Origin: Eubacteriales bacterium
GTDB lineage: Bacteria > Bacillota > Clostridia > Oscillospirales > CAG-272
Assembly (NCBI GenBank): GCA_045594445.1
Contig: JAZNYL010000092.1
Span: 787-64,786, forward strand
Direction: 5' to 3'
Length of the DNA: 64,000 nt
A program made the position numbers and the translations under genes. Below the pieces are notes generated by a model. It searched no databases. It was not told where the DNA came from and saw only the letters and a program-made list of their open reading frames with translations. Of the stretch, positions 1 to 64,000 are shown piece by piece. Positions within the stretch are counted from its first letter, which is position 1; every line of letters starts with the position of its first letter.

Positions 1-87
1 CCGGGTGAGATGGAGACCGTTAAGCTCGACGCGCAGGTGCTGGCTGAGATCGGCACGGGCGAGATCAGCATCGGATTGGAGGTTTAA
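1..87 (+). CDS. 3' end of an upstream CDS. Product not determinable; possibly the FAD-dependent oxidoreductase that commonly precedes DUF1667 genes.
   Basis: Frame 1 is open from base 1 to TAA at 85-87 (...VLAEIGTGEISIGLEV*). The next ORF starts 3 nt later, which is operon-style packing. Identity is inferred from context only. Confidence 0.35.
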   Translation, partial: PGEMETVKLDAQVLAEIGTGEISIGLEV

Positions 88-90
88 GTC

Positions 91-447
91 GTGGCAAACG
101 TAAGAGAAATGACTTGTATTATATGTCCTCGCGGTTGTCAGATGACCGTGGAATACGAGGGCAAAACCGTTTTGTCTGTCAAAGGCAACGCTTGCAAGAG
201 AGGCAACGATTACGCTGTTGCCGAGTGTACTTGCCCCACAAGAACTTTGACCACCACGGTTATGACCGAGAGCGGTGAGGTGGTGGCTGTGAAATCCAAT
301 AAGGCAATTCCGAAAGAGCTTTTGTTTGACGCGATGAAGCAGATCAACGCACTTCGCATCAAGAATGACATGCGTCAGGGTGACGTTGTCGTAGCCAATA
401 TTCTTGACACGGGAGCGGATATCGTCGTTACGTCCTATATTGAGTAA
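91..447 (+). CDS. DUF1667 domain-containing small Cys-rich protein
   Basis: 118-aa ORF with a GTG start. The Cys-rich N-terminus (CIICPRGC...GNACKRG...ECTCP) and the size are typical of DUF1667 proteins encoded after GlpA-like FAD oxidoreductases. Confidence 0.7.
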   Translation: MANVREMTCIICPRGCQMTVEYEGKTVLSVKGNACKRGNDYAVAECTCPTRTLTTTVMTESGEVVAVKSNKAIPKELLFDAMKQINALRIKNDMRQGDVVVANILDTGADIVVTSYIE

Positions 448-458
448 AGGAGAATTCC

Positions 459-2147
459 ATGAAGCAATATAAGAATTATGCAAACGGCCCTTTGATGGCC
501 ACAGATGCTTTGGACAGAAAAACCGCTGACCGAGAAAATGCTCCGGCACGCAGAGAAAACCGCCTTGTTGGTATGTTTTATTTTCTGTGGCTTGGCGAGC
601 ACGGCAGACATAAGCCTTACGATATCTCCAAGATCACAGCCGAGCATCCTGACGCGGGACAGCATCCGGATGCGGATTACTGGGGCGGTATCGGCACCTA
701 TCACCATTGGGGAGAGCCCTTCTATGGCTACTATTATTCAGACGACGAATGGGTAGTGCGCCGCCACATGAAGCTGCTGATTCAGGCGGACGTTGACTTT
801 TTATTCTTTGATACCACAAACGCCTGCATCTACGAGCATAACGTCAAGCTTGTCATGCGCGTGCTGGACGAATATGCTCAAGACGGTTGGAAGATCCCCA
901 AGGTCATGTTCTATACCAACACTCATTCGGGCAAGACGGTACAGGAGATTTACGACAAGATTTACGCGGCAAAGTATTGCCCGGACACTTGGTTCTATTT
1001 TGAAGGCAAGCCCGTTATCATCGCGGTTGAGGAGGAATGCTCGCCCGAGTGCAGAGAATTCTTCAATATTAAAATGTCTCAATGGCCCAACGAGCCCGAT
1101 AAACTTGGCGGCTGGCCTTGGATGGACTTTACCCGTCCGCAGCGCGTGTTTGCAAATCTGAAGGGTGAGGACGAGGTGATCAACGTCTCTGTTGCCCAGC
1201 ATCCGCAGCTGCGCTTTGGCGACTCGGTGATGTATGGCGAGACCGATAACAACGGCCGCGGCTTCCACGATATGCATAACGATCCTGATCCGGATGCCTA
1301 CCTGCACGGCTACAATTTCGCCGAGCAGTTTGAGCGCGCCATCGAGACCGATCCGCCCATCGTGCTTGTCACGGGCTGGAACGAATGGATCGCAGGCCAT
1401 TGGCAGGGCATTCCCGAGCGTCCTATCATGTTCGTGGATTGCGCAAACTATGAATACAGCCGCGATATTGAAATGATGCGCGGAGGATATTTTGACAATT
1501 ATTTCATGCAGCTGGTGGACTACGTCCGTAAGTACAAGGGCGTGGACGACTACGACACCTTTGCCGAGCTTGCGCCGGTCGATTATTACAACGATTCCGA
1601 GCAGGATGAGGCCGAGGAGGTCTGGGCGGAGTACCATAATTTCTCTGACGGCGACTTTGCAAGATGCGCGCAAGGCTCCGGCACGGTGTATGAAAACCGC
1701 ACCCAGCGCAACGCCATTACGGGTATGACAGTCAGCCATGACGACGATTTTATCTATTTCGGCATTGTGACCAAGGATGAGATCAAGCCTTGGGACGGAC
1801 AGGGAAGCTGGATGAAGATCTACCTCAATACCGACGGCGGTAAGGAGTATCAGTACGTGCTCAATAACAAGCCGTACAACGATCACAAGAGCACCGTGGC
1901 CGTGATTGTGGACGGTCTGCGCGCTGCAGATTTCGGTGACGTGGTTTACAGATGCTCGGGCAATATGCTGCTGGTGATCGCACCTCGCGCGGTGCTTGGG
2001 CTTGACCGCGATGATTTCACGGTTTGGTTCAAGGCAGCCGACAGCACCGAGGAGCTGACGAGCATTGAAGACTTTTACGATAAGGGTGATGCCGCACCTC
2101 TGGGCAGACTCAACTACGTTTACAGAGGCACTAAGAATAAGAACTAA
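459..2147 (+). CDS. Cytoplasmic glycoside-hydrolase-like protein (TIM-barrel type, GH99/GH71-like resemblance) with a C-terminal beta-sandwich-like tail
   Basis: 562-aa ORF with AAGGAG upstream of the ATG and no signal peptide. The blocks FYFLWLGEHG and HHWGEPFYGYYYSDDEWVVRRHMKLLIQADVDFLFFDTTN resemble glycosidase-like TIM barrels. The family was assigned from memory and not verified. Confidence 0.45.
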   Translation: MKQYKNYANGPLMATDALDRKTADRENAPARRENRLVGMFYFLWLGEHGRHKPYDISKITAEHPDAGQHPDADYWGGIGTYHHWGEPFYGYYYSDDEWVVRRHMKLLIQADVDFLFFDTTNACIYEHNVKLVMRVLDEYAQDGWKIPKVMFYTNTHSGKTVQEIYDKIYAAKYCPDTWFYFEGKPVIIAVEEECSPECREFFNIKMSQWPNEPDKLGGWPWMDFTRPQRVFANLKGEDEVINVSVAQHPQLRFGDSVMYGETDNNGRGFHDMHNDPDPDAYLHGYNFAEQFERAIETDPPIVLVTGWNEWIAGHWQGIPERPIMFVDCANYEYSRDIEMMRGGYFDNYFMQLVDYVRKYKGVDDYDTFAELAPVDYYNDSEQDEAEEVWAEYHNFSDGDFARCAQGSGTVYENRTQRNAITGMTVSHDDDFIYFGIVTKDEIKPWDGQGSWMKIYLNTDGGKEYQYVLNNKPYNDHKSTVAVIVDGLRAADFGDVVYRCSGNMLLVIAPRAVLGLDRDDFTVWFKAADSTEELTSIEDFYDKGDAAPLGRLNYVYRGTKNKN

Positions 2148-2159
2148 GAAGGTAGAAGT

Positions 2160-3320
2160 ATGACCAAGATTGATATTTTTTCAGGCTTTCTGGGTGCGGG
2201 TAAGACCACGCTGATCAAAAAAATGATTGAGGAGGCCTACAAGGGTGAAAAGCTGGTGCTGATTGAGAACGAATTCGGTGAGATCGGCATTGACGGCGGA
2301 TTTCTGGCAGAGGCCGGCATTCAGATCAATGAAATGAATTCGGGCTGCATCTGCTGCTCGCTGGTTGGTGATTTCGGCAAGGCTTTGACACAGGTGCTGG
2401 AGCAGTACGCTCCCGACAGAATTCTGATCGAGCCCTCGGGTGTCGGCAAGCTGTCTGACGTAATCAGAGCGGTGCAGAATCTGGAAATCGAGGGTGCAGA
2501 GCTCAACGCGTTCACCACCGTGGTGGATGCAGGCAAGTGCAAGATGTATATGAAGAACTTTGGCGAGTTTTTCAACGATCAGGTTGCAAATGCAGGCTGC
2601 ATCGTGCTCTCGCATACAGGCGCGGCAAGCGAGAAAAAGATCGCGGATTGCGTTTCCATGCTGCGCCAGCATAACCAAACCGCCACCATTGTCACCACCG
2701 ATTGGGACGATTTGAGCGCAGAGCAGCTGCTGGAGGCTATGGAGCGCAAGGACACCCTTGAAGCCGAGCTTGAAAGACTGGCGAACGCGCATCACGAACA
2801 CGGGCATCACCACCATCATCACCATGATGAGGATTGCGATTGCGGCTGCCACGATCACGAGCATGAGCATCATCACCATCACGATCACGACGAGCATTGC
2901 GAATGCGGCTGCCACGATCATGAGCACGAGCATGAGCATGAGCATCATCACCATCACGAGCATCACGATCATGAAGAAGGCTGCAGCTGCGGTTGCGGCG
3001 GGCATCACCACCATCACCACGCTGACGAGGTGTTTGTCAGCGCGGGTGCCGAAACCACGGCAAAGTTCAACGCGCAAAAGCTCGCAGAGCAACTTGAAGA
3101 GCTTTGCGACGAGGGCAAATACGGTATTGTGCTGCGTGCCAAGGGCATTGTTGCAGGCGACGACGGTAGCTGGATCCACTTTGACTACGTGCCCGGTGAG
3201 CCCGATATCCGTACGGGTGCTGCCGGCATCATCGGCCGCCTTTGCGTGATCGGCTCGCGACTTGACATTGAAGCTATCGGCAATCTGCTTGGCGTAGAGC
3301 TTAAGCGTTCGGAGGGCTGA
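2160..3320 (+). CDS. COG0523/CobW-family G3E GTPase (putative metallochaperone) with a long His/Cys-rich insertion
   Basis: Walker A GFLGAGKTT near the N-terminus and the CXCC metal motif (GCICCS). A His/Asp/Glu/Cys-rich insertion is encoded at 2790-3020, ahead of a CobW_C-like tail (GIVLRAKGIV...WIHFDYV). Confidence 0.85.
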   Translation: MTKIDIFSGFLGAGKTTLIKKMIEEAYKGEKLVLIENEFGEIGIDGGFLAEAGIQINEMNSGCICCSLVGDFGKALTQVLEQYAPDRILIEPSGVGKLSDVIRAVQNLEIEGAELNAFTTVVDAGKCKMYMKNFGEFFNDQVANAGCIVLSHTGAASEKKIADCVSMLRQHNQTATIVTTDWDDLSAEQLLEAMERKDTLEAELERLANAHHEHGHHHHHHHDEDCDCGCHDHEHEHHHHHDHDEHCECGCHDHEHEHEHEHHHHHEHHDHEEGCSCGCGGHHHHHHADEVFVSAGAETTAKFNAQKLAEQLEELCDEGKYGIVLRAKGIVAGDDGSWIHFDYVPGEPDIRTGAAGIIGRLCVIGSRLDIEAIGNLLGVELKRSEG

Positions 3321-3321
3321 T

Positions 3322-4269
3322 ATGGCAAAAAAGATTCCAGTATATTTGTTTACCGGTTTTCTTGAAGGCGGTAAGACGCACATCATTCAGGAATCCATGG
3401 AGGATCAACGCTTCAATTCCGGAGAAAAGACACTGATCATTCTGTGCGAGGAAGGTGAGGAAGAGCTGGAGATCGATCGCTTTTGGGGCAAGAACTGCTA
3501 CCTTGAGCTGATCGACGATCCCGAAGATCTCAACCGCGACTATCTGACGTTGCTTTATAAAAAGCACAAGATTGACCGCGTGATCATTGAATATAACGGC
3601 ATGTGGCTGCTCTCAAAGCTGTACGAGGCGCTGCCTGCAGATTGGTTTATCTTCCAGAACATGATGTTCGCGGATGCAAACACCTTTCTGACCTATAATG
3701 CAAATATGCGCCAGCTCATGGTGGATAAGCTGCAGGATTGCGAAATGATTGTGCTGAACCGCACGCCCGAGGTCATTGACAAGGAAGAGATTCACCGCGT
3801 GGTGCGCAGCGTCAGCATCCGCGCATCGATCACCTACGATTATCCCGACGGACATGTGGAATACGACGAGATCGAGGATCCGTTGCCCTTTGATATTGAT
3901 GCACCCATCATTGATATCAAAGACGAGGACTACGCGATCTGGTATCGCGACCTTGCCGAGGAAACCGACAAGTATCACGGCAAAACCGTGCGCTTCAAGG
4001 GCATTGTGGCACGTGATCCCAAGCTTGGCAAATCCTCGCTGATCATCGGTCGTCACGTCATGACCTGCTGCGCAGACGATATTGAATATAATGCACTTGT
4101 GTGCAATTTCCCGTCCGCGGTCAATCTCAAAACGCGCGATTGGACTATCGTGACAGCAAAGATCCGAGTGGAATCGCATAAGCTTTACGGCAGACCCGGC
4201 CCCGTTCTGTACGCGGAAAAGACCGAATTTGCCACCAAGCCCACACAAGAGGTTGCAACGTTCTATTGA
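3322..4269 (+). CDS. G3E-GTPase-like N-terminal domain fused to a DUF1980/TIGR03943-like C-terminal domain
   Basis: The ATG lies 1 nt after the upstream stop, with GGAGGG just upstream. The P-loop-like TGFLEGGKTH is present but there is no CXCC motif. The C-terminal GKTVRFKGIV...GRHVMTCCADDIEYNALVC matches the characteristic CC-A-D-D region of DUF1980 proteins. Confidence 0.65.
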   Translation: MAKKIPVYLFTGFLEGGKTHIIQESMEDQRFNSGEKTLIILCEEGEEELEIDRFWGKNCYLELIDDPEDLNRDYLTLLYKKHKIDRVIIEYNGMWLLSKLYEALPADWFIFQNMMFADANTFLTYNANMRQLMVDKLQDCEMIVLNRTPEVIDKEEIHRVVRSVSIRASITYDYPDGHVEYDEIEDPLPFDIDAPIIDIKDEDYAIWYRDLAEETDKYHGKTVRFKGIVARDPKLGKSSLIIGRHVMTCCADDIEYNALVCNFPSAVNLKTRDWTIVTAKIRVESHKLYGRPGPVLYAEKTEFATKPTQEVATFY

Positions 4270-4290
4270 TAAAAACTTCAGGAGGCCGAT

Positions 4291-6255
4291 ATGCGTAAAC
4301 AAATCATAAGAATGCTTTGTATTTTGCTGCTTGGTGCGCTTTTGCTCGGAGCGGTTGCGTGCACGCCTGCACCCGATCAGCCTTCCGAGCAAAGCACACA
4401 AGCATCCACAACGCCCCCCGAGCAGGAACAAACGACCATAGAAGATACTACGGAGTCTTTTCAAGAGACTACACAGGAGGAAAGCAACGTGAAAGCCCCC
4501 AGAGAGGTTGGCGAAAGATATTTCATCTATCGCATTTGGAACTTTACGCCTCAGACACAGGCACAATTCGAAAAAACGGTTGACGCAGCTGCTGCAACCG
4601 GCTTTAACGCCATCAAGGTCCATATTCCGTGGAGTCGCGTAGAAAGCGTTGCAGGGAAGTACGATTACTCCCCCTTTGATCCCATGATAGAATACGTGGT
4701 CAAGACCAAGGGGCTCAAGGTTGCGATTTCCATTGATCTGACGCGCCGCGCAGATGATCAGGTGATCGGTCTTGATCAGATGCAAAGAGACCCCGCGGGC
4801 AATCTTTGCCAGGGCGGCTCAATCGACGGCATGCGTACCGTGATTTCGTTTTGCTCCGAGAGCGCAGTCGGCGCTGCGGTTGCATTTTACGAGGATGCCG
4901 TCAAGCGCTACGACGCCTTGTACGGGCAGGACATCCTGTTTTATCTGCCCGCATTTACGCAGTTTGCAGAAACAGAGTATTGGCCTGCAGGCGAATACGA
5001 TTATTCGGCTCTTGCAAAGAATGCCTTCTGCGCATTCCTGCGCGAAAAATATGCCGATATTGACGCGTTGAATACGGTGCTTGGTACATCCTATTCGGAT
5101 TTTTCCGAGGTAGAGCCGCCTTCCTGCACCGCATCGGATAACCTTGGCGTGCTTTGGTATCAGTTCCGCCATCAAAAGCTCAAGGGCTTTATTGATGCGT
5201 TAGCCTTTGCGCAAAAGGGTGCAGCACCCGAGTCCAAGCTCGCGCTGCAGTTCGGCAGCCACTTTGATGCGGCGTCCTTGCTCAGGTGCACGCTCAATGC
5301 GGGAGACCTTGCAGAGAATGCAGACGTGGTATGGATCGATGACGGACCTATTTCCGAGCACGAATTTTCCATGGACTACGCGGATGCAACCTTTGCTCCA
5401 AGCGTACTGCTTGCACAGGAGATCGACGGCCCGCTTCAGGTTGGCGCGACGCCTGAAAAGTATCTTGAGCAGGGCATGGACGCGTATTCCCGCGGCTGTA
5501 CCTACCTCAGCATTGCAAACTGGTCGATCGACGCAGATTATGAAAGCTACAAGTGGGTATGGGAGCAGCTGGCAAGCACATGGCTTGGTGACAATCCGCC
5601 CCCTGTTATAGATACTACGGATACCAGCATTCAAATGGAAGTCAAGCTTTCCCAGATGCTGCGCAGAGGAAATCCGTATGCGTATATGACCGAGTATTAC
5701 AATATTGCCCCCAATGGAGAGTATGTCAATATTCACGTGATCAACGACCTGACCGCCGTTGCGGTAGACAAGCCGCAGAGTGTGTTCTCGTTCCCGGGTG
5801 GATATTCCACCGAGCAAGGCAAGGGCGGCTGGTATTACATGTGCGCACAGCCAAGAAAAGAGAAACTGTACGAAATGACCTACGATGCTGCCAACGGACG
5901 CTGGCAGGGAAAATCAACTTATACGCTGATCATGGCTGCTGCCGTGCATCCGGATTCGTATGATACCGTGCTTGCCTTTAAAGCGCCTGCGGACGGTAAG
6001 ATCCACTATACCTTCAACGTCAGCGTGACGTCACCCGAGAGCGACGGCATCAGATACCGCGTTATGCACGAGCAGACTGCCATGTCGCAGGGTGACAAGT
6101 ACGGATACGTACACGTTCCTTACGGCACCATTGGACAGGATACGATTGAAATCACGGTCAAGCAGGGCGATATGATCTGGATTGCGATCAATCCCGGAGA
6201 AACCACCGCTTACGACAGTACCGCACTTTCCGTAGAAATCGAATATGTTGAATAA
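4291..6255 (+). CDS. Lipoprotein, putative glycoside hydrolase (GH42/GH35-like TIM-barrel N-terminal half)
   Basis: Signal peptide with lipobox (LLLGAVAC) followed by a Thr/Gln/Glu-rich linker. The block GFNAIKVHIPWSRVESVAGKYDYSPFDPMIEYVVKTKGLKV resembles GH42-type barrels. SD is AGGAGG. Confidence 0.55.
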   Translation: MRKQIIRMLCILLLGALLLGAVACTPAPDQPSEQSTQASTTPPEQEQTTIEDTTESFQETTQEESNVKAPREVGERYFIYRIWNFTPQTQAQFEKTVDAAAATGFNAIKVHIPWSRVESVAGKYDYSPFDPMIEYVVKTKGLKVAISIDLTRRADDQVIGLDQMQRDPAGNLCQGGSIDGMRTVISFCSESAVGAAVAFYEDAVKRYDALYGQDILFYLPAFTQFAETEYWPAGEYDYSALAKNAFCAFLREKYADIDALNTVLGTSYSDFSEVEPPSCTASDNLGVLWYQFRHQKLKGFIDALAFAQKGAAPESKLALQFGSHFDAASLLRCTLNAGDLAENADVVWIDDGPISEHEFSMDYADATFAPSVLLAQEIDGPLQVGATPEKYLEQGMDAYSRGCTYLSIANWSIDADYESYKWVWEQLASTWLGDNPPPVIDTTDTSIQMEVKLSQMLRRGNPYAYMTEYYNIAPNGEYVNIHVINDLTAVAVDKPQSVFSFPGGYSTEQGKGGWYYMCAQPRKEKLYEMTYDAANGRWQGKSTYTLIMAAAVHPDSYDTVLAFKAPADGKIHYTFNVSVTSPESDGIRYRVMHEQTAMSQGDKYGYVHVPYGTIGQDTIEITVKQGDMIWIAINPGETTAYDSTALSVEIEYVE

Positions 6256-6260
6256 ATATT

Positions 6261-6291
6261 GGCACACCTGCCGTCGCAGGTGTGCCTTTTT
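6261..6291 (+). terminator. Rho-independent terminator ending the 91-6255 operon
   Basis: GGCACACCTGC-cgtc-GCAGGTGTGCC followed by TTTTT, starting 6 nt after the stop codon. Confidence 0.85.
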
Positions 6292-6344
6292 CAGAGAATT
6301 CTTTGGCATTCCCTTGGTAATTTTATGATGTTTTTGCAAAACGG

Positions 6345-6373
6345 TTGACATTTTAAATAAATAATGCTATAAT
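6345..6373 (+). promoter_or_regulatory. Sigma-A-type promoter
   Basis: TTGACA (6345-6350), a 17-nt spacer, then TATAAT (6368-6373) with a TG extension (aTGcTATAAT). It lies about 50 nt upstream of the 6425 start. Confidence 0.65.
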
Positions 6374-6424
6374 GATAGAAGTTTTCCAAAACACGATATT
6401 TTACAGAAAGGAACAGCATTCACA

Positions 6425-7234
6425 ATGAAACATTATATCAAATTGATCTCTGTGCTTCTTGTATTGCTGATGACGGTAACTGTCATTGCTGCGTGCAGCA
6501 ATGACGGCGATAATAAAAATGACCCCAAGGAAAGCGAAAGCGAAACCGAGACTGAGCACGAGGTAGAAACTGAGCAGCCGATCACGCAGGAAGACGTTGA
6601 TCAGCTCAAGAGCGATATGTCAACTTCAATTCTGGAAGCGCTTGAGAATGCACAGCAAACCACCGAAGAATCCGAAACCTCGGACAAGGAAAGCGGCACC
6701 GATTATGCAGGCGTCGTAGAAGGATTGCTCGGTTCACTCGAGGGTCTTGGCAATGGGGATTATGATTATTCCAAGATCATCGGCGAGGTATTGGACCAGT
6801 ACATAGGCAGCGACGGCACGTCGGATTTTCTGACAGGCCTGATCATGAACTGGATTCAGAACAGCATGACGCCTTCGATCCCCGGAATCACTCTTCCCGA
6901 GCAATCAACAAGCGAGCCCGCTGCAGATGAAACTGCTCCCGAGGAGCAAACCACAGAGGCGCCCGCCACGGAAGAACCCACGACAGAGCAGGTCACCGAG
7001 CCTTCCGTCGGAGGCAACGTGGAATCTCTGCGTGATTACGTCGCGCACAAAACGGCTGAAGCCATTACAGACGCCATTATCGAGCGAATCAACGAAGTTG
7101 CAAACGGCACGCTTCGTGATACGATTTACGATGCAGTTTATGAATCCATGTCGGGCAACGGCGGATTTATGGACGACCTGATTGGTGAGAGTATTCCGGG
7201 CTTTGGCGGCAATTGGGGCGGCTTTACACAGTAA
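6425..7234 (+). CDS. Highly acidic, low-complexity lipoprotein of unknown function
   Basis: Signal peptide with lipobox (VIAAC). Glu/Thr/Ser/Asp-rich stretches flank two short structured-looking segments. No family recognised. Confidence 0.6.
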
Positions 7235-7254
7235 AAATTTCAAGGAGTTATATC

Positions 7255-8649
7255 ATGAAACGTGATTTGATCAGAAGCATTTATGAGGATATGCAGGCCT
7301 ATTCCGGCAAGCAGGTCGTGCTTGGCGGTTGGGCAAGAAGCATTCGTGACAGCAAGGCGTTCGGCTTTATTGATCTCAACGACGGCTCGTATTTTGCCGG
7401 CGCGCAGATCGTTTTTGAGCGCGAAAAGATTGATAACTACCAGGAGATCGCAAAGCAGAACGTAGGTGCTGCTTTGGTAGTCACCGGTATTGTGGAGCTG
7501 ACTCCCGAGATGAAGCAGCCCTTTGAGATCAAGGCTATTTCGGTTGAGGTAGAAGGAACCTCCACACCCGATTATCCGCTGCAGAAGAAGCGTCACACCG
7601 TAGAATATCTGCGCGAGCAGGCGTATCTGCGTCCCAGAACAAACCTGTTCTCGGCCGTATTCCGCGTACGCAGCGAGGTTGCTTACGCCATCCACACCTT
7701 CTTCCACGAGCGCGGTTTCGTGTACGTACACACCCCTCTGATCACCGGCTCCGACTGCGAGGGCGCAGGCGAGATGTTCCGCGTGACCACCATGGATATG
7801 ACCAATCCTCCTATGACCGAGGACGGCAAGATCGACTGGTCGCAGGATTTCTTTGGTAAATCCACCAACCTGACCGTATCCGGCCAGCTGGAGGGCGAGA
7901 CCTACGCAATGGCGTACGGCAACATCTATACCTTTGGCCCCACCTTCCGTGCAGAGAATTCCAACACCGCGCGTCACGCAGCAGAGTTCTGGATGATCGA
8001 GCCGGAGATCGCTTTTGCTGATTTGAACGACGATATGCAGCTTGCATGGGATATGATCCAGTATATCATCAAGCACGTGCTGAAGAACTGCGAACGCGAG
8101 CTGTCCTTCTTCAACAGCTTTGTGGACAAGTCTCTGCTGGAAAGACTCAACACGCTGGCGCAGAGCGAGTATAAGAGAGTGACCTACACAGAGGCAGTTG
8201 AGCTGCTTTCCAAGTCGGGTGCAGACTTCAAGTATCCCGTTGCATGGGGCTGCGATTTGCAGACCGAGCACGAAAGATACTTGACCGAGCAGGTTTACGG
8301 CTGTCCCGTATTCGTCACCGACTATCCCAAGGAGATTAAATCCTTCTATATGAGACTCAACGACGACGGCAAGACGGTTGCCGCTATGGACCTGCTGGTT
8401 CCCGGCGTTGGCGAGATCATTGGCGGTAGCCAGAGAGAAGAGAGACTTGACGTGCTGCTCCAAAGAATGGCTGAGTGCAACCTGGATCCCGAGGATTACT
8501 GGTGGTACGTCAACTTGCGCAAGTACGGCGGCACCAAGCACGCGGGCTACGGTCTGGGCTTTGAACGTATTATCATGTACCTGACCGGTGTTTCCAACAT
8601 CCGTGATGTCATTCCTTATCCCAGAACGGTCGGCAACGCAGAATACTAA
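7255..8649 (+). CDS. asnS: Asparagine--tRNA ligase
   Basis: Class IIb aaRS blocks are present ([36 protein letters not shown]) and the length is about 464 aa. I chose the ATG at 7255 preceded by AGGAG. The 7213 start in the ORF track overlaps the upstream gene. Confidence 0.95.
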
Positions 8650-8660
8650 TCAAAAAATAA

Positions 8661-8686
8661 AGCAGACGAAAGAAATTTCGTCTGCT
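8661..8686. terminator. Bidirectional rho-independent terminator between convergent asnS and the AEC transporter gene
   Basis: AGCAGACGAAA-gaaa-TTTCGTCTGCT, flanked by an A-run upstream and a T-rich tract downstream. Confidence 0.85.
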
Positions 8687-8694
8687 TTATTTGT

Positions 8695-9672
8695 TTACCA
8701 GAACTGCAGCACCTTATCTGCCAGCGTCAACACAAGCGGCAACGTGATAAGGCAAAGCATGCTGGATACACCCACGGTCTGTGAGGCGTAGCCGGGGGAG
8801 ATATCGTAGGTCTCGGAAAACATGGAAATGATGGAGGCCGTGGGCAGAGCCGTGACGGCGGTGGAAAACATGATGATGTCGTGCGAAAATCCGAGCAGCC
8901 TGCAGATCACGAATACCAAAGCGGGGATCAGTATCAGCTTGAGCAACGAGAACAGATAGATCTTGCCCGAGCAGAAAAGCTGCCTAGGGGATCTTGTTGC
9001 CAGCAAAGCACCCGTAATCAGCACCGAGATGGGCAGGCACAGAGCGGCAAGCTTGGCAAATAGCATTAAAAACGCGTCGTCAATCACAGTCCCGATCAAA
9101 GGGTTGCCCAGCACGGGATTGCGCGCCAGATACAGCACCACGCCGATCGCACAAGGGATCGAACCAAAGTTGACAAGTGCCTTTTTGGGAGTCATGCGAA
9201 TGTCGTCTCTTTTGCGCCCAAGGATCATCAGCCCCCAGATATACATAAAGATGTTGAAGCTGATCAGATAAAATGCGCCGTAGAATTTGCCGATATCACC
9301 AAACAGCGCACCCAGAATGGGAAGTCCGATAAATCCGCAGTTGGTAAAAATGAGCGAAAATTCGGTGATTTTGCGTTCATTGAGATCCTTGTACGGCAGG
9401 CAAAGCGGGAATGCCAGCAGCGCCATAAGAAAGTGCAAAAAGAATCCGATAGCAAGGATCAGAAGCCCTTGCTTCAAATTTTCATTGGTATATTCCACGT
9501 TGACAAGCGCGTCAATGATCATCATGGGCTGTCCGACCTTGATGATCAGCGTGGAGAGTCTTTTGGAGGCTGCGTCGTCGATCCAGCCGATCTTGCGGCA
9601 GAAAAAGCCCACGACCATCATCAAAAACATGACGATGATGACGACGAGCAGAGAAGTGAAGTCAAATTTCAT
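8695..9672 (-). CDS. AEC (auxin efflux carrier) family transporter
   Basis: 325-aa polytopic membrane protein. The N-terminus (LMMVVGFFCRKIGWIDDAASKRLSTLIIKVGQPMMI) is typical of AEC/malate-permease-like proteins. Confidence 0.75.
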   Translation of the reverse strand: MKFDFTSLLVVIIVMFLMMVVGFFCRKIGWIDDAASKRLSTLIIKVGQPMMIIDALVNVEYTNENLKQGLLILAIGFFLHFLMALLAFPLCLPYKDLNERKITEFSLIFTNCGFIGLPILGALFGDIGKFYGAFYLISFNIFMYIWGLMILGRKRDDIRMTPKKALVNFGSIPCAIGVVLYLARNPVLGNPLIGTVIDDAFLMLFAKLAALCLPISVLITGALLATRSPRQLFCSGKIYLFSLLKLILIPALVFVICRLLGFSHDIIMFSTAVTALPTASIISMFSETYDISPGYASQTVGVSSMLCLITLPLVLTLADKVLQFW

Positions 9673-9683
9673 ACGCTTGGTCC

Positions 9684-10244
9684 TTATTTCAAGCTATCCA
9701 GCTTCTTTTTGATTTCCTGCATATCCGCAAGCATTTCTTCCTTACGGCGCGGGTCTCGCAAAAGTGCTGCGGGGTGGTACACCGCTGTCATGACGAATTT
9801 GCCTTTTTCAAACCATACTCCGTGCTCCTTGGAGATCTTGAAGTCGGGCTTGATCAGTCGCATGGCTGCAATTCTGCCAAGACAAACAATGATCTTGGGC
9901 TTGATCAGACGAACCTGCTCGCGCAGATAGTCAAAGCATGCGTCTTCCTCTGCGGGCAGCGGATCGCGATTCTTGGGCGGACGGCACTTCAAGATATTTG
10001 CAATATACACGTCCTCGCGCGCAATATCCACGGCGTACAGATATTTATCAAGCAGTTGACCGGCTCTGCCCACAAAGGGAGTTCCGGAAAGATCCTCCTG
10101 CTCTCCGGGGGCTTCGCCCACGAAAAGAATGTCTGCTTCACGGTTTCCCGTTCCAAACACGCAATTGGTTCTCGTTTTGGCAAGCTCGCATTTCTCGCAA
10201 GCAGCACAAGACTCGTAAAGTTGATCCCAGGTCAATGGTAGCAC
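9684..10244 (-). CDS. Uracil-DNA glycosylase, family 4
   Basis: GEAPGEQEDLSGTPFVGRAGQLL motif plus an N-terminal Cys cluster (CAACEKC...C) typical of family-4 UDGs. The start is uncertain: GTG at 10244, or TTG at 10235, which is better spaced from a GAGGTG SD. Confidence 0.85.
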   Translation of the reverse strand: MLPLTWDQLYESCAACEKCELAKTRTNCVFGTGNREADILFVGEAPGEQEDLSGTPFVGRAGQLLDKYLYAVDIAREDVYIANILKCRPPKNRDPLPAEEDACFDYLREQVRLIKPKIIVCLGRIAAMRLIKPDFKISKEHGVWFEKGKFVMTAVYHPAALLRDPRRKEEMLADMQEIKKKLDSLK

Positions 10245-10304
10245 CTCGCTTTCATGCTATCATTATACCAAATACGCGCAAGGAATGCAAGAGTTTGTCA
10301 AAAA

Positions 10305-10946
10305 TTATAGTTGTGACATCATCTGCACGGCGTTATCCTTGCAGATCAGCATTCCGTATTCACTGATATAAGTCTGAATGCTTCTTGCGTTCTCCCTCAC
10401 TCCGTACTCACAAAGAAAGCAGTATTCATCGGGAGAATACAGGGATGGTGTGGAAAAATCTCGCAAAATCAGATAGTAGGTCTGCTTCTGATCTGCATAG
10501 AGCGTGCTTTTTCCCGGAAAGCCTACCGAGAAGAGTCGCTTGCATACGCTGATGAGATCTTTGAGATTGGAAAACGAATAAGCACACATATCTCGTCCGT
10601 GCCTTTCTGTTGTGCGCAACGCGCGATTTTGCAATAAGGGCGGTACTTGCGCGGGAGGAGACGGGTGCTGACTTTGCGTTGTTTCGATTGCATCCTCTTC
10701 CTCGTCCGGCTTGGAAATAAACAGCTCGCAGCCACCGTCCGCACAAGGGTACATCTGCACGTAAAGGCGCGACATATCGCCATCAAACCCGGTCTGCTCA
10801 CGCGCATCGGACAACAGCCTGCGCAAAACGCGACGCACGTGCGCGTAGGCAAAGCTGATAGAGTCGTTATGTAAGTCGTAATAGGTCATGTCCGAGGAGG
10901 TCAGCATAATTTTTAGCTTGGAATCGCTGATTTTGATCAAATCCAT
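10305..10946 (-). CDS. mecA: Adaptor protein MecA (Clp ATPase adaptor)
   Basis: The N-terminal MDLIKISDSKLKIMLTSSDM... and the ...YVQMYPCADGGCELFISK pattern are MecA-like. An acidic/Pro linker and a C-terminal domain follow. Size 213 aa. Confidence 0.7.
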   Translation of the reverse strand: MDLIKISDSKLKIMLTSSDMTYYDLHNDSISFAYAHVRRVLRRLLSDAREQTGFDGDMSRLYVQMYPCADGGCELFISKPDEEEDAIETTQSQHPSPPAQVPPLLQNRALRTTERHGRDMCAYSFSNLKDLISVCKRLFSVGFPGKSTLYADQKQTYYLILRDFSTPSLYSPDEYCFLCEYGVRENARSIQTYISEYGMLICKDNAVQMMSQL

Positions 10947-11034
10947 ATCTAAATCCTTTCAAGGTTGCGTTTCTTACTATCATTATAAGCGAAAAGCGTG
11001 CCTTTGTGTACCCCTAAAAATATGGTAATTGTGA

Positions 11035-11063
11035 TTGACGAGGCGCGCGCCTTATGGTATAAT
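11035..11063 (+). promoter_or_regulatory. Sigma-A-type promoter of the helicase gene
   Basis: TTGACG (11035-11040), a 17-nt spacer, then TATAAT (11058-11063). This places the transcription start downstream of the 10998 start in the ORF track. Confidence 0.6.
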
Positions 11064-11093
11064 AGAAATAATAAATGCAAGGGAGGTGACGGC

Positions 11094-13460
11094 ATGCGAT
11101 ATAACGAGCAAACGGGAGCGGTTGAATTGGAGCTTGGCGAGCTGTGTGCCGTTGCTTTCGGACGCACAAACTATCGCGAGGAGCCCGCGGCAGAGCTTGA
11201 GGTGGATAAGGTTACGGCGCAAAACGGCACGTATTTTGCCGACGTGCTGCTGCAGCATACCTGCCGCTTGGCAGGCGTGCTGATCAAGGTCAGCGGACAC
11301 GCACAGGGCATTGAGCTTGACGGCGAGCGTATGATCATAGATCACAGCCACCGCGCTGCAAAGCTGCCCGCAGCGGATGAGCCGATCAGCATTCCCGTGC
11401 GCCAGCGTTGCCTTGGATATTTTCTGGCCGCAGCCAAGCAGCAAGAGCGCGTCACGCTACGCAGAATTACGGTAACGGGGACGGGTGAGAGCACGAGCGG
11501 AGAGTTTACTTACACCGCACAAACGCTCAAGGAGGAATATACCTCCATTCTTTCGCGCGCCATGCCTTATATTGAAAATTGCGTGGAGCAAAACCGTGAA
11601 GTCAAGACCCGCGCAGCTACGCTTGCGTTTCCGTATCCCGAGATCCGCGAAGGACAAGAGGAATTCATGCGCGAGTGTTATCGAGATATCATGCACGGCG
11701 GACGCTTATTTATTCAAGCACCCACAGGCATTGGCAAAACCATTTCCACCATGTATCCCGCCGTACGCGCCATGGGAAAAGGGAAATGCGATAAGATCTT
11801 TTATCTCACGGCAAAATCCAGCACGCGCCGCGAGGCGTTTGCTGCGGCCAAGCGGCTGTTTGACGCAGGTGCACCCTTGCGTACCATCGTGCTTTCCGCA
11901 AAGGAGCAGATGTGTCCGGCTGAACGCTTTACGCACCGCACCTGTAAGCATGAGTGCCCGCGCAGCCTGTCGCATACCAAGATCATGCAGGCCATCTCCG
12001 AGCTGTTGACTTTCCAGAACTGTTATACCTCGGCACATATTCGTCAGGTGGCCGAAAAATACGGCGTATGTCCGTACGAATTATCGCTTGATCTGTCCGA
12101 ATTTTGCAGTATTATCATCTGCGACTACAATTACGTGTATAACCCTGCCGTCAAGCTGCGCAGATACTTCGTGGAAAATAACGGGAAATACGTACTTCTT
12201 GTCGATGAAGCGCATAACCTGACGGATAGAGCGAGAGATATGTTTTCCAGCAATTTAAGCAATACGGATTTTGCAACCGTGCTACAAATGCTGCACGAGT
12301 CCGAGCCTTTGTATAAAAAGCTCAAGCAGAGCATGGAGGTTTTTAAAACGGTCAAACGCTATTGCCGCGACACGATGCAAAAGGGCTCTGACGGCCTGGA
12401 ATACGGCTATTATTTCTCGCGTGAGCCATTGGACGAGGTCAACGAGCCTTTGTCAACGCTTGCGTCCGGCGTCGAGAAATGGCTGAAAAATCACACTTAT
12501 GATGCACTTTATGACTGTATAGAAGTCTTTTATACAAACCTGCGCGCTTATTGCGCGACGGCAGAGCTTTACGACGTCGGCTTTGTGACCTATCTGACCG
12601 TGCAGGGCGATGAGATCACACTCAAGCAGCTTTGTCTGGATCCCAGCCGACAGCTGGAAGCTTGCCACGATAAGGCAGAATCCGTGATCATGTTCTCGGC
12701 CACGCTGACGCCACCAAGCTATTTTGCGCAAACGCTGGGCGGCGGCAAGCACGCTGTCTCGGTCAATTTTCCGTCTCCCTTTCCGCGTGAGAATCTTTGC
12801 GTGGCTGTGGCGGATGGAATCAGCACAAAATTTGAGGACAGAGAGAAATCCGTCAAAAAAACCGCCTCATATATTGCGGCATCCGTATGCGGTAAGGTAG
12901 GGAATTACATGGTGTATTTCCCGTCATATTCCTACATGGAAAAGGTGGTTGCCGCATTTACCAAACGCTATCCCGACGTGCCGATTTTGGTACAGAAGCG
13001 GGGCATGACGCAGCAGCAAAAGGAACAATTCCTGGACGCATTCTGCGCGGATAACCCCGGCATGCTGATCGGCTTTTGCGTGTTGGGCGGCTCGTTCTCA
13101 GAGGGCGTGGATCTTCCGGGCGGCAGGTTGATCGGCAGCATCATAGTGGGCGTTGGCATCCCCGGACTGTCGGACGAGCGAAACATCATTCGCGACTATT
13201 ACGCCGATCAAAACGGCATGGGCTACGAATATGCTTACGTTTACCCCGGCATGAATCACGTGTTGCAGGCAGCAGGGCGCGTCATACGTACCGACACCGA
13301 CCGTGGCATTGTGGTACTGCTTGATCAAAGATATGCCGAGCCGCGCTATACAGAGCTGTTCCCACCGCATTGGGATGACGTTCGTTTTGCAAGCGACGCG
13401 CAATCTCTTGCAAAAACAGTGGCGGAATTTTGGGAAAGCAGACAAAATCACGATAAATAA
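11094..13460 (+). CDS. ATP-dependent DNA helicase, XPD/DinG (Rad3) family, with an extra N-terminal domain of about 190 aa
   Basis: Motif I QAPTGIGKT, DEAH box (LLVDEAHNL), an Fe-S-type Cys set (CPAERF...CKHEC...CPYE) and a C-terminal VLQAAGRVIR motif. I chose the ATG at 11094 behind GGGAGG, downstream of the predicted promoter. Confidence 0.8.
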   Translation: MRYNEQTGAVELELGELCAVAFGRTNYREEPAAELEVDKVTAQNGTYFADVLLQHTCRLAGVLIKVSGHAQGIELDGERMIIDHSHRAAKLPAADEPISIPVRQRCLGYFLAAAKQQERVTLRRITVTGTGESTSGEFTYTAQTLKEEYTSILSRAMPYIENCVEQNREVKTRAATLAFPYPEIREGQEEFMRECYRDIMHGGRLFIQAPTGIGKTISTMYPAVRAMGKGKCDKIFYLTAKSSTRREAFAAAKRLFDAGAPLRTIVLSAKEQMCPAERFTHRTCKHECPRSLSHTKIMQAISELLTFQNCYTSAHIRQVAEKYGVCPYELSLDLSEFCSIIICDYNYVYNPAVKLRRYFVENNGKYVLLVDEAHNLTDRARDMFSSNLSNTDFATVLQMLHESEPLYKKLKQSMEVFKTVKRYCRDTMQKGSDGLEYGYYFSREPLDEVNEPLSTLASGVEKWLKNHTYDALYDCIEVFYTNLRAYCATAELYDVGFVTYLTVQGDEITLKQLCLDPSRQLEACHDKAESVIMFSATLTPPSYFAQTLGGGKHAVSVNFPSPFPRENLCVAVADGISTKFEDREKSVKKTASYIAASVCGKVGNYMVYFPSYSYMEKVVAAFTKRYPDVPILVQKRGMTQQQKEQFLDAFCADNPGMLIGFCVLGGSFSEGVDLPGGRLIGSIIVGVGIPGLSDERNIIRDYYADQNGMGYEYAYVYPGMNHVLQAAGRVIRTDTDRGIVVLLDQRYAEPRYTELFPPHWDDVRFASDAQSLAKTVAEFWESRQNHDK

Positions 13461-13494
13461 TGCAATAATTCTTGAAAATTATTCAAAATACCTA

Positions 13495-13523
13495 TTGCAA
13501 AATCATAAGCTCCGTGGTATAAT
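13495..13523 (+). promoter_or_regulatory. Sigma-A-type promoter of the aminotransferase gene
   Basis: TTGCAA (13495-13500), a 17-nt spacer, then TATAAT (13518-13523). Confidence 0.55.
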
Positions 13524-13559
13524 ATGTGAGTTGAATTGAAATAGGAGTTAATTACTGAC

Positions 13560-14840
13560 ATGCATTATACAGATATGAGCAAGCAGGCGCTGCTTGCCGA
13601 ATACCAATCCTTACAAAAGGAATACGAACAGATCAAGACCAAGGGCCTCTCCCTTGACCTCTCAAGAGGCAAGCCCTGCACGGAGCAGCTGGACATGATC
13701 GACGGATTGCTCACCTGCATTGATCGCAGTTCATGCTTTTCCGAGAGTGGCTTTGACTGCCGCAATTACGGCATGCTGGACGGCGTGCCCGAGGCAAAAA
13801 AGCTGTTTGGCGATCTGCTTGGCATCCCCGCTTCCAGTATTTTCGTAGCAGGCAACTCGTCCCTGACCTTGATGTACGATACCATGTGCCGCTGCATGCT
13901 GTACGGCACGGCAACCGAGGGCTCGACTCCTTGGTGCAAGCTGGATCAGATCAAGTTTTTGTGTCCGTCTCCCGGCTACGATCGCCACTTTGCGATCTGC
14001 GAAAAGATGGGTATTGAAATGATCACCATTCCCATGCTTGAAACCGGTCCCGATATGGACATGGTTGAGGAATTGGTTGCAAATGACGCATCCATCAAGG
14101 GTATCTGGTGCAACCCCAAGTATTCCAATCCCGACGGTTATATCTATTCCGACGAAACTGTGGAAAGACTTGCAAGCATGAAGACCGCAGCCCCCGATTT
14201 CCGTATCTTTTGGGATAACGCATACGTCGTCCATGCGCTGTACGGACAGGAGGACCACTTGGCCGACATTTTCTCGCTCTGCCGCAAGTACGGCAACGAG
14301 GACAGAATCTTCTATTTTGCCTCCACCTCCAAGATCACCTATCCCGGTGCAGGCGTTGCCGTGATGGCTATGTCTGATGCGAACTTAGACCACGCCAAGA
14401 AGGAAATGACCGTTCAGACCATCAGCTATAACAAGCTCAACCAGCTGCGGCACGTCAAGTACTTTGGTACTGCCGAGAACGTCAAGGCCATCATGCAAAA
14501 GCAGGCAGCCATTCTGCGTCCTCGCTTTGCAATCGTCAAGGAGACGCTGGAGCGCGATCTCGGTGGCAAGGGCATTGCACGCTGGACAGACCCCAAGGGC
14601 GGCTATTTCGTCAGCCTGTACGTTATGTCCGGGACGGCCAAGAGAGCTGGAGAGCTTGCAAAAGAGGCAGGCGTGGTGCTGACAAAGGTAGGAGCAACCT
14701 ATCCTTACGGTAAGGACCCTGCCGACTCCAACATCCGTATCGCACCCACCTATCCGTCCATTCCCGAGCTGACCGATGCTATGAACGTGCTGACCGTTTG
14801 CGTCAGACTCGCAGCACTTGAAAAGCTTCTTGCAGAATAA
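13560..14840 (+). CDS. PLP-dependent aminotransferase (class I/II fold, aspartate-aminotransferase-like)
   Basis: 426-aa ORF. A candidate PLP-lysine context is STSKITYPGAG. The N-terminal SLDLSRGKP...QLD motif is typical of this clostridial aminotransferase family. Confidence 0.75.
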   Translation: MHYTDMSKQALLAEYQSLQKEYEQIKTKGLSLDLSRGKPCTEQLDMIDGLLTCIDRSSCFSESGFDCRNYGMLDGVPEAKKLFGDLLGIPASSIFVAGNSSLTLMYDTMCRCMLYGTATEGSTPWCKLDQIKFLCPSPGYDRHFAICEKMGIEMITIPMLETGPDMDMVEELVANDASIKGIWCNPKYSNPDGYIYSDETVERLASMKTAAPDFRIFWDNAYVVHALYGQEDHLADIFSLCRKYGNEDRIFYFASTSKITYPGAGVAVMAMSDANLDHAKKEMTVQTISYNKLNQLRHVKYFGTAENVKAIMQKQAAILRPRFAIVKETLERDLGGKGIARWTDPKGGYFVSLYVMSGTAKRAGELAKEAGVVLTKVGATYPYGKDPADSNIRIAPTYPSIPELTDAMNVLTVCVRLAALEKLLAE

Positions 14841-14849
14841 TATTGGTAG

Positions 14850-14885
14850 AGAGAATCCCCGCCCAGCGGGGATTCTCTTTTTTTA
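14850..14885 (+). terminator. Rho-independent terminator
   Basis: AGAGAATCCCCGC-cca-GCGGGGATTCTCT followed by a T-run. Confidence 0.85.
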
Positions 14886-14914
14886 TTGACATTGCAAAAT
14901 ATTTCCTGTATAAT
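14886..14914 (+). promoter_or_regulatory. Consensus sigma-A promoter
   Basis: Perfect TTGACA (14886-14891), a 17-nt spacer, then perfect TATAAT (14909-14914). Confidence 0.7.
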
Positions 14915-14937
14915 AAAACCAAAGTGAGGTGATGGGC

Positions 14938-15933
14938 ATGGGCAAAAAGGTCACGCAGGCGGCAAGCAATCCGTTTGCGTATAGCGATACCAATAAGCGC
15001 TACTATACCTACGACTATTTTCTTAAGCGCACCTTTGGCGGTAAGGTTGCCAAGCTGCCCATTGACGCGGGCTTTACATGTCCGAATATTGACGGCAAAT
15101 GCGCGCACGGCGGCTGCATTTATTGCTCGGATAAGGGAAGCGGGGATTTCGCACCGCCACCCGACGTGCCGATCCTTGAGCAGATGGAGCGATCTCATGC
15201 GTTGATCAGCGGAAAATGGAAGACCGAAAAGGTTATCCCGTATTTCCAGGCGCACACAAACACCTATGCACCGCTGAAGATCTTGCGCGAAAAATACGAG
15301 CAAGCACTCGCATACCCGGGCGTGGTGGGGCTGAATATCGCGACGCGTGCCGATTGCCTCCCGCCGGACGTGGTCGCGTATCTATCCGAGCTTGCAAAGC
15401 GCACCTATTTGACGGTTGAGCTTGGCTTGCAAAGCTCCGACGACCAAACCGCAGCACTGATCAATCGCGGACACGATTTTTCCGCCTTTGTAAAAGGCTA
15501 CCGCGCCCTGCGCGCAGCAAGTCCGGATATTCACATCTGCATTCATTTGATCCTCGGCCTGCCCGGAGAGAACGAGCAGGAAATGCTGCAGAGTGTGCGC
15601 GACGTGGCAAAATTGCACCCCGACCAGGTCAAGCTGCATCTCTTGCATGTGATCAAAAACACCGTCATGGCCGATATGTACCTTGCGGGTGAATACGAGC
15701 CCATGACGCAGCAGACGTATACCGAAATTGTGGCCAAGGCGTTGACTCTGCTGCCGGCGGACACCGTGATCGCACGCCTGACGGGTGATGGCGCGCCGGA
15801 CGCACTGCTTGCCCCCGACTGGAGCAGGCGTAAAACGGCCGTGGTCAACGACGTGGACAAAATTCTGTACCAAAATGACCTGTACCAAGGAAAATATTAT
15901 AAATCGGAGGTAGATCATGTTTCTCAAGGCTAA
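14938..15933 (+). CDS. TIGR01212-family radical SAM protein
   Basis: CPNIDGKCAHGGCIYCS cluster, followed by the FQAHTNTYAP and ELGLQS blocks characteristic of the YhcC/TIGR01212 family. I chose the ATG at 14938, 7 nt after GAGGTG. Confidence 0.85.
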   Translation: MGKKVTQAASNPFAYSDTNKRYYTYDYFLKRTFGGKVAKLPIDAGFTCPNIDGKCAHGGCIYCSDKGSGDFAPPPDVPILEQMERSHALISGKWKTEKVIPYFQAHTNTYAPLKILREKYEQALAYPGVVGLNIATRADCLPPDVVAYLSELAKRTYLTVELGLQSSDDQTAALINRGHDFSAFVKGYRALRAASPDIHICIHLILGLPGENEQEMLQSVRDVAKLHPDQVKLHLLHVIKNTVMADMYLAGEYEPMTQQTYTEIVAKALTLLPADTVIARLTGDGAPDALLAPDWSRRKTAVVNDVDKILYQNDLYQGKYYKSEVDHVSQG

Positions 15934-18013
15934 ATGGATCTGGAAGGCAGGGGAGATCCTGTCGGATGAATTTGCGGATTTCGTTGCGGAATTTGTCGCG
16001 AGCGGTGAAGCACCCTACACGCTGACAATTGCTGCGGACTCCAATTATACCGTGTATATAAACGGCGAGCTTGCAGCCTTTGGCCAGTACGCCGACTATC
16101 CGACCTACAAGATCTGTGACCGTGTGGATGTCACCAAGCTTGTCAAGGCGGGAAAGAACCGACTGGCAGTCGTGGTCTGGTATTACGGTGACGATACCCA
16201 AACCTATATTCACGGCGAGCCCGGTGTGATCTTTGAGATACGCGAGCAGGATGCGCCAATTTGCTACTCCGATGAAAGTACGCTTTCGCGGCTGTCGCGC
16301 GACTATATTTCTCACGTCAGACAGCTGATCTCGGGGCAGCTGGGCTATACCTATCACTACGATGCTACCGCATACGATGGCTTTATTGAGCAGGACGCGA
16401 CCGACAGCTTTGCGCCAAGCGTGCTCATGCCCATGATTTCAACCGATTTTACTCTGCGTCCGATCAAGATGCTGGAGCTTGCTCCGAGAACACAAGCGCA
16501 GATGTGTATGCAAGGCCTTTTTGATTACGTGGAAAAGCAGCATACAAGCCCTGATAAGATGATGCAGCACGCAGCGCTTCGCCATCGCTATCCCGAGCAG
16601 ATCTCGGATATGCGCGGATTTTTCGGCTTTGATAAGCCTGTGAATTTCAAAACAGAGGACGCGGCACAGGGCATCTTCTTTGTTGTGGATCTCGGACAGG
16701 AGTGGGCGGGATTCCTTGATTTTGATATTGAAGTTCCGTATGATTGCCGCATTGATATCGGCTACGGCGAGCATCTGGCAGACGGCAGATGCCGCACCTC
16801 GGTACGCGGCTTCTCGGCAGATTATAAAGCAAAAAAGGGAAGAAACCAATACATGCACACGTTCCGTCGCTTTGGCTGCAGATACGTGCAGTTCTTTGTT
16901 CACGCCACCGAATTCACCGTGCATTACGCAGGTCTGAGGCCTACGCTGTATCCCGTGACCGCCAAGAAATTTGATAAGGGAAACCTGCTGCAGAACACTA
17001 TCTACGAGGTCTGCACAAACACGCTGATCCAATGCATGCACGAGCACTACGAGGATTGCCCCTGGAGAGAGCAGGCGCTCTATTGTATGGACTCGCGCAA
17101 TCAAATGCTGTGTGGCTATTATGCTTTTGGCGAAAAGGAATTTCCACGCGCCAACCTCAAGCTGATCTCCAAGGGCTTGCGCCCCGACGGTATTTTGACG
17201 CTTTGTTATCCAGCGGGCAAGGATTTTCCCATTCCTTCATTTTCTACCGTATATTTTATTCAGATGCAGGAATATATCGAGCACACGGGCGACGTTACGC
17301 TGGCAGAGGAATGCTATCCCGTTCTGGATACCATCATCCATACCTTTATAGGGAAACTGCAGGACAGCGGCCTGATCGAGAATTTCTACGGTGAGGGAGG
17401 CTACTGGAACTTCTACGAGTGGAGCCCCGGCATGAACGGCCACTTCTTTGAAAAGGTGCGCAGCATGGAGTGTCCCATCAACGCATTCTTCTCGCTTGCT
17501 CTGCAGAGCATGACCAAGATCTGCGATGCGCTGGGTAAGACCCGGGAGGCAGAGGAGTACAGCGAGCTTTCCAAGAGTGTCAACGCTGCAATCGCAAAAG
17601 AGTTCTACAACCCCGAAACCAAGCTTTTTGAGTCGTTTGACAATCGCTGCAGAGGAGAATACAGCGTACTGACCAACGCGCTTTGCATGCTGTGCGGTGC
17701 TGCCGATACGGTGGACAAGACCAATATTCTTCGTATTCTCGCAACCAACGGGAAAGACAACTGTGGATACACAGTACATCCCAATACACTTAGCATGAAC
17801 TCCTTCCGCTTTGACGCGCTGCTGGCATACGACAGGGAAGCGTACGCTAAGGTGATCATCGAAGAGATCGATCGCGACTATTTCTATATGCTGCGTAACG
17901 GTGCAACTACCTTCTGGGAGACCATCATTGGCCTTTCCGATTTCGGACACGCCGCAAGCCTGTGTCACGGTTGGAGCGCTTTGCCGATCTACTACTACGA
18001 AATACTGCTCTAA
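15917..18013 (+). CDS. GH78-like (alpha-L-rhamnosidase-like) six-hairpin glycoside hydrolase, cytoplasmic
   Basis: 698-aa ORF with no signal peptide. The N-terminal AKWIW..., the TLTIAADSNYTVYINGE block and the C-terminal ASLCHGWSALPIYYY are typical of bacterial rhamnosidase-like proteins. It overlaps the upstream gene by 17 nt, with a GGAGG SD. Confidence 0.55.
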   Translation: MFLKAKWIWKAGEILSDEFADFVAEFVASGEAPYTLTIAADSNYTVYINGELAAFGQYADYPTYKICDRVDVTKLVKAGKNRLAVVVWYYGDDTQTYIHGEPGVIFEIREQDAPICYSDESTLSRLSRDYISHVRQLISGQLGYTYHYDATAYDGFIEQDATDSFAPSVLMPMISTDFTLRPIKMLELAPRTQAQMCMQGLFDYVEKQHTSPDKMMQHAALRHRYPEQISDMRGFFGFDKPVNFKTEDAAQGIFFVVDLGQEWAGFLDFDIEVPYDCRIDIGYGEHLADGRCRTSVRGFSADYKAKKGRNQYMHTFRRFGCRYVQFFVHATEFTVHYAGLRPTLYPVTAKKFDKGNLLQNTIYEVCTNTLIQCMHEHYEDCPWREQALYCMDSRNQMLCGYYAFGEKEFPRANLKLISKGLRPDGILTLCYPAGKDFPIPSFSTVYFIQMQEYIEHTGDVTLAEECYPVLDTIIHTFIGKLQDSGLIENFYGEGGYWNFYEWSPGMNGHFFEKVRSMECPINAFFSLALQSMTKICDALGKTREAEEYSELSKSVNAAIAKEFYNPETKLFESFDNRCRGEYSVLTNALCMLCGAADTVDKTNILRILATNGKDNCGYTVHPNTLSMNSFRFDALLAYDREAYAKVIIEEIDRDYFYMLRNGATTFWETIIGLSDFGHAASLCHGWSALPIYYYEILL

Positions 18014-18084
18014 AGTGAAATTTGAGTGAACAAGATTTGTGCAATAATACCAGTAAATGAGGGAATATTTCGTAAATGTGCCTA

Positions 18085-18113
18085 TTTACGGAATTCGGGT
18101 TTTGTGCTATAAT
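18085..18113 (+). promoter_or_regulatory. Sigma-A-type promoter of paralogue 1
   Basis: TTTACG (18085-18090), a 17-nt spacer, then TATAAT (18108-18113) with a TG extension (gTGcTATAAT). Confidence 0.65.
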
Positions 18114-18166
18114 AATACTGCGCATGTATGCGACACCAAAACTATTTTTCAAAGGAGATTTTCATC

Positions 18167-19768
18167 ATGAAAAGATTTCTTTCCGTGCTGCTCGCTTCTC
18201 TGATGGTTCTGTCCCTGGCAGCTGCTATGGTAGTTTCTACCTCCGCAGCTCTCGAAGGCGACTGGGCATCCTCCAGAAGCGGCAGTGACTACGAAGACGA
18301 AGGCAGCTACTGCCCCGCAGCAGGCTACCACTATGATCCCGAGCTGGGCTTCGTTCTTGATCCCCCCGTTTATGCAGACCAAACCACTCCCTTCGTTCAG
18401 ATGCACACCAGAAATCCTCTGGATCTGAAGGCTAACAACGATGGCAACGGTAACTCCGTTTCCGTTAAGGTAAGAGTACTTGAGTACGCTTACGACGGCG
18501 GCGAAGGCAAGGACCAGTGGATCGCGTTCACTCTGAACAGCCAGCCCATGTCCACTCCCGGCTCCACCAAGTACGGCGAAGGCCTCTGCATCCTGATCCG
18601 TGGCGGCGGCTTCGGTTCCGCACAGGTTCAGCCCTTCTACGTAGATGACGTAACCGGCAAGAGCTTCTCTCCTGCAGCTGCTTTCCCCTCCGTTGATGTT
18701 CCCATGAACGATCAGGATCAGGAAGAGTACACCTTTACCGTGAAGTACGTTGACGGTGGCTACGTTTACGCTGTAAACGGCACCGAGTTCGTTGCTGACG
18801 AAGCTTTGAACGCTCACTTTGACAGAGTATTTGCTGAAGGCGCATACGTTGGCGTTATTTGCCAGACCGGTGTTGCTAACACCAAGATTCAGCTCGCTAT
18901 CACCGAGTGGCAGGGCGACCTCCCCGTAGGTGACGACTCCGCAGATCCCGAAGAGGACCTCCGCCAGAAGGCTCCCATCGCTGATTCCGCAACCATTGAG
19001 GCTAACATGCCTGCAGTTCTGTGGGATTCTACCTGCAGAGACTTCAGAAAGATCTCCGTTTCCGGCGGTGAATACACCATCAACGATGACGGTTCCGTTA
19101 AGATCGCTACCCAGACTGTTTCTCCTTACGTTTCCTTCGGCGTTAAGTCCGAGGTTTCCTACGAAGCAGCTGATTTCCCCTACGTTGCAGTTCTGACCAG
19201 AAACTGCTGGGCTAACAGCGGTAACGTTTACTACTGCGCAGGTGATATTCTTTCCGCAGAGAACTCCTACAGCGAGAACTGGGATCCCACCGAGTATGAT
19301 TTCGGCGGCGGTTGGACCATGGGTATCATGGACTTCTCCGATTACACCGATGATGATGCAGAGACCAACGTAGGCGGTTGGGAAGGCAGAATCAACAGCA
19401 TCCGTGTTGGTTATGACTTTGCTGCTGACGACATCGCTAACGAAGAATACAACAATTTCGACATCGCATTCATCGGCGCATTCCGTTCCGTTGAAGAAGC
19501 TACCGCTTACACTCAGGCTTGGCTGGCTGCTAAGGGCTACAGCGCAGACGTTGTAACCGAGCCCGAGACCACCAAGGCTCCCGAGACCGAGCCCGAAACC
19601 ACCAAGGCTCCCGAGACCAACGCTCCCGATGCTACCGAAGCTCCTTCCGATGGTGAAGTTACCACCGAGGCTGAAAAGTCCGGCGGCTGCGGCTCCATCG
19701 TTGCTGCTCCCATCGTTGCTCTGATCGCTATGCTGGGCGTTGCATTCGTTGCAAAGAAGAGAGACTAA
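18167..19768 (+). CDS. Secreted two-domain protein of unknown function with a Thr/Pro/Glu stalk and a C-terminal GGCGS-TM-KKRD tail (paralogue 1 of 3)
   Basis: The ATG at 18167 follows AAAGGAGA. Signal peptide MKRFLSVLLASLMVLSLAAAMVVSTSAA, then a mature LEGDW start. The C-terminus is SGGCGSIVAAPIVALIAMLGVAFVAKKRD. Codon usage resembles rpsB/tsf. The 18128 start in the ORF track precedes the SD. Confidence 0.85.
   Translation: MKRFLSVLLASLMVLSLAAAMVVSTSAALEGDWASSRSGSDYEDEGSYCPAAGYHYDPELGFVLDPPVYADQTTPFVQMHTRNPLDLKANNDGNGNSVSVKVRVLEYAYDGGEGKDQWIAFTLNSQPMSTPGSTKYGEGLCILIRGGGFGSAQVQPFYVDDVTGKSFSPAAAFPSVDVPMNDQDQEEYTFTVKYVDGGYVYAVNGTEFVADEALNAHFDRVFAEGAYVGVICQTGVANTKIQLAITEWQGDLPVGDDSADPEEDLRQKAPIADSATIEANMPAVLWDSTCRDFRKISVSGGEYTINDDGSVKIATQTVSPYVSFGVKSEVSYEAADFPYVAVLTRNCWANSGNVYYCAGDILSAENSYSENWDPTEYDFGGGWTMGIMDFSDYTDDDAETNVGGWEGRINSIRVGYDFAADDIANEEYNNFDIAFIGAFRSVEEATAYTQAWLAAKGYSADVVTEPETTKAPETEPETTKAPETNAPDATEAPSDGEVTTEAEKSGGCGSIVAAPIVALIAMLGVAFVAKKRD
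19559..19618 (+). repeat. In-frame 30-bp tandem duplication within the stalk-coding region of paralogue 1
   Basis: GAGCCCGAGACCACCAAGGCTCCCGAGACC (19559-19588) is repeated at 19589-19618 with one mismatch. It encodes EPETTKAPET twice. Confidence 0.9.
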
Positions 19769-19798
19769 TTCTTAACTGAATTATCACCCTGAATTCAA

Positions 19799-19829
19799 GG
19801 GGCTGACGCGATGCGTCAGCCCCTTTTTT
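19799..19829 (+). terminator. Rho-independent terminator of paralogue 1
   Basis: GGGGCTGACGC-gat-GCGTCAGCCCC followed by TTTTTT. Confidence 0.9.
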
Positions 19830-19879
19830 GTTTGTTAATAGTGTTGCTTTTGGGGAATCAGTTTTGTACAAAATCACCA

Positions 19880-19908
19880 TTTACAGTTTTTTGAGTTAGT
19901 GATATAAT
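19880..19908 (+). promoter_or_regulatory. Sigma-A-type promoter of paralogue 2
   Basis: TTTACA (19880-19885), a 17-nt spacer, then TATAAT (19903-19908) with a TG extension (gTGaTATAAT). The flanking CACCATTTACAG is shared with the paralogue 3 promoter. Confidence 0.65.
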
Positions 19909-19946
19909 CTATATATAAAATTATCTCAAAGAAAAGGAGAAGAAAC

Positions 19947-21506
19947 ATGAGAAAATTTTTGACAATCATGCTTGCTATGTGTCTGTTGCTTGCAACTATG
20001 ACCATGCTGGCAATCCCTGCAAGCGCCGCTGAGGTAGAAGGAGACTGGGTGACCTCCAGAGCAGGCGACGCATATGAAGAGGGCGTTACGGATTACACTC
20101 CCGCTGCAGGCTATACGTACACTCCCGAGGGCTTCCAGACGATTGCTCCCGATTTTACTAACTGCAATCCTTACGTTCAGGCACACACAAAGAATGCCTA
20201 TAACCTCAAGGACCCCAATGCTGACGGAAACGGCAACGCGCTTTCCGTAAAGTTTACCGTCCAGGATTTTGCATACGGCGGCGAATTCGGTAATAAGGAC
20301 GAATGGGTCGCCATTACGCTCAACAGCGAGCCTGTTGTAACCCAGGGTAACCCTGAATACGGCGCCGGTCTGTGCATTCTGATCCGTGGTAACGGAGGCG
20401 GTTCTGCAACAGGCCAGCCCCATTACGTCGATAAAGAAAACAATCGCTTCACCCTGTTCATTTCCGGTCAGATCAATCCCGAGCTCAATGACAAGGATCA
20501 GGAGGTTTACACCTTCAGCATCAAGCATGATGGAACTAACTACGTGATGAATTTGTGCGGCACCGAGTTTACCGATCCTACCGGTGTTCTTAACACCATT
20601 TTTGACGAGCAGTGTGCAAATGGGGCATATCTCGGTATCACTCTGATGTCCACCGAAGCAGAAACCACCGCTGCTTTTGTAATCAACGAGTTCCAGGGCG
20701 CTGTTCCTTACGGTGAGGATAGCGCTGAGCCCGAGGCAAACGTTAAGAATTTTGCAGAGATTGCTGATTCTGCAACTGTTCCCGCAGGCCAGCCTGCAGT
20801 AAAGTGGGATGGCAATATTGAGCAGTGCGATAAGATCTCCATCGCTCAGGCTGACTATACTGTCCAGGAGAGCGGCCTTGTTACCTTGGTATGCAATGGC
20901 AATGCCCCCTATATCAACTTCATGCTCAAAAACGAAATCTCTTATGAAGCAACCGATTTCCCGGTTGTCGCAATCCTGACAAGAAATTGCTGGGCGTCTT
21001 CGGGCAGCATCTATTACATGTCCGGTAAGACCCTGGGATGCGGTGCTGATAACCGGATGGACTTCATTGTCGATGAGATTGAACTTGGCGAGGGCTGGGG
21101 ACTTTCCCTGGTAGATCTTAGAGAAGATCCCGAGTGGGAGGGAAGAATCAACGGTATCCGTTGCGATTTTTCTGAAGTAGATTATACGGATGAGCAATAC
21201 AATACGTTTGACGTTGCATACTTTGCCGCATTCCGTACCGAAGAGGATGCACAGCAGTATGCAAAGGATTACCTGATCGCGCTGCTTGGCAAGCTGCCCG
21301 AGACCACCGAAAAGCCTACCGAAGAGCCTACCACCGAAGCTCCCACTACCGAGGCAAAGACCGATGCTCCCACCGAAGAGATTCCCTCCGAGGAAGTTTC
21401 CACCGATGCAGAGCAGTCCGGCGGCTGCAAGTCCGTAGCGATCGCTCCCGTTGCGGCACTGATCGCATTTGTCGGCGTTGCATTCGTTGCAAAAAAGAAG
21501 GACTAA
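19947..21506 (+). CDS. Secreted two-domain protein, paralogue 2 of 3
   Basis: SD is AAAGGAGA. The signal peptide ends ...AIPASAA and the mature protein starts EVEGDW. It shares conserved blocks with paralogues 1 and 3. The C-terminus is SGGCKSVAIAPVAALIAFVGVAFVAKKKD. Confidence 0.85.
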   Translation: MRKFLTIMLAMCLLLATMTMLAIPASAAEVEGDWVTSRAGDAYEEGVTDYTPAAGYTYTPEGFQTIAPDFTNCNPYVQAHTKNAYNLKDPNADGNGNALSVKFTVQDFAYGGEFGNKDEWVAITLNSEPVVTQGNPEYGAGLCILIRGNGGGSATGQPHYVDKENNRFTLFISGQINPELNDKDQEVYTFSIKHDGTNYVMNLCGTEFTDPTGVLNTIFDEQCANGAYLGITLMSTEAETTAAFVINEFQGAVPYGEDSAEPEANVKNFAEIADSATVPAGQPAVKWDGNIEQCDKISIAQADYTVQESGLVTLVCNGNAPYINFMLKNEISYEATDFPVVAILTRNCWASSGSIYYMSGKTLGCGADNRMDFIVDEIELGEGWGLSLVDLREDPEWEGRINGIRCDFSEVDYTDEQYNTFDVAYFAAFRTEEDAQQYAKDYLIALLGKLPETTEKPTEEPTTEAPTTEAKTDAPTEEIPSEEVSTDAEQSGGCKSVAIAPVAALIAFVGVAFVAKKKD

Positions 21507-21520
21507 AATATCATAATTTT

Positions 21521-21556
21521 AAGGGCTGACGCTTTGGCGTCAGCCCTTGTTATTTT
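21521..21556 (+). terminator. Rho-independent terminator of paralogue 2
   Basis: AAGGGCTGACGC-tttg-GCGTCAGCCCTT followed by gTTATTTT. The CTGACGC/GCGTCAG core is the same as in the other two terminators. Confidence 0.8.
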
Positions 21557-21593
21557 GCACGAAATGGGTACACATATTTGTGGAATGTCACCA

Positions 21594-21622
21594 TTTACAG
21601 AAAAATGAAAAAGTGATATAAT
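21594..21622 (+). promoter_or_regulatory. Sigma-A-type promoter of paralogue 3
   Basis: TTTACA (21594-21599), a 17-nt spacer, then TATAAT (21617-21622) with a TG extension (gTGaTATAAT). Confidence 0.65.
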
Positions 21623-21661
21623 AAATGTGTATTCAATAATTCCTAATTAAGGAGAGACAAA

Positions 21662-23200
21662 ATGAAAAGATTGCTTGTTTTAGCTTTGACAGCAGTGATG
21701 ATTCTGTCCGTTGCATCCGTGATGATCATTCCCGGCGCAGCAGCGGTTGAAGGTGACTGGGTTGCAACCCGCGCAGCTGACGACTATCTGGATCCGGATA
21801 GCTACAGACCGTATTGCGGTTTTCACTATGAAGTAGACAAGGGCCTTGTGTTGGATTCTGCTGACTATACCAACAACACTCCCTATACGCACATTCATAC
21901 CAAGACCCCTTATAATCTCAAGGACACCAACGCAGCAGGTAACGGCAGATCCATCTCCTTGGAGTTTACCGTAACCGATTTTGCTTATGAAGGCAGTGAC
22001 CACTGGGTCGGCATCTCTCTGCACAGCAAAGAGATCTTCGCTCCCGGTCAGAAGGGATATGGCGAGGGCGTTTCCGTACTGATCCGCGGAGCAGGCGAAG
22101 GCGCTGCTGTTGCGCAGTTCTTCTATCTCAATGATGACAGAGGATACACGCTGTTCAGCCAGCAGCACGTCAACATCCCGCTCAACGAGCAGGGCCAGGA
22201 AATCTATACCTTTGAGGTAGAGTACACAGGCTCCGGATATGCTTTTTACGTATGCGGCACCAAGTTTGAGGACGTGACTAAGTTGGCGGACGAGACTCTG
22301 GATACTTACTGTGCAGACGGCGCATACGTGGGTATTTCCTTCTATACTACCGCGTCCGGTTCTTCCATCGGAGCGAACATCAGCAAGTTCCAGGGTGAGG
22401 TTCCTTTTGGTGAGGACAGCATGGAGCCCGAGGAAAACCGTAACAACTTCGCGCCTATCGCGGATTCTTCCACTGTTCCGGAAGGTCAGCCTGCACTGAT
22501 CTGGAATTCTGCTAAGGAGCAGTTCAACCAGTTCCAGAGCTCAAATATCGACCTTGTTGCCAATGACGACGGTACTATGCGTGCAACTGCATTGACCGCT
22601 TCTGGTTACATAATCTTCTCTCCTAAGGTTGCCGTTTCCTACGAGGCATCGGATTTCCCCGTGATTGCGATTCTGACCAGAAATTGCTTTGCAGAATCCG
22701 GCCTGGTATTCTATAGTGCAGGTAAGAATTTGAGTGCTCAGCCCGATTGCAGCTGTGAGATTGATATTGCTGAGTATGAGTACGGTGATGAATGGTGCAT
22801 GGGTATTCTGGATCTGACCGGTGACCTTGACTGGCAGGGCAGAGTCAACATGATTCGTATGGACATTCAGAACGTTGACTATACCGATGAAGAAATGAAG
22901 TATTATGATATTGCATACATCGCATGCTTCCGCACCATTGAGGATGCTGAGCAGTATGCAAAGGATTATCTGATCGGCCTGCTTGGTGCAATGCCCGAGA
23001 CGACCGAGAAGGAAACCAATCCTCCCAAGACCGAAGCTCCCGAAACCGAAGCACCTACTGCAGAGACCGAAGCAGAGGGCGGTGAGCAGACCACCGAGGC
23101 AGAGCAGGAGAATAAGGGCTGCGGTTCTGTGATCGCTGCTCCCATAGTTGCTCTGATCGCGCTGCTGGGTATTGCATTCGTTGCAAAAAAGAGAAATTGA
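21662..23200 (+). CDS. Secreted two-domain protein, paralogue 3 of 3
   Basis: SD is AAGGAGAG. The signal peptide ends ...IIPGAAA and the mature protein starts VEGDW. The C-terminus is KGCGSVIAAPIVALIALLGIAFVAKKRN. Confidence 0.85.
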   Translation: MKRLLVLALTAVMILSVASVMIIPGAAAVEGDWVATRAADDYLDPDSYRPYCGFHYEVDKGLVLDSADYTNNTPYTHIHTKTPYNLKDTNAAGNGRSISLEFTVTDFAYEGSDHWVGISLHSKEIFAPGQKGYGEGVSVLIRGAGEGAAVAQFFYLNDDRGYTLFSQQHVNIPLNEQGQEIYTFEVEYTGSGYAFYVCGTKFEDVTKLADETLDTYCADGAYVGISFYTTASGSSIGANISKFQGEVPFGEDSMEPEENRNNFAPIADSSTVPEGQPALIWNSAKEQFNQFQSSNIDLVANDDGTMRATALTASGYIIFSPKVAVSYEASDFPVIAILTRNCFAESGLVFYSAGKNLSAQPDCSCEIDIAEYEYGDEWCMGILDLTGDLDWQGRVNMIRMDIQNVDYTDEEMKYYDIAYIACFRTIEDAEQYAKDYLIGLLGAMPETTEKETNPPKTEAPETEAPTAETEAEGGEQTTEAEQENKGCGSVIAAPIVALIALLGIAFVAKKRN

Positions 23201-23212
23201 ATCTGATATTTG

Positions 23213-23243
23213 GAAAGGACTGACGCCAAGCGTCAGTCCTTTC
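23213..23243 (+). terminator. Terminator-like hairpin of paralogue 3
   Basis: GAAAGGACTGACGC-caa-GCGTCAGTCCTTTC. The T-tract is weak (it merges with the next promoter's TTGACA), so termination efficiency is uncertain. Confidence 0.6.
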
Positions 23244-23272
23244 TTGACAAATAAAAGAGAATGTAGTATAAT
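23244..23272 (+). promoter_or_regulatory. Consensus sigma-A promoter of the 23306 lipoprotein gene
   Basis: Perfect TTGACA (23244-23249), a 17-nt spacer, then perfect TATAAT (23267-23272). Confidence 0.7.
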
Positions 23273-23305
23273 AGATACATTACACCAAGGAAAGGAAATG
23301 TTTCC

Positions 23306-25357
23306 ATGAACACAAAAAGAATCCTGTCATTATTGGCTCTTTGTCTTTGCCTTGTCATGATGCTGCAGTTTGCTGCATGCAATCAGGGCGGAACCGGTGA
23401 AGAGCAGTCTTCTTTGGATCAGACTGATACAAAAAATACAGACACCGAAACCCAAGCTCCCGAAACAGAGCAGGGCTCGGAAGAGAGTACCGAAGATCAG
23501 ACTCTGCCTGCAACCCCCGATTTCACGGTTGCTGCCAAGCCCTCGATCAGCTTTGACAAGACCGTACAGGCAACTGAAAACGGTTCTGCATACGACGTCA
23601 CGACCGCTACCGGCCTTGCATATTCCGCAACCGGATATAAGAGCTTTGCTGACGGTGCGTTTACAATCAATACAGGGCTTACGGTCACACTCGGCGATCA
23701 ATTTGCCGATACCTTTAACCGTCTGACGCTTTGCTACGTATCCGACGCGCCCATGGAGTGCACCGTGACTTACGAGAGAAACGGCAGAACATTGAACGAT
23801 TTGTTCTATCTGGAGGCAGGAGAGCAGACCTTCTGCGCGCTGACCAAGGGATATCTGGAGGGCATGAAAGCCTCCAAGCTGACCTCGATCTCCTTTGATA
23901 CCTGCGAAGAGGTTGACGCCAAGTTCGTGCTTTGCGACGTCAAGACCGAGGAATACGAGGTCTATGCGGACGAAGTATATTACATCGAAAACGAAAGCTA
24001 CGTGCTTGGCGTGCGCCTTTCCTGGGGCGGCGGCATTTGCTATCTGCGCGACCTCAAAAACAGAATCGGCGGCATTGAAAACCTGATCAACCAGGCTGAT
24101 ACCGGCAGACTTGTACAGCAGTCCTATTACGGCACGCACGGCAACGGTGAATACCAGGACGGCGATTACAACGGCGTACGCTGGCCTTATAACCCTGTTC
24201 AGGGCGGTGACGTACACGGCAACCCCAGCCGTATCATTGATATCGTGGTTGGAACGCACTCGCTTTACGTCAAGGCGCAGCCGCAGGATTGGGGACACGA
24301 CGGTGAGCTGACCATCAGCTACATGGAGAATATTTACGTGCTGGAAGAGGATCACATTCGTGTGGATAACAGATTCGTGGATTTCTCCGGTTGGGAGCAC
24401 AGATATGCCAATCAGGAGCTGCCCGCCTTCTATACACTGAGCTTCCTTGGTGAATTCACCTATTATGCAGGCTCCAAGCCTTGGCAGGACGAGCCGCTGA
24501 CCTCCAGAAAGGATCTGAACTTCTGGGGCGATGCTGCTTATCACGATGATTGCACCTTCAAGCTTCGATACAGTAACACCGAGACTTGGTGTGCATGGTC
24601 CAACCGCTACGTAGATTACGGAATCGGCTTGTTCGTTCCCGGTGTAGACGTATTTTTGGCCGGCAGACATGCATATAACGGTAGTAAGGATGCATACAAC
24701 GGTGCTACCAACTACGTAGCCCCCTTGTGTACCATCAAGCTTGAATCCTTTGAGCCGATCGAATACAGCTACATGATGACCACGGGCTCGATTGAAGAGA
24801 TCCGAAGCGTATTTAAAGCCAATAAGGATTTTGCAACAAACGAAACTCTGCATCACAACTATATCAGTGACCGACTGGAGGACGAGGGCGCAGCAATCAA
24901 GATGGATATGCTTCAGTTTGCTGATAAAAGCAGCACACTCAAGCTGACGCCCACCAGCAATACCACCGTAGGCTTCAGCGATGAGCAAAAGGCTGCATTG
25001 CTGACCATCGTAGCAGCATCTGACCCGCACGTCACCATCGATTACACCAAGTCAGATCCCACACTCAAAGCAGAGGATTATTCCGTGATCAAGATCACGT
25101 ATATGATCCCCACCACCAACAGTATGAAATATTACACGGCAGAGCTGTTCTTGTCAACCGGCACGTCTATGGGAGCCGAGGGCGGCAAGTCCGTTCGTAC
25201 CGAGCTCGTGGCAGACGGTGAGTATCATACCGCAGAAATTAAGGTATCGAGCCTGAATTTCTGGAGTGGTAATGTCAATGCGATCCGCTTTGACTACTTT
25301 GATGCTTGTGCCGAGGGCGATGTCATGTACGTGCAGTCCATCGAGCTGAGTAACTAA
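23306..25357 (+). CDS. Large lipoprotein of unknown function; its C-terminal module resembles domain 2 of the paralogue trio
   Basis: Signal peptide with lipobox (LQFAAC) followed by a Glu/Thr/Gln linker. The central region contains GRLVQQSYYG...RWPYNPVQGGD. The C-terminus ...NFWSGNVNAIRFDYF...VMYVQSIELSN parallels W[EQ]GR[IV]N.IR in the trio. Confidence 0.75.
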   Translation: MNTKRILSLLALCLCLVMMLQFAACNQGGTGEEQSSLDQTDTKNTDTETQAPETEQGSEESTEDQTLPATPDFTVAAKPSISFDKTVQATENGSAYDVTTATGLAYSATGYKSFADGAFTINTGLTVTLGDQFADTFNRLTLCYVSDAPMECTVTYERNGRTLNDLFYLEAGEQTFCALTKGYLEGMKASKLTSISFDTCEEVDAKFVLCDVKTEEYEVYADEVYYIENESYVLGVRLSWGGGICYLRDLKNRIGGIENLINQADTGRLVQQSYYGTHGNGEYQDGDYNGVRWPYNPVQGGDVHGNPSRIIDIVVGTHSLYVKAQPQDWGHDGELTISYMENIYVLEEDHIRVDNRFVDFSGWEHRYANQELPAFYTLSFLGEFTYYAGSKPWQDEPLTSRKDLNFWGDAAYHDDCTFKLRYSNTETWCAWSNRYVDYGIGLFVPGVDVFLAGRHAYNGSKDAYNGATNYVAPLCTIKLESFEPIEYSYMMTTGSIEEIRSVFKANKDFATNETLHHNYISDRLEDEGAAIKMDMLQFADKSSTLKLTPTSNTTVGFSDEQKAALLTIVAASDPHVTIDYTKSDPTLKAEDYSVIKITYMIPTTNSMKYYTAELFLSTGTSMGAEGGKSVRTELVADGEYHTAEIKVSSLNFWSGNVNAIRFDYFDACAEGDVMYVQSIELSN

Positions 25358-25369
25358 ATCAAACCAAAA

Positions 25370-25407
25370 CAGGGAGAAGGCCAAGGCTTTCTCCCTGCAT
25401 TTTTATT
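25370..25407. terminator. Bidirectional terminator between the convergent lipoprotein and regulator genes
   Basis: CAGGGAGAA-ggccaaggct-TTCTCCCTG followed by caTTTTTATT, with an A-rich tract on the other side. Confidence 0.7.
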
Positions 25408-25428
25408 GAAACGTCCTGCTCCGGGCAA

Positions 25429-26541
25429 TTAAATAATACAGCTTTTCAGCTCCGGGTGATCGTCTGCGACATTCATTGCACGGTGAAGGCAGTTGTCAAT
25501 CAATTGCTTGCGTGGTGTGATGGTATCATCCTCACAAAATACGCTGACTCTGTTGTCAAGCAGCATGATTGATTCTTCCATGTGACCGGATTTGAGGACT
25601 TTATAGTATTCTTTGCACAGATGATGCAGATCAGCATAACGAGTCTTTGCTAACGCAAGTTGATCTGTCTGGGCGTACAATTCGATCAGACCTGTAAGTA
25701 ACAAAAGCTTTTGATATACTTGCTCATAGGGTAATGCGTCTCCTCCACTTAAAAGTGCATCAATAATACGAAGCATATACTCCATATATACGATTCGCTG
25801 CTGATTTGTTTTGTCTGAAAGGGATGTGACGAGGTTGATATTTTTTATCAAATAACGTGCCTGATTGGTAAAGCTCTTTTTGCAATATTCTTCAGCCATA
25901 TGTGATTCTCCGGCGATTTTTGCAATCTCTGCAGATCTGTAATAGCGGTCTCCGTATTCAAACGGGAGTTTTTCAAGAAGCAACATGGCGCGGGGAAAAT
26001 CTCCGACTCTCGTCAATACAGAGGCAAGCAGATAACGTGCCTCTGCCTGCATGTCAGCATCATCGGAGTAATGAATAATGCAGTTTGCAAAACGCTCACA
26101 CTCCTTTAGCATGGCCTTTTGATCGGTAAAGTTAGGGAATTGTCCCCAGTAGAGCTCCGAGATATCCAGCAAGTATTTTGCCGCACGGACGTGATATGGA
26201 TGCTCGGAGAAATACTCATACATCATGCGATATCCCTGTTCTCCGATTTCCGGAGCAGGGGGCCATTCACAGGGATTCATGGATTCTAAAGCCAAGCATT
26301 CTCTCAGAATTTTTTCGAATTCATCATCAAGGTGATCGTCGCTGATTCCCAATAATACATCAGTACTGACGTGCAATGCATGAGCCAACGGCACAATTTG
26401 AGAAATGTCCGGCATGCCAGTATCGGTTTCCCATTTTGAAATGGCTTGATTGCTGACACCAATCATTTCGGCCAGTTCTTGTTGTGTGAATTGCGAGTTT
26501 TTCCGAAAAACTTTCAATCTTTGTCCAAATGTAGTTTTCAT
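25429..26541 (-). CDS. XRE-family HTH transcriptional regulator with a large helical-repeat (TPR-like) C-terminal domain (RNPP-like architecture)
   Basis: The N-terminal FGQRLKVFRKNSQFTQQELAEMIGVSNQAISKWETDTGMPD is a canonical HTH_3. The remaining roughly 300 aa are alpha-helical-repeat-like. SD is GGAGGAA. Confidence 0.8.
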   Translation of the reverse strand: MKTTFGQRLKVFRKNSQFTQQELAEMIGVSNQAISKWETDTGMPDISQIVPLAHALHVSTDVLLGISDDHLDDEFEKILRECLALESMNPCEWPPAPEIGEQGYRMMYEYFSEHPYHVRAAKYLLDISELYWGQFPNFTDQKAMLKECERFANCIIHYSDDADMQAEARYLLASVLTRVGDFPRAMLLLEKLPFEYGDRYYRSAEIAKIAGESHMAEEYCKKSFTNQARYLIKNINLVTSLSDKTNQQRIVYMEYMLRIIDALLSGGDALPYEQVYQKLLLLTGLIELYAQTDQLALAKTRYADLHHLCKEYYKVLKSGHMEESIMLLDNRVSVFCEDDTITPRKQLIDNCLHRAMNVADDHPELKSCII

Positions 26542-26688
26542 CAGTATTTCCTCCTTTATTTGGTAGTTTCATGATATCATGCCAAACAACCGAAGTACAC
26601 ATATAAAAAGAAGATAAAAAAACAACGATGCGTAGAATCATTAGCAAGTAAGGCTTCCCGTGAAAGGGAAGCCTTATCCAAATAATCA

Positions 26689-27762
26689 TTAATTGTCGTC
26701 AAACAAAGACACCTGATTGGAGGCGCCGTTTTTACCGGGTGTCTGCGGAGCACGCAAGCCCAGATGCTCGTAAGCCAGCTTAGTCACGCATCTGCCGCGA
26801 GGCGTACGGGAAAGGAATCCGAGCTGCATCAGATAAGGCTCGTAAACGTCTTCAATGGTCACAGCCTCCTCGCCGATGGTTGCTGCAAGCGTATCAAGGC
26901 CAACGGGGCCGCCGTCGTAGAACTTGATGATGGCCTCCATCATTCGGCGGTCGGTGTTGTCAAGGCCCAGCTCGTCGATTTCCAGCTTGTTGAGCGCATA
27001 GCCTGCAATTTCGGAATCAATGGTGTCCTTACCGCTGACCATCGCAAAATCACGAACGCGCTTGAGCAAGCGGTTTGCAATACGCGGGGTGCCTCTGGAG
27101 CGAGACGCGATCTCGTAAGAGCCGTCGTCGGTAATGGCAATGCCCAAAATCCCAGCACTGCGGCGTACGATGGAGGCAAGCTCCTCCGGCGTGTAAAGCT
27201 CCAGCTTGAGCAGCACGCCAAAGCGGTCCCGCAGGGGAGTGGTCAACTGGCCGGCGCGCGTGGTTGCACCAATCAGCGTAAACTTGGGCAGATCTATACG
27301 AATGCTGCGCGCGGCAGGCCCTTTGCCGATGATAATGTCGAGTGCATAGTCCTCCATAGCAGGGTAGAGGATCTCCTCAACCGAGCGAGAAAGACGGTGA
27401 ATTTCGTCAATAAACAGCACGTCGCCCTCGTTGAGATTGGTCAAAAGCGCAGCCAGATCGCCTTGCTTTTCAATCGCGGGGCCGGAAGTGATACGGATAT
27501 TTACACCAAGCTCGTTGGCAATGATATTGGAAAGCGTGGTTTTACCAAGACCGGGAGGGCCGTAGAGCAGTACGTGGTCAAGCGATTCACCGCGCATCTT
27601 GGCTGCCTCAATATAGACCTTCAAATTCTCCTTCGCCTTGTCTTGACCTACGTAGTCGTCCAGCGTTTTAGGACGCAACGACGCGTCAATATCTGAGTCC
27701 TCGGGCGAATAGTTGGTGGATACGATGCGATTTTCAAAGTCAAATTCCTGTTCGTCAAACAT
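26689..27762 (-). CDS. ruvB: Holliday junction branch migration DNA helicase RuvB
   Basis: [12 protein letters not shown], the [10 protein letters not shown] Walker A, DEIHRL and the RuvB C-terminal winged helix. 357 aa. Confidence 0.97.
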
Positions 27763-27774
27763 ATCTCGCCCTCC

Positions 27775-28386
27775 TTACATCAGCTTTTTGAGTGCCTGGC
27801 GGATAATTTCCTCCAGTGTCATCTGTTCGGTTGGCATGGATTTCAGTACCGCGGTAGCCTCGGCTCTCTGATAACCGAGCACCATCAGGGCATCCAAAGC
27901 CTCTGTCAGCTTACCGCGCGCAGGAGCACCACCCTTGGCAGAAGCGCCGATCTCGGGAGTCGCGTTGAATTCGCCGCCGTGCTCCTTGATCAGCTTATCC
28001 TTGAGCTCCAGAACGATTCTTGCAGCCGTTTTAGGGCCAACTCCACTTGCCTTGGAAATTGCCTTGGTATCCTCGGTACAAACCGCCAGCGCGAATTTTT
28101 CGGGTGTCAGAAGAGACAGAATAGACATGGCTGCCTTGGGGCCAACGCCGGATACCGTGATCAGCATCTGGAAGGAATGCAGCTCGGTCTCGTCTCCGAA
28201 TCCGAACAGCTCAATGCCGTCCTCGCGGACAGCAAGATACGTATAAAGCTTTGCAGCATTACCTGCAAGCGGTAGCTTGTCGTATGTGTTCTGGCTGACC
28301 GTCAGCTTATAGCCAACGCCGCCTGCGTCAATCACGGCAAAGCCCATATTTTTCACTGCGAGCGTGCCGCTGATATAGTAATACAT
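27775..28386 (-). CDS. ruvA: Holliday junction branch migration complex subunit RuvA
   Basis: MYYYISGTL...GVGYKL N-terminus, HhH motifs (LITVSGVGPKAA, ISKASGVGPKTAARI) and a C-terminal domain III. I chose the ATG at 28386 behind AAGGAG. Confidence 0.93.
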   Translation of the reverse strand: MYYYISGTLAVKNMGFAVIDAGGVGYKLTVSQNTYDKLPLAGNAAKLYTYLAVREDGIELFGFGDETELHSFQMLITVSGVGPKAAMSILSLLTPEKFALAVCTEDTKAISKASGVGPKTAARIVLELKDKLIKEHGGEFNATPEIGASAKGGAPARGKLTEALDALMVLGYQRAEATAVLKSMPTEQMTLEEIIRQALKKLM

Positions 28387-28432
28387 AAGAACTCCTTGCA
28401 TACCGCGGGGCATGTAGCCCCGCGGTTTTTAG

Positions 28433-31279
28433 TTATGATAAAGTAGTTGTATCGGTATTTGTGGGGGATTCATCGTGGGACTCGTCGGACGATACTGTTT
28501 CAGTCGTCTTTGGCACGGGCAATTCCTTAGGCTTTTTGGGCTTGGGAACCGCAAAGAATTCACCGTAGCCGTTAATCTTGCAAAGTCTCTTTTCAAAAAT
28601 GATCAGAAGGAAGAATACGATTACCGAAATGATCGAAATCCCCGTGCCCAGCACAAGCTCCTTGGGGCAATAGATCATTTGCACCTCGTGCTCACCCACA
28701 TCCTCAATATAATAACCGACAAGTGCGTTTGCAAGCTCAAAGGTCTCCACCTGCTCGCCGTCAATCAGGACCTGCCAGCCCTTATCAAAGGGAATGGTGG
28801 TGGTGATCAGCTGGTGCTGCTTGGTGGTGGTAATCGTACCGGGGAGATAGTCCTCGCGGTAATTCTCCGGATCAATCTGTACGTTGCCTTGCTGCAATCT
28901 GGTGATTGCTTCGGTAAATAGCTGCATATCCAGCGAGTAGATAAAGGGCTTTTCAAGATCCTGCAGGAGGTAGAAGTTGTCGTAATCGTTTTTGATGGTC
29001 AGCTTGAGCTCAAGATCCTTTTTGTCAAAATCACCGATTGAAACGATTCTCCAGGTGTTGTTGTCACCCCACTTGCCAACCGATTTGCCGTTTGCAGTCA
29101 TATTGACCGATCTGGAATACACGGTGGGGAAGTAAACGAACAGCTCGGTATGCTTGGGTACCTCGTATTCAAAGATGATTGAGCCGCCGTCTCCCTTGTA
29201 AAGGTCGTGGCTGGCAGCCGAGCCCTTGGTAACGTCCTTGGTGGTCATGGAGAGCTGCTTTGCAGGAACGAAGATCTGCAGCGTTTCCTGCTCGCCAAGC
29301 ATCATGGAGATCATAGCGTTCATACGCTCAAAGGGATTTTCGTAATTGTCAAGCTGGAAATTGACGAAATCCTCGTCAACCGCGTAAGCAATGCTCATGA
29401 CGTAGGGGTTCTGATAAACTACATAGGTCTCGTTGTCATAATCGTCCGAGTCAAACGCGGGTTCGCCGTAGTACTTGTCGTAATCCTTGTCGGTCATGAT
29501 ATACTTGATGCCGAGCAAGGAATCGCTGACCGGTGTTTCACCCTGATACTGTGACCAGTGCGATTTGGAGGAATAGCCCATCATTCTCAGGAAATAAATG
29601 GTGTCGGCGTTGAGTGTCGAGGTCGAGTTGGAAAGACCGCGGATCTGCAGCGCAAGGTTATCGTTGAGCTTGCGGTGATAGGTCTTTTCCATGCGGTAGA
29701 AGGAGGTATCGTTTTCCTGCACGGTGTTGATAATCGGTCGCACCGTGTCAAGATAATCGTTGTAATAAGAATATTTGGTAAAGGTTACGTCCTTGTCAAG
29801 GTCGTTGAGATCACAAAGACCGCTGATAAACATTTCCACACAAACAAAGAAGACGAGCACGCAGGAAACAAGCTCCTTGTTTCTGACGCGCGGTAAGAGA
29901 CAAACCAGAATGGTATAAACGATCAGACAACCGATAGTCAGCCAGACCGTCTGGAAATCGTGCACGTCCACGTATTCGTTGAGGTCTTCCTTGATCATGG
30001 GCGAGAATTCCTGCAGAATGATCACGAACAGACCAATCAGGGCTGCAATACCGATCATGGGCTTGCGGCTGACCGTGCGCATATTGGCAAACGCTCTGTA
30101 AGCCATGACAATCAGGAAGAAGCAGAGCATGAAGCTGTAGCGGTTGTTGAGCCAGTTGGGCTTCTGGAATCCGTGCCATACAAGGTCGATCGAGCTTGTG
30201 GCAAAGCTGAACACAAAGATGGTGATCAGAACTGCGTACGCGATCTTTTCGCCGGTTTTGAACTTCTTGTTGAAGAAGAACATGGGCACCAGCAAAAGCG
30301 TCAGCACGCCGCAGTAAACGAAGGGAAGACCGGCAGGACGCACGGTGTCGTAGGACGAGGGAAGGAACTTATACAGCAGTTCAAGGAAGTTGAGTCGCGA
30401 GGTGAACGCCCAGTTGGGATCCGAGAAATCGGTTTTACCAAAGGTCAGAGAGTAATACGCGGTGAATACGATAAACGCTGCTATACCGATCGAGAGCACC
30501 GAGTAGAATGCGATACGCATAAACGAGCGGCCGCCATGGTAAATCTCACCGTAAGGATTGTTTGTTTGCTTGAAGCCCCACAGATAAGCGAAGAAATAGA
30601 TTGCAACCGCAATGCAGACCATATAGCCGATATAGTAGTTGCTGACAAGCGTGAGCGTCAGGAATACGACGAATACCTTGTATTTGCCGTACTTGATCAA
30701 CTGCTCCACGCCGTACATGACAAGCGGGAACCAAATAACCGCGTCGATCCACATGGTGTTGTTCTGCTGCGTGATGCAGTAGGACATCAGCGCGTACATC
30801 ACCGAGAAGGCTATGATACCGATGCGGTTGATGCGTGCTTCGGACTTATGCAGATAAAACGCCATCGTGCCTGCGCAGAAGCCTGCCTTGACCATGAACA
30901 TGAACAACAGCGCCTCACACATTCTGTCCTCGGGGAACAGACAAACGAGGTAGGAGAAGGGGCTTGCGATATAATATTCGTAAATACCCATGAACTCACC
31001 GCCGAGCGCACGAGAGAAGGAGTAGATGATGCTGGTATCACCGTTGATCACGAAATTGCGCAGGGCTTCAAAGAAATAGACGTACTGACCGTTGAGGTCC
31101 AGGACCAACACGCAGCCGTTCCCAAACGGGTAAAGCCCGCGTGACAGGTACATCAGGTAGACCAGCACGGCAGGGATGAGCATGGCGATTAAAATATACC
31201 AATATTCAGAAAGCACGGATCTGCAACGCGTTGTGCAGGTAAGCAATCCGTTCTTGATAAGAGCTTGGTTGCGTTTCAT
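28433..31279 (-). CDS. YfhO-family polytopic membrane protein (GT-C-like glycosyltransferase family)
   Basis: 948 aa with many TM segments. The N-terminal region YPFGNGCVLVLDLNGQYVYFFEALRNF...SFSRALGGEFMGIYEYYIASPFSY is typical of YfhO proteins. Confidence 0.8.
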   Translation of the reverse strand: MKRNQALIKNGLLTCTTRCRSVLSEYWYILIAMLIPAVLVYLMYLSRGLYPFGNGCVLVLDLNGQYVYFFEALRNFVINGDTSIIYSFSRALGGEFMGIYEYYIASPFSYLVCLFPEDRMCEALLFMFMVKAGFCAGTMAFYLHKSEARINRIGIIAFSVMYALMSYCITQQNNTMWIDAVIWFPLVMYGVEQLIKYGKYKVFVVFLTLTLVSNYYIGYMVCIAVAIYFFAYLWGFKQTNNPYGEIYHGGRSFMRIAFYSVLSIGIAAFIVFTAYYSLTFGKTDFSDPNWAFTSRLNFLELLYKFLPSSYDTVRPAGLPFVYCGVLTLLLVPMFFFNKKFKTGEKIAYAVLITIFVFSFATSSIDLVWHGFQKPNWLNNRYSFMLCFFLIVMAYRAFANMRTVSRKPMIGIAALIGLFVIILQEFSPMIKEDLNEYVDVHDFQTVWLTIGCLIVYTILVCLLPRVRNKELVSCVLVFFVCVEMFISGLCDLNDLDKDVTFTKYSYYNDYLDTVRPIINTVQENDTSFYRMEKTYHRKLNDNLALQIRGLSNSTSTLNADTIYFLRMMGYSSKSHWSQYQGETPVSDSLLGIKYIMTDKDYDKYYGEPAFDSDDYDNETYVVYQNPYVMSIAYAVDEDFVNFQLDNYENPFERMNAMISMMLGEQETLQIFVPAKQLSMTTKDVTKGSAASHDLYKGDGGSIIFEYEVPKHTELFVYFPTVYSRSVNMTANGKSVGKWGDNNTWRIVSIGDFDKKDLELKLTIKNDYDNFYLLQDLEKPFIYSLDMQLFTEAITRLQQGNVQIDPENYREDYLPGTITTTKQHQLITTTIPFDKGWQVLIDGEQVETFELANALVGYYIEDVGEHEVQMIYCPKELVLGTGISIISVIVFFLLIIFEKRLCKINGYGEFFAVPKPKKPKELPVPKTTETVSSDESHDESPTNTDTTTLS

Positions 31280-31501
31280 TTAGTTTGAATCCTTTCCTGT
31301 GTTTTGCACCGACTCGGATGCGGTGATGGACTTGATCGACTTTTCAAGCTTGACGCGGTCCACGTTCATGTCGCGCCCGCACCCCTTGCATATCACGCGC
31401 ACCTGACTGCCGACGCGCATGACCAAAAAATCAGCGCACCCGCAGGGATGCGGCTTTTTGAGATGCAAAAGATCTCCGGGCTGTATCTTAATAATATTCA
31501 T
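31280..31501 (-). CDS. DUF951 family small protein
   Basis: IKIQPGDLLHLKKPHPCGC...VICKGCGRDMNV matches the four-Cys DUF951 pattern. The ATG at 31501 follows GGAG. Its stop abuts the yfhO start (TAAATG). Confidence 0.75.
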   Translation of the reverse strand: MNIIKIQPGDLLHLKKPHPCGCADFLVMRVGSQVRVICKGCGRDMNVDRVKLEKSIKSITASESVQNTGKDSN

Positions 31502-31578
31502 AGTCGTCTCCGTGCCGCATGGGAGCGGCAATCATGTGGTTGCTTTGATCAAAAGAACGAAAGCAGATAATCTATCCT

Positions 31579-31607
31579 ATTATACCATAAATTGTCCCGT
31601 TTGTAAA
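31579..31607 (-). promoter_or_regulatory. Sigma-A-type promoter for the DUF951-yfhO transcript
   Basis: On the minus strand: TTTACA (31607-31602), a 17-nt spacer, then TATAAT (31584-31579). Confidence 0.6.
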
Positions 31608-31655
31608 CGATTATTCGGAGATTATTATAAAAAAATAAAATTTAATAAATAGTAT

Positions 31656-31684
31656 TTGACACGCGCGCGAAGAAGTGCTATAAT
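31656..31684 (+). promoter_or_regulatory. Consensus sigma-A promoter of ruvC
   Basis: TTGACA (31656-31661), a 17-nt spacer, then TATAAT (31679-31684) with a TG extension (gTGcTATAAT). Confidence 0.7.
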
Positions 31685-31727
31685 TTAATATGAATTATTA
31701 TGGGCAATTATTGCCAGGGGAGGAAAT

Positions 31728-32225
31728 ATGGTCATACTCGGAATTGACCCCGGTCTTGCGATCGTTGGTTGGGGTGTCGTTTCATACGACGGAGTCAGAT
31801 TCAAAACGCTTGGCTACGGCTCAATTCAGACGCCTGCCGGCACGCCTACGCAGGATCGCCTTGAAATGATCTGGAAGGGCATGAACGAGCTGTTTGACCG
31901 CTACAAGCCGGATCAGATGGCGGTGGAGGAGCTTTTCTTCAATACAAACGTCACGACCGGTATCGCAGTTGCCGAGGCGAGAGGCGTGGTACTGCTTTCA
32001 GGCATTCAGCACGGCATTCGCGTCGCAGAATACACTCCCTTGCAGGTCAAGCAAGCCGTGGTTGGATATGGCAGAGCCGAGAAAAAGCAGGTCATTACCA
32101 TGGTGACAAGCCTTTTGGGACTCCCCAAACCACCCAAGCCCGATGATACGGCCGACGCGCTGGCAATTGCAATCTGCCATGCGCACAGCGGCTGCTCCCG
32201 ACTTGCAAACTACTATAACAAATAA
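31728..32225 (+). CDS. ruvC: Crossover junction endodeoxyribonuclease RuvC
   Basis: ILGIDPGLAIVGWG start, an EELFF acidic motif and a C-terminal DDTADALAIAICHA. 165 aa. Confidence 0.95.
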   Translation: MVILGIDPGLAIVGWGVVSYDGVRFKTLGYGSIQTPAGTPTQDRLEMIWKGMNELFDRYKPDQMAVEELFFNTNVTTGIAVAEARGVVLLSGIQHGIRVAEYTPLQVKQAVVGYGRAEKKQVITMVTSLLGLPKPPKPDDTADALAIAICHAHSGCSRLANYYNK

Positions 32226-32242
32226 CCGCATGGAGGTTTATT

Positions 32243-33103
32243 ATGTGGTGTTCTGAAAATTGGAAGGATTACGAATTGCTTGATACCTCGGACGGCGAGC
32301 GTCTGGAGCGTTGGGGCAAATATATACTGGTCAGACCCGACCCACAGATCATCTGGAAGGGTGTGGCCGAGCATCCCGCATGGAAGCGCGCTGACGGCGT
32401 GTACCGTCGCTCTTCCTCGGGCGGTGGTAGCTGGGTAAAGAACAAGCTGCCCGAATCCTGGAATATTTCGTACGGAGAGCTGAATTTCGTGCTGCGCCCC
32501 ATGGGCTTCAAGCATACGGGCCTGTTTCCCGAGCAGGCTGCAAACTGGGATTGGTTTTCGGAGCTGATCCGCAAGGCAAATCGCCCCGTCAAGGTGCTCA
32601 ATCTCTTTGCTTATACGGGCGGCGCCACCGTGGCAGCCGCTGCTGCGGGTGCATCAGTCGTGCACGTCGATGCGGCCAAGGGCATTGTGGCGCAGGCCAA
32701 AGAAAATGCGGCCCTTTCGGGGCTGCAGGACGCGCCCATCCGCTATATCGTGGACGATTGCAAGAAGTTTGTTGAGCGTGAGATCAGACGAGGCAACAAA
32801 TACGACGGCATTATCATGGATCCGCCCTCTTACGGCAGAGGCCCTAACGGCGAGGTATGGAAGTTAGAGGATTGCGTGGATGAATTCGTCGGCCTTGCTT
32901 CTCAGCTGCTCTCGGACGATCCGCTCTTTTTCCTGATTAATTCTTATACCACGGGACTCTCTCCCATGACCATGAGCTATTTGCTGGAGCTCAACGTCAA
33001 GCGCAAGTTTGGCGGCCACGTGGAATCGGGCGAGCTTGGATTGAAGGTCACGCGGACGGGCAGCTATCTGCCTTGCGGTGCAAGCTCTCGTTGGCAGAGG
33101 TAA
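32243..33103 (+). CDS. Class I SAM-dependent methyltransferase (RlmI/RlmK-like, Methyltrans_SAM type)
   Basis: VLNLFAYTGGATVAAAAAGA (motif I), IIMDPPSYGRG (motif IV) and an N-terminal PUA-like region. Confidence 0.8.
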   Translation: MWCSENWKDYELLDTSDGERLERWGKYILVRPDPQIIWKGVAEHPAWKRADGVYRRSSSGGGSWVKNKLPESWNISYGELNFVLRPMGFKHTGLFPEQAANWDWFSELIRKANRPVKVLNLFAYTGGATVAAAAAGASVVHVDAAKGIVAQAKENAALSGLQDAPIRYIVDDCKKFVEREIRRGNKYDGIIMDPPSYGRGPNGEVWKLEDCVDEFVGLASQLLSDDPLFFLINSYTTGLSPMTMSYLLELNVKRKFGGHVESGELGLKVTRTGSYLPCGASSRWQR

Positions 33104-33105
33104 TT

Positions 33106-33981
33106 ATGGCAGAATTTATTGAGATCAAGAATTTGCATTTTTCCTACAACAAGGATGAAAACAAACAAAACGACGACGTGCTTTGCGGCGTGGATCTGAC
33201 AATCAGACGCGGCGAGTACGTTGCCGTTCTCGGGCGTAACGGCTCGGGAAAATCCACGCTCGCCAAGCTGCTCAACTTAGTCATTGACGACCTTGAAAAC
33301 GCACAGGGCGAGATTTTGGTGGACGGTGTCAATATCCTGTCCGAGGATATGACCGAGGATATGGCATTTGACCTGCGCAAAAAGGTGGGTATGGTATTCC
33401 AGAATCCCGACAATCAGTTGGTTGCAACGGTGGTTGAAGAGGACGTGGCGTTCGGCCCGGAAAACCTGGGACTTGATCCCACAGAGATCCGTCGCCGCGT
33501 GGACGAGGCACTTGCCACGGTTGGCATGAGCGAGTTTGCCAAAAGAGAGCCTCACAGACTCTCGGGTGGACAAAAGCAGCGCGTTGCCATTGCGGGCGTG
33601 ATCGCCATGATGCCGGATTGCATCATTTTCGACGAATCCACGGCTATGCTGGATCCCGTCGGACGCAAGGATATCGTTGCCACCATGGAAAAGCTCAACC
33701 GTGAGCACGGCATTACAGTGCTGACTATTACGCATTATATGGAAGAGGCAGTACGCGCAGATCGCGTGGTCGTGCTCAATCACGGCAAAATTGCCGTACA
33801 AGGAACTCCGTCGGAGGTCTTTTCCAACGCAAAAGCTCTTCGAGATGCAGGCCTTGAGCTGCCGCAATGCGCGCAGTTGCTGGAAGCTTTGACCAATGCC
33901 GGCATGCCGATTGCACAATGCGGCATTACGCCAGAGGATTGTGCACGCATCATCCTGCAAGCAGGAGGTGACAGAGCATGA
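33106..33981 (+). CDS. ecfA1: Energy-coupling factor transporter ATPase EcfA1
   Basis: ABC motifs GRNGSGKST, LSGGQKQRVAIAG and IIFDEST. The ATG at 33106 follows GAGG. It is the first gene of ecfA-ecfA'-ecfT. Confidence 0.92.
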   Translation: MAEFIEIKNLHFSYNKDENKQNDDVLCGVDLTIRRGEYVAVLGRNGSGKSTLAKLLNLVIDDLENAQGEILVDGVNILSEDMTEDMAFDLRKKVGMVFQNPDNQLVATVVEEDVAFGPENLGLDPTEIRRRVDEALATVGMSEFAKREPHRLSGGQKQRVAIAGVIAMMPDCIIFDESTAMLDPVGRKDIVATMEKLNREHGITVLTITHYMEEAVRADRVVVLNHGKIAVQGTPSEVFSNAKALRDAGLELPQCAQLLEALTNAGMPIAQCGITPEDCARIILQAGGDRA

Positions 33982-34835
33982 GCGCAAAGCTGGAATTACA
34001 AAACGTCACGTATTATTACGGTAAGGGGACGGCCTTTGAGGTCAAAGCGCTGGATCAGGTCAGCTTTGCCGTCCGGGAAACGTCCATAACAGGTCTGATC
34101 GGACACACGGGATCGGGCAAATCCACGCTTGCACAGCTTTTCAACGGTCTTGAAAAGCCGAACGAGGGCAAGGTGCTGCTTGACGGTGAGGATATTTGGG
34201 ACAAGAAATACAAGGGCGGACGTCTTTGCTTCCGAGTCGGCCTTGTCATGCAATATCCGGAATATCAGCTCTTTGAGGAAACGGTATTCAATGACGTTGC
34301 ATTCGGCCCGCGTAACAAGGGCGTTGGCGAAGAGGAAGTCAAAAAACTCGTCATGGATGCCATTGAATTCGTAGGATTGACACCGGACATTTTGGAGCAA
34401 TCTCCGTTTGATCTTTCGGGCGGTCAGAAGCGCCGCGTGGCGATTGCGGGCGTTATGGCCATGCAGCCCGAGGTGTTGGTGCTTGACGAGCCCGCCGCTG
34501 GACTTGATCCCTCGGGCAGATCCGATATTTTCGGAGGTATCAGGCGATACAGAGATACGACGGGAGCCACCGTTATCATCGTCAGCCACAGCATGGAGGA
34601 TATGGCAGAATACTGCGACGACGTGATCGTCATGCATCACGGAACCGTCATGCTGACAGGACCCAAGGACAGCGTGTTTGCCGACAGCGACAAGCTTGCA
34701 GAGGCGGGGCTGGATATTCCACAGATCACGCGCGTCATGCGCCTGCTTGCGCAAAGCGGACTTGACGTGGATGCATCGGTATGCACCAAGGATCAGGCTG
34801 TCACAGAGCTGATCAGGGCTTACAAACTCAAATAA
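33978..34835 (+). CDS. ecfA2: Energy-coupling factor transporter ATPase EcfA2
   Basis: GHTGSGKST, LSGGQKRRVAIAG and LVLDEPAAGLDP. ATGA start/stop overlap with ecfA1. Confidence 0.92.
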   Translation: MSAKLELQNVTYYYGKGTAFEVKALDQVSFAVRETSITGLIGHTGSGKSTLAQLFNGLEKPNEGKVLLDGEDIWDKKYKGGRLCFRVGLVMQYPEYQLFEETVFNDVAFGPRNKGVGEEEVKKLVMDAIEFVGLTPDILEQSPFDLSGGQKRRVAIAGVMAMQPEVLVLDEPAAGLDPSGRSDIFGGIRRYRDTTGATVIIVSHSMEDMAEYCDDVIVMHHGTVMLTGPKDSVFADSDKLAEAGLDIPQITRVMRLLAQSGLDVDASVCTKDQAVTELIRAYKLK

Positions 34836-34855
34836 ACGAAAAGGGAACTTTATCA

Positions 34856-35680
34856 ATGAAAAATATCGCACTTGGGCAATACTATCCTGCCCGGTCGCCC
34901 TTGCACAAGCTGGATCCGCGTATTAAGCTGATCATTGCGGTGCTGTATATCGTAGCCGCATTCTTGTGTAAGAATCTTCTTGGCTTTGCCTTGCTTGTCG
35001 CATCGGCCGCGCTGTTGATTGCATGCAGCCGCGTACCGCTCAAAACCGTACTCGGCAGCTTGAAAATGGTCGCCTTCATTCTGGTACTGACCGTAGCGAT
35101 CAATATCTTTCTGACAAAGGAGGAGGGCGTCGCACCGCTTTGGTCGTTCTGGATCTTTGAGGTCTATACCAAAGGCCTTTACAGCGCGCTGTTTATCGCT
35201 TTACGAATCCTTTGTATGATCATCGGCACTTGCATGCTGTTGACCTATACAACAACGCCCATCGCGCTGACGGACGCTTTGGAGAGATTGCTCTCACCCT
35301 TGCGTCATCTCAAGCTGCCTGTGCATGAATTCTCCATGATGATGTCGATCGCCCTGCGATTCATTCCCACCATTATGGAAGAGGCGGAAAAGATCATGGC
35401 AGCGCAAAAAGCAAGAGGTGCGGGCTTTACAGAGGGCAATCTGATCAAGCGAATCAAATCTCTGATTCCGATCCTGATACCGTTGTTTGCATCGGTATTC
35501 AGAAGAGCCTTTGAGCTGGCAACCGCCATGACTTGCCGCTGCTACCGCGGCGGAGACGGCAGAACGCGCATGACCACCATGCGCCTGCATGCATCGGACG
35601 TGATCGTGCTGGTCATTTCCATCGCAGCACTTGCGGGAATCGTATCCTGCAATTACTGGAATATCGGATATACTCTATAA
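34856..35680 (+). CDS. ecfT: Energy-coupling factor transporter transmembrane subunit EcfT
   Basis: The N-terminus YYPARSPLHKLDPRIKL and the conserved ARG...R loop (AAQKARGAGF) are typical of EcfT. I chose the ATG at 34856; the 34781 start overlaps ecfA2. Confidence 0.9.
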   Translation: MKNIALGQYYPARSPLHKLDPRIKLIIAVLYIVAAFLCKNLLGFALLVASAALLIACSRVPLKTVLGSLKMVAFILVLTVAINIFLTKEEGVAPLWSFWIFEVYTKGLYSALFIALRILCMIIGTCMLLTYTTTPIALTDALERLLSPLRHLKLPVHEFSMMMSIALRFIPTIMEEAEKIMAAQKARGAGFTEGNLIKRIKSLIPILIPLFASVFRRAFELATAMTCRCYRGGDGRTRMTTMRLHASDVIVLVISIAALAGIVSCNYWNIGYTL

Positions 35681-35700
35681 AATCTAAGGGAGGGGAGAAT

Positions 35701-36486
35701 ATGAAGCTGTTTTTGCGCTTGGCGTTTTTGGGAACTGCTTATAACGGATATCAGGTGCAGGGCGAGCAGCAGCCGACCGTGCAGCGCGAGCTGACGCGCG
35801 CATGTGCCGAGCTGTTTGGCGTGCGCTGTGATATCGTGGGCTGCAGCAGAACAGATAGCGGCGTGCATGCAAATATGTTTTGTGCAACGGTTGCCGAGCG
35901 CGGCACCGACGAGCTGCATACCTCCATCCCCGAATCCCGTATTGCGGTCGCATTGAATGCGCATCTGCCAGAGGATATCGCAGTTTTTGACGCGATATTT
36001 GTAAACAGCGAGTTTCATCCGAGATACGACGTGCAATACAAGGAATACGTCTACCGTATTCATAATTCTCCCTGCCGCAGCCCGTTTGAGCAGGATCGCG
36101 CATGGTTTTATCCTAAGCGCATTGATGATCAAGCCTTTACCAATATGCAAAAGGCGGCCGAATACTATTGCGGCACGCACGATTTCTCCTCGTTCATGGC
36201 GCAGGGCGCAACCGTAGCCCACGCCGTTCGCACGGTTATGCACGCAAGAGTGGAGAGAAAGGGTGACGTGATTGAATTTTACGTGGCAGCCGACGGCTTT
36301 CTTTACAATATGGTACGCATCATGACCGGCACGCTTGTAGCAGTTGCCGAGGGCAAGCTCAAGCCGGAGCAGATTCCGGAAGTGATCGCCGCCAAGGATC
36401 GCGCCGCCGCAGGCATGACCGCTCCCGCGATGGGGCTGTATCTCAATCGCGTGATATACCAACACATTCCGAAGGAGACGCCATGA
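35701..36486 (+). CDS. truA: tRNA pseudouridine(38-40) synthase TruA
   Basis: LAFLGTAYNGYQVQ, the catalytic-Asp context GCSRTDSGVHA and FLYNMVRIMTG. The ATG at 35701 follows GGGAGGGGAG. Confidence 0.93.
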   Translation: MKLFLRLAFLGTAYNGYQVQGEQQPTVQRELTRACAELFGVRCDIVGCSRTDSGVHANMFCATVAERGTDELHTSIPESRIAVALNAHLPEDIAVFDAIFVNSEFHPRYDVQYKEYVYRIHNSPCRSPFEQDRAWFYPKRIDDQAFTNMQKAAEYYCGTHDFSSFMAQGATVAHAVRTVMHARVERKGDVIEFYVAADGFLYNMVRIMTGTLVAVAEGKLKPEQIPEVIAAKDRAAAGMTAPAMGLYLNRVIYQHIPKETP

Positions 36487-37715
36487 AAAAATGGATTTTG
36501 GGTAAGAGCACAAAGCAAGCGGCCGTCGAGCCGATCCAATTGCAAACGTCGCGTAACCAATACTATGACGGCGTGTCCAACGTCTATCACATGGCGTTTA
36601 TCGTGCTGTTGGCCGCGCTTTTGGTATTTGTTTGCATCGCTATGCTGTGCAATATCGAGCTGTTTACCTATGAGAATTTCTACTATCTTGCCAAAGACAT
36701 CGGCGCAGCGTCCGACCTGCTTGCGGGATCGGGCAACGTAATCAACTACGAGACCTCTGCACGCAACCAGACCTTCGCGCTTTACCGTGGCGGTCTTGCG
36801 GTCGGTGGAGATTCCGGGCTGCAGCTGTTTACGGCAACCGGCAGGGAAACGCTGAATTCCTCTCCGGATTACACCGAGCCCGTGCTGCACGGCTCTGATA
36901 AGTATCTTTTGATCTACGACGTAGGAGAAAAGCGCTATTCCGTATATAACTCCTTTGTTTGTGTCCATCATGAGGAGTGTGAGTATCCCGTTTTTGCGGG
37001 CGCTATGTCGGATTCCGGCTATTACGCCGTCGTCACCGAGTCTTATTCGCACGCAGGCGTGGTATGCTTGTATAATGATCGCTTTGAGCTGGTAAATCGC
37101 TATAACCGTACGGATATGGTGGTCACCGCTGCCATCAATCAGGCAGGCAACCGTCTTGCGTTTGCAACGGCAGGAATGAAAAACGGCGCTTACGTGACCA
37201 CGCTGGTCATAGCAGTACCGGGCAAGGCCGAGGTTGCTTCAGAGCTGATTTTTGAAGGCCTGTTCCCGTACAGTATTGAATTTCTGGATCAGCATCGCCT
37301 TTTGCTCGTGGGTGATTGCGCATCCTTTGTCATTTCGGTGGATGACGCTGCCGAAATGTCACGCATCCGCTATGCGGCAGACGAGCAGTTGGCTTTTGCA
37401 GATGCAAATGCTTTTTATCACGCCTTTGCGTTTTCTGTCAATCCCGTGACCGATACCTACCGCCTGTTCGTGACAGATCAGAGCGGCAACCCGGTGCTGG
37501 ATCAGACCTTTGATGCAGGGCTTTGCGATCTGGCGATATACGCGGAGCACCTGTTTTTGATGACTGACGAGGGCGTTGCACGTATTGACTTGCAAGATGC
37601 ATCATACGACTTTATCAGCTGTCCGACGGACGGAAGCTCCATGCTGATCAGCAATACAGGAGAAATTCTGATCTGCGGCGGACAGAGTGCCGTTTATTAT
37701 GAATTTGAAGATTGA
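36483..37715 (+). CDS. Membrane-anchored protein of unknown function (single N-terminal TM; possibly DUF5711-like beta-propeller)
   Basis: 410-aa ORF with an ATGA overlap with truA. It has one TM helix (FIVLLAALLVFVCIAMLC) followed by repetitive beta-strand-like sequence. The family call is tentative. Confidence 0.6.
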   Translation: MKKWILGKSTKQAAVEPIQLQTSRNQYYDGVSNVYHMAFIVLLAALLVFVCIAMLCNIELFTYENFYYLAKDIGAASDLLAGSGNVINYETSARNQTFALYRGGLAVGGDSGLQLFTATGRETLNSSPDYTEPVLHGSDKYLLIYDVGEKRYSVYNSFVCVHHEECEYPVFAGAMSDSGYYAVVTESYSHAGVVCLYNDRFELVNRYNRTDMVVTAAINQAGNRLAFATAGMKNGAYVTTLVIAVPGKAEVASELIFEGLFPYSIEFLDQHRLLLVGDCASFVISVDDAAEMSRIRYAADEQLAFADANAFYHAFAFSVNPVTDTYRLFVTDQSGNPVLDQTFDAGLCDLAIYAEHLFLMTDEGVARIDLQDASYDFISCPTDGSSMLISNTGEILICGGQSAVYYEFED

Positions 37716-37739
37716 TAACCACAGGAGGTTTTACGATAC

Positions 37740-40067
37740 ATGGTCATGTGTTCCAATTGCCACAAGCGTGTGGCGGTGATCTTTGTCACCAAGTATGAAA
37801 ATGAAAAAAAGGTCAGCAAGGGCCTTTGTATTAAATGCGCCAAGGAAATGGGCATTCCCATGGAGAATATGCTGGGCGACTTGTCCGGTCAGCTGGGGCT
37901 TTCTCCCGATCAGCTTGAGAACATGGAGGACGAGCTCAACAATATGTTCCAGAACAGCCAGCTTCCTTCGGAAATGGATGATAACGAGGATGGCGGTGCG
38001 CCCGCGATTGATCTGCCCAAGCTGTTCGGAGAGGGCGAGGACGAGCCGGAAGAGCCTACCAATCTCCCTGCGGAGCAGCCTGTGAAAAAGGAAAAGAAGA
38101 GCAATAAAAAGGAATTCAAAAAGGACTCCGGCTCCAATTATAAATTTTTGAACACCTACTGCCGCCATTTGACGGGGCATGCACGTCAGGGAAGACTGGA
38201 CCGCATTGTTGGCAGACAAAACGAGCTGGCGCGCGTTATTCAGATTCTTTGTCGCAGACAGAAGAATAACCCTTGTCTGATCGGCGAGCCCGGCGTTGGT
38301 AAAACCGCCATTGCCGAGGCACTTGCACTTCGCATTGCAAACGGAGACGTACCTTACAAGCTCAAAAACAAAGAGCTTTATCAGGTAGATCTGACCGCTC
38401 TGGTTGCGGGTACGCAGTTCCGCGGACAGTTTGAGCAAAGAATTCTGGGACTTCTGACCGAGGTTAAGCAGGCAGGCAACGTGATTCTGGTCATTGATGA
38501 GGTGCACAACATCGTGGGTGCAGGCGGTGGCGAGGGCAGCATCAACGCAGCCAACATTCTCAAGCCCGCGCTTTCCCGCGGCGAGGTGCAGGTGATTGGT
38601 GCCACCACGCTGACCGAATATCGCAAGCACATTGAAAAGGACACCGCGCTGGAGCGCAGATTCCAGCCCGTGACCGTCAACGAGCCCTCGGTTGAGGAAA
38701 CCGTGGAAATGCTGCGCGGTATCAAGCATTATTACGAGGAATACCACAATATCACCATCCCCGAGGACGTGCTCAGACGCGCCGTCGTATTCTCGGAGAG
38801 ATATATCACCGACCGTTATCTGCCCGATAAGGCGATTGACCTGCTTGACGAGGCTGCCAGCGCGCTGTCGCTTTCCAGCGCACCGCTCAACGAGTCTCAC
38901 GAGATCCGCGATAAGCTGCTCGTGCTCAAGCAAGAGAGAGAGGAACTGGAAAACGCTCCTGCTGATCAGGAAAAGAACGAGCAGCTGCGCTATGAAAAGA
39001 TTGCCAAGATCAAGGCAACCGAAATGCAGCTTGCGGAAAAGCTGGCCGTGCTGGAGGAGGATTGCAAGAAAATCGTGCTCTCTCCCGATCAGCTTGCAGA
39101 GGTCATTGAGGTATGGACCGGCATTCCTGCTACCACCATCAAGAGAAACGAATATGAGCGCATTGACAACCTCAAAGCAAGACTCCTTGAAAAGATCATC
39201 GGTCAGGATCACGCCGTGGAGGCCGTGGCACGCGCTATCAAGCGTAACCGTGCCGGCATTTCCTATAAGCGCAAGCCCGTATCCTTTATCTTTGCAGGTC
39301 CTACGGGCGTAGGTAAGACCGAGCTTGTCAAAACACTGGCAGAGGATCTGTTCCAGTCTCCCGAAACACTGATCAGACTGGATATGTCCGAGTTTATGGA
39401 AAAGCACTCGGTTTCTCGTACCATCGGCTCGCCGCCCGGATACGTGGGCTACGACGATGCAGGTCAGCTGACCGAAAAGATCCGCCGCAGACCGTATTCG
39501 GTCGTGCTGTTTGACGAGATCGAAAAGGCGCATCCCGACGTGCTCAATATTCTGCTGCAGATTCTTGACGACGGCAGAATTACGGACGCACACGGCAAAA
39601 CCGTCAACTTTGAAAATACTGTCATTGTTATGACCACCAACGCGGGCTCCAACCGCTCTTCCTCAATCATGGGCTTTTCCGCAGACGTACAGAGCGGTGC
39701 GCAGAACAATACCGAGAAGGCTTTGACAGAATTTCTGCGTCCCGAGTTTATCAACCGCGTAGACGAGGTTATCACCTTCAGACATCTGGATCAGAACGAC
39801 TTTGTCAAGATTGCCGAGATCATGCTCGGTCAGCTTGCAGGTGTGCTTTCCGAGCGCGGATTTAACTTGGAATGGACGCAGCCCGCAGCAGAGCTGATTG
39901 CAAACGAATCCTATTCACAGAAATACGGTGCAAGAAATATGCGTCGCTATATTCAGAAGCACGTGGAGGACGCACTTGCCGAGGTGATCGTTTCCGATTA
40001 CCAAAATCAATATACGCATGCCCTCATCTCTGTCTGCGAGGGCAAAATCAAGGTCAGCTGCGACTAA
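37740..40067 (+). CDS. ATP-dependent Clp protease ATP-binding subunit, ClpE/ClpC-like, with an N-terminal zinc ribbon
   Basis: N-terminal CSNC...x22...CIKC. Two AAA+ modules ([12 protein letters not shown]; [11 protein letters not shown]), a short coiled-coil middle region and a ClpP-docking-type loop (SIMGFS). Confidence 0.88.
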
Positions 40068-40101
40068 TTTATCAGAATAATACAAGAAGGAGGAAAAGCG
40101 A

Positions 40102-42849
40102 ATGGCCATCAAGCACGCATGGCATGCCATGGATACCGAACAGATCGCCACAAGGTTGGAAACTGATCCCGTCAAGGGCCTTGAGCGAAAGCAAGCGCAC
40201 GCGCGCGCAAACAAACTGAATATTCGACAGCCGGAAGCAAGACATTCGCTTTTCCTTCCCGCAAAGCGGCCTCTATATCGCTATCTTGCAAAAATGCTGT
40301 TGGATCCGATCATGATCCTGACGCTGCTGATAGCGGCAATCGTTTTCTTCTTTGAGCAGTACGCGCTTGGCGGAACCATCATCTTTATCATGCTTTGTAA
40401 CGCCGCCTGCTGCGCATTCGCATACGCAAAAGCGAACGACGTGCGCAATACGATGCAGCTGTATTCCAATCCCATGGTCAAGGTGATACGCGGCGGAAAG
40501 CTATATACCACGGATGCAAGAAACGTCGTACCCGGAGATCTGGTCGTGCTGACCCGTGGCGACGTTTGCCCGGCAGACGTGCGACTGGAGCAAGGCTGCA
40601 CGATACGCGTCAAGCAATATAAGCTTGGATCGCGTCACGGACAGGGAATGATCACGGAAGAGGTATATAAAAGCGGAAACCGCATGTATACACCCGATTA
40701 TGGCGTGGAAAATCCGGATTGCGAGAATATCGTTTACGCTGGCTCTGTGATTTTAGAGGGTTTTGCAAAGGGAATAGCTGTGGAAACCGGTAAATATACC
40801 TACGTCGGTGCTGTCAATGGCACAGTCCCCGGTACTGAACGCGAGCAAGACCCCGACAGCATTGCGTATATCCGACGTTATTTTCAAAGATTCTCTATGA
40901 TTCAAGCAATACTGCTGATTCCTCTGACAGTGATCATGACGATCACGCTGCGCCGGACGCTCAGCTTTGAGGCGTGCTTTTTAACTGCGCTATCGCTTTG
41001 CTGCACAGCCATAGCCGAGCATATCGTTGCCCTTGCCGAGATCATCCGTGCAACCGGCATTGATTCCGCAGCATCGCAAAAGGAAAACGAGTCTTTGGCC
41101 ATCATCAAAAACAGTCTCGCGGCAGATCGTCTGTGCGAAATGACCGATCTTGTGCTGCTTGATTCCTCTGCGATCTGCGATGGCAAGTACCATCTGGAAT
41201 CGGTATATGCCGGCGGTTCTATCTATAATCAGAACGAGCTGATCAACCGCGACGTTTACAGGCTCGCCTGCGACCTGTATCTGTACCGTACCGCTGTCAG
41301 AGCCCCCGGAGCTGCCGAGCGCGATGCCTTTGATTCAGGCTTTGTCGGCCCCATCGACGCTCTGATCAAGCACGTGGGCGTGGACAAGCAGGCAATTGAA
41401 ATGACCAGACTTTGCTCACGTATCACCACAGACGGTGAAGTCGTGATTGCCCATAACCAAATGAAGCAGGGGGAATATGACGTCGTACTGACGCAGGACG
41501 AGCAGCAGCTCACGACCTGCACGCAGGTGCTTTCGGGAGAGCTGACCAAACCTTTTGACGACAGCGAGCATATCGCGCTGCGCACGTTGTGCCGTATTTA
41601 CCGAGAATCCGGTTATCGCGTGCTGATTGTTCTGGAGCGCAGCGAACAGCAGGTCACCTTAATTGGCGTGCTGGCATTTGCGCACAGACCGGGATATCAA
41701 TTTTCACATTGCTGCAGCGCCCTGATGGAAACGGGCGTTCGCATCTCCGCGTTTTTGCCGGATCATGCGGAAAGCATGAAAATATTGACCGATAGCGGCC
41801 TTGTGCGTGACGAACTGACCGACGTTTTACGTGCTTCGGCAGCCATGGACGAGGGATTGGATCTGCACGTGGCGTACGGCAGCTATCGCGCTTACCTTGG
41901 CTTTACGCAGGATCAGATCGCAGACCTGATGCAAAAGCTGCGTCAGCGCGGCAACCGTATCGCTACCTATTGCGTGGATCATTCCATGCAGGATATACAC
42001 GAAGCGGCAGATTTGAAGATCACTTGCGATTCTATGGAATACAGATCTCAAAAGGTCGCGGAATCTTTGTATGAAAGCATGCCGGTTGACGGTAAGGAAT
42101 TCAGCGCCCGAGCCTCGCAGAACACAAGGAGAAGCTCCGACGTCATTCTCAGGCGCGCAGGAAAGCGCGGCGGAGGCTTGTTCGGCGTACTGACCGGAAG
42201 AAAGCTCGCGCTTACCATCAATCATAATCTTGCCAATATGATGACCTATCTGATCACCGTGCAATTCTTCCGTCTCCTGCTTGTGGCGTTGCCCGCGCTG
42301 TTCGGCACGCTGACGCTTTCTGCGGTATCCTTAATGATCAGCGGACTGATTCTTGATCTCTTGGCCGTGATCCTGTTTGCATTCGTATCGCCCAATCAAG
42401 CGGCGGTGGCGTCCTCTTATCCGATTATGCGAAGACTGGAAAAGCCGATCGCATATAATACCGCCAATCTGATCAGCGCTTGCGTCAGCGCATTGGTGTT
42501 GTGGCTTGGAATGGTACTTCTGCAGCTCTTTGACGTACTGAGTGCAGACGCCTGCACAGGACTTTGCTTTGTATCAACCGCGCTTCTGCAGGCTACCGTG
42601 TTCGCGGTCACGCTGTACGAATATAGCGCGAAAAAGAAAAAGGGAAGAATCCTTCCGCTTCATGCGGCAATTTTGTGCGGATACGTTTGCATCGTTGCAA
42701 TCAGCACCTTCCTGCCCGGCCTGAGTACACTGACGGGCACGGTACATATCCCCGCGCCGGCATTTCTTATAACGCCTTTTGCACCTTTGGTGTACTACGT
42801 CATGTATCGCATTTTGAGTGCAAAGGGACTCAATCTGCACAAATCATGA
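40102..42849 (+). CDS. P-type-ATPase-like membrane protein with degenerate catalytic motifs
   Basis: Cation_ATPase_N-like start (WHAMDTEQIATRLETDPVKGLERKQA), an A-domain-like VIRGGKLYTTDARNVVPGDLVVLTRGDVCPADVRL and about 10 TM segments. DSSAI (41161-41175) replaces DKTGT, ITEE replaces TGES, and there are no PEGLP or GDGxND motifs. Confidence 0.75.
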   Translation: MAIKHAWHAMDTEQIATRLETDPVKGLERKQAHARANKLNIRQPEARHSLFLPAKRPLYRYLAKMLLDPIMILTLLIAAIVFFFEQYALGGTIIFIMLCNAACCAFAYAKANDVRNTMQLYSNPMVKVIRGGKLYTTDARNVVPGDLVVLTRGDVCPADVRLEQGCTIRVKQYKLGSRHGQGMITEEVYKSGNRMYTPDYGVENPDCENIVYAGSVILEGFAKGIAVETGKYTYVGAVNGTVPGTEREQDPDSIAYIRRYFQRFSMIQAILLIPLTVIMTITLRRTLSFEACFLTALSLCCTAIAEHIVALAEIIRATGIDSAASQKENESLAIIKNSLAADRLCEMTDLVLLDSSAICDGKYHLESVYAGGSIYNQNELINRDVYRLACDLYLYRTAVRAPGAAERDAFDSGFVGPIDALIKHVGVDKQAIEMTRLCSRITTDGEVVIAHNQMKQGEYDVVLTQDEQQLTTCTQVLSGELTKPFDDSEHIALRTLCRIYRESGYRVLIVLERSEQQVTLIGVLAFAHRPGYQFSHCCSALMETGVRISAFLPDHAESMKILTDSGLVRDELTDVLRASAAMDEGLDLHVAYGSYRAYLGFTQDQIADLMQKLRQRGNRIATYCVDHSMQDIHEAADLKITCDSMEYRSQKVAESLYESMPVDGKEFSARASQNTRRSSDVILRRAGKRGGGLFGVLTGRKLALTINHNLANMMTYLITVQFFRLLLVALPALFGTLTLSAVSLMISGLILDLLAVILFAFVSPNQAAVASSYPIMRRLEKPIAYNTANLISACVSALVLWLGMVLLQLFDVLSADACTGLCFVSTALLQATVFAVTLYEYSAKKKKGRILPLHAAILCGYVCIVAISTFLPGLSTLTGTVHIPAPAFLITPFAPLVYYVMYRILSAKGLNLHKS

Positions 42850-42900
42850 AATATCCTGCTTCCAATCCGGCATATAATGAACGGAAGGGGAGTGATCAGA

Positions 42901-43200
42901 ATGAAATTGTGCAGTTATCAGGAGCTTGCCACCAAAGACGTGATCAACGTCTGTACGGGCGAGCGGTTGGGCAGAATCTGCGATATTGAGATCAACGTCA
43001 AGGACTGTACCGTTTGCTCAATCATTGTTCCGGGCCAGAGCAGCTTGCTGGGCTTTGGAAAGGCCACGGAGCTATTGATACCGTGGGCAAGGATTGAATG
43101 CATTGGAGAGGATACTGTGCTTGTGCGACTGAATGCAGAGGAATTGAACGGCTGCTCCGCACCAAAGCGCAAGCCGAAGCATGGTTTATTTGGCAAATAA
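42901..43200 (+). CDS. YlmC/YmxH-family sporulation protein (PRC-barrel)
   Basis: MKLCSYQELATKDVINVCTGERLGRICDIEIN...CSIIVPG matches the YlmC/YmxH pattern. The ATG at 42901 follows AAGGGGAG. Confidence 0.85.
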   Translation: MKLCSYQELATKDVINVCTGERLGRICDIEINVKDCTVCSIIVPGQSSLLGFGKATELLIPWARIECIGEDTVLVRLNAEELNGCSAPKRKPKHGLFGK

Positions 43201-43233
43201 TTGTAAACTATTTGTAAACATTGAATTTGGCTA

Positions 43234-43262
43234 TTGCGAACCTAAATAAACTATGTTATAAT
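43234..43262 (+). promoter_or_regulatory. Sigma-A-type promoter of rpsB-tsf
   Basis: TTGCGA (43234-43239), a 17-nt spacer, then TATAAT (43257-43262) with a TG extension (aTGtTATAAT). This predicts a 5' leader of about 145 nt. Confidence 0.6.
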
Positions 43263-43413
43263 ATTCGCCGTGTGTTGGAAATCCCAACATATAATACAAA
43301 AATACACACACAGGGAAGGCAGGGTACTACCGGTGTTTCCGCAGGCAATAAAAGCCCCGGGGATTGATGCGTACCGAACGACTCTGTGGTGGAAAAACCG
43401 AAGGAGGACAAAA

Positions 43414-44157
43414 ATGTCTATCATCACAATCAAGCAGCTCTTGGAAGCAGGTGTTCACTTTGGACACCACACCAGAAGATGGAACCCCAAAATGCAGGAA
43501 TACATCTTCACCGAAAGAAACGGCATCTACATCATCGACCTGCAGAAGACCGTTAAGAAGTTTGAGGAAGCTTACGACTTCATTCGCGAGCTCTCTGCAA
43601 ACGGCGGCACCCTGTTGTTCGTTGGTACTAAAAAGCAGGCAGCTGAAGCTATCAAGGAAGAAGCTACCAGATGCGGTATGTACTACGTAAACGTCAGATG
43701 GCCCGGTGGTATGATGACCAACTTCAAGACCATCAAGAGCTCCATCAACCGTCTGAACAGCCTGACCAAGATGCAGGAAGACGGCACCTTTGATATGCTT
43801 CCCAAGAAGGAAGTTGCTGCAAAGCAGAAGGAAATCTTCGACCTGGAGAAGTCCTACGGCGGTATCAAGACCATGGACAGACTGCCTGATGCAGTGTTCA
43901 TCGTTGACCCCCGCAAGGAAAGAAATGCAGTCCTGGAAGCTAAGAAGCTGGGTATTCCGGTTATCGCTATCGTTGACACCAACTGCGATCCCGACGACGC
44001 TGATTACGTCATTCCCGGTAACGACGACGCTATCCGTGCTATCAAGCTGATCTCCTCTATCATTGCTGACGGTATCATCGAAGGCAGACAGGGCGAGCAG
44101 CTGACCGATGCAGCAGAGGTTAAGGCAGAGGCTGAGACCGAAGAGGCTGCTGAGTAA
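43414..44157 (+). CDS. rpsB: 30S ribosomal protein S2
   Basis: [27 protein letters not shown]... is a canonical S2 N-terminus. The ATG at 43414 follows AAGGAGGA. The 43270 start in the ORF track is a leader read-through. Confidence 0.97.
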
Positions 44158-44187
44158 TCCCCGAAATAAAAATTAAGGAGAATAAAA

Positions 44188-45114
44188 ATGGCTAACATTA
44201 CTGCAAAAGACGTTGCTACACTGCGTGCTAAGACCGGTATTGGTATGATGGAGTGCAAGAAGGCACTCGTTGAGGCTGACGGTGACATAGATGCTGCTAT
44301 CAAGATCCTTCGTGAGAAGGGCGAGCTCAAGGCTGAGAGCAAGATGGCCAGCAGAATTGCTGCTGACGGTATCGTTGACGTATACACCGAGGGCAACACC
44401 ACCGCTATGATCGAGGTTAACTCCGAGACCGACTTCGTTGCAAAGAACGCTTCCTTCCAGGAATTCGTAAAGAACCTGCTTAAGACCATCGTGGCTAACA
44501 AGCCCGCTGACGTTGAGGCTCTGATGGCTTCTGACTACATTGATGGCACCTGCACCGTTGAGGCTAAGCTCAAGGAGCAGATCTTCGTTATCGGTGAGAA
44601 GCTGAGCATCCGCCGCTTCATGGTTATTGAGGGTATCACCAGCACTTATATTCACGGTATGGGCTCCATCGGCGTTGTAACTCTGTTCGACACCGATTGC
44701 GCTGACAAGGAAGGCTTTGCTGAGTTTGCAAGAAACATTTCTCTGCAGATCGGCGCATACGTAACTCCTTACCTTGACAGAGATCACGTTCCCGCATCCG
44801 TTATTGAGTCTGAGAAGGAAATCCTGCTTGCGCAGATCTCCAACGACCCTGCAATGGCTAAGAAGCCCGACGCAATCAAGGCTAAGATGGTTGAGGGTAG
44901 AATCTCCAAGTTCTACGACAACAACTGCCTGGTAGATATGGGCTATATCAAGGACGACGATATGACTGTTGGACAGTATATCGCAGCAACCGCTAAGGAG
45001 CTGGGCGGCCACATCGCCGTTAAGGCATTCTGGCGTTACGAAAAGGGCGAAGGCATCCAGAAGAAGGAAGAGGACTTCGCTGCTGAGATCGCTAAGCTGA
45101 CCAACAATCAGTAA
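44188..45114 (+). CDS. tsf: Translation elongation factor Ts
   Basis: ITAKDVATLRAKTGIGMMECKKAL UBA-like N-terminus and a dimerisation/core domain. 308 aa. Confidence 0.97.
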   Translation: MANITAKDVATLRAKTGIGMMECKKALVEADGDIDAAIKILREKGELKAESKMASRIAADGIVDVYTEGNTTAMIEVNSETDFVAKNASFQEFVKNLLKTIVANKPADVEALMASDYIDGTCTVEAKLKEQIFVIGEKLSIRRFMVIEGITSTYIHGMGSIGVVTLFDTDCADKEGFAEFARNISLQIGAYVTPYLDRDHVPASVIESEKEILLAQISNDPAMAKKPDAIKAKMVEGRISKFYDNNCLVDMGYIKDDDMTVGQYIAATAKELGGHIAVKAFWRYEKGEGIQKKEEDFAAEIAKLTNNQ

Positions 45115-45131
45115 TTGATGAACTCCAAATA

Positions 45132-45167
45132 AAAGCGTGGCTACGGCCGCGCTTTTATTTTTTTATC
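45132..45167 (+). terminator. Rho-independent terminator after tsf
   Basis: AAAGCGTGGC-tacg-GCCGCGCTTT (one G-U pair) followed by TATTTTTTT. Confidence 0.8.
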
Positions 45168-45265
45168 TCTTGAAGAAATAATTTACAAATACCTGTTTAC
45201 AAATTAAGAAATATGTAGTAAAATATATTCTGTATAATACTATGTCAATATCAGAGGTGATCGCT

Positions 45266-45985
45266 ATGAGTACCAAACCCGAATATCGCAGAATTGTCCT
45301 CAAGCTTTCCGGTGAAGCACTTGCTCCCGAGAACGCAAACGACGGCATTCTGGATTTTAGTAAGATCGAAAAGGTCGCTTCCGTCATCAAAAAGTGCAAG
45401 GAGATGGGCGTGCAGATCGCGGTCATCGTTGGTGCGGGCAACATTTGGAGAGGCAGAGTCGGCGGTGGCATGAACCACTCTCGCGCCGATCAGATGGGTA
45501 TGCTTGCCACAACCATCAACGCGCTTGCCATTCAGGATACCTTTATCAAGTGCGGCATCGATACCGTGGTGATGACCTCGGTGGAAATGCACGCGTATGC
45601 CGATTACTACACGGCAAGACATGCCGACCAGGCGTTGAACGAGGGCAAGGTCGTCGTGTTCGGATGCGGACTTGGTTGGCCTTATTTCTCCACCGACACG
45701 CCTGCTGTCGTCAGAGCAGCAGAGATTGAAGCAGACGTCGTGCTCATGGCAAAGAACGTGGATTATCTGTATACGGCAGATCCCAAAAAGGATCCCGATG
45801 CAAAGCCGATCTACGATATCACTTATGCAGAGATCCTGGATAAGGGACTCAAGGCATTTGACATGACCGCGGTCAGCTTCTGTAAGGAAAACAACATCAC
45901 CACCTACGGATTTGCACTCAGCGATCCCGAAAATATTTACCGCGTCGTCATGGGTGAGGCGATCGGAACCAAGATGCATAATTAA
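45266..45985 (+). CDS. pyrH: UMP kinase
   Basis: YRRIVLKLSGEAL, the VVGAGNIWRG motif and a C-terminal amino-acid-kinase fold. The ATG at 45266 follows GAGGTG. Confidence 0.95.
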   Translation: MSTKPEYRRIVLKLSGEALAPENANDGILDFSKIEKVASVIKKCKEMGVQIAVIVGAGNIWRGRVGGGMNHSRADQMGMLATTINALAIQDTFIKCGIDTVVMTSVEMHAYADYYTARHADQALNEGKVVVFGCGLGWPYFSTDTPAVVRAAEIEADVVLMAKNVDYLYTADPKKDPDAKPIYDITYAEILDKGLKAFDMTAVSFCKENNITTYGFALSDPENIYRVVMGEAIGTKMHN

Positions 45986-46018
45986 AATTACTTACATAGA
46001 ACAGAAAGGAACTACATT

Positions 46019-46573
46019 ATGGGCTACAATACCAAGGATTTTGAAGCAAAGCTTCAGAAAAACAACACAGCATACGAAAACAATCTTGAAAACATTCGCG
46101 CAAATCAGGCAAATCCCAAGCTGCTTTCCAGAATTTCGTTTGAATATTACGGTTCTCCCACACCTTTGAATACCATGGCAGATATCCGCGTTACCGATGC
46201 AAGAACGCTGACCATCATGCCTTACGACAAGTCCACTCTCAAGGCGATTGAAAAGGCAATCCTTGCGTCCGACATTGGTATTACCCCCAATAACGACGGT
46301 CAGGCAATCAGACTGGTATTCCCGCAGCTGACGCAGGACAGAAGAAAGGAACTCTCCAAGCAGGTCTCCAAGATGGGTGAGGAGGCAAAGGTTTCTGCCC
46401 GTATGATCCGTAAGAACGCCAACGACGAGATCAAGCAGCTCAAGAAGGATAACCTTCTGACCGAGGACGACGAAGAGAACGCAAAGAAGAAGGTTCAGGA
46501 TCTGACCGATAAGTACATCAAGCAGATCGACGTGATCACCGATAAGAAGATTGCTGAAATCATGGCAGTATAA
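46019..46573 (+). CDS. frr: Ribosome recycling factor
   Basis: 184 aa. Blocks: IRANQANPKLLSRISFEYYGSPTPL..., SDIGITPNNDG, LTQDRRKEL. Confidence 0.96.
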   Translation: MGYNTKDFEAKLQKNNTAYENNLENIRANQANPKLLSRISFEYYGSPTPLNTMADIRVTDARTLTIMPYDKSTLKAIEKAILASDIGITPNNDGQAIRLVFPQLTQDRRKELSKQVSKMGEEAKVSARMIRKNANDEIKQLKKDNLLTEDDEENAKKKVQDLTDKYIKQIDVITDKKIAEIMAV

Positions 46574-46579
46574 CAATAC

Positions 46580-46605
46580 GGCGGGTCGCACGACCCGCCT
46601 TTTGT
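46580..46605 (+). terminator. Terminator or attenuating hairpin after frr
   Basis: GGCGGGTC-gcac-GACCCGCC followed by TTTTGTT. Confidence 0.75.
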
Positions 46606-46620
46606 TGGATAAGGATGGGT

Positions 46621-47331
46621 ATGATAAATTCAAGCATCAAACAGGCCGTTGAAAAATCCGGCCTGCGCCATATTGCATTCATTATGGACGGAAACGGGCG
46701 TTGGGCACAAAAGCGCGGCTTACCCAGAACACACGGCCATAAGGAGGGCGTCAAAACCTTTGAGAGCATTGCGGACTATTGTTCTGAAATCGGCATTGAA
46801 GCGGTCACGGTCTATGCGTTTTCTACCGAGAATTGGAAACGCCCCAAGCCCGAGGTGGACGCTCTGATGAAGCTGGTTGAGCGATATCTTGACGAATTTG
46901 CAAAAACTGTGGATCAATATAGTGCAGAGCTGCACATCATTGGGGATACCTCCGTATTCACACCCACTCTGCAAAGCAAGATCCGCCTTGCCGAGGAACT
47001 GTCCCAAGGAAAGCCGTGCAAACTTTGCGTTGCACTCAATTACGGCGGACGCGACGAGATCGTGCACGCCTGTAATGCTTTGATCCAAGAGGGAAAAACG
47101 CAGGTAAGTGCACAGGACTTCTGCGCACGTCTGTATACGGCAAATATTCCGGATCCCGATCTGATCGTCAGAACCGGTGGGGAGATGCGCCTTTCCAACT
47201 TTCTTTTGTGGCAGGCAGCGTACGCGGAATTCTACGCAACGGATACGCTGTGGCCGGATATGAAGCCCTCCGACGTGGATCTGGCGATCGAGGCATTTTG
47301 CAATCGCTCCAGAAGATACGGCGGTATTTAA
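46621..47331 (+). CDS. uppS: Isoprenyl transferase (undecaprenyl-diphosphate synthase)
   Basis: HIAFIMDGNGRWA, AFSTENWKRP and RTGGEMRLSNFLLWQ motifs. The ATG at 46621 is better spaced from AAGGA than the one at 46615. Confidence 0.93.
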   Translation: MINSSIKQAVEKSGLRHIAFIMDGNGRWAQKRGLPRTHGHKEGVKTFESIADYCSEIGIEAVTVYAFSTENWKRPKPEVDALMKLVERYLDEFAKTVDQYSAELHIIGDTSVFTPTLQSKIRLAEELSQGKPCKLCVALNYGGRDEIVHACNALIQEGKTQVSAQDFCARLYTANIPDPDLIVRTGGEMRLSNFLLWQAAYAEFYATDTLWPDMKPSDVDLAIEAFCNRSRRYGGI

Positions 47332-47347
47332 TATTTGAGAGGTAGTT

Positions 47348-48175
47348 ATGTTAGTCAGAGTCATTTCAGCAGTTGTTGCACTTTGCATCCTGTTTCCCGT
47401 GGTATATTTCTCGGAAACGGCCGCTTTGCCGATTGCTGCAGCAATCGTATGCTGTATTTGTTTATTTGAAATGCTGGGCTGCCTGAAGCTCAGAAAAAAT
47501 CCGTGGGTTTCCATTCCGTTTTATCTGGTCGGCATCTTTGCACCGATCGGAATGCGATACATCCAGGATAAAAAGCTGCTGCTTGCATGCCTTTGCGGCT
47601 GCGTTGGCGTGCTGGCATTGATCATGCTGACTGTCAACGTATTTTCCAAGCGCAAGATTCCCACCGCGCAAACGGCATCCATGTTCATGACGGGATGCTA
47701 TATCATCGCAGCGTTTACGTCAATTGTCTATATCCGTGACAGCGGCGTTCACGGCAAGATTTTGCTGGTAATGATGTTTGCCGCTCCCTGGGTAACCGAT
47801 ACGTTTGCATATCTGTTTGGCAGACTGCTGGGCAAGCACAAGCTGATTCCCGAGGTCAGCCCCAAGAAAACGGTGGAGGGAAGCGTGGCAGGCATTCTGT
47901 TCTGTACCGTGTACGTATTGCTGTTTGGCTTTATCTGCACAAGAATCTGGGACGTCAGCTGCAACTACGTTGTCTTGGCTATCCTGGGCGTTGTGCTTTC
48001 CATCGTCGGTCAGATCGGCGACCTTGCCATGTCGGTGATCAAGAGAGAATACGATATTAAGGATTACGGCAAGATCATGCCCGGTCACGGCGGTGCTTTG
48101 GACAGATTTGACTCTGTGCTGGCAGTTTCGATCGTGGTTGCGGTGTTTGAGCTCTTCGTGGACGTATTTGCATGA
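47348..48175 (+). CDS. cdsA: Phosphatidate cytidylyltransferase
   Basis: Polytopic membrane protein with the C-terminal signature SVIKREYDIKDYGKIMPGHGGALDRFDS. Confidence 0.92.
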   Translation: MLVRVISAVVALCILFPVVYFSETAALPIAAAIVCCICLFEMLGCLKLRKNPWVSIPFYLVGIFAPIGMRYIQDKKLLLACLCGCVGVLALIMLTVNVFSKRKIPTAQTASMFMTGCYIIAAFTSIVYIRDSGVHGKILLVMMFAAPWVTDTFAYLFGRLLGKHKLIPEVSPKKTVEGSVAGILFCTVYVLLFGFICTRIWDVSCNYVVLAILGVVLSIVGQIGDLAMSVIKREYDIKDYGKIMPGHGGALDRFDSVLAVSIVVAVFELFVDVFA

Positions 48176-49347
48176 TGAACGAATATCCTTCCATGATCGT
48201 GCTTGGCGCCACCGGTTCTGTCGGCTTGCAGGCCGTCGACGTCGCCTTGAAGCACAGCGTTCGCGTGGACGCCTTGAGTGCCAATCAGAACGTCACGAAA
48301 ACCGAGGAGCTGATCCGCGCACTCAATCCAAAAGCGTGCGCGATGGCAGAAGAAGCGTGTGCCGCTGATCTTGCGGTGCGCGTCCGTGATCTGCCCGTGA
48401 AAATCTATGCGGGAGCAGACGGTATCTGTGAAATGATCACGCATACAAATGCAGAAAGCGAGCGCCAGATCGTGCTCAATTCCATTCTCGGACAAGCGGG
48501 ATTGGCCCCCACCATGGCAACGCTGCAAGCGGGAAAACAGCTGGCACTTGCTAACAAGGAATCGCTGGTGATTGCAGGCGAGCTGGTCATGCCGCTTGCC
48601 AAGCAAAAGGGCATTGATATCCTGCCCGTGGACAGTGAGCATTGTGCCATTTATCAATGTCTGCGCGCCGGAGCTGCCAAAGAGATCAAAAGAATCATGC
48701 TCACGGCCTCCGGAGGTCCTTTTTACGGCTATAACCGCGAGCAGCTGGAGAATGTTACCTTGCAAAAAACGCTTGCGCACCCCACTTGGAATATGGGCGC
48801 AAAGATCACGGTTGACAGCGCAAGCATGATGAATAAGGGCTTTGAGGTCATTGAAGCCGTACACCTGTTTGGCGTCAAGCCCGAGCAGGTAGAGGTCACC
48901 GTGCACCGCGAAAGCATAATTCATTCCGCGGTGGAGTATATTGATAATAACGTCATAGCACAGCTCTCCGTTCCGGATATGCGATCCTGCGTGCAATATG
49001 CGCTGACACATCCGCATCGTACCGATGCTGCTATTGATCAGTTGGATTGGTTCAAGCTTGGCACGCTTACCTTTGGCCGTCCCGATCTTGAAACCTTTAC
49101 GCTGCTTGGCCTTGCGTTTGATTGTATTGCCAAGGGCGGAGCTTTGCCGGCAGTACTCAACGCAGCAAACGAAGTGTGCGTCGCGGCATTTTTAAAGGAA
49201 CAGCTTTCTTTCTGCGGTATCATGGATACGGTTGGAGCGGTTGTTTCCGATATGCAAGGCGCATCTGAGTGCCATACGATGCAAGAGATCCTTGCGTGCG
49301 ACAACGCGGCAAGAGAACTGGCAAACAAGTATTTGAATAAACATTAA
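48172..49347 (+). CDS. dxr: 1-deoxy-D-xylulose-5-phosphate reductoisomerase
   Basis: VLGATGSVGLQAVDV, LANKESLV, PVDSEH and NKGFEVIEA motifs. ATGA overlap with cdsA. Confidence 0.95.
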   Translation: MMNEYPSMIVLGATGSVGLQAVDVALKHSVRVDALSANQNVTKTEELIRALNPKACAMAEEACAADLAVRVRDLPVKIYAGADGICEMITHTNAESERQIVLNSILGQAGLAPTMATLQAGKQLALANKESLVIAGELVMPLAKQKGIDILPVDSEHCAIYQCLRAGAAKEIKRIMLTASGGPFYGYNREQLENVTLQKTLAHPTWNMGAKITVDSASMMNKGFEVIEAVHLFGVKPEQVEVTVHRESIIHSAVEYIDNNVIAQLSVPDMRSCVQYALTHPHRTDAAIDQLDWFKLGTLTFGRPDLETFTLLGLAFDCIAKGGALPAVLNAANEVCVAAFLKEQLSFCGIMDTVGAVVSDMQGASECHTMQEILACDNAARELANKYLNKH

Positions 49348-49368
49348 CCCCAAAAGAGGAGAATTTCA

Positions 49369-50457
49369 TTGGATATCCTGTTACAAAACCCTGCGATTAA
49401 GGGCGCGCTGTATATCGTGCTTGCCATTGGTATTTTCAGCGCCCTGATCATGATTCACGAATTCGGACATTATCTTACGGCCAGACTCTGCGGCGTTACC
49501 GTGCACGAATTTGCACTCGGTATGGGCCCGCAGATCTTTTCGCGCGTTTCCAAAAAGTCCGGCATTCGATATTCAGTCCGACTGTTTTTGATCGGCGGAT
49601 ACGTCAGCATGGATGGTGAGGACGGCGATTCGGAAAACCCGAATGCGTTTTGCAACAAGAATATCTGGAAGCGCATTCTGATCATTGTAGCAGGTGCGGG
49701 AATGAATATCCTGCTTGGCTTTATCGCGATGTTTATTCTGACCACCATCACCGTCGCATCTACCGACGGTGCGCTGTTGCCCACCAACGTGGTAGCCGAG
49801 TTTGTGGATGGCGCAACCTCCAATCAAGCAGGCGAATCCGGCTTGATGGAAGGCGACCGCATCGTGATCGTGGATGGCGTACCGGTGTTTACGGGATACG
49901 ATCTTATCTATGAAATCACCAACAGCGCCTACGAGCCTGTTGACATGGTCGTGATCAGAAACGATAATATATGCCGCCTGAATGATGTTACTTTCCCGAC
50001 AACCGAGGAAAACGGCGTCGTATTCGGCTCATACGACTTCAAAGTATACGGAAAATCACCCAATGTGTTCAATTTGGCCACATACTCGGTCAACCGCTCT
50101 ATATCCACCGTGAAAATGGTGTACGATTCGCTGTTTGATCTGCTGCGAGGCAGATACGGTGCGGAGGCAGTTTCCGGTCCCGTAGGAACCACACAGGTCA
50201 TTGGTGAAGCTGCCCAGCAGGGCGGGGCAACGCTGCTTTATCTGGTCGCTGTCATTACCATCAACTTGGGTGTATTCAATTTATTGCCCGTACCCGCGCT
50301 GGATGGCGGCAGACTTTTGTTCCTGGTCATTGAGCTGTTCCGAGGAAAGCCGATCAACCGTAACCTGGAGGGATACGTCCATTTCGTCGGAATATTGATT
50401 CTGTTTGCACTTATGGCCATTATTTCAATCAAGGACGTAATAGGATTATTCACATGA
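49369..50457 (+). CDS. rseP: RIP metalloprotease RseP/RasP (site-2 protease)
   Basis: The HEFGHY zinc motif lies in TM1, followed by a PDZ-like middle region and the C-terminal NLLPVPALDGG motif. TTG start at 49369 after AAGAGGAG. Confidence 0.9.
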   Translation: MDILLQNPAIKGALYIVLAIGIFSALIMIHEFGHYLTARLCGVTVHEFALGMGPQIFSRVSKKSGIRYSVRLFLIGGYVSMDGEDGDSENPNAFCNKNIWKRILIIVAGAGMNILLGFIAMFILTTITVASTDGALLPTNVVAEFVDGATSNQAGESGLMEGDRIVIVDGVPVFTGYDLIYEITNSAYEPVDMVVIRNDNICRLNDVTFPTTEENGVVFGSYDFKVYGKSPNVFNLATYSVNRSISTVKMVYDSLFDLLRGRYGAEAVSGPVGTTQVIGEAAQQGGATLLYLVAVITINLGVFNLLPVPALDGGRLLFLVIELFRGKPINRNLEGYVHFVGILILFALMAIISIKDVIGLFT

Positions 50458-51545
50458 TGGATTATCAGAAAATCAGAAGAAAGACACGCGCTGTCCGAGT
50501 CGGTAACGTTATCATAGGCGGAAATGCAAAGATTTCCATTCAGTCCATGACCAACACCGACACCAAGGACGCAGCAGCAACCATAGCACAGGCCCGTGCG
50601 TTGGAGCAGGCGGGCTGCGATATCGTTCGCATAACCGTACCCGATCGCGAGAGTGCGAATACCATCACCAAGATCAAGCAGGCTGGAATTTGCGTCCCCA
50701 TCGTTGCAGATATTCATTTTGACTATCGCGCAGCACTTGCGTGTGCTGAGCAAGGTGTGGATAAAATACGTATCAATCCGGGCAACATCGGAGACGAGAA
50801 TCGTGTGAAAGCGGTCGTGAACGCTTGTATGCAAAGAAGTATTCCGATCCGCATCGGCGTCAACAGCGGATCTTTGGAAAAGCACATCTTGGCAAAGCAC
50901 GGAGCTCCCACTCCCGAGGCACTTTGCGAGTCTGCTATGTATCATGCAGCACTTTTGGAAAAGTTTGATTTTGAGGATATTGTCATTTCCATCAAGGGAT
51001 CCTCGGTTGAGCAAATGATCAAAGCAAATCGTTTGGTAGCCGAGCGGTGCTCCTACCCCATTCATATTGGGGTAACAGAGGCAGGGAGTGAGCAATACGG
51101 TATGATCAAGAGTGCCGCAGGCATCGGTGCCTTGCTGTGCGACGGCATCGGTGACACCATGCGCGTATCGCTGACGGCTGACCCCGTCAAAGAGGTCAAG
51201 GCAGCGCAAAGCATTCTGGACGCACTGGAGATTCAAGGGCAATGCGGCATGAATATCGTCAGCTGTCCAACCTGCGGCAGAACCAAAATTGATCTGATCA
51301 AGCTTGAAAAGCAATTCAGGGAAGCAGCCGAACGTGAAGAGCTGCTGAATTTTCCAATCAAGGTAGCCTTGATGGGCTGCATTGTCAACGGCCCCGGAGA
51401 AGCAAGAGAAGCCGATATTGGAATTGCCGGCGGCAATGGAGAGGCTCTGCTGATTTCACGCGGAGAGATTATCAAAAAGATAAAAGAAGAAGCAATTATT
51501 GAAGCCTTGATCCAAGCGATCAAAGAGATGAAGAATCAGAAATAA
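50454..51545 (+). CDS. ispG: 4-hydroxy-3-methylbut-2-en-1-yl diphosphate synthase (flavodoxin)
   Basis: IQSMTNTDT, KIRINPGNIG, the Cys ligands (SCPTCGR...GCIVNGPGE) and an ATGA overlap with rseP. Confidence 0.95.
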   Translation: MMDYQKIRRKTRAVRVGNVIIGGNAKISIQSMTNTDTKDAAATIAQARALEQAGCDIVRITVPDRESANTITKIKQAGICVPIVADIHFDYRAALACAEQGVDKIRINPGNIGDENRVKAVVNACMQRSIPIRIGVNSGSLEKHILAKHGAPTPEALCESAMYHAALLEKFDFEDIVISIKGSSVEQMIKANRLVAERCSYPIHIGVTEAGSEQYGMIKSAAGIGALLCDGIGDTMRVSLTADPVKEVKAAQSILDALEIQGQCGMNIVSCPTCGRTKIDLIKLEKQFREAAEREELLNFPIKVALMGCIVNGPGEAREADIGIAGGNGEALLISRGEIIKKIKEEAIIEALIQAIKEMKNQK

Positions 51546-51596
51546 GAATACAAACAAATTATCGAGAAATTAAAAGTTTAAAACACGAGGTCTGGA

Positions 51597-54500
51597 ATGA
51601 AAAAGACGTTTCTTGAGATATTTCATAAATATCACCCCGATAGCTATACGGAAAAACTGTTATTGACCATCACGGATATCAAGCTGATGGCTGACAAGGA
51701 ATTGAAGATTATTGAGATTACGGCGCATTTTCCGCGAATTGTGGAAAAGATCGATCTGTATCGCATTCAGGAGGAGATCCGCAATGCTTACGATCTCAAT
51801 CGTGTCAAGATACTGCCCAAATACGATGCTGAGCTGTTTGACGAGGACTATATTCCGCAGCTGCTTGCAGAGACCGAAGAGGTCGGCATCGTTGCAAGAG
51901 GCTTTTTCCATCGCTATAAATACAAGCTTGAAGCGGGTGTACTGACAGTAGAACTGCCCGTGATTGACGCGGGCATTTTGCTTATGGAGGATGCACGCAC
52001 GCCTCAGATCATGGAGAACATTTTGTTCTCGGAATTTGGCATACATATCAAGGTCAAGATCGTGCACTCGGAGGATTTTAATCAGAACGAGCGCAGCGAG
52101 CTTTATATGCGCGAGCTGGAGGAGCTGGATAAGCGACTTGCGCAGGCAGCCAAAGAATACGATAGAGCCCAAGAGCAGGGAAGCTATACCTCCAAAGCAA
52201 CCGCACCGCAGGGCATTGAGCAGCCCGAATTCCCCAGAATCCGATCCGTGTACGACGAGGATCCCACGCCCATCATTGTAGACGGCATCTGCACGATCGG
52301 ACACACGTCCTACGATATTTCTGCTGTGGAATACGTCAAGGGCGACGCCTTTGAAATCAAGCCCACCCCCATTGCATCGTTGGACAAGCCAGTGCGCAAC
52401 GTCGTGATCTTGGGTGAGATTTACGCTTTTAACAAAGAGCGTAACCGTACGGGTGAAAAGTTCAACCTGAACTACTGTATCACGGACGGCAACTCTTCCA
52501 TTGAAATCAAATCCTTCAACGTAGAGCCCGAGGAATCGGATGAAATTTGCAAGGTCATCTCAAACGGAGCGGTCGTGGCCATGAAGGGATACACCAAATA
52601 CGAAACCAAAAAAAGTAAGGATGGCAACCGTACCGAGGGGCCGGATTGCCTGTTCTATCCCGTTGAGATAGCAAAGATCAAGAAGCTTGCGCGTAAGGAC
52701 AATGCATCCGTCAAGCGTGTGGAACTGCACCTGCATACGCAGATGTCCACCATGGACGCGCTGATTCCTCCGTCCGCTGCTGTCAAGCAGGCAAATAAAT
52801 GGGGACACCCAGCCGTTGCAATCACTGACCACGGCAACGTGCAGGCTTATCAGGAAGCCATGCTGACGGCAGAAAAGATCGGTCAGAAGGTCATTTACGG
52901 TATGGAGGCATACTTTGTCAACGATACTGCGGGAGCGGTGACCGGCAACTGCGCATATACCCCTTACGACGAGTGTATCGTTTTCGATATAGAAACCACG
53001 GGTCTGTCCGCCAAAACCTGCAAGATCACCGAAATCGGTGCCGTGCGCATCAAACAGGGGGAGGTGATTGACACGTTCAACACCTTCGTCAATCCCGAGG
53101 TGCCTATCCCCGCAGAAATTGTCAATCTGACCGGTATTACGGATGATATGGTCAAGGATGCACCCAAGATCAAAGAGGCTCTGGAAGCGTTTTATGCCTT
53201 TATAGGCGACGTGAAAGGTGCTCCCCCCAAGCTGTTGATCGCACACAACGCAAGCTTTGATATCGGTTTTATCCGTCATAACGCGCAGGAATGCGGCATG
53301 GAGCTTCGCAATCCTTATCTGGACACCGTGGCTCTTTCCAGATTCCTCAATCCTTCGCTGAATAAGCATAAGCTGAATTTGCTCGCAGAGCACTATCAGC
53401 TGGGAGATTTCAATCATCACCGTGCAAGCGACGACGCAGAAATGCTGGCACACATTTATTTCCAAATGTGCGAGCAGATGAAGTCGGCCGAGATTTATAC
53501 CTTTGAGCAGCTTTGTCACGAAATGACTGTCAGCTCGGATCCGCTCAAGCTCAAGCCGTACCATCAGATTCTGTTGGTCAAAAACGCAACCGGACTGAAG
53601 AATCTTTACAAGCTGGTTTCTATGAGTAATTTGCAGTATTATCGCAGAAGTCCGCGTATACCAAAAACGCAGCTTGAAAAGTACCGCGAGGGCCTGATCA
53701 TCGGCTCTGCCTGCGAGGCAGGCGAAATCTTTACGGCAATCCTTGAAAATAAGAGTGAGGCCGAACTGGAGGATCTGGTATCCTTCTACGATTATCTGGA
53801 GATCCAGCCAATCACCAACAACATGTTCTTGATTGATGAGGGTAAGGTTGCAGACGAGGAAGGATTGCGTGATCTTAACCGCAGAATTGTGGCTTTGGGT
53901 GAACAGTATCATAAGCCTGTCGTTGCAACGTGCGACGCGCATTTTCTGAATAAGGAGGACGGTATTTACCGTAAGATTCTGCTTTGCGGTCAGAAATTCA
54001 AGGACGGCGACAGAGATATTTTCCTGTATTATCGTACTACGGAGGAAATGCTGGAGGAATTCGCTTATCTTGGAGAGGAGAAAGCGTACGAGGTGGTCGT
54101 GACCAATACCAACTTGATCAACGACATGATCGATAGCGATATCCGTCCTTTCCCCAAGGGAACATTCACGCCTACCATGGACGGAGCGGAGGAGGATCTG
54201 CAGCGCATCTGCTGGGAAAAGGCCAAAAAGATGTACGGCGATCCGCTGCCCGAGATCGTTTCCTCGCGTTTGGCAAGAGAACTGGAATCCATCATCAAAA
54301 ACGGTTTTGCCGTGCTTTACATGATTGCGCAAAAGCTGGTATGGTACAGCGAGCAGCAGGGCTATCTGGTCGGCTCGCGTGGCTCGGTCGGCTCGTCGGT
54401 CGTTGCCTCTATGGCAGGCATTTCTGAGGTCAACCCGCTACCTGCACATTATTGGTGCCCCAACTGCCAGTATTCCGACTTTGAATATGCCAAAAAGCAT

Positions 54501-56045
54501 AAGATCGGCTCTGGCTTTGACCTGCCTGACGCCAACTGTCCCAAGTGCGGCACAAAGCTCAATTACGACGGACACGATATCCCGTTTGAGACCTTCCTTG
54601 GATTCTACGGTGATAAATCGCCCGATATTGACCTGAACTTCTCGGGTGAGGTGCAGGGCAAGGTACATAAATATACCGAAGAACTGTTCGGCGCAGAAAA
54701 CGTGTTCCGTGCGGGCACGATCGGCACGCTTGCGGACAAGACCGCATACGGCTACGTCATGAAGTATTTTGAGGAACGCAACGTCAGCGTTTCCAACGCA
54801 GAGGCCAACCGTCTTGTTGCTAACTGTGTTGGCGTCAAACGTAATACCGGTCAGCACCCCGGCGGTATTGTCGTAGTTCCCAAAACCATGGAAATCTACG
54901 ATTTCTGTCCGGTACAGCATCCTGCCGAGGACGTCAAATCCGATATCGTCACCACGCACTTCACGTTTGAATATCTGCACGATACGCTGCTCAAGCTGGA
55001 CGAGCTTGGACACGATATGCCGACCAAGTATAAGTACCTTGAAAAGTACTCGGATACGAGCGTTTTGGACGTTCCCATGAACGACCGCTCAATCTACGAG
55101 CTGTTCTTGTCCACCAAACCGCTTGGCATCTCTCCCGAAGACATCAACTGTCCGCTTGGCACGCTCGGTCTGCCCGAGCTTGGTACAAGGTTCGTTATCA
55201 AGATGCTGCAGGAATGTAAACCGCAGACCTTCTCGGACCTTTTACAGATTTCCGGTCTTTCGCACGGTACCGACGTTTGGACCAACAACGCGCAGGAACT
55301 GATCAAAAACGGCACCTGCACCATTTCCGAGGTTATCGGTACGCGTGACTCGATCATGCTGGCGCTCATTGATTACGGCGTGCAAAAGGACCACGCCTTC
55401 AAGATCATGGAAATGGTCAGAAAGGGAAAGGGACTAACGCCCGAATACGAGCAGGAAATGCTGGCTGCAGGCGTTCCTGAGTGGTATATCTGGTCTTGTA
55501 AGAGAATCAAATACATGTTCCCGAAAGCACACGCGGCAGCTTACGATATGTCCGCTATCCGTCTTGGATGGTATAAGGTGCATATCCCGCTTGCGTTCTA
55601 TTGTGCGATGTTTACCGTGCAGCCGGACGGCTTTGACGGTGAGCTGATCATGAAAGGGAAGAAGGCCCTGATGGCGCACATCAAGGACATTGAAACCCGC
55701 GGGCTTGAGGCATCTCCCAAGGAGCAGGCAAGCCTTGCCGTGCTGCAGCTTGCCAACGAGGCGTTTGCCCGTGGCATCAGATTCCTACCCGTTGACCTGG
55801 AAAAATCGGATTGGCGTGAATTTTTGCCCGAAAACGGCAAGATCCGTCTGCCGTTCTCGTCCTTGTCCGGCCTTGGCGAAACCGCTGCCGAGAATATTGT
55901 CCGCGCACGCGAGGAAGAGCCGTTCTTCTCCGTGGAGGATCTCAAGATCCGCGCAAAGCTGTCGCAAGCGGTGATTGACATTTTGCGTAGAAACGGCGTT
56001 CTGGACGGTATCAACGAAACCGACCAGTTGACTTTTAATTTCTGA
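51597..56045 (+). CDS. polC: DNA polymerase III PolC-type (Gram-positive replicative polymerase)
   Basis: 1482 aa with a PHP domain (VELHLHTQMS). The DEDD exonuclease (VFDIETTGLS...HNASFD...HRASDDA) is inserted in the PHP domain. A zinc-finger CPNC...CPKC and a C-terminal HhH are present. Confidence 0.97.
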   Translation: MKKTFLEIFHKYHPDSYTEKLLLTITDIKLMADKELKIIEITAHFPRIVEKIDLYRIQEEIRNAYDLNRVKILPKYDAELFDEDYIPQLLAETEEVGIVARGFFHRYKYKLEAGVLTVELPVIDAGILLMEDARTPQIMENILFSEFGIHIKVKIVHSEDFNQNERSELYMRELEELDKRLAQAAKEYDRAQEQGSYTSKATAPQGIEQPEFPRIRSVYDEDPTPIIVDGICTIGHTSYDISAVEYVKGDAFEIKPTPIASLDKPVRNVVILGEIYAFNKERNRTGEKFNLNYCITDGNSSIEIKSFNVEPEESDEICKVISNGAVVAMKGYTKYETKKSKDGNRTEGPDCLFYPVEIAKIKKLARKDNASVKRVELHLHTQMSTMDALIPPSAAVKQANKWGHPAVAITDHGNVQAYQEAMLTAEKIGQKVIYGMEAYFVNDTAGAVTGNCAYTPYDECIVFDIETTGLSAKTCKITEIGAVRIKQGEVIDTFNTFVNPEVPIPAEIVNLTGITDDMVKDAPKIKEALEAFYAFIGDVKGAPPKLLIAHNASFDIGFIRHNAQECGMELRNPYLDTVALSRFLNPSLNKHKLNLLAEHYQLGDFNHHRASDDAEMLAHIYFQMCEQMKSAEIYTFEQLCHEMTVSSDPLKLKPYHQILLVKNATGLKNLYKLVSMSNLQYYRRSPRIPKTQLEKYREGLIIGSACEAGEIFTAILENKSEAELEDLVSFYDYLEIQPITNNMFLIDEGKVADEEGLRDLNRRIVALGEQYHKPVVATCDAHFLNKEDGIYRKILLCGQKFKDGDRDIFLYYRTTEEMLEEFAYLGEEKAYEVVVTNTNLINDMIDSDIRPFPKGTFTPTMDGAEEDLQRICWEKAKKMYGDPLPEIVSSRLARELESIIKNGFAVLYMIAQKLVWYSEQQGYLVGSRGSVGSSVVASMAGISEVNPLPAHYWCPNCQYSDFEYAKKHKIGSGFDLPDANCPKCGTKLNYDGHDIPFETFLGFYGDKSPDIDLNFSGEVQGKVHKYTEELFGAENVFRAGTIGTLADKTAYGYVMKYFEERNVSVSNAEANRLVANCVGVKRNTGQHPGGIVVVPKTMEIYDFCPVQHPAEDVKSDIVTTHFTFEYLHDTLLKLDELGHDMPTKYKYLEKYSDTSVLDVPMNDRSIYELFLSTKPLGISPEDINCPLGTLGLPELGTRFVIKMLQECKPQTFSDLLQISGLSHGTDVWTNNAQELIKNGTCTISEVIGTRDSIMLALIDYGVQKDHAFKIMEMVRKGKGLTPEYEQEMLAAGVPEWYIWSCKRIKYMFPKAHAAAYDMSAIRLGWYKVHIPLAFYCAMFTVQPDGFDGELIMKGKKALMAHIKDIETRGLEASPKEQASLAVLQLANEAFARGIRFLPVDLEKSDWREFLPENGKIRLPFSSLSGLGETAAENIVRAREEEPFFSVEDLKIRAKLSQAVIDILRRNGVLDGINETDQLTFNF

Positions 56046-56059
56046 ACCGGAGGTTAATT

Positions 56060-58405
56060 ATGAGACAAACTATCAAAATTAACGATTGGAAGCTTTCCTG
56101 GATAGAAAACGCCAAGGTAAAGAGAGAGCACGTTTCTCTGAGGACACCCGCTGACGTTGCCGCTGCAGGATACAAGACAATCCGTGCAAGCGTTCCCGGA
56201 AACTTTGAGCTGGACTTTATGAGAGAGGGGATTCTCGAGGACGTGTACTGGGGACAGAATACCGTCAAAACGCAGCGTCTTGAAAACCTTCACTTGTATT
56301 ACTATACCGAATTCACATACGAAAAAAAGCCCTGTATGGACGCAGAGCTGGTGTTTGGCGGCATTGATACGGCAGCAGAGATTTATCTGGACGGAGAGCT
56401 GCTTGGCTTTGTGGAGAATATGTTCCATGCGCACACATTTGATCTGAATGCGCTGGAAAATGGCTCCCATACGCTGCTTGTTCATATTCTGCCGTCAGCG
56501 ATTTATGCAAGAGAATTTGAAGTACCTGCTATGTGCTTTGGCCTCAAATACAACCAAGATGGCATTCAGCTGCGTAAAGCCGGATCTATGTTCGGATGGG
56601 ATATTATGCCGCGTCTTGTCTCAGGTGGCCTTTGGAAGCCTGTAGAAATCGTCTACAGGCCGCAAAATCGCATCGTAGACCCGTTTACTTATACGATGTG
56701 GGCAAACGAACACGACGCATTTATCTGCACCACGCTGCGTATTCAGAGCGACGAGGACTTCATCTCGGATTTCCGCGTCATCTTGCACGGTGAATGCGGT
56801 GAAAGCGTCATCCATCACGAATACAGACCCTTCTGCGCATCCTGCAAGATCCAGTTTGGCTTCTTGGCGCCCAAGCTTTGGTGGCCCAAGAATTACGGCG
56901 AGCCGAATCTTTACGATATGGAGATCAAGCTTGTCAAGGACGGCGTGGAATACGACAGCGTAAAGTACCGCTTCGGTATCCGCACGCTGCAGCTCAAGCG
57001 CACCTCGCGCTCGGGCGACGACGGTGATTTCTGCTTTATCGTCAACGGCAAGCGAATTTTCGCCATGGGTACCAACTGGGTTCCTTGCGATGCGTTCCCG
57101 TCCAGACACGATGATTACACACTGCGCAATATCAAGCTTGCTGACGAGCAGGGATGCAATATGCTCCGCTGCTGGGGCGGTAACGTGTATCCAAGCGACG
57201 TGCTATACGATTACTGCGACGAGCATGGTATCATGATCTGGCAGGACTTCAGCTTCGCATGTGGCCACTATCCCGACGACGAACGCCTTTGCAAGCTTGT
57301 CAAGGAGGAGATCAGGCAGATTGCCATTGAAAAGCGCAATCATCCCTCGCTTGTCTTGTGGGCAGGGGATAACGAATGCGATATTTTCGTTGTGCCTTAT
57401 TGGGAGCAGCATAGGACGGATGATGATCCCACAGCCATGCTTGATCCCAATTATAATGTGATCACGCGTGACGTCATTCTGCACGAGCTGCGCAATCACG
57501 ATGCGACCCGTCCGTATCTCCCCAGCAGCCCCTATCTGGATCCCACAGCATACAAGTACGGCATGCCCTCCGAGGATCACCTCTGGGGTCCGCGAGACTA
57601 CTTTAAGGGCGATTTCTACGGAAAATCCGAGTGTCATTTCGCATCCGAGATCGGATATCACGGCTGTCCTTCTCCCAAATCGCTCAAAAAGTTCATTCCA
57701 GAAGAGAGCTTGCCTAAGGAGTCGATCTACGAGATATGTGACAATCCGGATTGGCTGATCCACGCAGCGGGGATGGAACCCTACGTAGACGGTAATCCGT
57801 ATTCTTACCGTAACAGACTGATGGTCAGCCAGGTTGAGCGCTTATTCGGTACGCCCTCGGGCGATCTTGCTGAATTTGCAAGACAAAGCCAGGTATCGCA
57901 GGCCGAGGCAGTCAAGTATTTCATTGAACGCTTCCGCATCCACAAATGGAGAATGAGCGGCATTCTTTGGTGGAATATTGCTGACGGTTGGCCGCAGGTA
58001 TCCGATGCAGTTGTCGACTGGTACGGCTGCAAAAAGATTGCTTATCACTACATCAAGCGCTCTCAGACACCTTTCTGCATGATGTTCGACGAGCCCGAGG
58101 ACGGCAAACTGACGTTGGTAACAGCGAATGACACGCAGTCTACCGTGCACGCAAGCTACACCGTGACCGATCTGACAAACGGCGCAACTGTGACCAAGGG
58201 CAATCTTGAAATCGAGGCAAACGGCTGCATCCGTGTCGAGCAGGTCCCCGAGGCAAAGAACGGCTTCTACATGATCACATGGGAAAGCGACATAGGCAAC
58301 GGACAGAATCACTTTACCTGCACCATTGGCGACGGTTGGACGTGGGATGCGTACCGCACATGCATGCAAAAAGCCGGATTCTATGACGAATACGAGGGAT
58401 TCTGA
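56060..58405 (+). CDS. Glycoside hydrolase family 2, beta-mannosidase-like, cytoplasmic
   Basis: No signal peptide. NMLRCWGGNVYPSDVLYDYCDEHGIMIWQDFSFACGHYP and WAGDNE blocks are typical of GH2 beta-mannosidases. It starts 14 nt after the polC stop behind GGAGG. Confidence 0.75.
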   Translation: MRQTIKINDWKLSWIENAKVKREHVSLRTPADVAAAGYKTIRASVPGNFELDFMREGILEDVYWGQNTVKTQRLENLHLYYYTEFTYEKKPCMDAELVFGGIDTAAEIYLDGELLGFVENMFHAHTFDLNALENGSHTLLVHILPSAIYAREFEVPAMCFGLKYNQDGIQLRKAGSMFGWDIMPRLVSGGLWKPVEIVYRPQNRIVDPFTYTMWANEHDAFICTTLRIQSDEDFISDFRVILHGECGESVIHHEYRPFCASCKIQFGFLAPKLWWPKNYGEPNLYDMEIKLVKDGVEYDSVKYRFGIRTLQLKRTSRSGDDGDFCFIVNGKRIFAMGTNWVPCDAFPSRHDDYTLRNIKLADEQGCNMLRCWGGNVYPSDVLYDYCDEHGIMIWQDFSFACGHYPDDERLCKLVKEEIRQIAIEKRNHPSLVLWAGDNECDIFVVPYWEQHRTDDDPTAMLDPNYNVITRDVILHELRNHDATRPYLPSSPYLDPTAYKYGMPSEDHLWGPRDYFKGDFYGKSECHFASEIGYHGCPSPKSLKKFIPEESLPKESIYEICDNPDWLIHAAGMEPYVDGNPYSYRNRLMVSQVERLFGTPSGDLAEFARQSQVSQAEAVKYFIERFRIHKWRMSGILWWNIADGWPQVSDAVVDWYGCKKIAYHYIKRSQTPFCMMFDEPEDGKLTLVTANDTQSTVHASYTVTDLTNGATVTKGNLEIEANGCIRVEQVPEAKNGFYMITWESDIGNGQNHFTCTIGDGWTWDAYRTCMQKAGFYDEYEGF

Positions 58406-58412
58406 ATATGAA

Positions 58413-58447
58413 AAGAACACCGCAGAAAACTGCGGTGTTCTTGTGTT
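58413..58447. terminator. Bidirectional terminator between the GH2 gene and the convergent DUF4956 gene
   Basis: AAGAACACCGCAG-aaaa-CTGCGGTGTTCTT followed by GTGTT. Confidence 0.8.
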
Positions 58448-58456
58448 CAATAGCAA

Positions 58457-59179
58457 TTAGTCGTCGTTGGGCTTTCTGGTGATTGCCACGTTGAGATTGC
58501 TGTTGCGGACGCGGATATCGTCGATCAGTGCTTTCTGTGCCTTGGGATTCTTGAGGCGGATTCTGTAGCGCAGCTCGTTGAGCGTGCCGTATTCAACCGA
58601 CTTGACGCGCTCAAGGTGGTAGCCCTTGCAATGCTGCTTGAGAACTTCATCAAATACACCGTCGAAATCAAGATCTTCGGGTACCATAATGGTCAGTTTG
58701 AGCGATCCACCGCCAATTTTATCAAATCCGCACAGGGAAGCGATAATAATAACCGCCAAGATAATACCGATCGCAATGGCTGCAAAGCCGATACCGCCCG
58801 TGCCGCAAGCCATACCGACTGCTGCAGAAAGATAAATGAAGATCAGATCCTGAGGGCTTTCCACAGAATGTCTGAAACGGATGAGCGCAAGACCGCCGCC
58901 GATGCTGATGGCACGAGCGAGGTTAGAGCCGACCGAGATAACGATCACCGAAACGATGGGGCCCATGAGCAAAATGGTCAGAAGCGACTTGGTAGAATAG
59001 CCTCTTTTACGGTTGGTAAGTATGTAGACCAGGGTGACAAGCAGGCACATGCCAATGCTGGCACCGATGAGCGCAAGCGTTTTGCCAAGAGTCAGTGTAG
59101 AAACACCGGTGTTTGCCGTGTCATAATAAATTTCGATGTTGACCAATAGCTGGTTAAACAGATTCTCTAAAAACTGCAT
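58457..59179 (-). CDS. DUF4956 domain-containing membrane protein
   Basis: TM-rich N-terminal half containing SNLARAISIGGGLALIRFRHSVESPQDLIFIY, the DUF4956 signature region, then a soluble C-terminal domain. Confidence 0.75.
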   Translation of the reverse strand: MQFLENLFNQLLVNIEIYYDTANTGVSTLTLGKTLALIGASIGMCLLVTLVYILTNRKRGYSTKSLLTILLMGPIVSVIVISVGSNLARAISIGGGLALIRFRHSVESPQDLIFIYLSAAVGMACGTGGIGFAAIAIGIILAVIIIASLCGFDKIGGGSLKLTIMVPEDLDFDGVFDEVLKQHCKGYHLERVKSVEYGTLNELRYRIRLKNPKAQKALIDDIRVRNSNLNVAITRKPNDD

Positions 59180-59191
59180 AGTAATCCTCCA

Positions 59192-59959
59192 TTATAAAAA
59201 CCCGGTCAACAAAAATTCGTCGATCCCGTTGTTTTTCAGTACTGTTTTTTTCAGATCGGTACCGATCTTGGAAAAGGTGTGGAATGAAAGCCCAAATTCG
59301 TTCATGATTTTGACAAACCACAAGGGAACTGCGCCTGCAAATTTGACCTCCATCAGTGCAAGATCTGGTGGAAGCAACGGCTCTCCAAACCTTCCGCTTT
59401 CTAAGGAAAGATCGTGTCTGCGCGATATGATGTCAAAATCAAAGGTGACGCGGAATTTGGGATCCTCTTTGCCGTAGTAAGCAAATCTTTGATAGCTGAC
59501 GTAAGCTACCGGCTCGACGGGTGTGTGCGAAAGGTAGTAATCAATCTCGCGCAGCACCTGCGTGTTGATGTACTTTGTGTCTTGAGGATATTTTCGTTCT
59601 TCTAAAAAGTCGTAAACCTCAGAGAGCTTGAGCTTTGCGCGCCGCTTTGTTCCGATGCCGTTGAGCTTCTTTTTGATCTCTAAGAACACCTTGTCATTGG
59701 GTCCCGGAGTACCGTAGCTGCGAAGTCTCAGCTTTTCCTTGAATTTGGGGAGCTGCACCGAGTTTCTGATCACGTCGTTGTGCTCATTGTCAAAATACAG
59801 ATTGCAGATCGTATAAGGCTTGCCATCCTTGTTATATGGGTCTGCATTCATGTATTCCTCAATGCGCTGTCTGAGCGGCTCGGCAAGGCTTGCGTCAAAC
59901 AGTATCTTTTTTTCTCTGCGCTGAAACGTGTTTTCTGCCAAACCGTCACCTCCCAACAT
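59192..59959 (-). CDS. VTC-domain (polyphosphate-polymerase-like, CYTH/triphosphate tunnel) protein
   Basis: FQRREKKILF..., YTICNLYFDN, LRLRSYG and VFLEIKKK...KRR blocks match the VTC domain. The start is uncertain: ATG at 59959, or TTG at 59941, which sits 6 nt after GGGAGGT. Confidence 0.75.
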   Translation of the reverse strand: MLGGDGLAENTFQRREKKILFDASLAEPLRQRIEEYMNADPYNKDGKPYTICNLYFDNEHNDVIRNSVQLPKFKEKLRLRSYGTPGPNDKVFLEIKKKLNGIGTKRRAKLKLSEVYDFLEERKYPQDTKYINTQVLREIDYYLSHTPVEPVAYVSYQRFAYYGKEDPKFRVTFDFDIISRRHDLSLESGRFGEPLLPPDLALMEVKFAGAVPLWFVKIMNEFGLSFHTFSKIGTDLKKTVLKNNGIDEFLLTGFL

Positions 59960-60018
59960 AATCTTGGGTTATTCTACCATGAATACTTGAATATAGCGTG
60001 AACGTCTCATGAATGAAA

Positions 60019-60051
60019 TATGACTTTTGCACATAACGCACAAAAGTCATA
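60019..60051 (-). terminator. Terminator-like hairpin downstream of argH
   Basis: TATGACTTTTG (60019-60029) pairs with CAAAAGTCATA (60041-60051). On the minus strand it is followed by a TTTCATTC tract. Confidence 0.55.
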
Positions 60052-60056
60052 TAATA

Positions 60057-61439
60057 TCAATTTGTTTCTTTTAAGAAATTGCGCATGGATTCAATCTGCG
60101 CTTTGACGCTTTCGGGAGCGGGTCCACCATAGCAAGCGCGACCAGCAACACAAACGTCGGGATCAATTGCCTCATAAACGTCCTGTTCAAATATCGGGTT
60201 AGCTGCCTTGTATTCTTCCAAAGAGAGTGTTTCCAGCGTTTTCTTGTTTTCGATACAATAAGCCACAAGCTGTCCGACTACCTTGTATGCGCTGCGGAAG
60301 GGGAGTCCTTTTTTGACCATATAGTCAGCGCAGTCGGTTGCATTGATAAATCCCGTGGAGACTGCCTCACGAAGCACGCTTGTATTGAAAGTTGCGGTTT
60401 CCAACATGGAAGCAAACAGTTCAAGGCAAATCTTTGCAGTGTCAAGCGCATCAAATACTGCCTCCTTGTCCTCCTGCATATCCTTGTTATATGCAAGCGG
60501 TATGCCTTTCATCACGGTCAGCAGCGCAGTCAGATCACCGTACACGCGCCCTGTTTTGCCACGCACCAGCTCGGCAATATCGGGGTTTTTCTTTTGCGGC
60601 ATGATAGACGAGCCCGTGGAAAACGCATCGTCCAAATCAATAAAACCAAATTCAGACGATGACCAAAGAATGATTTCCTCCGAAAAGCGTGACAAATGCA
60701 TCATCATGATAGAAAGCGTGCTCAACAGTTCAATAGCATAGTCACGGTCGGAAACGCCATCCATGCTGTTTTGACATACGCTGTCAAATCCCAGTAGCTC
60801 TGCGACCATAAAGCGGTCGATGGGGTAAGTCGTGCCGGCCAGCGCGCAAGATCCGAGCGGCAGTACGTTCATATACTTTGCGACGTCGTCCATTCTGCGA
60901 TAGTCACGCGCAAACATTTGTGCATAAGCCATCAGATAATGCCCAAGAGTCACGGGCTGTGCACGCTGCAGATGCGTATAACCGGGCATAATATCGGATG
61001 CATGCTGCTCTGATTTGTCGCAAATGACTTCAAGCAAATGGCAAGTCAAAGCCTTGAGATCCTTGATCTCGTCACGCAGATAAAGTCGCAAATCCAGCGC
61101 AACCTGATCGTTTCTGCTGCGCGCGGTATGCAGGCGTTTTCCAACGTCGCCGATACGGCTTGTCAGCTCTGATTCCACAAACATGTGAATGTCCTCGGCA
61201 GTCATGTCAAACTCCAATGCGCCGTTTTCAAGATCAAGAAGAATTTCACCCAGAGTCTTGCAAATCAGCGCTGCATCCTCTTTGGGGATAATCCCACAGC
61301 TGCCGAGCATGGTTGCATGCGCGATGGAGCCCGTAATATCCTGCTTATACATACGGCAATCAAAGTGTATTGACGAATTGAAATCGTTGACGCGGCTGTT
61401 TAGCTGCTTTTGAAAGCGTCCTGCCCACATGGTGTTCAT
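60057..61439 (-). CDS. argH: Argininosuccinate lyase
   Basis: MWAGRF N-terminus, the fumarate-lyase signature GSSIMPQKKNPD and a size of about 460 aa. I chose the ATG at 61439 behind AAAGGA. Confidence 0.95.
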   Translation of the reverse strand: MNTMWAGRFQKQLNSRVNDFNSSIHFDCRMYKQDITGSIAHATMLGSCGIIPKEDAALICKTLGEILLDLENGALEFDMTAEDIHMFVESELTSRIGDVGKRLHTARSRNDQVALDLRLYLRDEIKDLKALTCHLLEVICDKSEQHASDIMPGYTHLQRAQPVTLGHYLMAYAQMFARDYRRMDDVAKYMNVLPLGSCALAGTTYPIDRFMVAELLGFDSVCQNSMDGVSDRDYAIELLSTLSIMMMHLSRFSEEIILWSSSEFGFIDLDDAFSTGSSIMPQKKNPDIAELVRGKTGRVYGDLTALLTVMKGIPLAYNKDMQEDKEAVFDALDTAKICLELFASMLETATFNTSVLREAVSTGFINATDCADYMVKKGLPFRSAYKVVGQLVAYCIENKKTLETLSLEEYKAANPIFEQDVYEAIDPDVCVAGRACYGGPAPESVKAQIESMRNFLKETN

Positions 61440-61504
61440 AAGAATCGTCCTTTCTGTCAATCAAACGAGGGGTGTCTTGTCATAGAGACACCCCGTATAT
61501 ATCA

Positions 61505-62731
61505 TCAGTTGTTTTTCTGAGCGTCCAGCATTGCTTTGACCTTAATGGGGAGACCAAACAGATTGATAAAGCCGGCAGAGTCCTTTTGATTGTAAGCGCC
61601 GCCGTCCTCGCCAAACGAAGCGATGGTCTCGCTGTAAAGGGAGTTGGGAGAGGTCACGCCCGCATTGATGATATTACCCTTATAAAGCTTGAGTTTAATG
61701 TCACCGCTGACGGTCTGCTGCGTCTGATCCACAAACGCGGAGAGTGCTTCACGCAGAGGCGTAAACCACTGGCCGTTATAAACCAGCTCACCGAACTTGA
61801 TTGCGACCTGCTGCTTGTAGTGTTGCGTTTCCTTGTCAAGTGTAATCGATTCCAGCACCTTGTGTGCGTGATACAGAATGGTTCCGCCGGGAGTTTCGTA
61901 AACGCCGCGGCTCTTCATACCGACAAGACGATTTTCAACCAGATCCAAAAGGCCGATTCCGTTAGCACCGCCAAGCTCATTGAGCTTTTCAACAAGAGCA
62001 ACGCTGTCCATTTTCTCTCCGTCAATCGCAACGGGAATGCCTTTCTCAAATGTAATGGTAAGATACGTGGGAGTGTCGGGTGCCTGCTCGGGGCTAACGC
62101 TCATTTCAAGGAAGCCCGGCTTTTGATACATGGGCTCGCCCGAAGGATCTTCAAGGTCAAGGCCTTCATGAGACAAGTGCCATACGTTCTTGTCCTTGGA
62201 ATAGTTGGTCTCACGGCTGATTTTGAGCGGGATGTTATGCGCTTCGGCATAATCGATTTCTTCCTCACGGGATTTGATCTCCCATACGCGCCAGGGAGCA
62301 ATAATCTCCATATCGGGAGCGAATGCCTTGATGGTCAACTCAAAGCGCACCTGGTCGTTGCCCTTACCGGTACAGCCATGACAAATCGCGTCCGCACCTT
62401 CTTGAATTGCAATCTCTGCCAAGCCCTTTGCGATACAAGGACGCGCGTGAGAGGTACCGAGCAGATAATCCTCGTATGCAGCACCTGCTTTCAAGCAGGG
62501 ATAAATATAGTTTTCAATGTAATCCTTTTTCAGATCAAGCACATACAGCTTGGAGGCGCCCGTTTTGATCGCCTTTTCTTCAAGTCCGTCAAGCTCCGTA
62601 CCTTGTCCGACATCGCCGGAAACGGCAATGACTTCACATCCCGGATAGTTTTCTTTGAGCCAAGGGATGATAATAGAGGTGTCAAGTCCACCCGAGTAAG
62701 CAAGAACGATCTTTTTGATTTGTTTTTTCAT
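61505..62731 (-). CDS. argG: Argininosuccinate synthase
   Basis: [12 protein letters not shown]-loop and [13 protein letters not shown] motif. About 408 aa starting from the ATG at 62731. Confidence 0.96.
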
Positions 62732-62772
62732 GATAAATGCCTTTCCGTTTGGGGATTTCAAAATATGAATAT

Positions 62773-62801
62773 ATTATACTGCATAATCTTACCAAATGCA
62801 A
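62773..62801 (-). promoter_or_regulatory. Sigma-A-type promoter of argG-argH
   Basis: On the minus strand: TTGCAT (62801-62796), a 17-nt spacer, then TATAAT (62778-62773). The -10 is overlapped by an ARG-box-like half-site (TATAATATATTCATAT). Confidence 0.55.
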
Positions 62802-62820
62802 TGGCAATATTCAACAATAA

Positions 62821-62834
62821 TGCATATATATTCA
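62821..62834. promoter_or_regulatory. Putative ArgR operator (ARG box)
   Basis: TGCATATATATTCA is a near-palindrome matching the TGAAT-W4-ATTCA ARG-box pattern. It lies about 20 bp upstream of the predicted argG -35. Additional half-sites are TGAAT (62766-62770) and ATTCA (62809-62813). Confidence 0.5.
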
Positions 62835-62922
62835 TGTTAATTTTGCTAAATAATCACGGTGGCTTTTTCCATGCAAGGATATCAATATTCCGCATACAAT
62901 AAGGGAGAAAGGAGCTGATGAG

Positions 62923-63714
62923 ATGAAATGTGCAGGATTGAAGCGGATCTGTGCGGCGTTATGCATATGTTCCACTTTATTCACTCTATTATGCATAAAT
63001 ACAAATGCTTCGCAGCAAGTACACTGGTATTGCAAACGTACGATGGATCATACCCAACCCTTGGTTGACGGTGATCTGTCATGGATAGAAAACTATAACG
63101 GAATCTATATTGACCGGGTGCACGATGATCAGAATGAAGAAAAGGTGGTTTATCTGACGTTTGACGCAGGCTACGAGAACGGAAACGTGGAAAAAATCCT
63201 TGACGTGCTGCACAAGGAAAACGTGCCGGCAGCATTCTTTATTCTGACCAATCTGATCGATCGAAATCCCGAGTTGGTCAAGCGTATGGCCGCGGAAGGT
63301 CATCTGGTCTGCAATCATACAAGCAAGCATAAGAATATCACCTCGCTGACCAAAACGCAGTTGCTTGAGGAGATACAAGCCCTTGAAAACAAGTATACCG
63401 GACTGACAGGCGCACAAATGGCAAAATACTTCAGACCTCCCGAAGGAACCTTTGATCAGAATTCGTTATCTATGATAAAAGACCTCGGCTACAAAACGGT
63501 ATTCTGGAGCTTTGCCTATGCGGATTGGGATAATCGGAACCAAATGTCACCCGAAACAGCCACGAAAAAGATCATGGATCATCTGCATAACGGCGAAATT
63601 ATGCTTTTGCATCCCACTTCAGCAACCAATGCTGAAATCTTGCAGGACGTCATTTGTCAGATCAAGGCGCAGGGCTACCGATTCGGCACACTTGACGAGA
63701 TCGTTTTGACATGA
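62923..63714 (+). CDS. Polysaccharide deacetylase family protein, PdaA-like (delta-lactam-biosynthetic de-N-acetylase type)
   Basis: Signal peptide, then VYLTFDAGYENGN (the FDAG variant of NodB motif 1 typical of PdaA), NHTSKH and LLHP motifs. Confidence 0.75.
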   Translation: MKCAGLKRICAALCICSTLFTLLCINTNASQQVHWYCKRTMDHTQPLVDGDLSWIENYNGIYIDRVHDDQNEEKVVYLTFDAGYENGNVEKILDVLHKENVPAAFFILTNLIDRNPELVKRMAAEGHLVCNHTSKHKNITSLTKTQLLEEIQALENKYTGLTGAQMAKYFRPPEGTFDQNSLSMIKDLGYKTVFWSFAYADWDNRNQMSPETATKKIMDHLHNGEIMLLHPTSATNAEILQDVICQIKAQGYRFGTLDEIVLT

Positions 63715-64000
63715 TGAAAAAGCTTTTGATTTTCTTTGTGCTGTTCGTTCTGATCCTTCGGGCAGCCGAGATCAGTACGGCGGCCTCCTCCGCGCAGACC
63801 TTTTCAACCAAAAGAATCGTGCTGACCTTTGACGATGGACCTCATCCAAGGCAAACGCGTCAGATCCTGGATTTTTTGGATCAATATCAGATCAAAGCGA
63901 CGTTTTTTATGATCGGTGTCAACGTAGGGCAGTACCCCGATACGGTCAGGGAAGTGGCAAGCAGAGGACACGAGATAGGGAATCACACCAATACGCATTC
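63711..64000 (+). CDS. Polysaccharide deacetylase (NodB homology domain), 5' portion truncated by the window end
   Basis: My own translation from ATG 63711: MMKKLLIFFVLFVLILRAAEIS...RIVLTFDDGPHP...ATFFMIG...GHEIGNHTNTH. It has a signal peptide plus NodB motifs TFDDGP and HE.GNH. The frame is open to the window end, with an ATGA overlap with the upstream gene. Confidence 0.8.
   Translation, partial: MMKKLLIFFVLFVLILRAAEISTAASSAQTFSTKRIVLTFDDGPHPRQTRQILDFLDQYQIKATFFMIGVNVGQYPDTVREVASRGHEIGNHTNTH

Follow-up and report, generated by a model that had tools for sequence, protein, structure and literature searches.

Three tandem genes from uncultured gut Clostridia encode predicted surface glycan-binding proteins with a candidate Cys-type C-terminal sorting or anchoring signal

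Introduction

Three consecutive paralogous genes within a 64-kb stretch of DNA from a Clostridia bacterium (contig JAZNYL010000092.1; the whole stretch is referred to here as the window) raise the question of what their products are, where these proteins reside, and how each copy is expressed. A first, sequence-only reading of this locus had described a tandem triplication of a complete expression module, coding for secreted two-domain proteins that could not be assigned to any characterised family. Here, we provide a computational analysis of the genes, their expression signals, their domains, and their relatives. The explanation we favour, with a probability of around 0.55, is that they encode individually expressed, surface-displayed glycan-binding proteins, at whose C-termini lies a candidate for a new sorting or anchoring signal of the Cys type.

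Organization of the array

The three genes are intact, diverged paralogues arranged head-to-tail on the + strand: gene 1 (18167-19768, 533 aa), gene 2 (19947-21506, 519 aa), and gene 3 (21662-23200, 512 aa), with a DNA repeat spacing of 1.69-1.79 kb. In a MAFFT alignment, genes 2 and 3 share 46% and 44% identity with gene 1, and the pairwise identity of the three is 46-48% over aligned residues, so that the computed range of 44-48% agrees with the 40-50% first estimated by eye. Each gene is preceded by a Shine-Dalgarno site and encodes a signal peptide. Between the two possible starts of gene 1, ATG 18128 and ATG 18167 (MKRFLS), the latter is most likely the true one, with an AGGAG Shine-Dalgarno site 8 nt 5' of it. 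The predicted mature N-termini (LEGDW, VEGDW, and VEGDW in copies 1-3) are those originally proposed, and so are most of the conserved blocks, with the exceptions of GNGR and GQEIYTF in copy 3 and WIAFTLNS in copy 1.

Gene 1 encodes a signal peptide, a ConA-like N-domain, a CBM-like C-domain, a PETT-repeat linker, and a Cys tail (19685-19768). The same parts were delimited in gene 2 with the help of an AlphaFold2 model: the signal peptide (aa 1-28, 19947-20030) is followed by the strands of the N-domain (aa 34-250, 20046-20696), the C-domain (aa 285-447, 20799-21287), a disordered linker (aa 448-491), and the Cys tail (aa 492-519, 21420-21503), all on the + strand. Gene 3 shares this architecture, with its tail encoded at 23117-23200. 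The C-domain had been placed at residues 270-470, but its real end lies near residue 447; the disordered linker and then the transmembrane tail follow, neither of which is mentioned in the first reading.

Expression of the individual copies

The predicted promoters of the three genes are near-consensus and of the sigma-70 type, with the TG extension noted in the sequence-only reading. On the + strand, the site of gene 1 (18085-18113) consists of TTTACG, 17 nt, and TG-n-TATAAT, and those of genes 2 (19880-19908) and 3 (21594-21622) of TTTACA, 17 nt, and TG-a-TATAAT, both matching 11/12 positions; the TG precedes every -10 hexamer. In an 11-kb scan, the only better match on the + strand is that of the lipoprotein gene downstream, with 12/12, and the first-position orthologues of L001, L004, L006, L010, L011, L012, L014, L017, L018, and L020 carry the same TTTACG-17-TATAAT with its TG.

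On the 3' side, the terminator core CTGACGC-n3/4-GCGTCAG, already noted in the first reading, occurs exactly three times in the 64 kb, once downstream of each gene, where none would be expected by chance. The first terminator-like hairpin (19797-19825, +) has a 13-bp stem followed by a T-run, and the 70 nt after the stop codon of gene 1 fold at -26.8 kcal/mol (RNAfold); the second (21520-21549, +) and third (23214-23242, +) reach -25.7 and -29.2 kcal/mol, respectively. The weak T-tail of the third, TTTCTT, reaches into the -35 hexamer of the promoter that follows, and this hairpin failed the T-run rule of the terminator scanner. This layout recurs among 52 family genes surveyed at related loci: in 46 of them, the promoter matches at 10/12 positions or more, and in 47 a hairpin at or below the cut-off of -12 kcal/mol lies downstream, with stems that differ in sequence. 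Given these sequences and their conservation across genomes, each gene would be read from its own extended -10 promoter and ended by its own hairpin.

A Cys-containing transmembrane tail

Describing these proteins as secreted puts the emphasis in the wrong place. After the two domains, all copies continue with a Thr/Glu/Pro-rich linker, the signature G-C-[GKA]-[SA], about 21 hydrophobic residues, and a KKKD cluster, and are therefore expected to stay cell-bound: they should be membrane-tethered rather than simply secreted. The tail is the most conserved part of the protein, being 61-79% identical among the three paralogues versus 41-48% for the domains. Its Cys is invariant in 61/61 aligned family members, and the tail is present in 119 of the 143 representatives that were newly listed within the best 150. 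In 197 tail-bearing proteins, chosen with a Cys-anchored pattern, the residue at -1 is G in 83%, +1 is occupied by G/K/A, and +2 by S/A/G in 95%, with 19-24 residues (mode 21) between the Cys and the basic cluster. The same tail was found on only three proteins outside the family: an NAGPA-domain protein (L023), P0080, and a fragment with an SGNH-like motif (L030). Its unusual conservation, together with its presence on unrelated passenger proteins, suggests a dedicated sorting or anchoring signal, possibly a new one of the Cys type.

A class of Cys-containing C-terminal sorting signals has been described (bioRxiv 10.1101/2023.06.07.544157), and its MYXO-CTERM member has been tested experimentally (PMC11980579). 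By its sequence, the design of the array tail matches this class. As in MYXO-, Synerg-, and CGP-CTERM signals, it lies at the extreme C-terminus, with a short Gly/Ser-rich signature ending in an invariant Cys, a transmembrane helix directly after it, and then a basic cluster; it shares with these signals its occurrence on unrelated passengers and, with CGP-CTERM proteins, the preceding Thr-rich region. However, its basic cluster is rich in Lys, with a final Asp, whereas that of the described signals is Arg-rich. Moreover, the described bacterial systems are found in diderms, with MYXO-CTERM and Synerg-CTERM tied to type II secretion, whereas the host of the array belongs to a presumably monoderm Clostridia lineage.

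The strongest competing explanation, which we consider possible but clearly less probable, is that the tail represents a conventional type I C-terminal membrane anchor of surface binding proteins with no dedicated sorting pathway, where the Cys would have a family-specific role, such as an intermolecular disulfide. The tail scores below the cutoff of every curated C-terminal sorting model; its weak sub-threshold matches to the Synerg-CTERM (the best, with 16 bits versus a cutoff of 22.5), PGF-CTERM, and MYXO-CTERM-protein models speak for a sorting signal instead. Furthermore, contrary to the described systems with their cognate CPBP protease, a motif scan of the window and about 450 kb of related loci turned up neither a CPBP-type protease nor a sortase or any further candidate for a sorting enzyme. 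In a few remote relatives within the family, the tail is just a transmembrane segment and KKKK, with no Cys, so that plain anchoring can be enough, and the 'AFVAKKKD' end is shared with sortase-type tails from similar metagenomes, which makes this part of the tail generic. Against a plain anchor stand a Cys kept even at the lowest identity of alignment A2 (roughly 31%), the small-residue frame around it with its narrow spacing, a conservation well above that of the ectodomain, and the unrelated passengers.

Family, evolution, and genomic context

Clustered at 50% identity, the family falls into about 900 groups, and wherever the source of a member is named, it is an uncultured Clostridia/Oscillospiraceae metagenome-assembled genome. 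At one locus, syntenic across genomes, the family genes form arrays that number 1-6 copies. The three copies of the window fall into three separate orthogroups whose order is kept across genomes, and with dS values of 1.5-1.8, the paralogues are saturated at synonymous sites; the copies are therefore old, and the earlier view that this is not a recent amplification holds. Orthologues are under purifying selection (dN/dS 0.06-0.30). Triplication is an apt term for this genome only; with its varying copy number, the array is a birth-and-death family.

Downstream, a conserved partner module (23244-25397, +) consists of the 12/12 promoter (23244-23272), a lipoprotein gene (23306-25357, 683 aa) with no Pfam family, and a terminator (25370-25397). 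A weak similarity links the last ~85 aa of the lipoprotein to the C-domain of the family (hhalign E 3e-4, probability 37-41%). Upstream lies a conserved GH78-like gene (alpha-L-rhamnosidase six-hairpin; 15917-18013, +; Pfam PF17389, 1.2e-26), whose product has no signal peptide and which overlaps the end of a radical SAM gene; it also adjoins family genes in the distant locus L022 and is absent in L024. No transporter is present among the adjacent genes, so this is not a complete glycan-utilisation locus, a point against the reading favoured here.

The arrays could also encode abundant S-layer-like coat proteins, comparable to archaeal S-layer glycoproteins with their Thr-rich stalk and C-terminal anchor, and serve to vary the surface against phages or host immunity instead of capturing nutrients, which we regard as unlikely. 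Judging by the near-consensus promoters and the strong Shine-Dalgarno sites, expression may be very high; the stalk and anchor weakly match the C-terminal end of TIGR04216, the model of the Haloferax S-layer glycoprotein, and the viral fold matches of the proteins are to jelly rolls of the phage-tail or receptor-binding kind. Copy number is variable, and gene 1 and the lipoprotein gene have diverged less at synonymous sites than flanking genes have, which hints at recombination. However, the proteins have no SLH, CWB2, or other wall-binding domains, selection on orthologues is purifying overall and not diversifying, and neither invertible elements nor simple-sequence switches were found at the array promoters. 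With a strong promoter retained by every copy, the array is not built for alternating expression.

Fold of the globular domains

None of the three proteins has a match at threshold in Pfam, NCBIfam, or the PDB sequences, so the statement that neither domain can be assigned stands for sequence families. It does not stand for folds. The full-length AlphaFold2 model of gene 2 (pLDDT 86.7) shows two beta-sandwich domains, with residues 456-502 disordered and a helix at 502-516. Its matches in a PDB fold search include the SraP L-lectin region, the YwfG mannose lectin, an M. jannaschii legume lectin, GH16 laminarinases, and CBM66, with a probability of 1.0, a target-normalised TM of about 0.4-0.5, and identities of at most 16%. 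When the C-domain was modelled by itself (pLDDT 95.1), CBM86 came first (E 6e-7, TMt 0.64-0.67) and CBM6 next. Since its top 50 matches contain no GH16 or legume-lectin entries, and the lectin-fold VIP36 and calreticulin only far down, the former matches most likely belong to the N-domain. At the level of these confident models, the N-domain is a ConA/legume-lectin/GH16-like jelly roll and the C-domain a CBM86/CBM6-like beta-sandwich. The first reading had itself made novelty depend on the lack of such relatives, so the globular part is less novel than proposed.

With a TM of about 0.5-0.67 and identities of 8-16%, the fold matches are moderate, and this fold class also holds enzymes and purely structural proteins; both points count against the favoured reading.

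The GH16 catalytic motif ExDx(x)E is present in none of the paralogues, and both domains are thus predicted to be, most likely, non-catalytic glycan-binding modules. That the N-domain is instead catalytic, as a glycoside hydrolase or polysaccharide lyase of the ConA-like jelly-roll class (GH16, GH7, or PL7-like), within a surface-anchored enzyme with a CBM, is the least probable alternative: even though carrageenase and XET join the laminarinases among the fold matches, the invariant or near-invariant D118, R147, E186, Y188, and Y228 alternate on strands in a cleft-like manner, and GH-like genes abound in the neighbourhood, there is no Pfam GH or PL match even at E<=1, the best fold matches are lectin modules, and the candidate strand has only one conserved acidic residue.

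As in SraP from Staphylococcus aureus and YwfG from Lactococcus (PDB 4m00 and 7yl4), a distal ConA-like jelly roll is followed by a further beta-sandwich on a surface protein. However, identity with these L-type lectins is 8-11%, the array proteins match no Pfam lectin family, and their Cys-containing tail takes the place of an LPXTG/sortase anchor. The C-domain shares its fold with CBM6 and with CBM86 of Roseburia intestinalis Xyn10A (PDB 6sgf), the latter also from a gut Clostridia setting, but identity is 14%, and the C-domain has no sequence-family match, is longer (about 165 residues, with an extra C-terminal helix, versus about 130), and is not attached to a catalytic domain.

A proposed surface-display system

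The reading as surface-displayed glycan-binding proteins would work as follows. Three old paralogous genes, each monocistronic, would encode surface proteins of uncultured gut Clostridia (Oscillospiraceae-like). The product would be exported by Sec and cleaved after an A-x-A site, and the mature protein would display the predicted jelly roll and beta-sandwich on a Thr/Glu/Pro-rich stalk of ~45 residues, whose O-glycosylation is a speculation. The tripartite tail would hold the protein at the membrane, with the Cys at its outer boundary, the ~21-residue helix across it, and the KKKD cluster in the cytoplasm. As a sorting signal of the MYXO-/Synerg-/CGP-CTERM-like class, it may be lipid-modified and then cut by an intramembrane protease.

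The SusE/F-like surface glycan-binding proteins of Bacteroidota and the multi-CBM surface proteins of Ruminococcus and Roseburia are likewise non-catalytic and surface-tethered, have carbohydrate-binding-type folds, and occur as diverging neighbour paralogues. However, the array has no linked transporter or complete utilisation locus, and its anchoring chemistry is different. The paralogues differ mainly in their globular domains and, together with the variation in copy number, this would fit a diversification of the predicted binding specificity.

The array and its transcription modules

The three genes lie on the + strand at 18128/18167-19768 (gene 1), 19947-21506 (gene 2) and 21662-23200 (gene 3), with a DNA-level repeat period of 1.69-1.79 kb, and the ORFs, promoter sites and palindromes of all three modules could be located, confirming the tandem array of promoter, gene and terminator proposed in the sequence-only reading. 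The products align from end to end, with 46% and 44% identity to the first and 46-48% per pair over aligned residues; the earlier by-eye estimate of 40-50% agrees with the computed 44-48%, and the motif blocks quoted with it are accurate in the main, a few being inexact in one copy.

Upstream of each gene is found TTTAC[GA]-17 nt-TATAAT, with TG preceding the -10 hexamer, and an 11-kb scan of the + strand ranked these sites and the 12/12 promoter of the following gene as its best promoter-like matches. The palindrome CTGACGC-n3/4-GCGTCAG has three copies in the 64-kb window, one behind each array gene, where zero would be expected by chance. The most likely start of gene 1 is the ATG at 18167 (MKRFLS), since an AGGAG stands 8 nt before it and the predicted transcription start is located further upstream, the ATG at 18128 being disfavoured because its leader would be almost nil.

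Across loci, 46 of 52 family genes have a promoter match of at least 10/12 located 30-55 nt 5' of the start codon, almost always in the form TTTAC[AG]-17-TG-n-TATAAT, and 47 of the 52 are followed by a hairpin of -12 kcal/mol or stronger, with stem sequences that differ between genomes. The maintenance of this arrangement across genomes supports independent, probably strong transcription, and the few family genes that lack such elements, all with very short intergenic gaps, are probably co-transcribed. At the end of the array (23214-23272), the T-tail of the third terminator passes straight into the -35 TTGACA of the perfect 12/12 consensus promoter of a lipoprotein gene, a compact junction also present in six related loci (L008, L009, L011, L013, L015 and L017).

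The cysteine-containing C-terminal tail

The proteins had been described as secreted and composed of two domains. The two globular domains stand, but a Thr/Glu/Pro/Ala-rich low-complexity linker and a C-terminal tail, which follow the second domain in all three proteins, were overlooked. The tail in the window reads ...SGGCGSIVAAPIVALIAMLGVAFVAKKRD, with two counterparts. Given the linker, the tail and a modelled terminal helix, the prediction is that the proteins are exported but stay attached to the membrane instead of being released.

The tail has a tripartite layout, consisting of G-C-[GKA]-[SA], 19-24 mostly hydrophobic residues and a KKKD/KKKED end, with no spacer between the Cys signature and the transmembrane segment, as the hydrophobic stretch begins at +3. 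Its Cys (C494) is invariant in 61 of 61 family sequences, down to roughly 31% identity, and is one of only 13 invariant positions in their alignment. Between the window paralogues the tail is 61-79% identical, versus 41-48% for either globular domain, and the tail-coding DNA is the best-conserved repeat within the array. A profile over 197 tail-bearing proteins, chosen by a pattern that demands the Cys, shows Gly at position -1 in 83%, G, K or A at +1, and S, A or G at +2 in 95%; the distance from the Cys to the basic cluster is 19-24 residues (mode 21), the commonest ends are KKKD and KKKED, and the 40 residues before the tail contain 21% Thr and 19% Glu.

Instead of a sorting signal, the tail could possibly be a plain membrane anchor with a Cys specific to the family, and two sets of proteins are to be considered in this regard. 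Among the 143 newly listed representatives within the 150 best matches of an exhaustive search, 119 carry the tail; the remainder are mostly fragments, and five end in a plain transmembrane segment followed by KKKK, with no Cys. The other set comprises three proteins with unrelated ectodomains that do carry the Cys tail, behind a similar linker: P0080, a 534-aa protein with no Pfam family; a 1239-aa NAGPA (PF09992) protein that adjoins a family member in an Oscillospiraceae MAG (L023); and a fragment from a metagenome that contains the SGNH-like motif DIHPN..GH (L030). The linker and the tail are the sole parts shared by P0080 and the L030 fragment.

A profile of 62 tails retrieved only seven tiny ORFs, and a 40-aa consensus tail yielded one candidate, word-index searching being ill-suited to short hydrophobic queries. 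A degenerate DNA pattern for AFVAKK[KR][DN]-stop found 10 loci over the metagenome contigs, namely two family genes, one new non-family carrier (the L030 fragment), two sortase-like tails lacking the Cys, and five chance matches. Proteins from loci L028 and L032 end in ...QTGDAG, a transmembrane segment and AFVAKK[KR]D, that is, in a sortase-like signal; since they share the transmembrane segment and the Lys-cluster end with the Cys tails, the signature motif alone separates the two kinds.

Relation to known sorting signals

The tail is laid out like the MYXO-, Synerg-, CGP- and JDVT-CTERM signals: a short Gly/Ser signature closes on an invariant Cys, which abuts a transmembrane helix without a spacer, a basic cluster follows, and a Thr-rich region precedes the whole. 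It differs from them in that its basic cluster is Lys-rich instead of Arg-rich. These signals are proposed to be lipidated on the Cys and then cut by CPBP/Rce1-like myxosortases (bioRxiv 10.1101/2023.06.07.544157), and for TraA/MrtX experiments have borne this out (PMC11980579). Neither the same preprint (bioRxiv 10.1101/2023.06.07.544157) nor full-text literature searches yielded such a signal in Clostridia.

When compared alone with NCBIfam, the tails gave only sub-threshold matches, including Synerg-CTERM (16.0 bits, cutoff 22.5), PGF-CTERM (17.2, cutoff 24.5), Rumino_NPXTG (16.8, cutoff 23.5) and the MYXO-CTERM-protein models. As every score falls under the curated cutoff, in a comparison that included TIGR04564, TIGR04288 and MYXO-CTERM, the tail is not a member of any described signal family. 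The sub-threshold match to NF033846 is confined to the hydrophobic transmembrane stretch and the basic end (model positions 5-30), and the tails contain no LPXTG-like pentapeptide ([LN]PxTG). Among all ORFs of the window and of the related loci L001-L024, there was no credible match to the CPBP protease (PF02517) pattern EExxxR...FxxxH...HxxxN or to the sortase motif TLxTC. Known sorting enzymes are usually unlinked to their substrate genes, so the missing nearby enzyme says little.

The C-terminal tail is the more novel element of these proteins. The kind of signal is known, but this variant matches no curated model and occurs in a lineage from which no such signal has been described. The most far-reaching reading, by analogy with the CTERM systems and with a probability of roughly 0.3, is that it is an undescribed Cys-type sorting signal of monoderm gut Clostridia. 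A lipid, or another conjugate, would then be attached to the Cys on the outer side of the membrane, and a dedicated intramembrane protease would take off the helix, giving C-terminally lipid-anchored surface lectins.

The family, its locus and its evolution

Scans against Pfam and NCBIfam gave no match at or near threshold for any of the three paralogues, in line with the earlier failure to recognise them; the tails scanned on their own matched nothing at threshold either, and a profile search of all PDB sequences with the family returned nothing at E<=10. A word-indexed search of 5.8 billion proteins found 80 related clusters, none of them with a Pfam domain; the three with a source name are 'hypothetical protein' entries of Clostridia, Ruminococcaceae or Oscillospiraceae MAGs, and the clusters to which the window's own proteins belong likewise have hypothetical MAG proteins as their named members. 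When 1.84 billion representatives were searched exhaustively with a profile, 914 clusters passed E<=1e-3 and 202 passed E<=1e-30; the majority are 520-620 aa long with the same full-length architecture, a few sitting within much larger proteins. The source organisms are uncultured Clostridia, whose MAGs come, among other sources, from the colon of sheep and water deer.

Short variants of the family (385-424 aa) have only the N-domain, then an amphipathic 'GNGL..ELFG' linker replacing the Thr/Pro-rich one, and then the Cys tail; they are encoded in L008 (3627-4859) and L009 (3734-5008), and also include P0076, P0145 and P0148. One of them is an extra array member in the closest relatives, cleanly missing from the window.

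The window is chromosomal, with RuvABC, rpsB-tsf-pyrH-frr and polC-like genes. About 17 independent loci from MAGs or metagenomes share one gene order: radical SAM, GH78-like, one to six family genes, one or two copies of the approximately 685-aa lipoprotein, an optional XRE regulator and RuvB. The GH78-like gene, which has no signal peptide, adjoins the array in most loci and also in the distant locus L022 (31% identity), which has its own four-copy array; in L024, where the GH78-like gene is missing, a family gene comes straight after the radical SAM gene. A functional link between the GH78-like gene and the array is no more than possible on this evidence. At 15917-15933 the GH78-like gene overlaps the end of the radical SAM gene (PF04055 and PF16199) by 17 nt, which suggests co-transcription, and this pairing is kept across loci.

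In a neighbour-joining tree the three genes of the window fall in three separate clades, each with orthologues from most genomes, whose relative order is conserved; additional clades exist in some genomes only, and the expansion in L022 is independent. Orthologues show dN/dS of 0.06-0.30 with dS of 0.24-1.02, and paralogues within the window 0.28-0.33 with saturated dS of 1.5-1.8. These ratios, the tree and the variation in copy number indicate that the duplications are old, that the copies are kept by selection, and that the array gains and loses members. A recent amplification, which had already been argued against, or an assembly artefact is rejected in view of the 44-48% identity, the saturated dS, the orthogroup structure and the recurrence of this array in assemblies made independently. 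That the proteins form a coat of the S-layer type or a variation system, with which the changing copy number would agree, is unlikely; no Pfam domain of an S-layer wall-anchoring module (SLH, CWB2) is present in any of the three proteins.

The lipoprotein (23306-25357, +; 683 aa predicted, signal ending ..LQFAAC) matches no Pfam or NCBIfam family. Its gene always adjoins the array, and L006 has two copies of it. A weak resemblance to the family C-domain, including W-x-G-x-[IV]-N-x-IR-x-D, is seen in the final ~85 residues of the protein (hhalign E 3e-4, probability 37-41%), which may thus carry a related C-terminal domain. Its own tether would be at the N-terminus instead, so that the surface proteins encoded at this locus may act as a set.

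The 370-aa XRE/HTH_3 regulator (25429-26541, -) is limited to some syntenic loci (the window, L008, L010 and L012), and its dS between genomes is 0.04-0.09, against 0.7-0.9 for RuvB, the GH78-like gene and the radical SAM gene that flank it in those genomes, which suggests that it was exchanged or inserted recently. A lowered dS is likewise found for family gene 1 and the lipoprotein gene, of 0.24-0.27 against the MAG RGIG5376 and of 0.53 and 0.37 against L010. A 948-aa YfhO-family membrane protein (PF09586, E 3e-181; 28433-31279, -) is encoded near the array in all close relatives; the YfhO family includes glycosyltransferase-like members. Other glycan-related genes of the window encode a GH99-like protein that falls short of the Pfam cutoff, a lipoprotein containing a GH42-like segment and a GH2 (459-2147, 4291-6255 and 56060-58405), and their scattered presence fits a glycan-foraging organism.

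Folds of the two globular domains

The domains had been held to be unassignable, which is true for sequence families; AlphaFold and Foldseek did assign them at the fold level, as ConA-like and CBM86/CBM6-like. The full-length AlphaFold2 model of paralogue 2, built on the 61-sequence alignment (mean pLDDT 86.7), consists of a signal helix, a beta-sandwich (34-250), a second one (285-430) with a helix cap (432-447), disorder (456-502) and a terminal helix (502-516). Its fold matches are ConA-like jelly rolls, with probabilities up to 1.0 and 8-16% identity. They include three lectins (the L-lectin region in SraP, the mannose-binding YwfG and a Methanocaldococcus legume-lectin domain) as well as laminarinases and carrageenase of GH16, CBM66 and the Hc domain of botulinum toxin. 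A ConA-like jelly-roll is indicated by a Foldseek probability of 1.0 to 4m00, 7yl4 and 7elv (TM 0.29-0.53 normalised by target); none of the lectin models in Pfam or NCBIfam matches, and identity is 8-11%.

A separate model of the C-domain (residues 263-452, pLDDT 95.1) had as best match the CBM86 of Roseburia intestinalis Xyn10A (6sgf; E 6e-7, TM 0.64-0.67 normalised by target), followed by the CBM6 entries 1uy1, 1o8s and 1gmm, as in a beta-sandwich CBM fold; no Pfam CBM matches, and identity is 7-14%. GH16 and legume-lectin entries were missing from the top 50 of this search, where the lectin fold was represented only by VIP36 and calreticulin, far down, so the full-length matches of those two kinds are assigned to the N-domain. 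The conserved polar and aromatic residues D118, W120, R147, E186, Y188 and Y228 alternate along predicted strands, as would be expected for one face of a sandwich.

A surface-anchored enzyme, for which the GH16 matches might speak, is quite improbable, the ExDx(x)E motif of GH16 being found in none of the three paralogues, with no Pfam match at E<=1, to PF00722 or otherwise, which rules out a GH16-type enzyme and leaves a resemblance in fold alone. A phage or mobile origin was also rejected: the viral structure library gave only generic jelly-roll tail and receptor-binding proteins at low TM, and the neighbours are chromosomal housekeeping genes.

The globular part is a new sequence family of known fold classes. 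Carbohydrate recognition is the commonest role of the ConA-like and CBM-like classes, and from their modelled folds we infer such a role for both domains.

Proposed model and its meaning

According to the model proposed here, each gene of the array would be expressed from its own promoter and terminator, as sequence and conservation suggest, and the product would be exported by Sec and cut after A-x-A to give the [LV]EGDW N-terminus. The lectin-like and CBM-like domains would then be displayed on a flexible, possibly glycosylated stalk and retained by the C-terminal tail, whose Lys cluster topology rules would place in the cytoplasm. By analogy, some enzyme may then modify the Cys and take off the helix. 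The alternatives agree with this model on the surface location and differ from it on the roles of the domains and of the Cys. The overall account, including the first interpretation, which was partly right and whose underlying observation is confirmed, is computational throughout.

If the tail merely anchors, the array would be a tidy case of birth and death among lectin-like surface proteins, of value for annotation and no surprise. If the model is right, the family would represent a major, probably highly expressed set of surface glycan-binding proteins, with about 900 clusters at 50% identity and annotated nowhere, whose copy number and sequence diversify among close relatives and so would offer a handle on the specificity for substrates or host glycans. 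Should the tail be a true sorting signal, it would be without precedent in Bacillota and would not depend on type II secretion, extending the Cys-dependent C-terminal sorting known from MYXO-CTERM and myxosortase to Gram-positive bacteria and giving annotators a new anchor motif.

Follow-up and report, generated by a model that had tools for sequence, protein, structure and literature searches.

The window, by which we mean the whole 64-kb stretch of DNA analysed, contains three tandem paralogous genes on the forward strand, which encode proteins of 533 (18167 to 19768), 519 (19947 to 21506), and 512 (21662 to 23200) amino acids. The first gene most likely starts at M14 of its open reading frame (position 18167, MKRFLSVLL...), in agreement with all of the homologues, and its product consists of a signal peptide, two beta-sandwich domains, a stalk of Thr, Glu, Ala, and Pro, and a Cys-containing tail. 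It is preceded by a promoter-like site on the same strand (18085 to 18113; TTTACG-17-TATAAT with a TG), and similar sites precede the second (19880 to 19908) and third (21594 to 21622) genes, all three being consensus matches only. Terminator-like hairpins lie 3' of the first gene (19797 to 19825, forward strand, with a T-run) and of the second gene (21520 to 21549). The combination of promoter-like sites and hairpins suggests that the three paralogues are separate transcription units.

The AF2 model of the first paralogue (mean pLDDT of 82.9) has a beta-rich ectodomain at residues 30 to 455, disorder at residues 466 to 512, and a helix at residues 513 to 532, with pLDDT values below 50 for residues 466 to 517. 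Foldseek searches with this model returned matches to L-type lectin, GH16, and ConA-like folds and to CBM86. The low-complexity stalk (19532 to 19684; amino acids 456 to 506), which is predicted to be disordered in the same model, leads into a G-C-G-S signature motif (19685 to 19696, with Cys508 at 19688 to 19690), then a 19-residue hydrophobic helix, IVAAPIVALIAMLGVAFVA (19697 to 19753), containing a helix-destabilizing Pro, and finally a KKRD basic cluster that, with the stop codon, occupies the extreme C terminus (19754 to 19768). The corresponding tails of the second and third paralogues lie at 21423 to 21506 (GCKSVAIAPVAALIAFVGVAFVAKKKD followed by the stop codon; Cys at 21426 to 21428) and at 23117 to 23200 (GCGSVIAAPIVALIALLGIAFVAKKRN followed by the stop codon; Cys at 23120 to 23122).

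When translated, positions 19679 to 19768, 21417 to 21506, and 23114 to 23200 all end in G-C-[GK]-S followed by a hydrophobic helix of 19 residues and by KK[KR][DN] directly before the stop codon, giving a tail of 27 residues in which the Gly-Cys motif joins the helix directly. A sequence-only reading of this DNA had claimed that the three paralogues share one tripartite tail, and the exact translations agree with that claim, as does a codon pattern written for the tail (GGN TGY, two free codons, hydrophobic NYN codons, and AAR AAR ARR RAY TAR). This pattern has exactly three matches in the window (19685 to 19768, 21423 to 21506, and 23117 to 23200) and none in 100 dinucleotide-preserving shuffles, and none of the other open reading frames in the window has a hydrophobic-plus-basic C terminus. 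Identity between paralogues is 59 to 76% in the tail and 42 to 46% in the ectodomain, and the tails differ by 3 to 6 synonymous codon changes each, which rules out recent gene conversion among the three genes.

The tail is a modular, uncurated C-terminal domain with an invariant Cys and fixed spacing. A search of 1.84 billion representatives with a tail profile of 30 positions yielded 184 matches at E values of 1e-3 or less, and 128 of the 145 newly listed matches carry the tail at the exact C terminus. Sixteen multi-stretch matches (P0074, P0076, P0079, and others), in which internal repeats align to profile positions 3 to 20, were discarded as not being tails, and P0196, with a single internal match that is not C-terminal, was discarded as a tail protein. 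Tail proteins of at least 230 amino acids form 16 clusters that are unrelated by BLAST, including F5/8 type C and FIVAR proteins. A NAGPA-domain protein of 1239 amino acids, found separately, adjoins an unrelated tail protein on one contig (locus L148), which brings the number of unrelated families of secreted proteins with the tail to at least 17. A wide profile search had been proposed along with the sequence-only reading, and the 128 new representatives that it gave fall into at least 16 unrelated families. The presence of the same tail on unrelated families marks it as a modular domain, not as the relic of one family. Signal-peptide-like N termini were seen in 62 of the 128 tail proteins, and a single locus can hold several carriers (three in the window and four in locus L149). 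On metagenome contigs, the in-frame codon pattern was found on 13 short contigs (1 to 5 kb), and all 13 matches were true tails at the ends of open reading frames. A homologue search with a 40-amino-acid tail alignment returned only 23 very short proteins, and a PDB sequence search and a plasmid tblastn search returned no matches. The named sources of the tails are all uncultured Clostridia, Oscillospiraceae, or Ruminococcaceae MAGs.

The consensus of the tail is G-C-[GKA]-[SAG], then a helix of 19 residues that has a P/G/S kink, and KK[KR][DEN] at the end. The residue before the Cys is G in 182 of the 211 collected tails; the residue after it is G in 64% (with K and A next), and the one after that is S in 74% (with G and A next). 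The GGC[GK]S motif first put forward for the paralogues was therefore too narrow, since the collected tails support only G(-1)-C as general, that is, G-C-x-[SAG]. The distance from the Cys to the first Lys is 22 residues in 128 of the 172 unique tails and 21 residues in 36 of them, and the Cys stands at position -26 or -25 counted from the C terminus. One Lys is invariant, and 105 of the 172 unique tails end in KKKD. Residue 7 after the Cys is P, G, or S in 87 of 89 tails (Pro in the first paralogue), and small residues recur along the helix, with G or A at positions +5 and +16 relative to the Cys, A at +10, and mainly A at +13. What is distinctive in this conservation is the invariant Cys and the one invariant Lys, not the tail as a whole, for which the mean top-residue frequency is 0.55, compared with 0.58 for the ectodomain. 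The stalk, at 0.41, is the least conserved region, consistent with its earlier description as freely diverged; across the 128 tail proteins, the 30 residues upstream of the Cys are 20% T, 18% E, 18% A, and 10% P.

The Cys had also been called invariant, and all of the homologues recovered with the ectodomain have it, even at 26% identity, while the stalk varies freely among the same proteins. These approximately 109 homologues comprise 73 sequences and a further 36 from a profile search, the latter reaching 26 to 28% identity and including architectures of 861 to 1010 amino acids. In an alignment of 30 family sequences, Cys508 is one of 27 invariant columns. The ectodomain-derived set is the only unbiased one, as the tail-profile matches were chosen partly for having the Cys and its invariance among them is partly circular.

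C-terminal sorting signals decide which proteins occupy the cell surface, and every signal newly described has brought with it a processing enzyme that was also new (sortase, exosortase, archaeosortase, rhombosortase, and myxosortase). By analogy, the tail looks like a relative of the Cys-containing sorting signals known from myxobacteria. In its sequence features it is probably closest to the Cys-containing tripartite signals (MYXO-, Synerg-, JDVT-, and CGP-CTERM, with CPBP/Rce1-type myxosortases) and less close to PGF-CTERM. Like these signals, the tail sits at the extreme C terminus and is made up of an invariant-Cys motif that abuts the helix without a spacer, one helix, and a short basic cluster (Lys-rich with an acidic end), and it is likewise carried by many unrelated secreted proteins. 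The sequence-only reading had included MYXO-CTERM in its list of sorting-signal architectures, and to that extent it named the closer class, but it did not single it out. The GC(GC) of MYXO-CTERM, which often has the double-Cys form GCGC, resembles the Gly-Cys core of the tail. The tail also shares a helix-kinking residue with Synerg-CTERM, the helix of which has an invariant Pro, and a Thr-rich upstream region with CGP-CTERM, which is preceded by a Thr/Ser-rich stretch (Haft, bioRxiv 10.1101/2023.06.07.544157). Cys-containing tripartite signals are processed by CPBP-type myxosortases (bioRxiv 10.1101/2023.06.07.544157; PMC11980579), and MrtX cleaves MYXO-CTERM in a Cys-dependent manner (Guo, Haft and Wall, mBio 2025, PMC11980579). 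Direct joining of motif and helix is a typical feature where the enzyme that cuts the signal lies deep in the membrane (Haft, bioRxiv 10.1101/2023.06.07.544157), and this feature counts in favor of reading the tail as a sorting signal. The known Cys signals differ in having an Arg-rich cluster, whereas that of the tail is Lys-rich and ends in Asp or Glu, and they occur in Myxococcota, Synergistota, various Gram-negative bacteria, and Thermococcales, whereas the tail occurs in uncultured Clostridia/Oscillospiraceae that are presumably monoderm and have no T2SS step. Our literature searches turned up no account of a signal of this kind from Clostridia or other Bacillota.

The tail had been put forward as an uncharacterized signal, and a comparison with curated sorting-domain models agrees, as no model in NCBIfam (June 2026) or Pfam reached its cut-off on 51 tails scanned alone or on the three full proteins, and no described domain was thus matched. 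None of the sequence-based tests that had been proposed as possible refutations of that reading went against it. The models included those for LPXTG, NPXTG, PGF-, PEP-, PEF-, GlyGly-, MYXO-, and Synerg-CTERM signals, among others. The nearest profile resemblance that takes in the Cys is to Synerg-CTERM (TIGR04564), which matched 10 of 41 tails at 16 to 18.7 bits over model positions 3 to 26 of 27 (the best, with an E value of 1.3e-3, over positions 4 to 26), below its cut-off of 22.5. The MYXO-CTERM model (TIGR03901) gave no domain match at E values of 10 or less, while the C-terminal ends of three MXAN/Mrt-dependent family models matched at 11 to 14 bits against cut-offs of 150 to 440.

We lean, with a little better than even confidence, toward reading the three paralogues as Sec-exported, lectin/CBM-like surface proteins of an uncultured Oscillospiraceae-type Clostridia bacterium; their 27-residue modular Cys tail would be modified and cleaved, leaving them anchored through a C-terminal Cys. 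Cleavage, modification of the Cys, and the identity of the enzyme are parts of this reading that we infer by analogy. The proteins would be exported by the Sec pathway and trimmed by signal peptidase, for which the signal peptide and an AXA site are visible. The C-terminal helix would then halt transfer, and by the positive-inside rule the Lys cluster is expected to remain in the cytoplasm, with the Cys at the outer membrane interface. The Cys thiol would be modified there, most likely by a lipid, and a membrane-embedded endopeptidase would cut off the helix and KKKD. The MYXO-, Synerg-, JDVT-, and CGP-CTERM signals suggest, by analogy, a CPBP/Rce1-type myxosortase for this step, the gene for which would lie elsewhere in the genome. 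The Cys, now C-terminal, would finally hold the protein in place, and the disordered T/E/A/P stalk would span the wall bearing the glycan-binding domains. The unbiased invariance of the Cys, the fixed geometry, the modularity, and the specificity of the codon pattern support a sorting signal, and the P/G/S kink 7 residues after the Cys counts for cleavage, being expected of intramembrane-protease substrates. The strong conservation of the terminal KKKD counts against cleavage, which leaves the conservation of a disposable piece without explanation. The failure of every curated model to pass its cut-off counts against this reading, as does the lack of an enzyme gene in the window and in the neighborhoods described below.

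The 64-kb window contains no sortase, exosortase, rhombosortase, rhomboid, or CPBP (PF02517) gene, and its only intramembrane protease is the M50 protease RseP, as the sequence-only reading had stated. That search applied Pfam to 34 of the approximately 50 open reading frames, including every one with multiple transmembrane helices; the rest were mostly named through syntenic contigs or operon position, with 6 short nonmembrane open reading frames left out. RseP (49369 to 50457) was rejected as a specific processing enzyme because it belongs to the universal housekeeping cluster cdsA-dxr-rseP-ispG-polC, in which cdsA and rseP were identified by Pfam and the other genes by position. Ten neighborhoods of tail genes (approximately 250 kb, including 8 kb of flanks from metagenome loci L122 to L134 that were scanned for tails only) likewise contained no CPBP, sortase, rhomboid, or exosortase gene, and the neighbors of tail genes in the inspected contexts were housekeeping genes.

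This absence of an enzyme from every inspected neighborhood would suit an alternative that we regard as unlikely, though the least so of those considered, namely, that the tail is an uncleaved transmembrane anchor cassette, which holds the proteins in the cytoplasmic membrane and has spread among surface-protein genes by recombination. Its Cys would then be kept for a purpose independent of proteolysis, for example, S-acylation, helix capping, metal or thiol chemistry, or contact with another membrane protein. In a bacterium with a single membrane, an uncleaved helix with a positive-inside cluster is sufficient to anchor a protein. The highly conserved terminal KKKD would fit a retained, functional cytoplasmic end, the small residues 5, 10, 13, and 16 positions after the Cys could form a helix-packing surface, and two orphan tail-only mini-ORFs of 39 and 31 amino acids, which adjoin family genes in locus L138, suggest that tails have been left over from recombination or deletion events. 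An anchor cassette does not account for a Cys that is invariant at a fixed distance from the Lys cluster in approximately 109 homologues and in 16 or more unrelated families, for the G at -1, or for the nearly obligatory kink, and the layout of the tail is identical to that of signals shown or predicted to be cleaved.

A divergent sortase signal, in which cleavage would occur after the Cys, Cys-Gly would stand in for the Thr-Gly of NPXTG/LPXTG, and the protein would be linked to peptidoglycan, is improbable. Sortase is the usual system of Bacillota, to which the hosts belong, and LPXTG/NPXTG signals of Bacillota surface proteins share with the tail the sequence of motif, helix, and basic end, with the helix and KKKD resembling the Ruminococcus NPXTG model. 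Rumino_NPXTG (NF033846) was indeed the commonest match below cut-off (25 of 41 tails, up to approximately 17 bits; cut-off, 23.5), and its alignment begins with the NPXTG Gly (model position 5), which is placed on the residue after the Cys. LPXTG_anchor (TIGR01167) reached 12.6 to 14 bits on some tails (cut-off, 15.9), in which no LPXTG or NPXTG pentapeptide is present. All of these sub-cut-off scores derive from the helix and basic part, however, and the Pro-containing pentapeptide of sortase signals is missing: there is no Pro or Leu/Asn at P3/P4, G-C is preceded by polar residues that vary from tail to tail, and +1 is Gly in only 64% of tails. The tail also lacks the spacer that LPXTG signals have before the helix, and no sortase gene was found in the window or the inspected neighborhoods.

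Processing by an archaeosortase or exosortase (as for PGF-, PEP-, or Firmicu-CTERM), by a rhombosortase (as for GlyGly-CTERM), or by Lgt/Lsp acting on a reverse lipobox is about equally improbable. PGF-CTERM with its archaeosortase, ArtA, had been named as the closest system. PGF-CTERM, processed by archaeosortase A in the haloarchaeal S-layer glycoprotein, does resemble the tail in being tripartite and in following a Thr-rich, probably glycosylated stalk, with a C-terminal lipid anchor expected after cleavage. The comparison fails at the motif, Pro-Gly-Phe with no Cys, and at the host, which is bacterial for the tail; no archaeosortase or exosortase was seen in the window or inspected loci. 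The PGF-CTERM matches (TIGR04126, 8.5 to 17.4 bits with a cut-off of 24.5; PF18204, 13.3 to 15.4 bits with a cut-off of 18.8) span model positions 7 to 24 only, that is, the helix and basic part without the PGF motif, and the C-terminal end of the HVO_2072 model matched at 15 to 19 bits, also below cut-off. Cyano_PEP (2 of 41 tails), PEF-CTERM (3 of 41 tails), and GG_III-CTERM matched below cut-off, the last two confined to the helix and basic part, and neither GlyGly-CTERM nor Firmicu-CTERM gave a match at E values of 10 or less. For Lgt/Lsp, the G, S, or A at -1 and the G or S after the Cys, at the outer-leaflet end of a helix, resemble the lipobox end and first mature residues of N-terminal lipoproteins from the same metagenomes (..LAACGG.. 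and ..LTGCGG..). The orientation is reversed, however, with the helix after the Cys at the C terminus and the basic end in the cytoplasm, and residues -3 and -2 are charged or polar, unlike the hydrophobic residues of a lipobox.

To our knowledge, descriptions of the Cys-containing class have until now been confined to diderm bacteria and Thermococcales, with MrtX the only enzyme to have been tested experimentally. As a member of the Cys-containing sorting signals, the tail would extend the class to Bacillota. A bolder form of this reading, which we hold tentatively and at somewhat less than even confidence, is that, with this tail, monoderm Bacillota would have their first Cys-type C-terminal sorting system. 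Such a "GC-CTERM" would be shared across the lineage of uncultured Oscillospiraceae-like Clostridia from gut and rumen, and surface glycan-binding proteins would be lipid-anchored, or otherwise Cys-linked, at the C terminus by a dedicated, unnamed membrane enzyme (a new CPBP/myxosortase branch or an unrelated protein). It would include mini-proteins of 65 to 120 amino acids anchored at both ends, with an N-terminal lipobox, a stalk, and a C-terminal tail. A clean, abundant, and easily modeled signal of this kind would make the hunt for the enzyme a straightforward phylogenetic-profiling problem. CPBP proteases are very numerous in Firmicutes, mostly without an assigned function, and the tail would offer a test of them as sorting enzymes in these organisms. 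An HMM built from the tail could annotate more than 100 surface proteins now called "hypothetical" (the 128 new representative clusters); many are lectin/CBM-like and are encoded beside glycoside hydrolases.

In the window, the array is preceded on the forward strand by genes for a radical SAM protein with a Radical_SAM_C domain (14929 to 15933) and a GH78-like protein with an alpha-L-rhamnosidase fold (15917 to 18013), both assigned by Pfam, the latter with no N-terminal signal peptide that is obvious on visual inspection. These two genes also stand ahead of the paralogue array in loci L001, L136, L137, L138, and L149, even when identity within the family is approximately 30%. YfhO (28433 to 31279), considered as a stalk glycosylase, is syntenic only in the close relatives L001 and L149 and is absent near the divergent arrays of L136 and L137, so no link to the tail proteins is claimed. 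The array is followed on the forward strand by a gene (23306 to 25357) for a lipoprotein-like protein of 683 amino acids (..LQFAAC..), which has no Pfam family and no Cys tail, and proteins of similar size occupy its position in loci L001 and L149.

The three tandem surface-protein genes of the window (18167-19768, 19947-21506, and 21662-23200, all + strand) comprise open reading frames that are 546 (533 if counted from the likely start), 519, and 512 amino acids long, each of which closes with a tail made up of a Gly-Cys motif, a 19-residue hydrophobic helix, and a Lys-rich basic cluster. Translation gives the tails as SGGCGSIVAAPIVALIAMLGVAFVAKKRD (19679-19768), SGGCKSVAIAPVAALIAFVGVAFVAKKKD (21417-21506), and KGCGSVIAAPIVALIALLGIAFVAKKRN (23114-23200), each on the + strand and directly followed by a stop codon, exactly as quoted and placed in the sequence-only reading. 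A codon-level tail pattern matched the window three times, at these tails, and had no match in 100 shuffled versions; a hydrophobic stretch plus basic cluster is absent from the C termini of all other open reading frames of the window. The similarity of the tails is not due to recent gene conversion, because 3 to 6 synonymous codons per tail differ between paralogues. Each of the three genes has one promoter-like site (TTTAC[AG]-17-TATAAT preceded by TG), and strong hairpin terminators lie 3' of genes 1 and 2.

The tail is more than family inheritance because of its conservation, geometry, and modularity, and it is very probably a modular domain of the C terminus, lineage-wide and absent from curated models, with sorting-signal architecture and putative processing. 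The tail Cys is kept in 73 of 73 homologues from a full-length search and in 36 of 36 further homologues from a profile search, at identities down to 26-28% and including architectures of 861-1010 amino acids. All of these were retrieved via the ectodomain and are unbiased evidence for Cys invariance; matches to the tail profile were partly selected for Cys, making invariance among them partly circular evidence. Only 27 columns of a 30-sequence alignment are invariant, the Cys among them, and the stalk immediately upstream, which had been described as diverging freely, is indeed the least conserved region of the protein. The spacing from Cys to the first Lys is 22 residues in 128 of 172 unique tails and 21 in another 36. 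Gly precedes the Cys in 182 of 211 tails, G/K/A and then S/G/A follow it, and the hydrophobic run starts directly after this motif, with P, G, or S as the seventh residue past the Cys in 87 of 89 tails. In most tails, the last residue after the Lys run is acidic (KKKD, KKRD, KKKE, or KKED). For the disposable portion of a sorting signal, conservation this strong is unusual, and it goes unexplained by every reading offered here.

An exhaustive search of 1.84 billion representatives with a 30-position tail profile gave 184 matches at E<=1e-3; among the 145 newly listed, 128 end exactly in the tail. Tail proteins of at least 230 amino acids fall into 16 clusters without BLAST similarity outside the tail, and F5/8 type C and FIVAR proteins are among the carriers. 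On contig L148, a 1239-aa NAGPA protein with the tail lies back-to-back with an unrelated tail protein. Signal-peptide-like N termini were present in 62 of the 128 proteins (26 of the 62 fit a lipobox-like pattern), and an in-frame degenerate DNA pattern recovered 13 metagenome contigs, all with true tails. About 20 tiny proteins (65-120 aa; P0084, P0086, P0095, P0097, P0126, P0133, P0162, P0163, P0224, and others) contain only an N-terminal lipoprotein signal (..AACG.. or ..TGCG..), a T/P/E/A stalk, and the Cys tail, without a globular domain; lipidation at both ends would turn them into acidic linkers with two anchors.

In keeping with the earlier description of the tail as uncharacterized, nothing in Pfam or NCBIfam release 20 (June 2026, including the very recent sorting-domain models GVDTG_CTERM, PVV_CTERM, and Heimdall-CTERM) reached its cutoff for the three full proteins or for 51 tails scanned alone. 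The best subthreshold scores were 18.7 bits for Synerg-CTERM (cutoff, 22.5; 10 of 41 tails, with the match including the Cys), about 17 bits for Rumino_NPXTG (cutoff, 23.5; 25 of 41 tails), 17.4 bits for PGF_CTERM (cutoff, 24.5), and 14 bits for LPXTG_anchor (cutoff, 15.9; few tails). GlyGly-CTERM, Firmicu-CTERM, and MYXO-CTERM did not match any of the tails scanned. A full-text literature search found no such signal described for Clostridia or Bacillota.

An invariant Cys characterizes four described tripartite C-terminal signals, namely, MYXO-, JDVT-, Synerg-, and CGP-CTERM, each predicted to be cut by its own CPBP/Rce1-type intramembrane endopeptidase, probably once the Cys is lipidated (Haft, bioRxiv 10.1101/2023.06.07.544157, which does not mention Firmicutes or Clostridia); cleavage of MYXO-CTERM by MrtX is Cys dependent (Guo, Haft and Wall, PMC11980579). 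The tail shares with this class the layout, the Gly-Cys core, and the lack of a spacer, as well as the helix kink of Synerg-CTERM and the upstream Thr-rich region of CGP-CTERM, but differs in its uncultured clostridial hosts, its Lys-rich and acidic ending (KKKD), and scores below cutoff for every existing model. It is best classed with these Cys-containing signals and not as a relative of PGF-CTERM. The sequence-only reading had favored PGF-CTERM/ArtA as the closest analogy; the stalk-plus-tail idea is common to both, but the tail lacks the PGF motif, PGF-CTERM lacks the Cys, and the match covers only the helix and basic part. The sequence-only interpretation is partly supported: the sorting-signal architecture stands, the PGF-CTERM kinship does not, and processing is putative.

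The readable features are a Sec signal peptide, a C-terminal helix with a basic end, an invariant interface Cys, and modularity. A processed sorting signal is the somewhat favored reading: the stalk would span the cell wall, the Cys would be modified, and the helix would be removed by intramembrane cleavage, perhaps by a CPBP-type enzyme. A Pfam scan of 34 of the approximately 50 window open reading frames, every multi-TM one included, did not find a processing enzyme; the sole intramembrane protease among them, as previously noted, was the M50 protease RseP (49369-50457) in a housekeeping cdsA-dxr-rseP-ispG-polC cluster. Ten tail-gene neighborhoods from several families contained no PF02517, sortase, rhomboid, or exosortase genes. 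Enzyme-free neighborhoods are expected for a housekeeping sorting enzyme encoded elsewhere; they are also compatible with no enzyme. We give appreciably less credence to an uncleaved anchor cassette in which the Cys serves another role than to the processed signal. Action of sortase-like or other enzymes on the tail is improbable.

Homologues of the paralogues are all unnamed proteins from metagenomes and MAGs, labeled, where a source is given, Clostridia, Ruminococcaceae, or Oscillospiraceae bacterium. The protein body has no Pfam or NCBIfam match, and a PDB sequence search was empty. An AlphaFold model built from the 30-sequence alignment (mean pLDDT, 82.9) has a signal peptide followed by two beta-sandwich domains (residues ~30-455); a disordered stalk (466-512) leads to the terminal helix (513-532). 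Foldseek matched the ectodomain to L-type lectin, GH16, ConA-like, and CBM86 folds, with the lectin modules of the Gram-positive surface adhesins SraP, YwfG, and Aap as best matches. Binding of glycans at the cell surface is the most likely role of the paralogues.

The array is always preceded by a radical SAM gene (Radical_SAM plus Radical_SAM_C) and a gene for a GH78-like protein of rhamnosidase fold that is apparently cytoplasmic (14929-18013 in the window; also in L001, L136, L137, L138, and L149), even at ~30% surface-protein identity and with a different other flank. This conservation may come from a functional connection (capture and use of glycans) or from nothing more than deep synteny. 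Downstream, a 683-aa lipoprotein-like protein (23306-25357; LQFAAC lipobox, no Pfam family) may belong to the same surface module, because similar-sized proteins occupy its position in L001 (684/689 aa) and L149 (679 aa). In the window and in its close relatives L001 and L149, a YfhO-family membrane protein (948 aa; 28433-31279, - strand; 605 bits) is encoded three genes downstream of the array; it is not near the divergent arrays. YfhO proteins of other Firmicutes glycosylate teichoic acids, so glycosylation of the Thr-rich stalks by YfhO is, by analogy, conceivable. At 58457-59959 (- strand), a VTC-domain protein (157 bits) adjoins a 4-TM DUF4956 protein, a pair unrelated to the tails.

The near-identical syntenic contig L149 (GCA_965122925.1, CBCPWK010000001.1) carries a fourth paralogue (P0289, 386 aa; 10001-11161 of L149), flanked by the 512-aa gene on one side and the 679-aa lipoprotein on the other; its linker is not T/P/E rich (..LIAELFGGCRSEITIP..KKKD). 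The window lacks this gene, and the corresponding 105-bp gap (23200-23306) holds only the perfect TTGACA-17-TATAAT promoter of the lipoprotein gene. Tail-only mini-open reading frames occur on L138 (ENA ERZ27317464 k141_6200): one of 39 amino acids (MLRAHHLSPAKGGCGSAIGFGAVAVLTAAAACVALKKKN; 10001-10120) overlaps the GH78-like gene at its stop codon, and one of 31 (MAVAGCASAVGYCVVAIMAAIAAAVALKKKD; 11960-12055) lies 8 nt past a 547-aa family member with its own tail. These orphans could be what is left of deleted paralogues, or they could be genuine mini-genes; the arrangement recurs in L139-L143 and is present on 12 contigs, which come from several samples.
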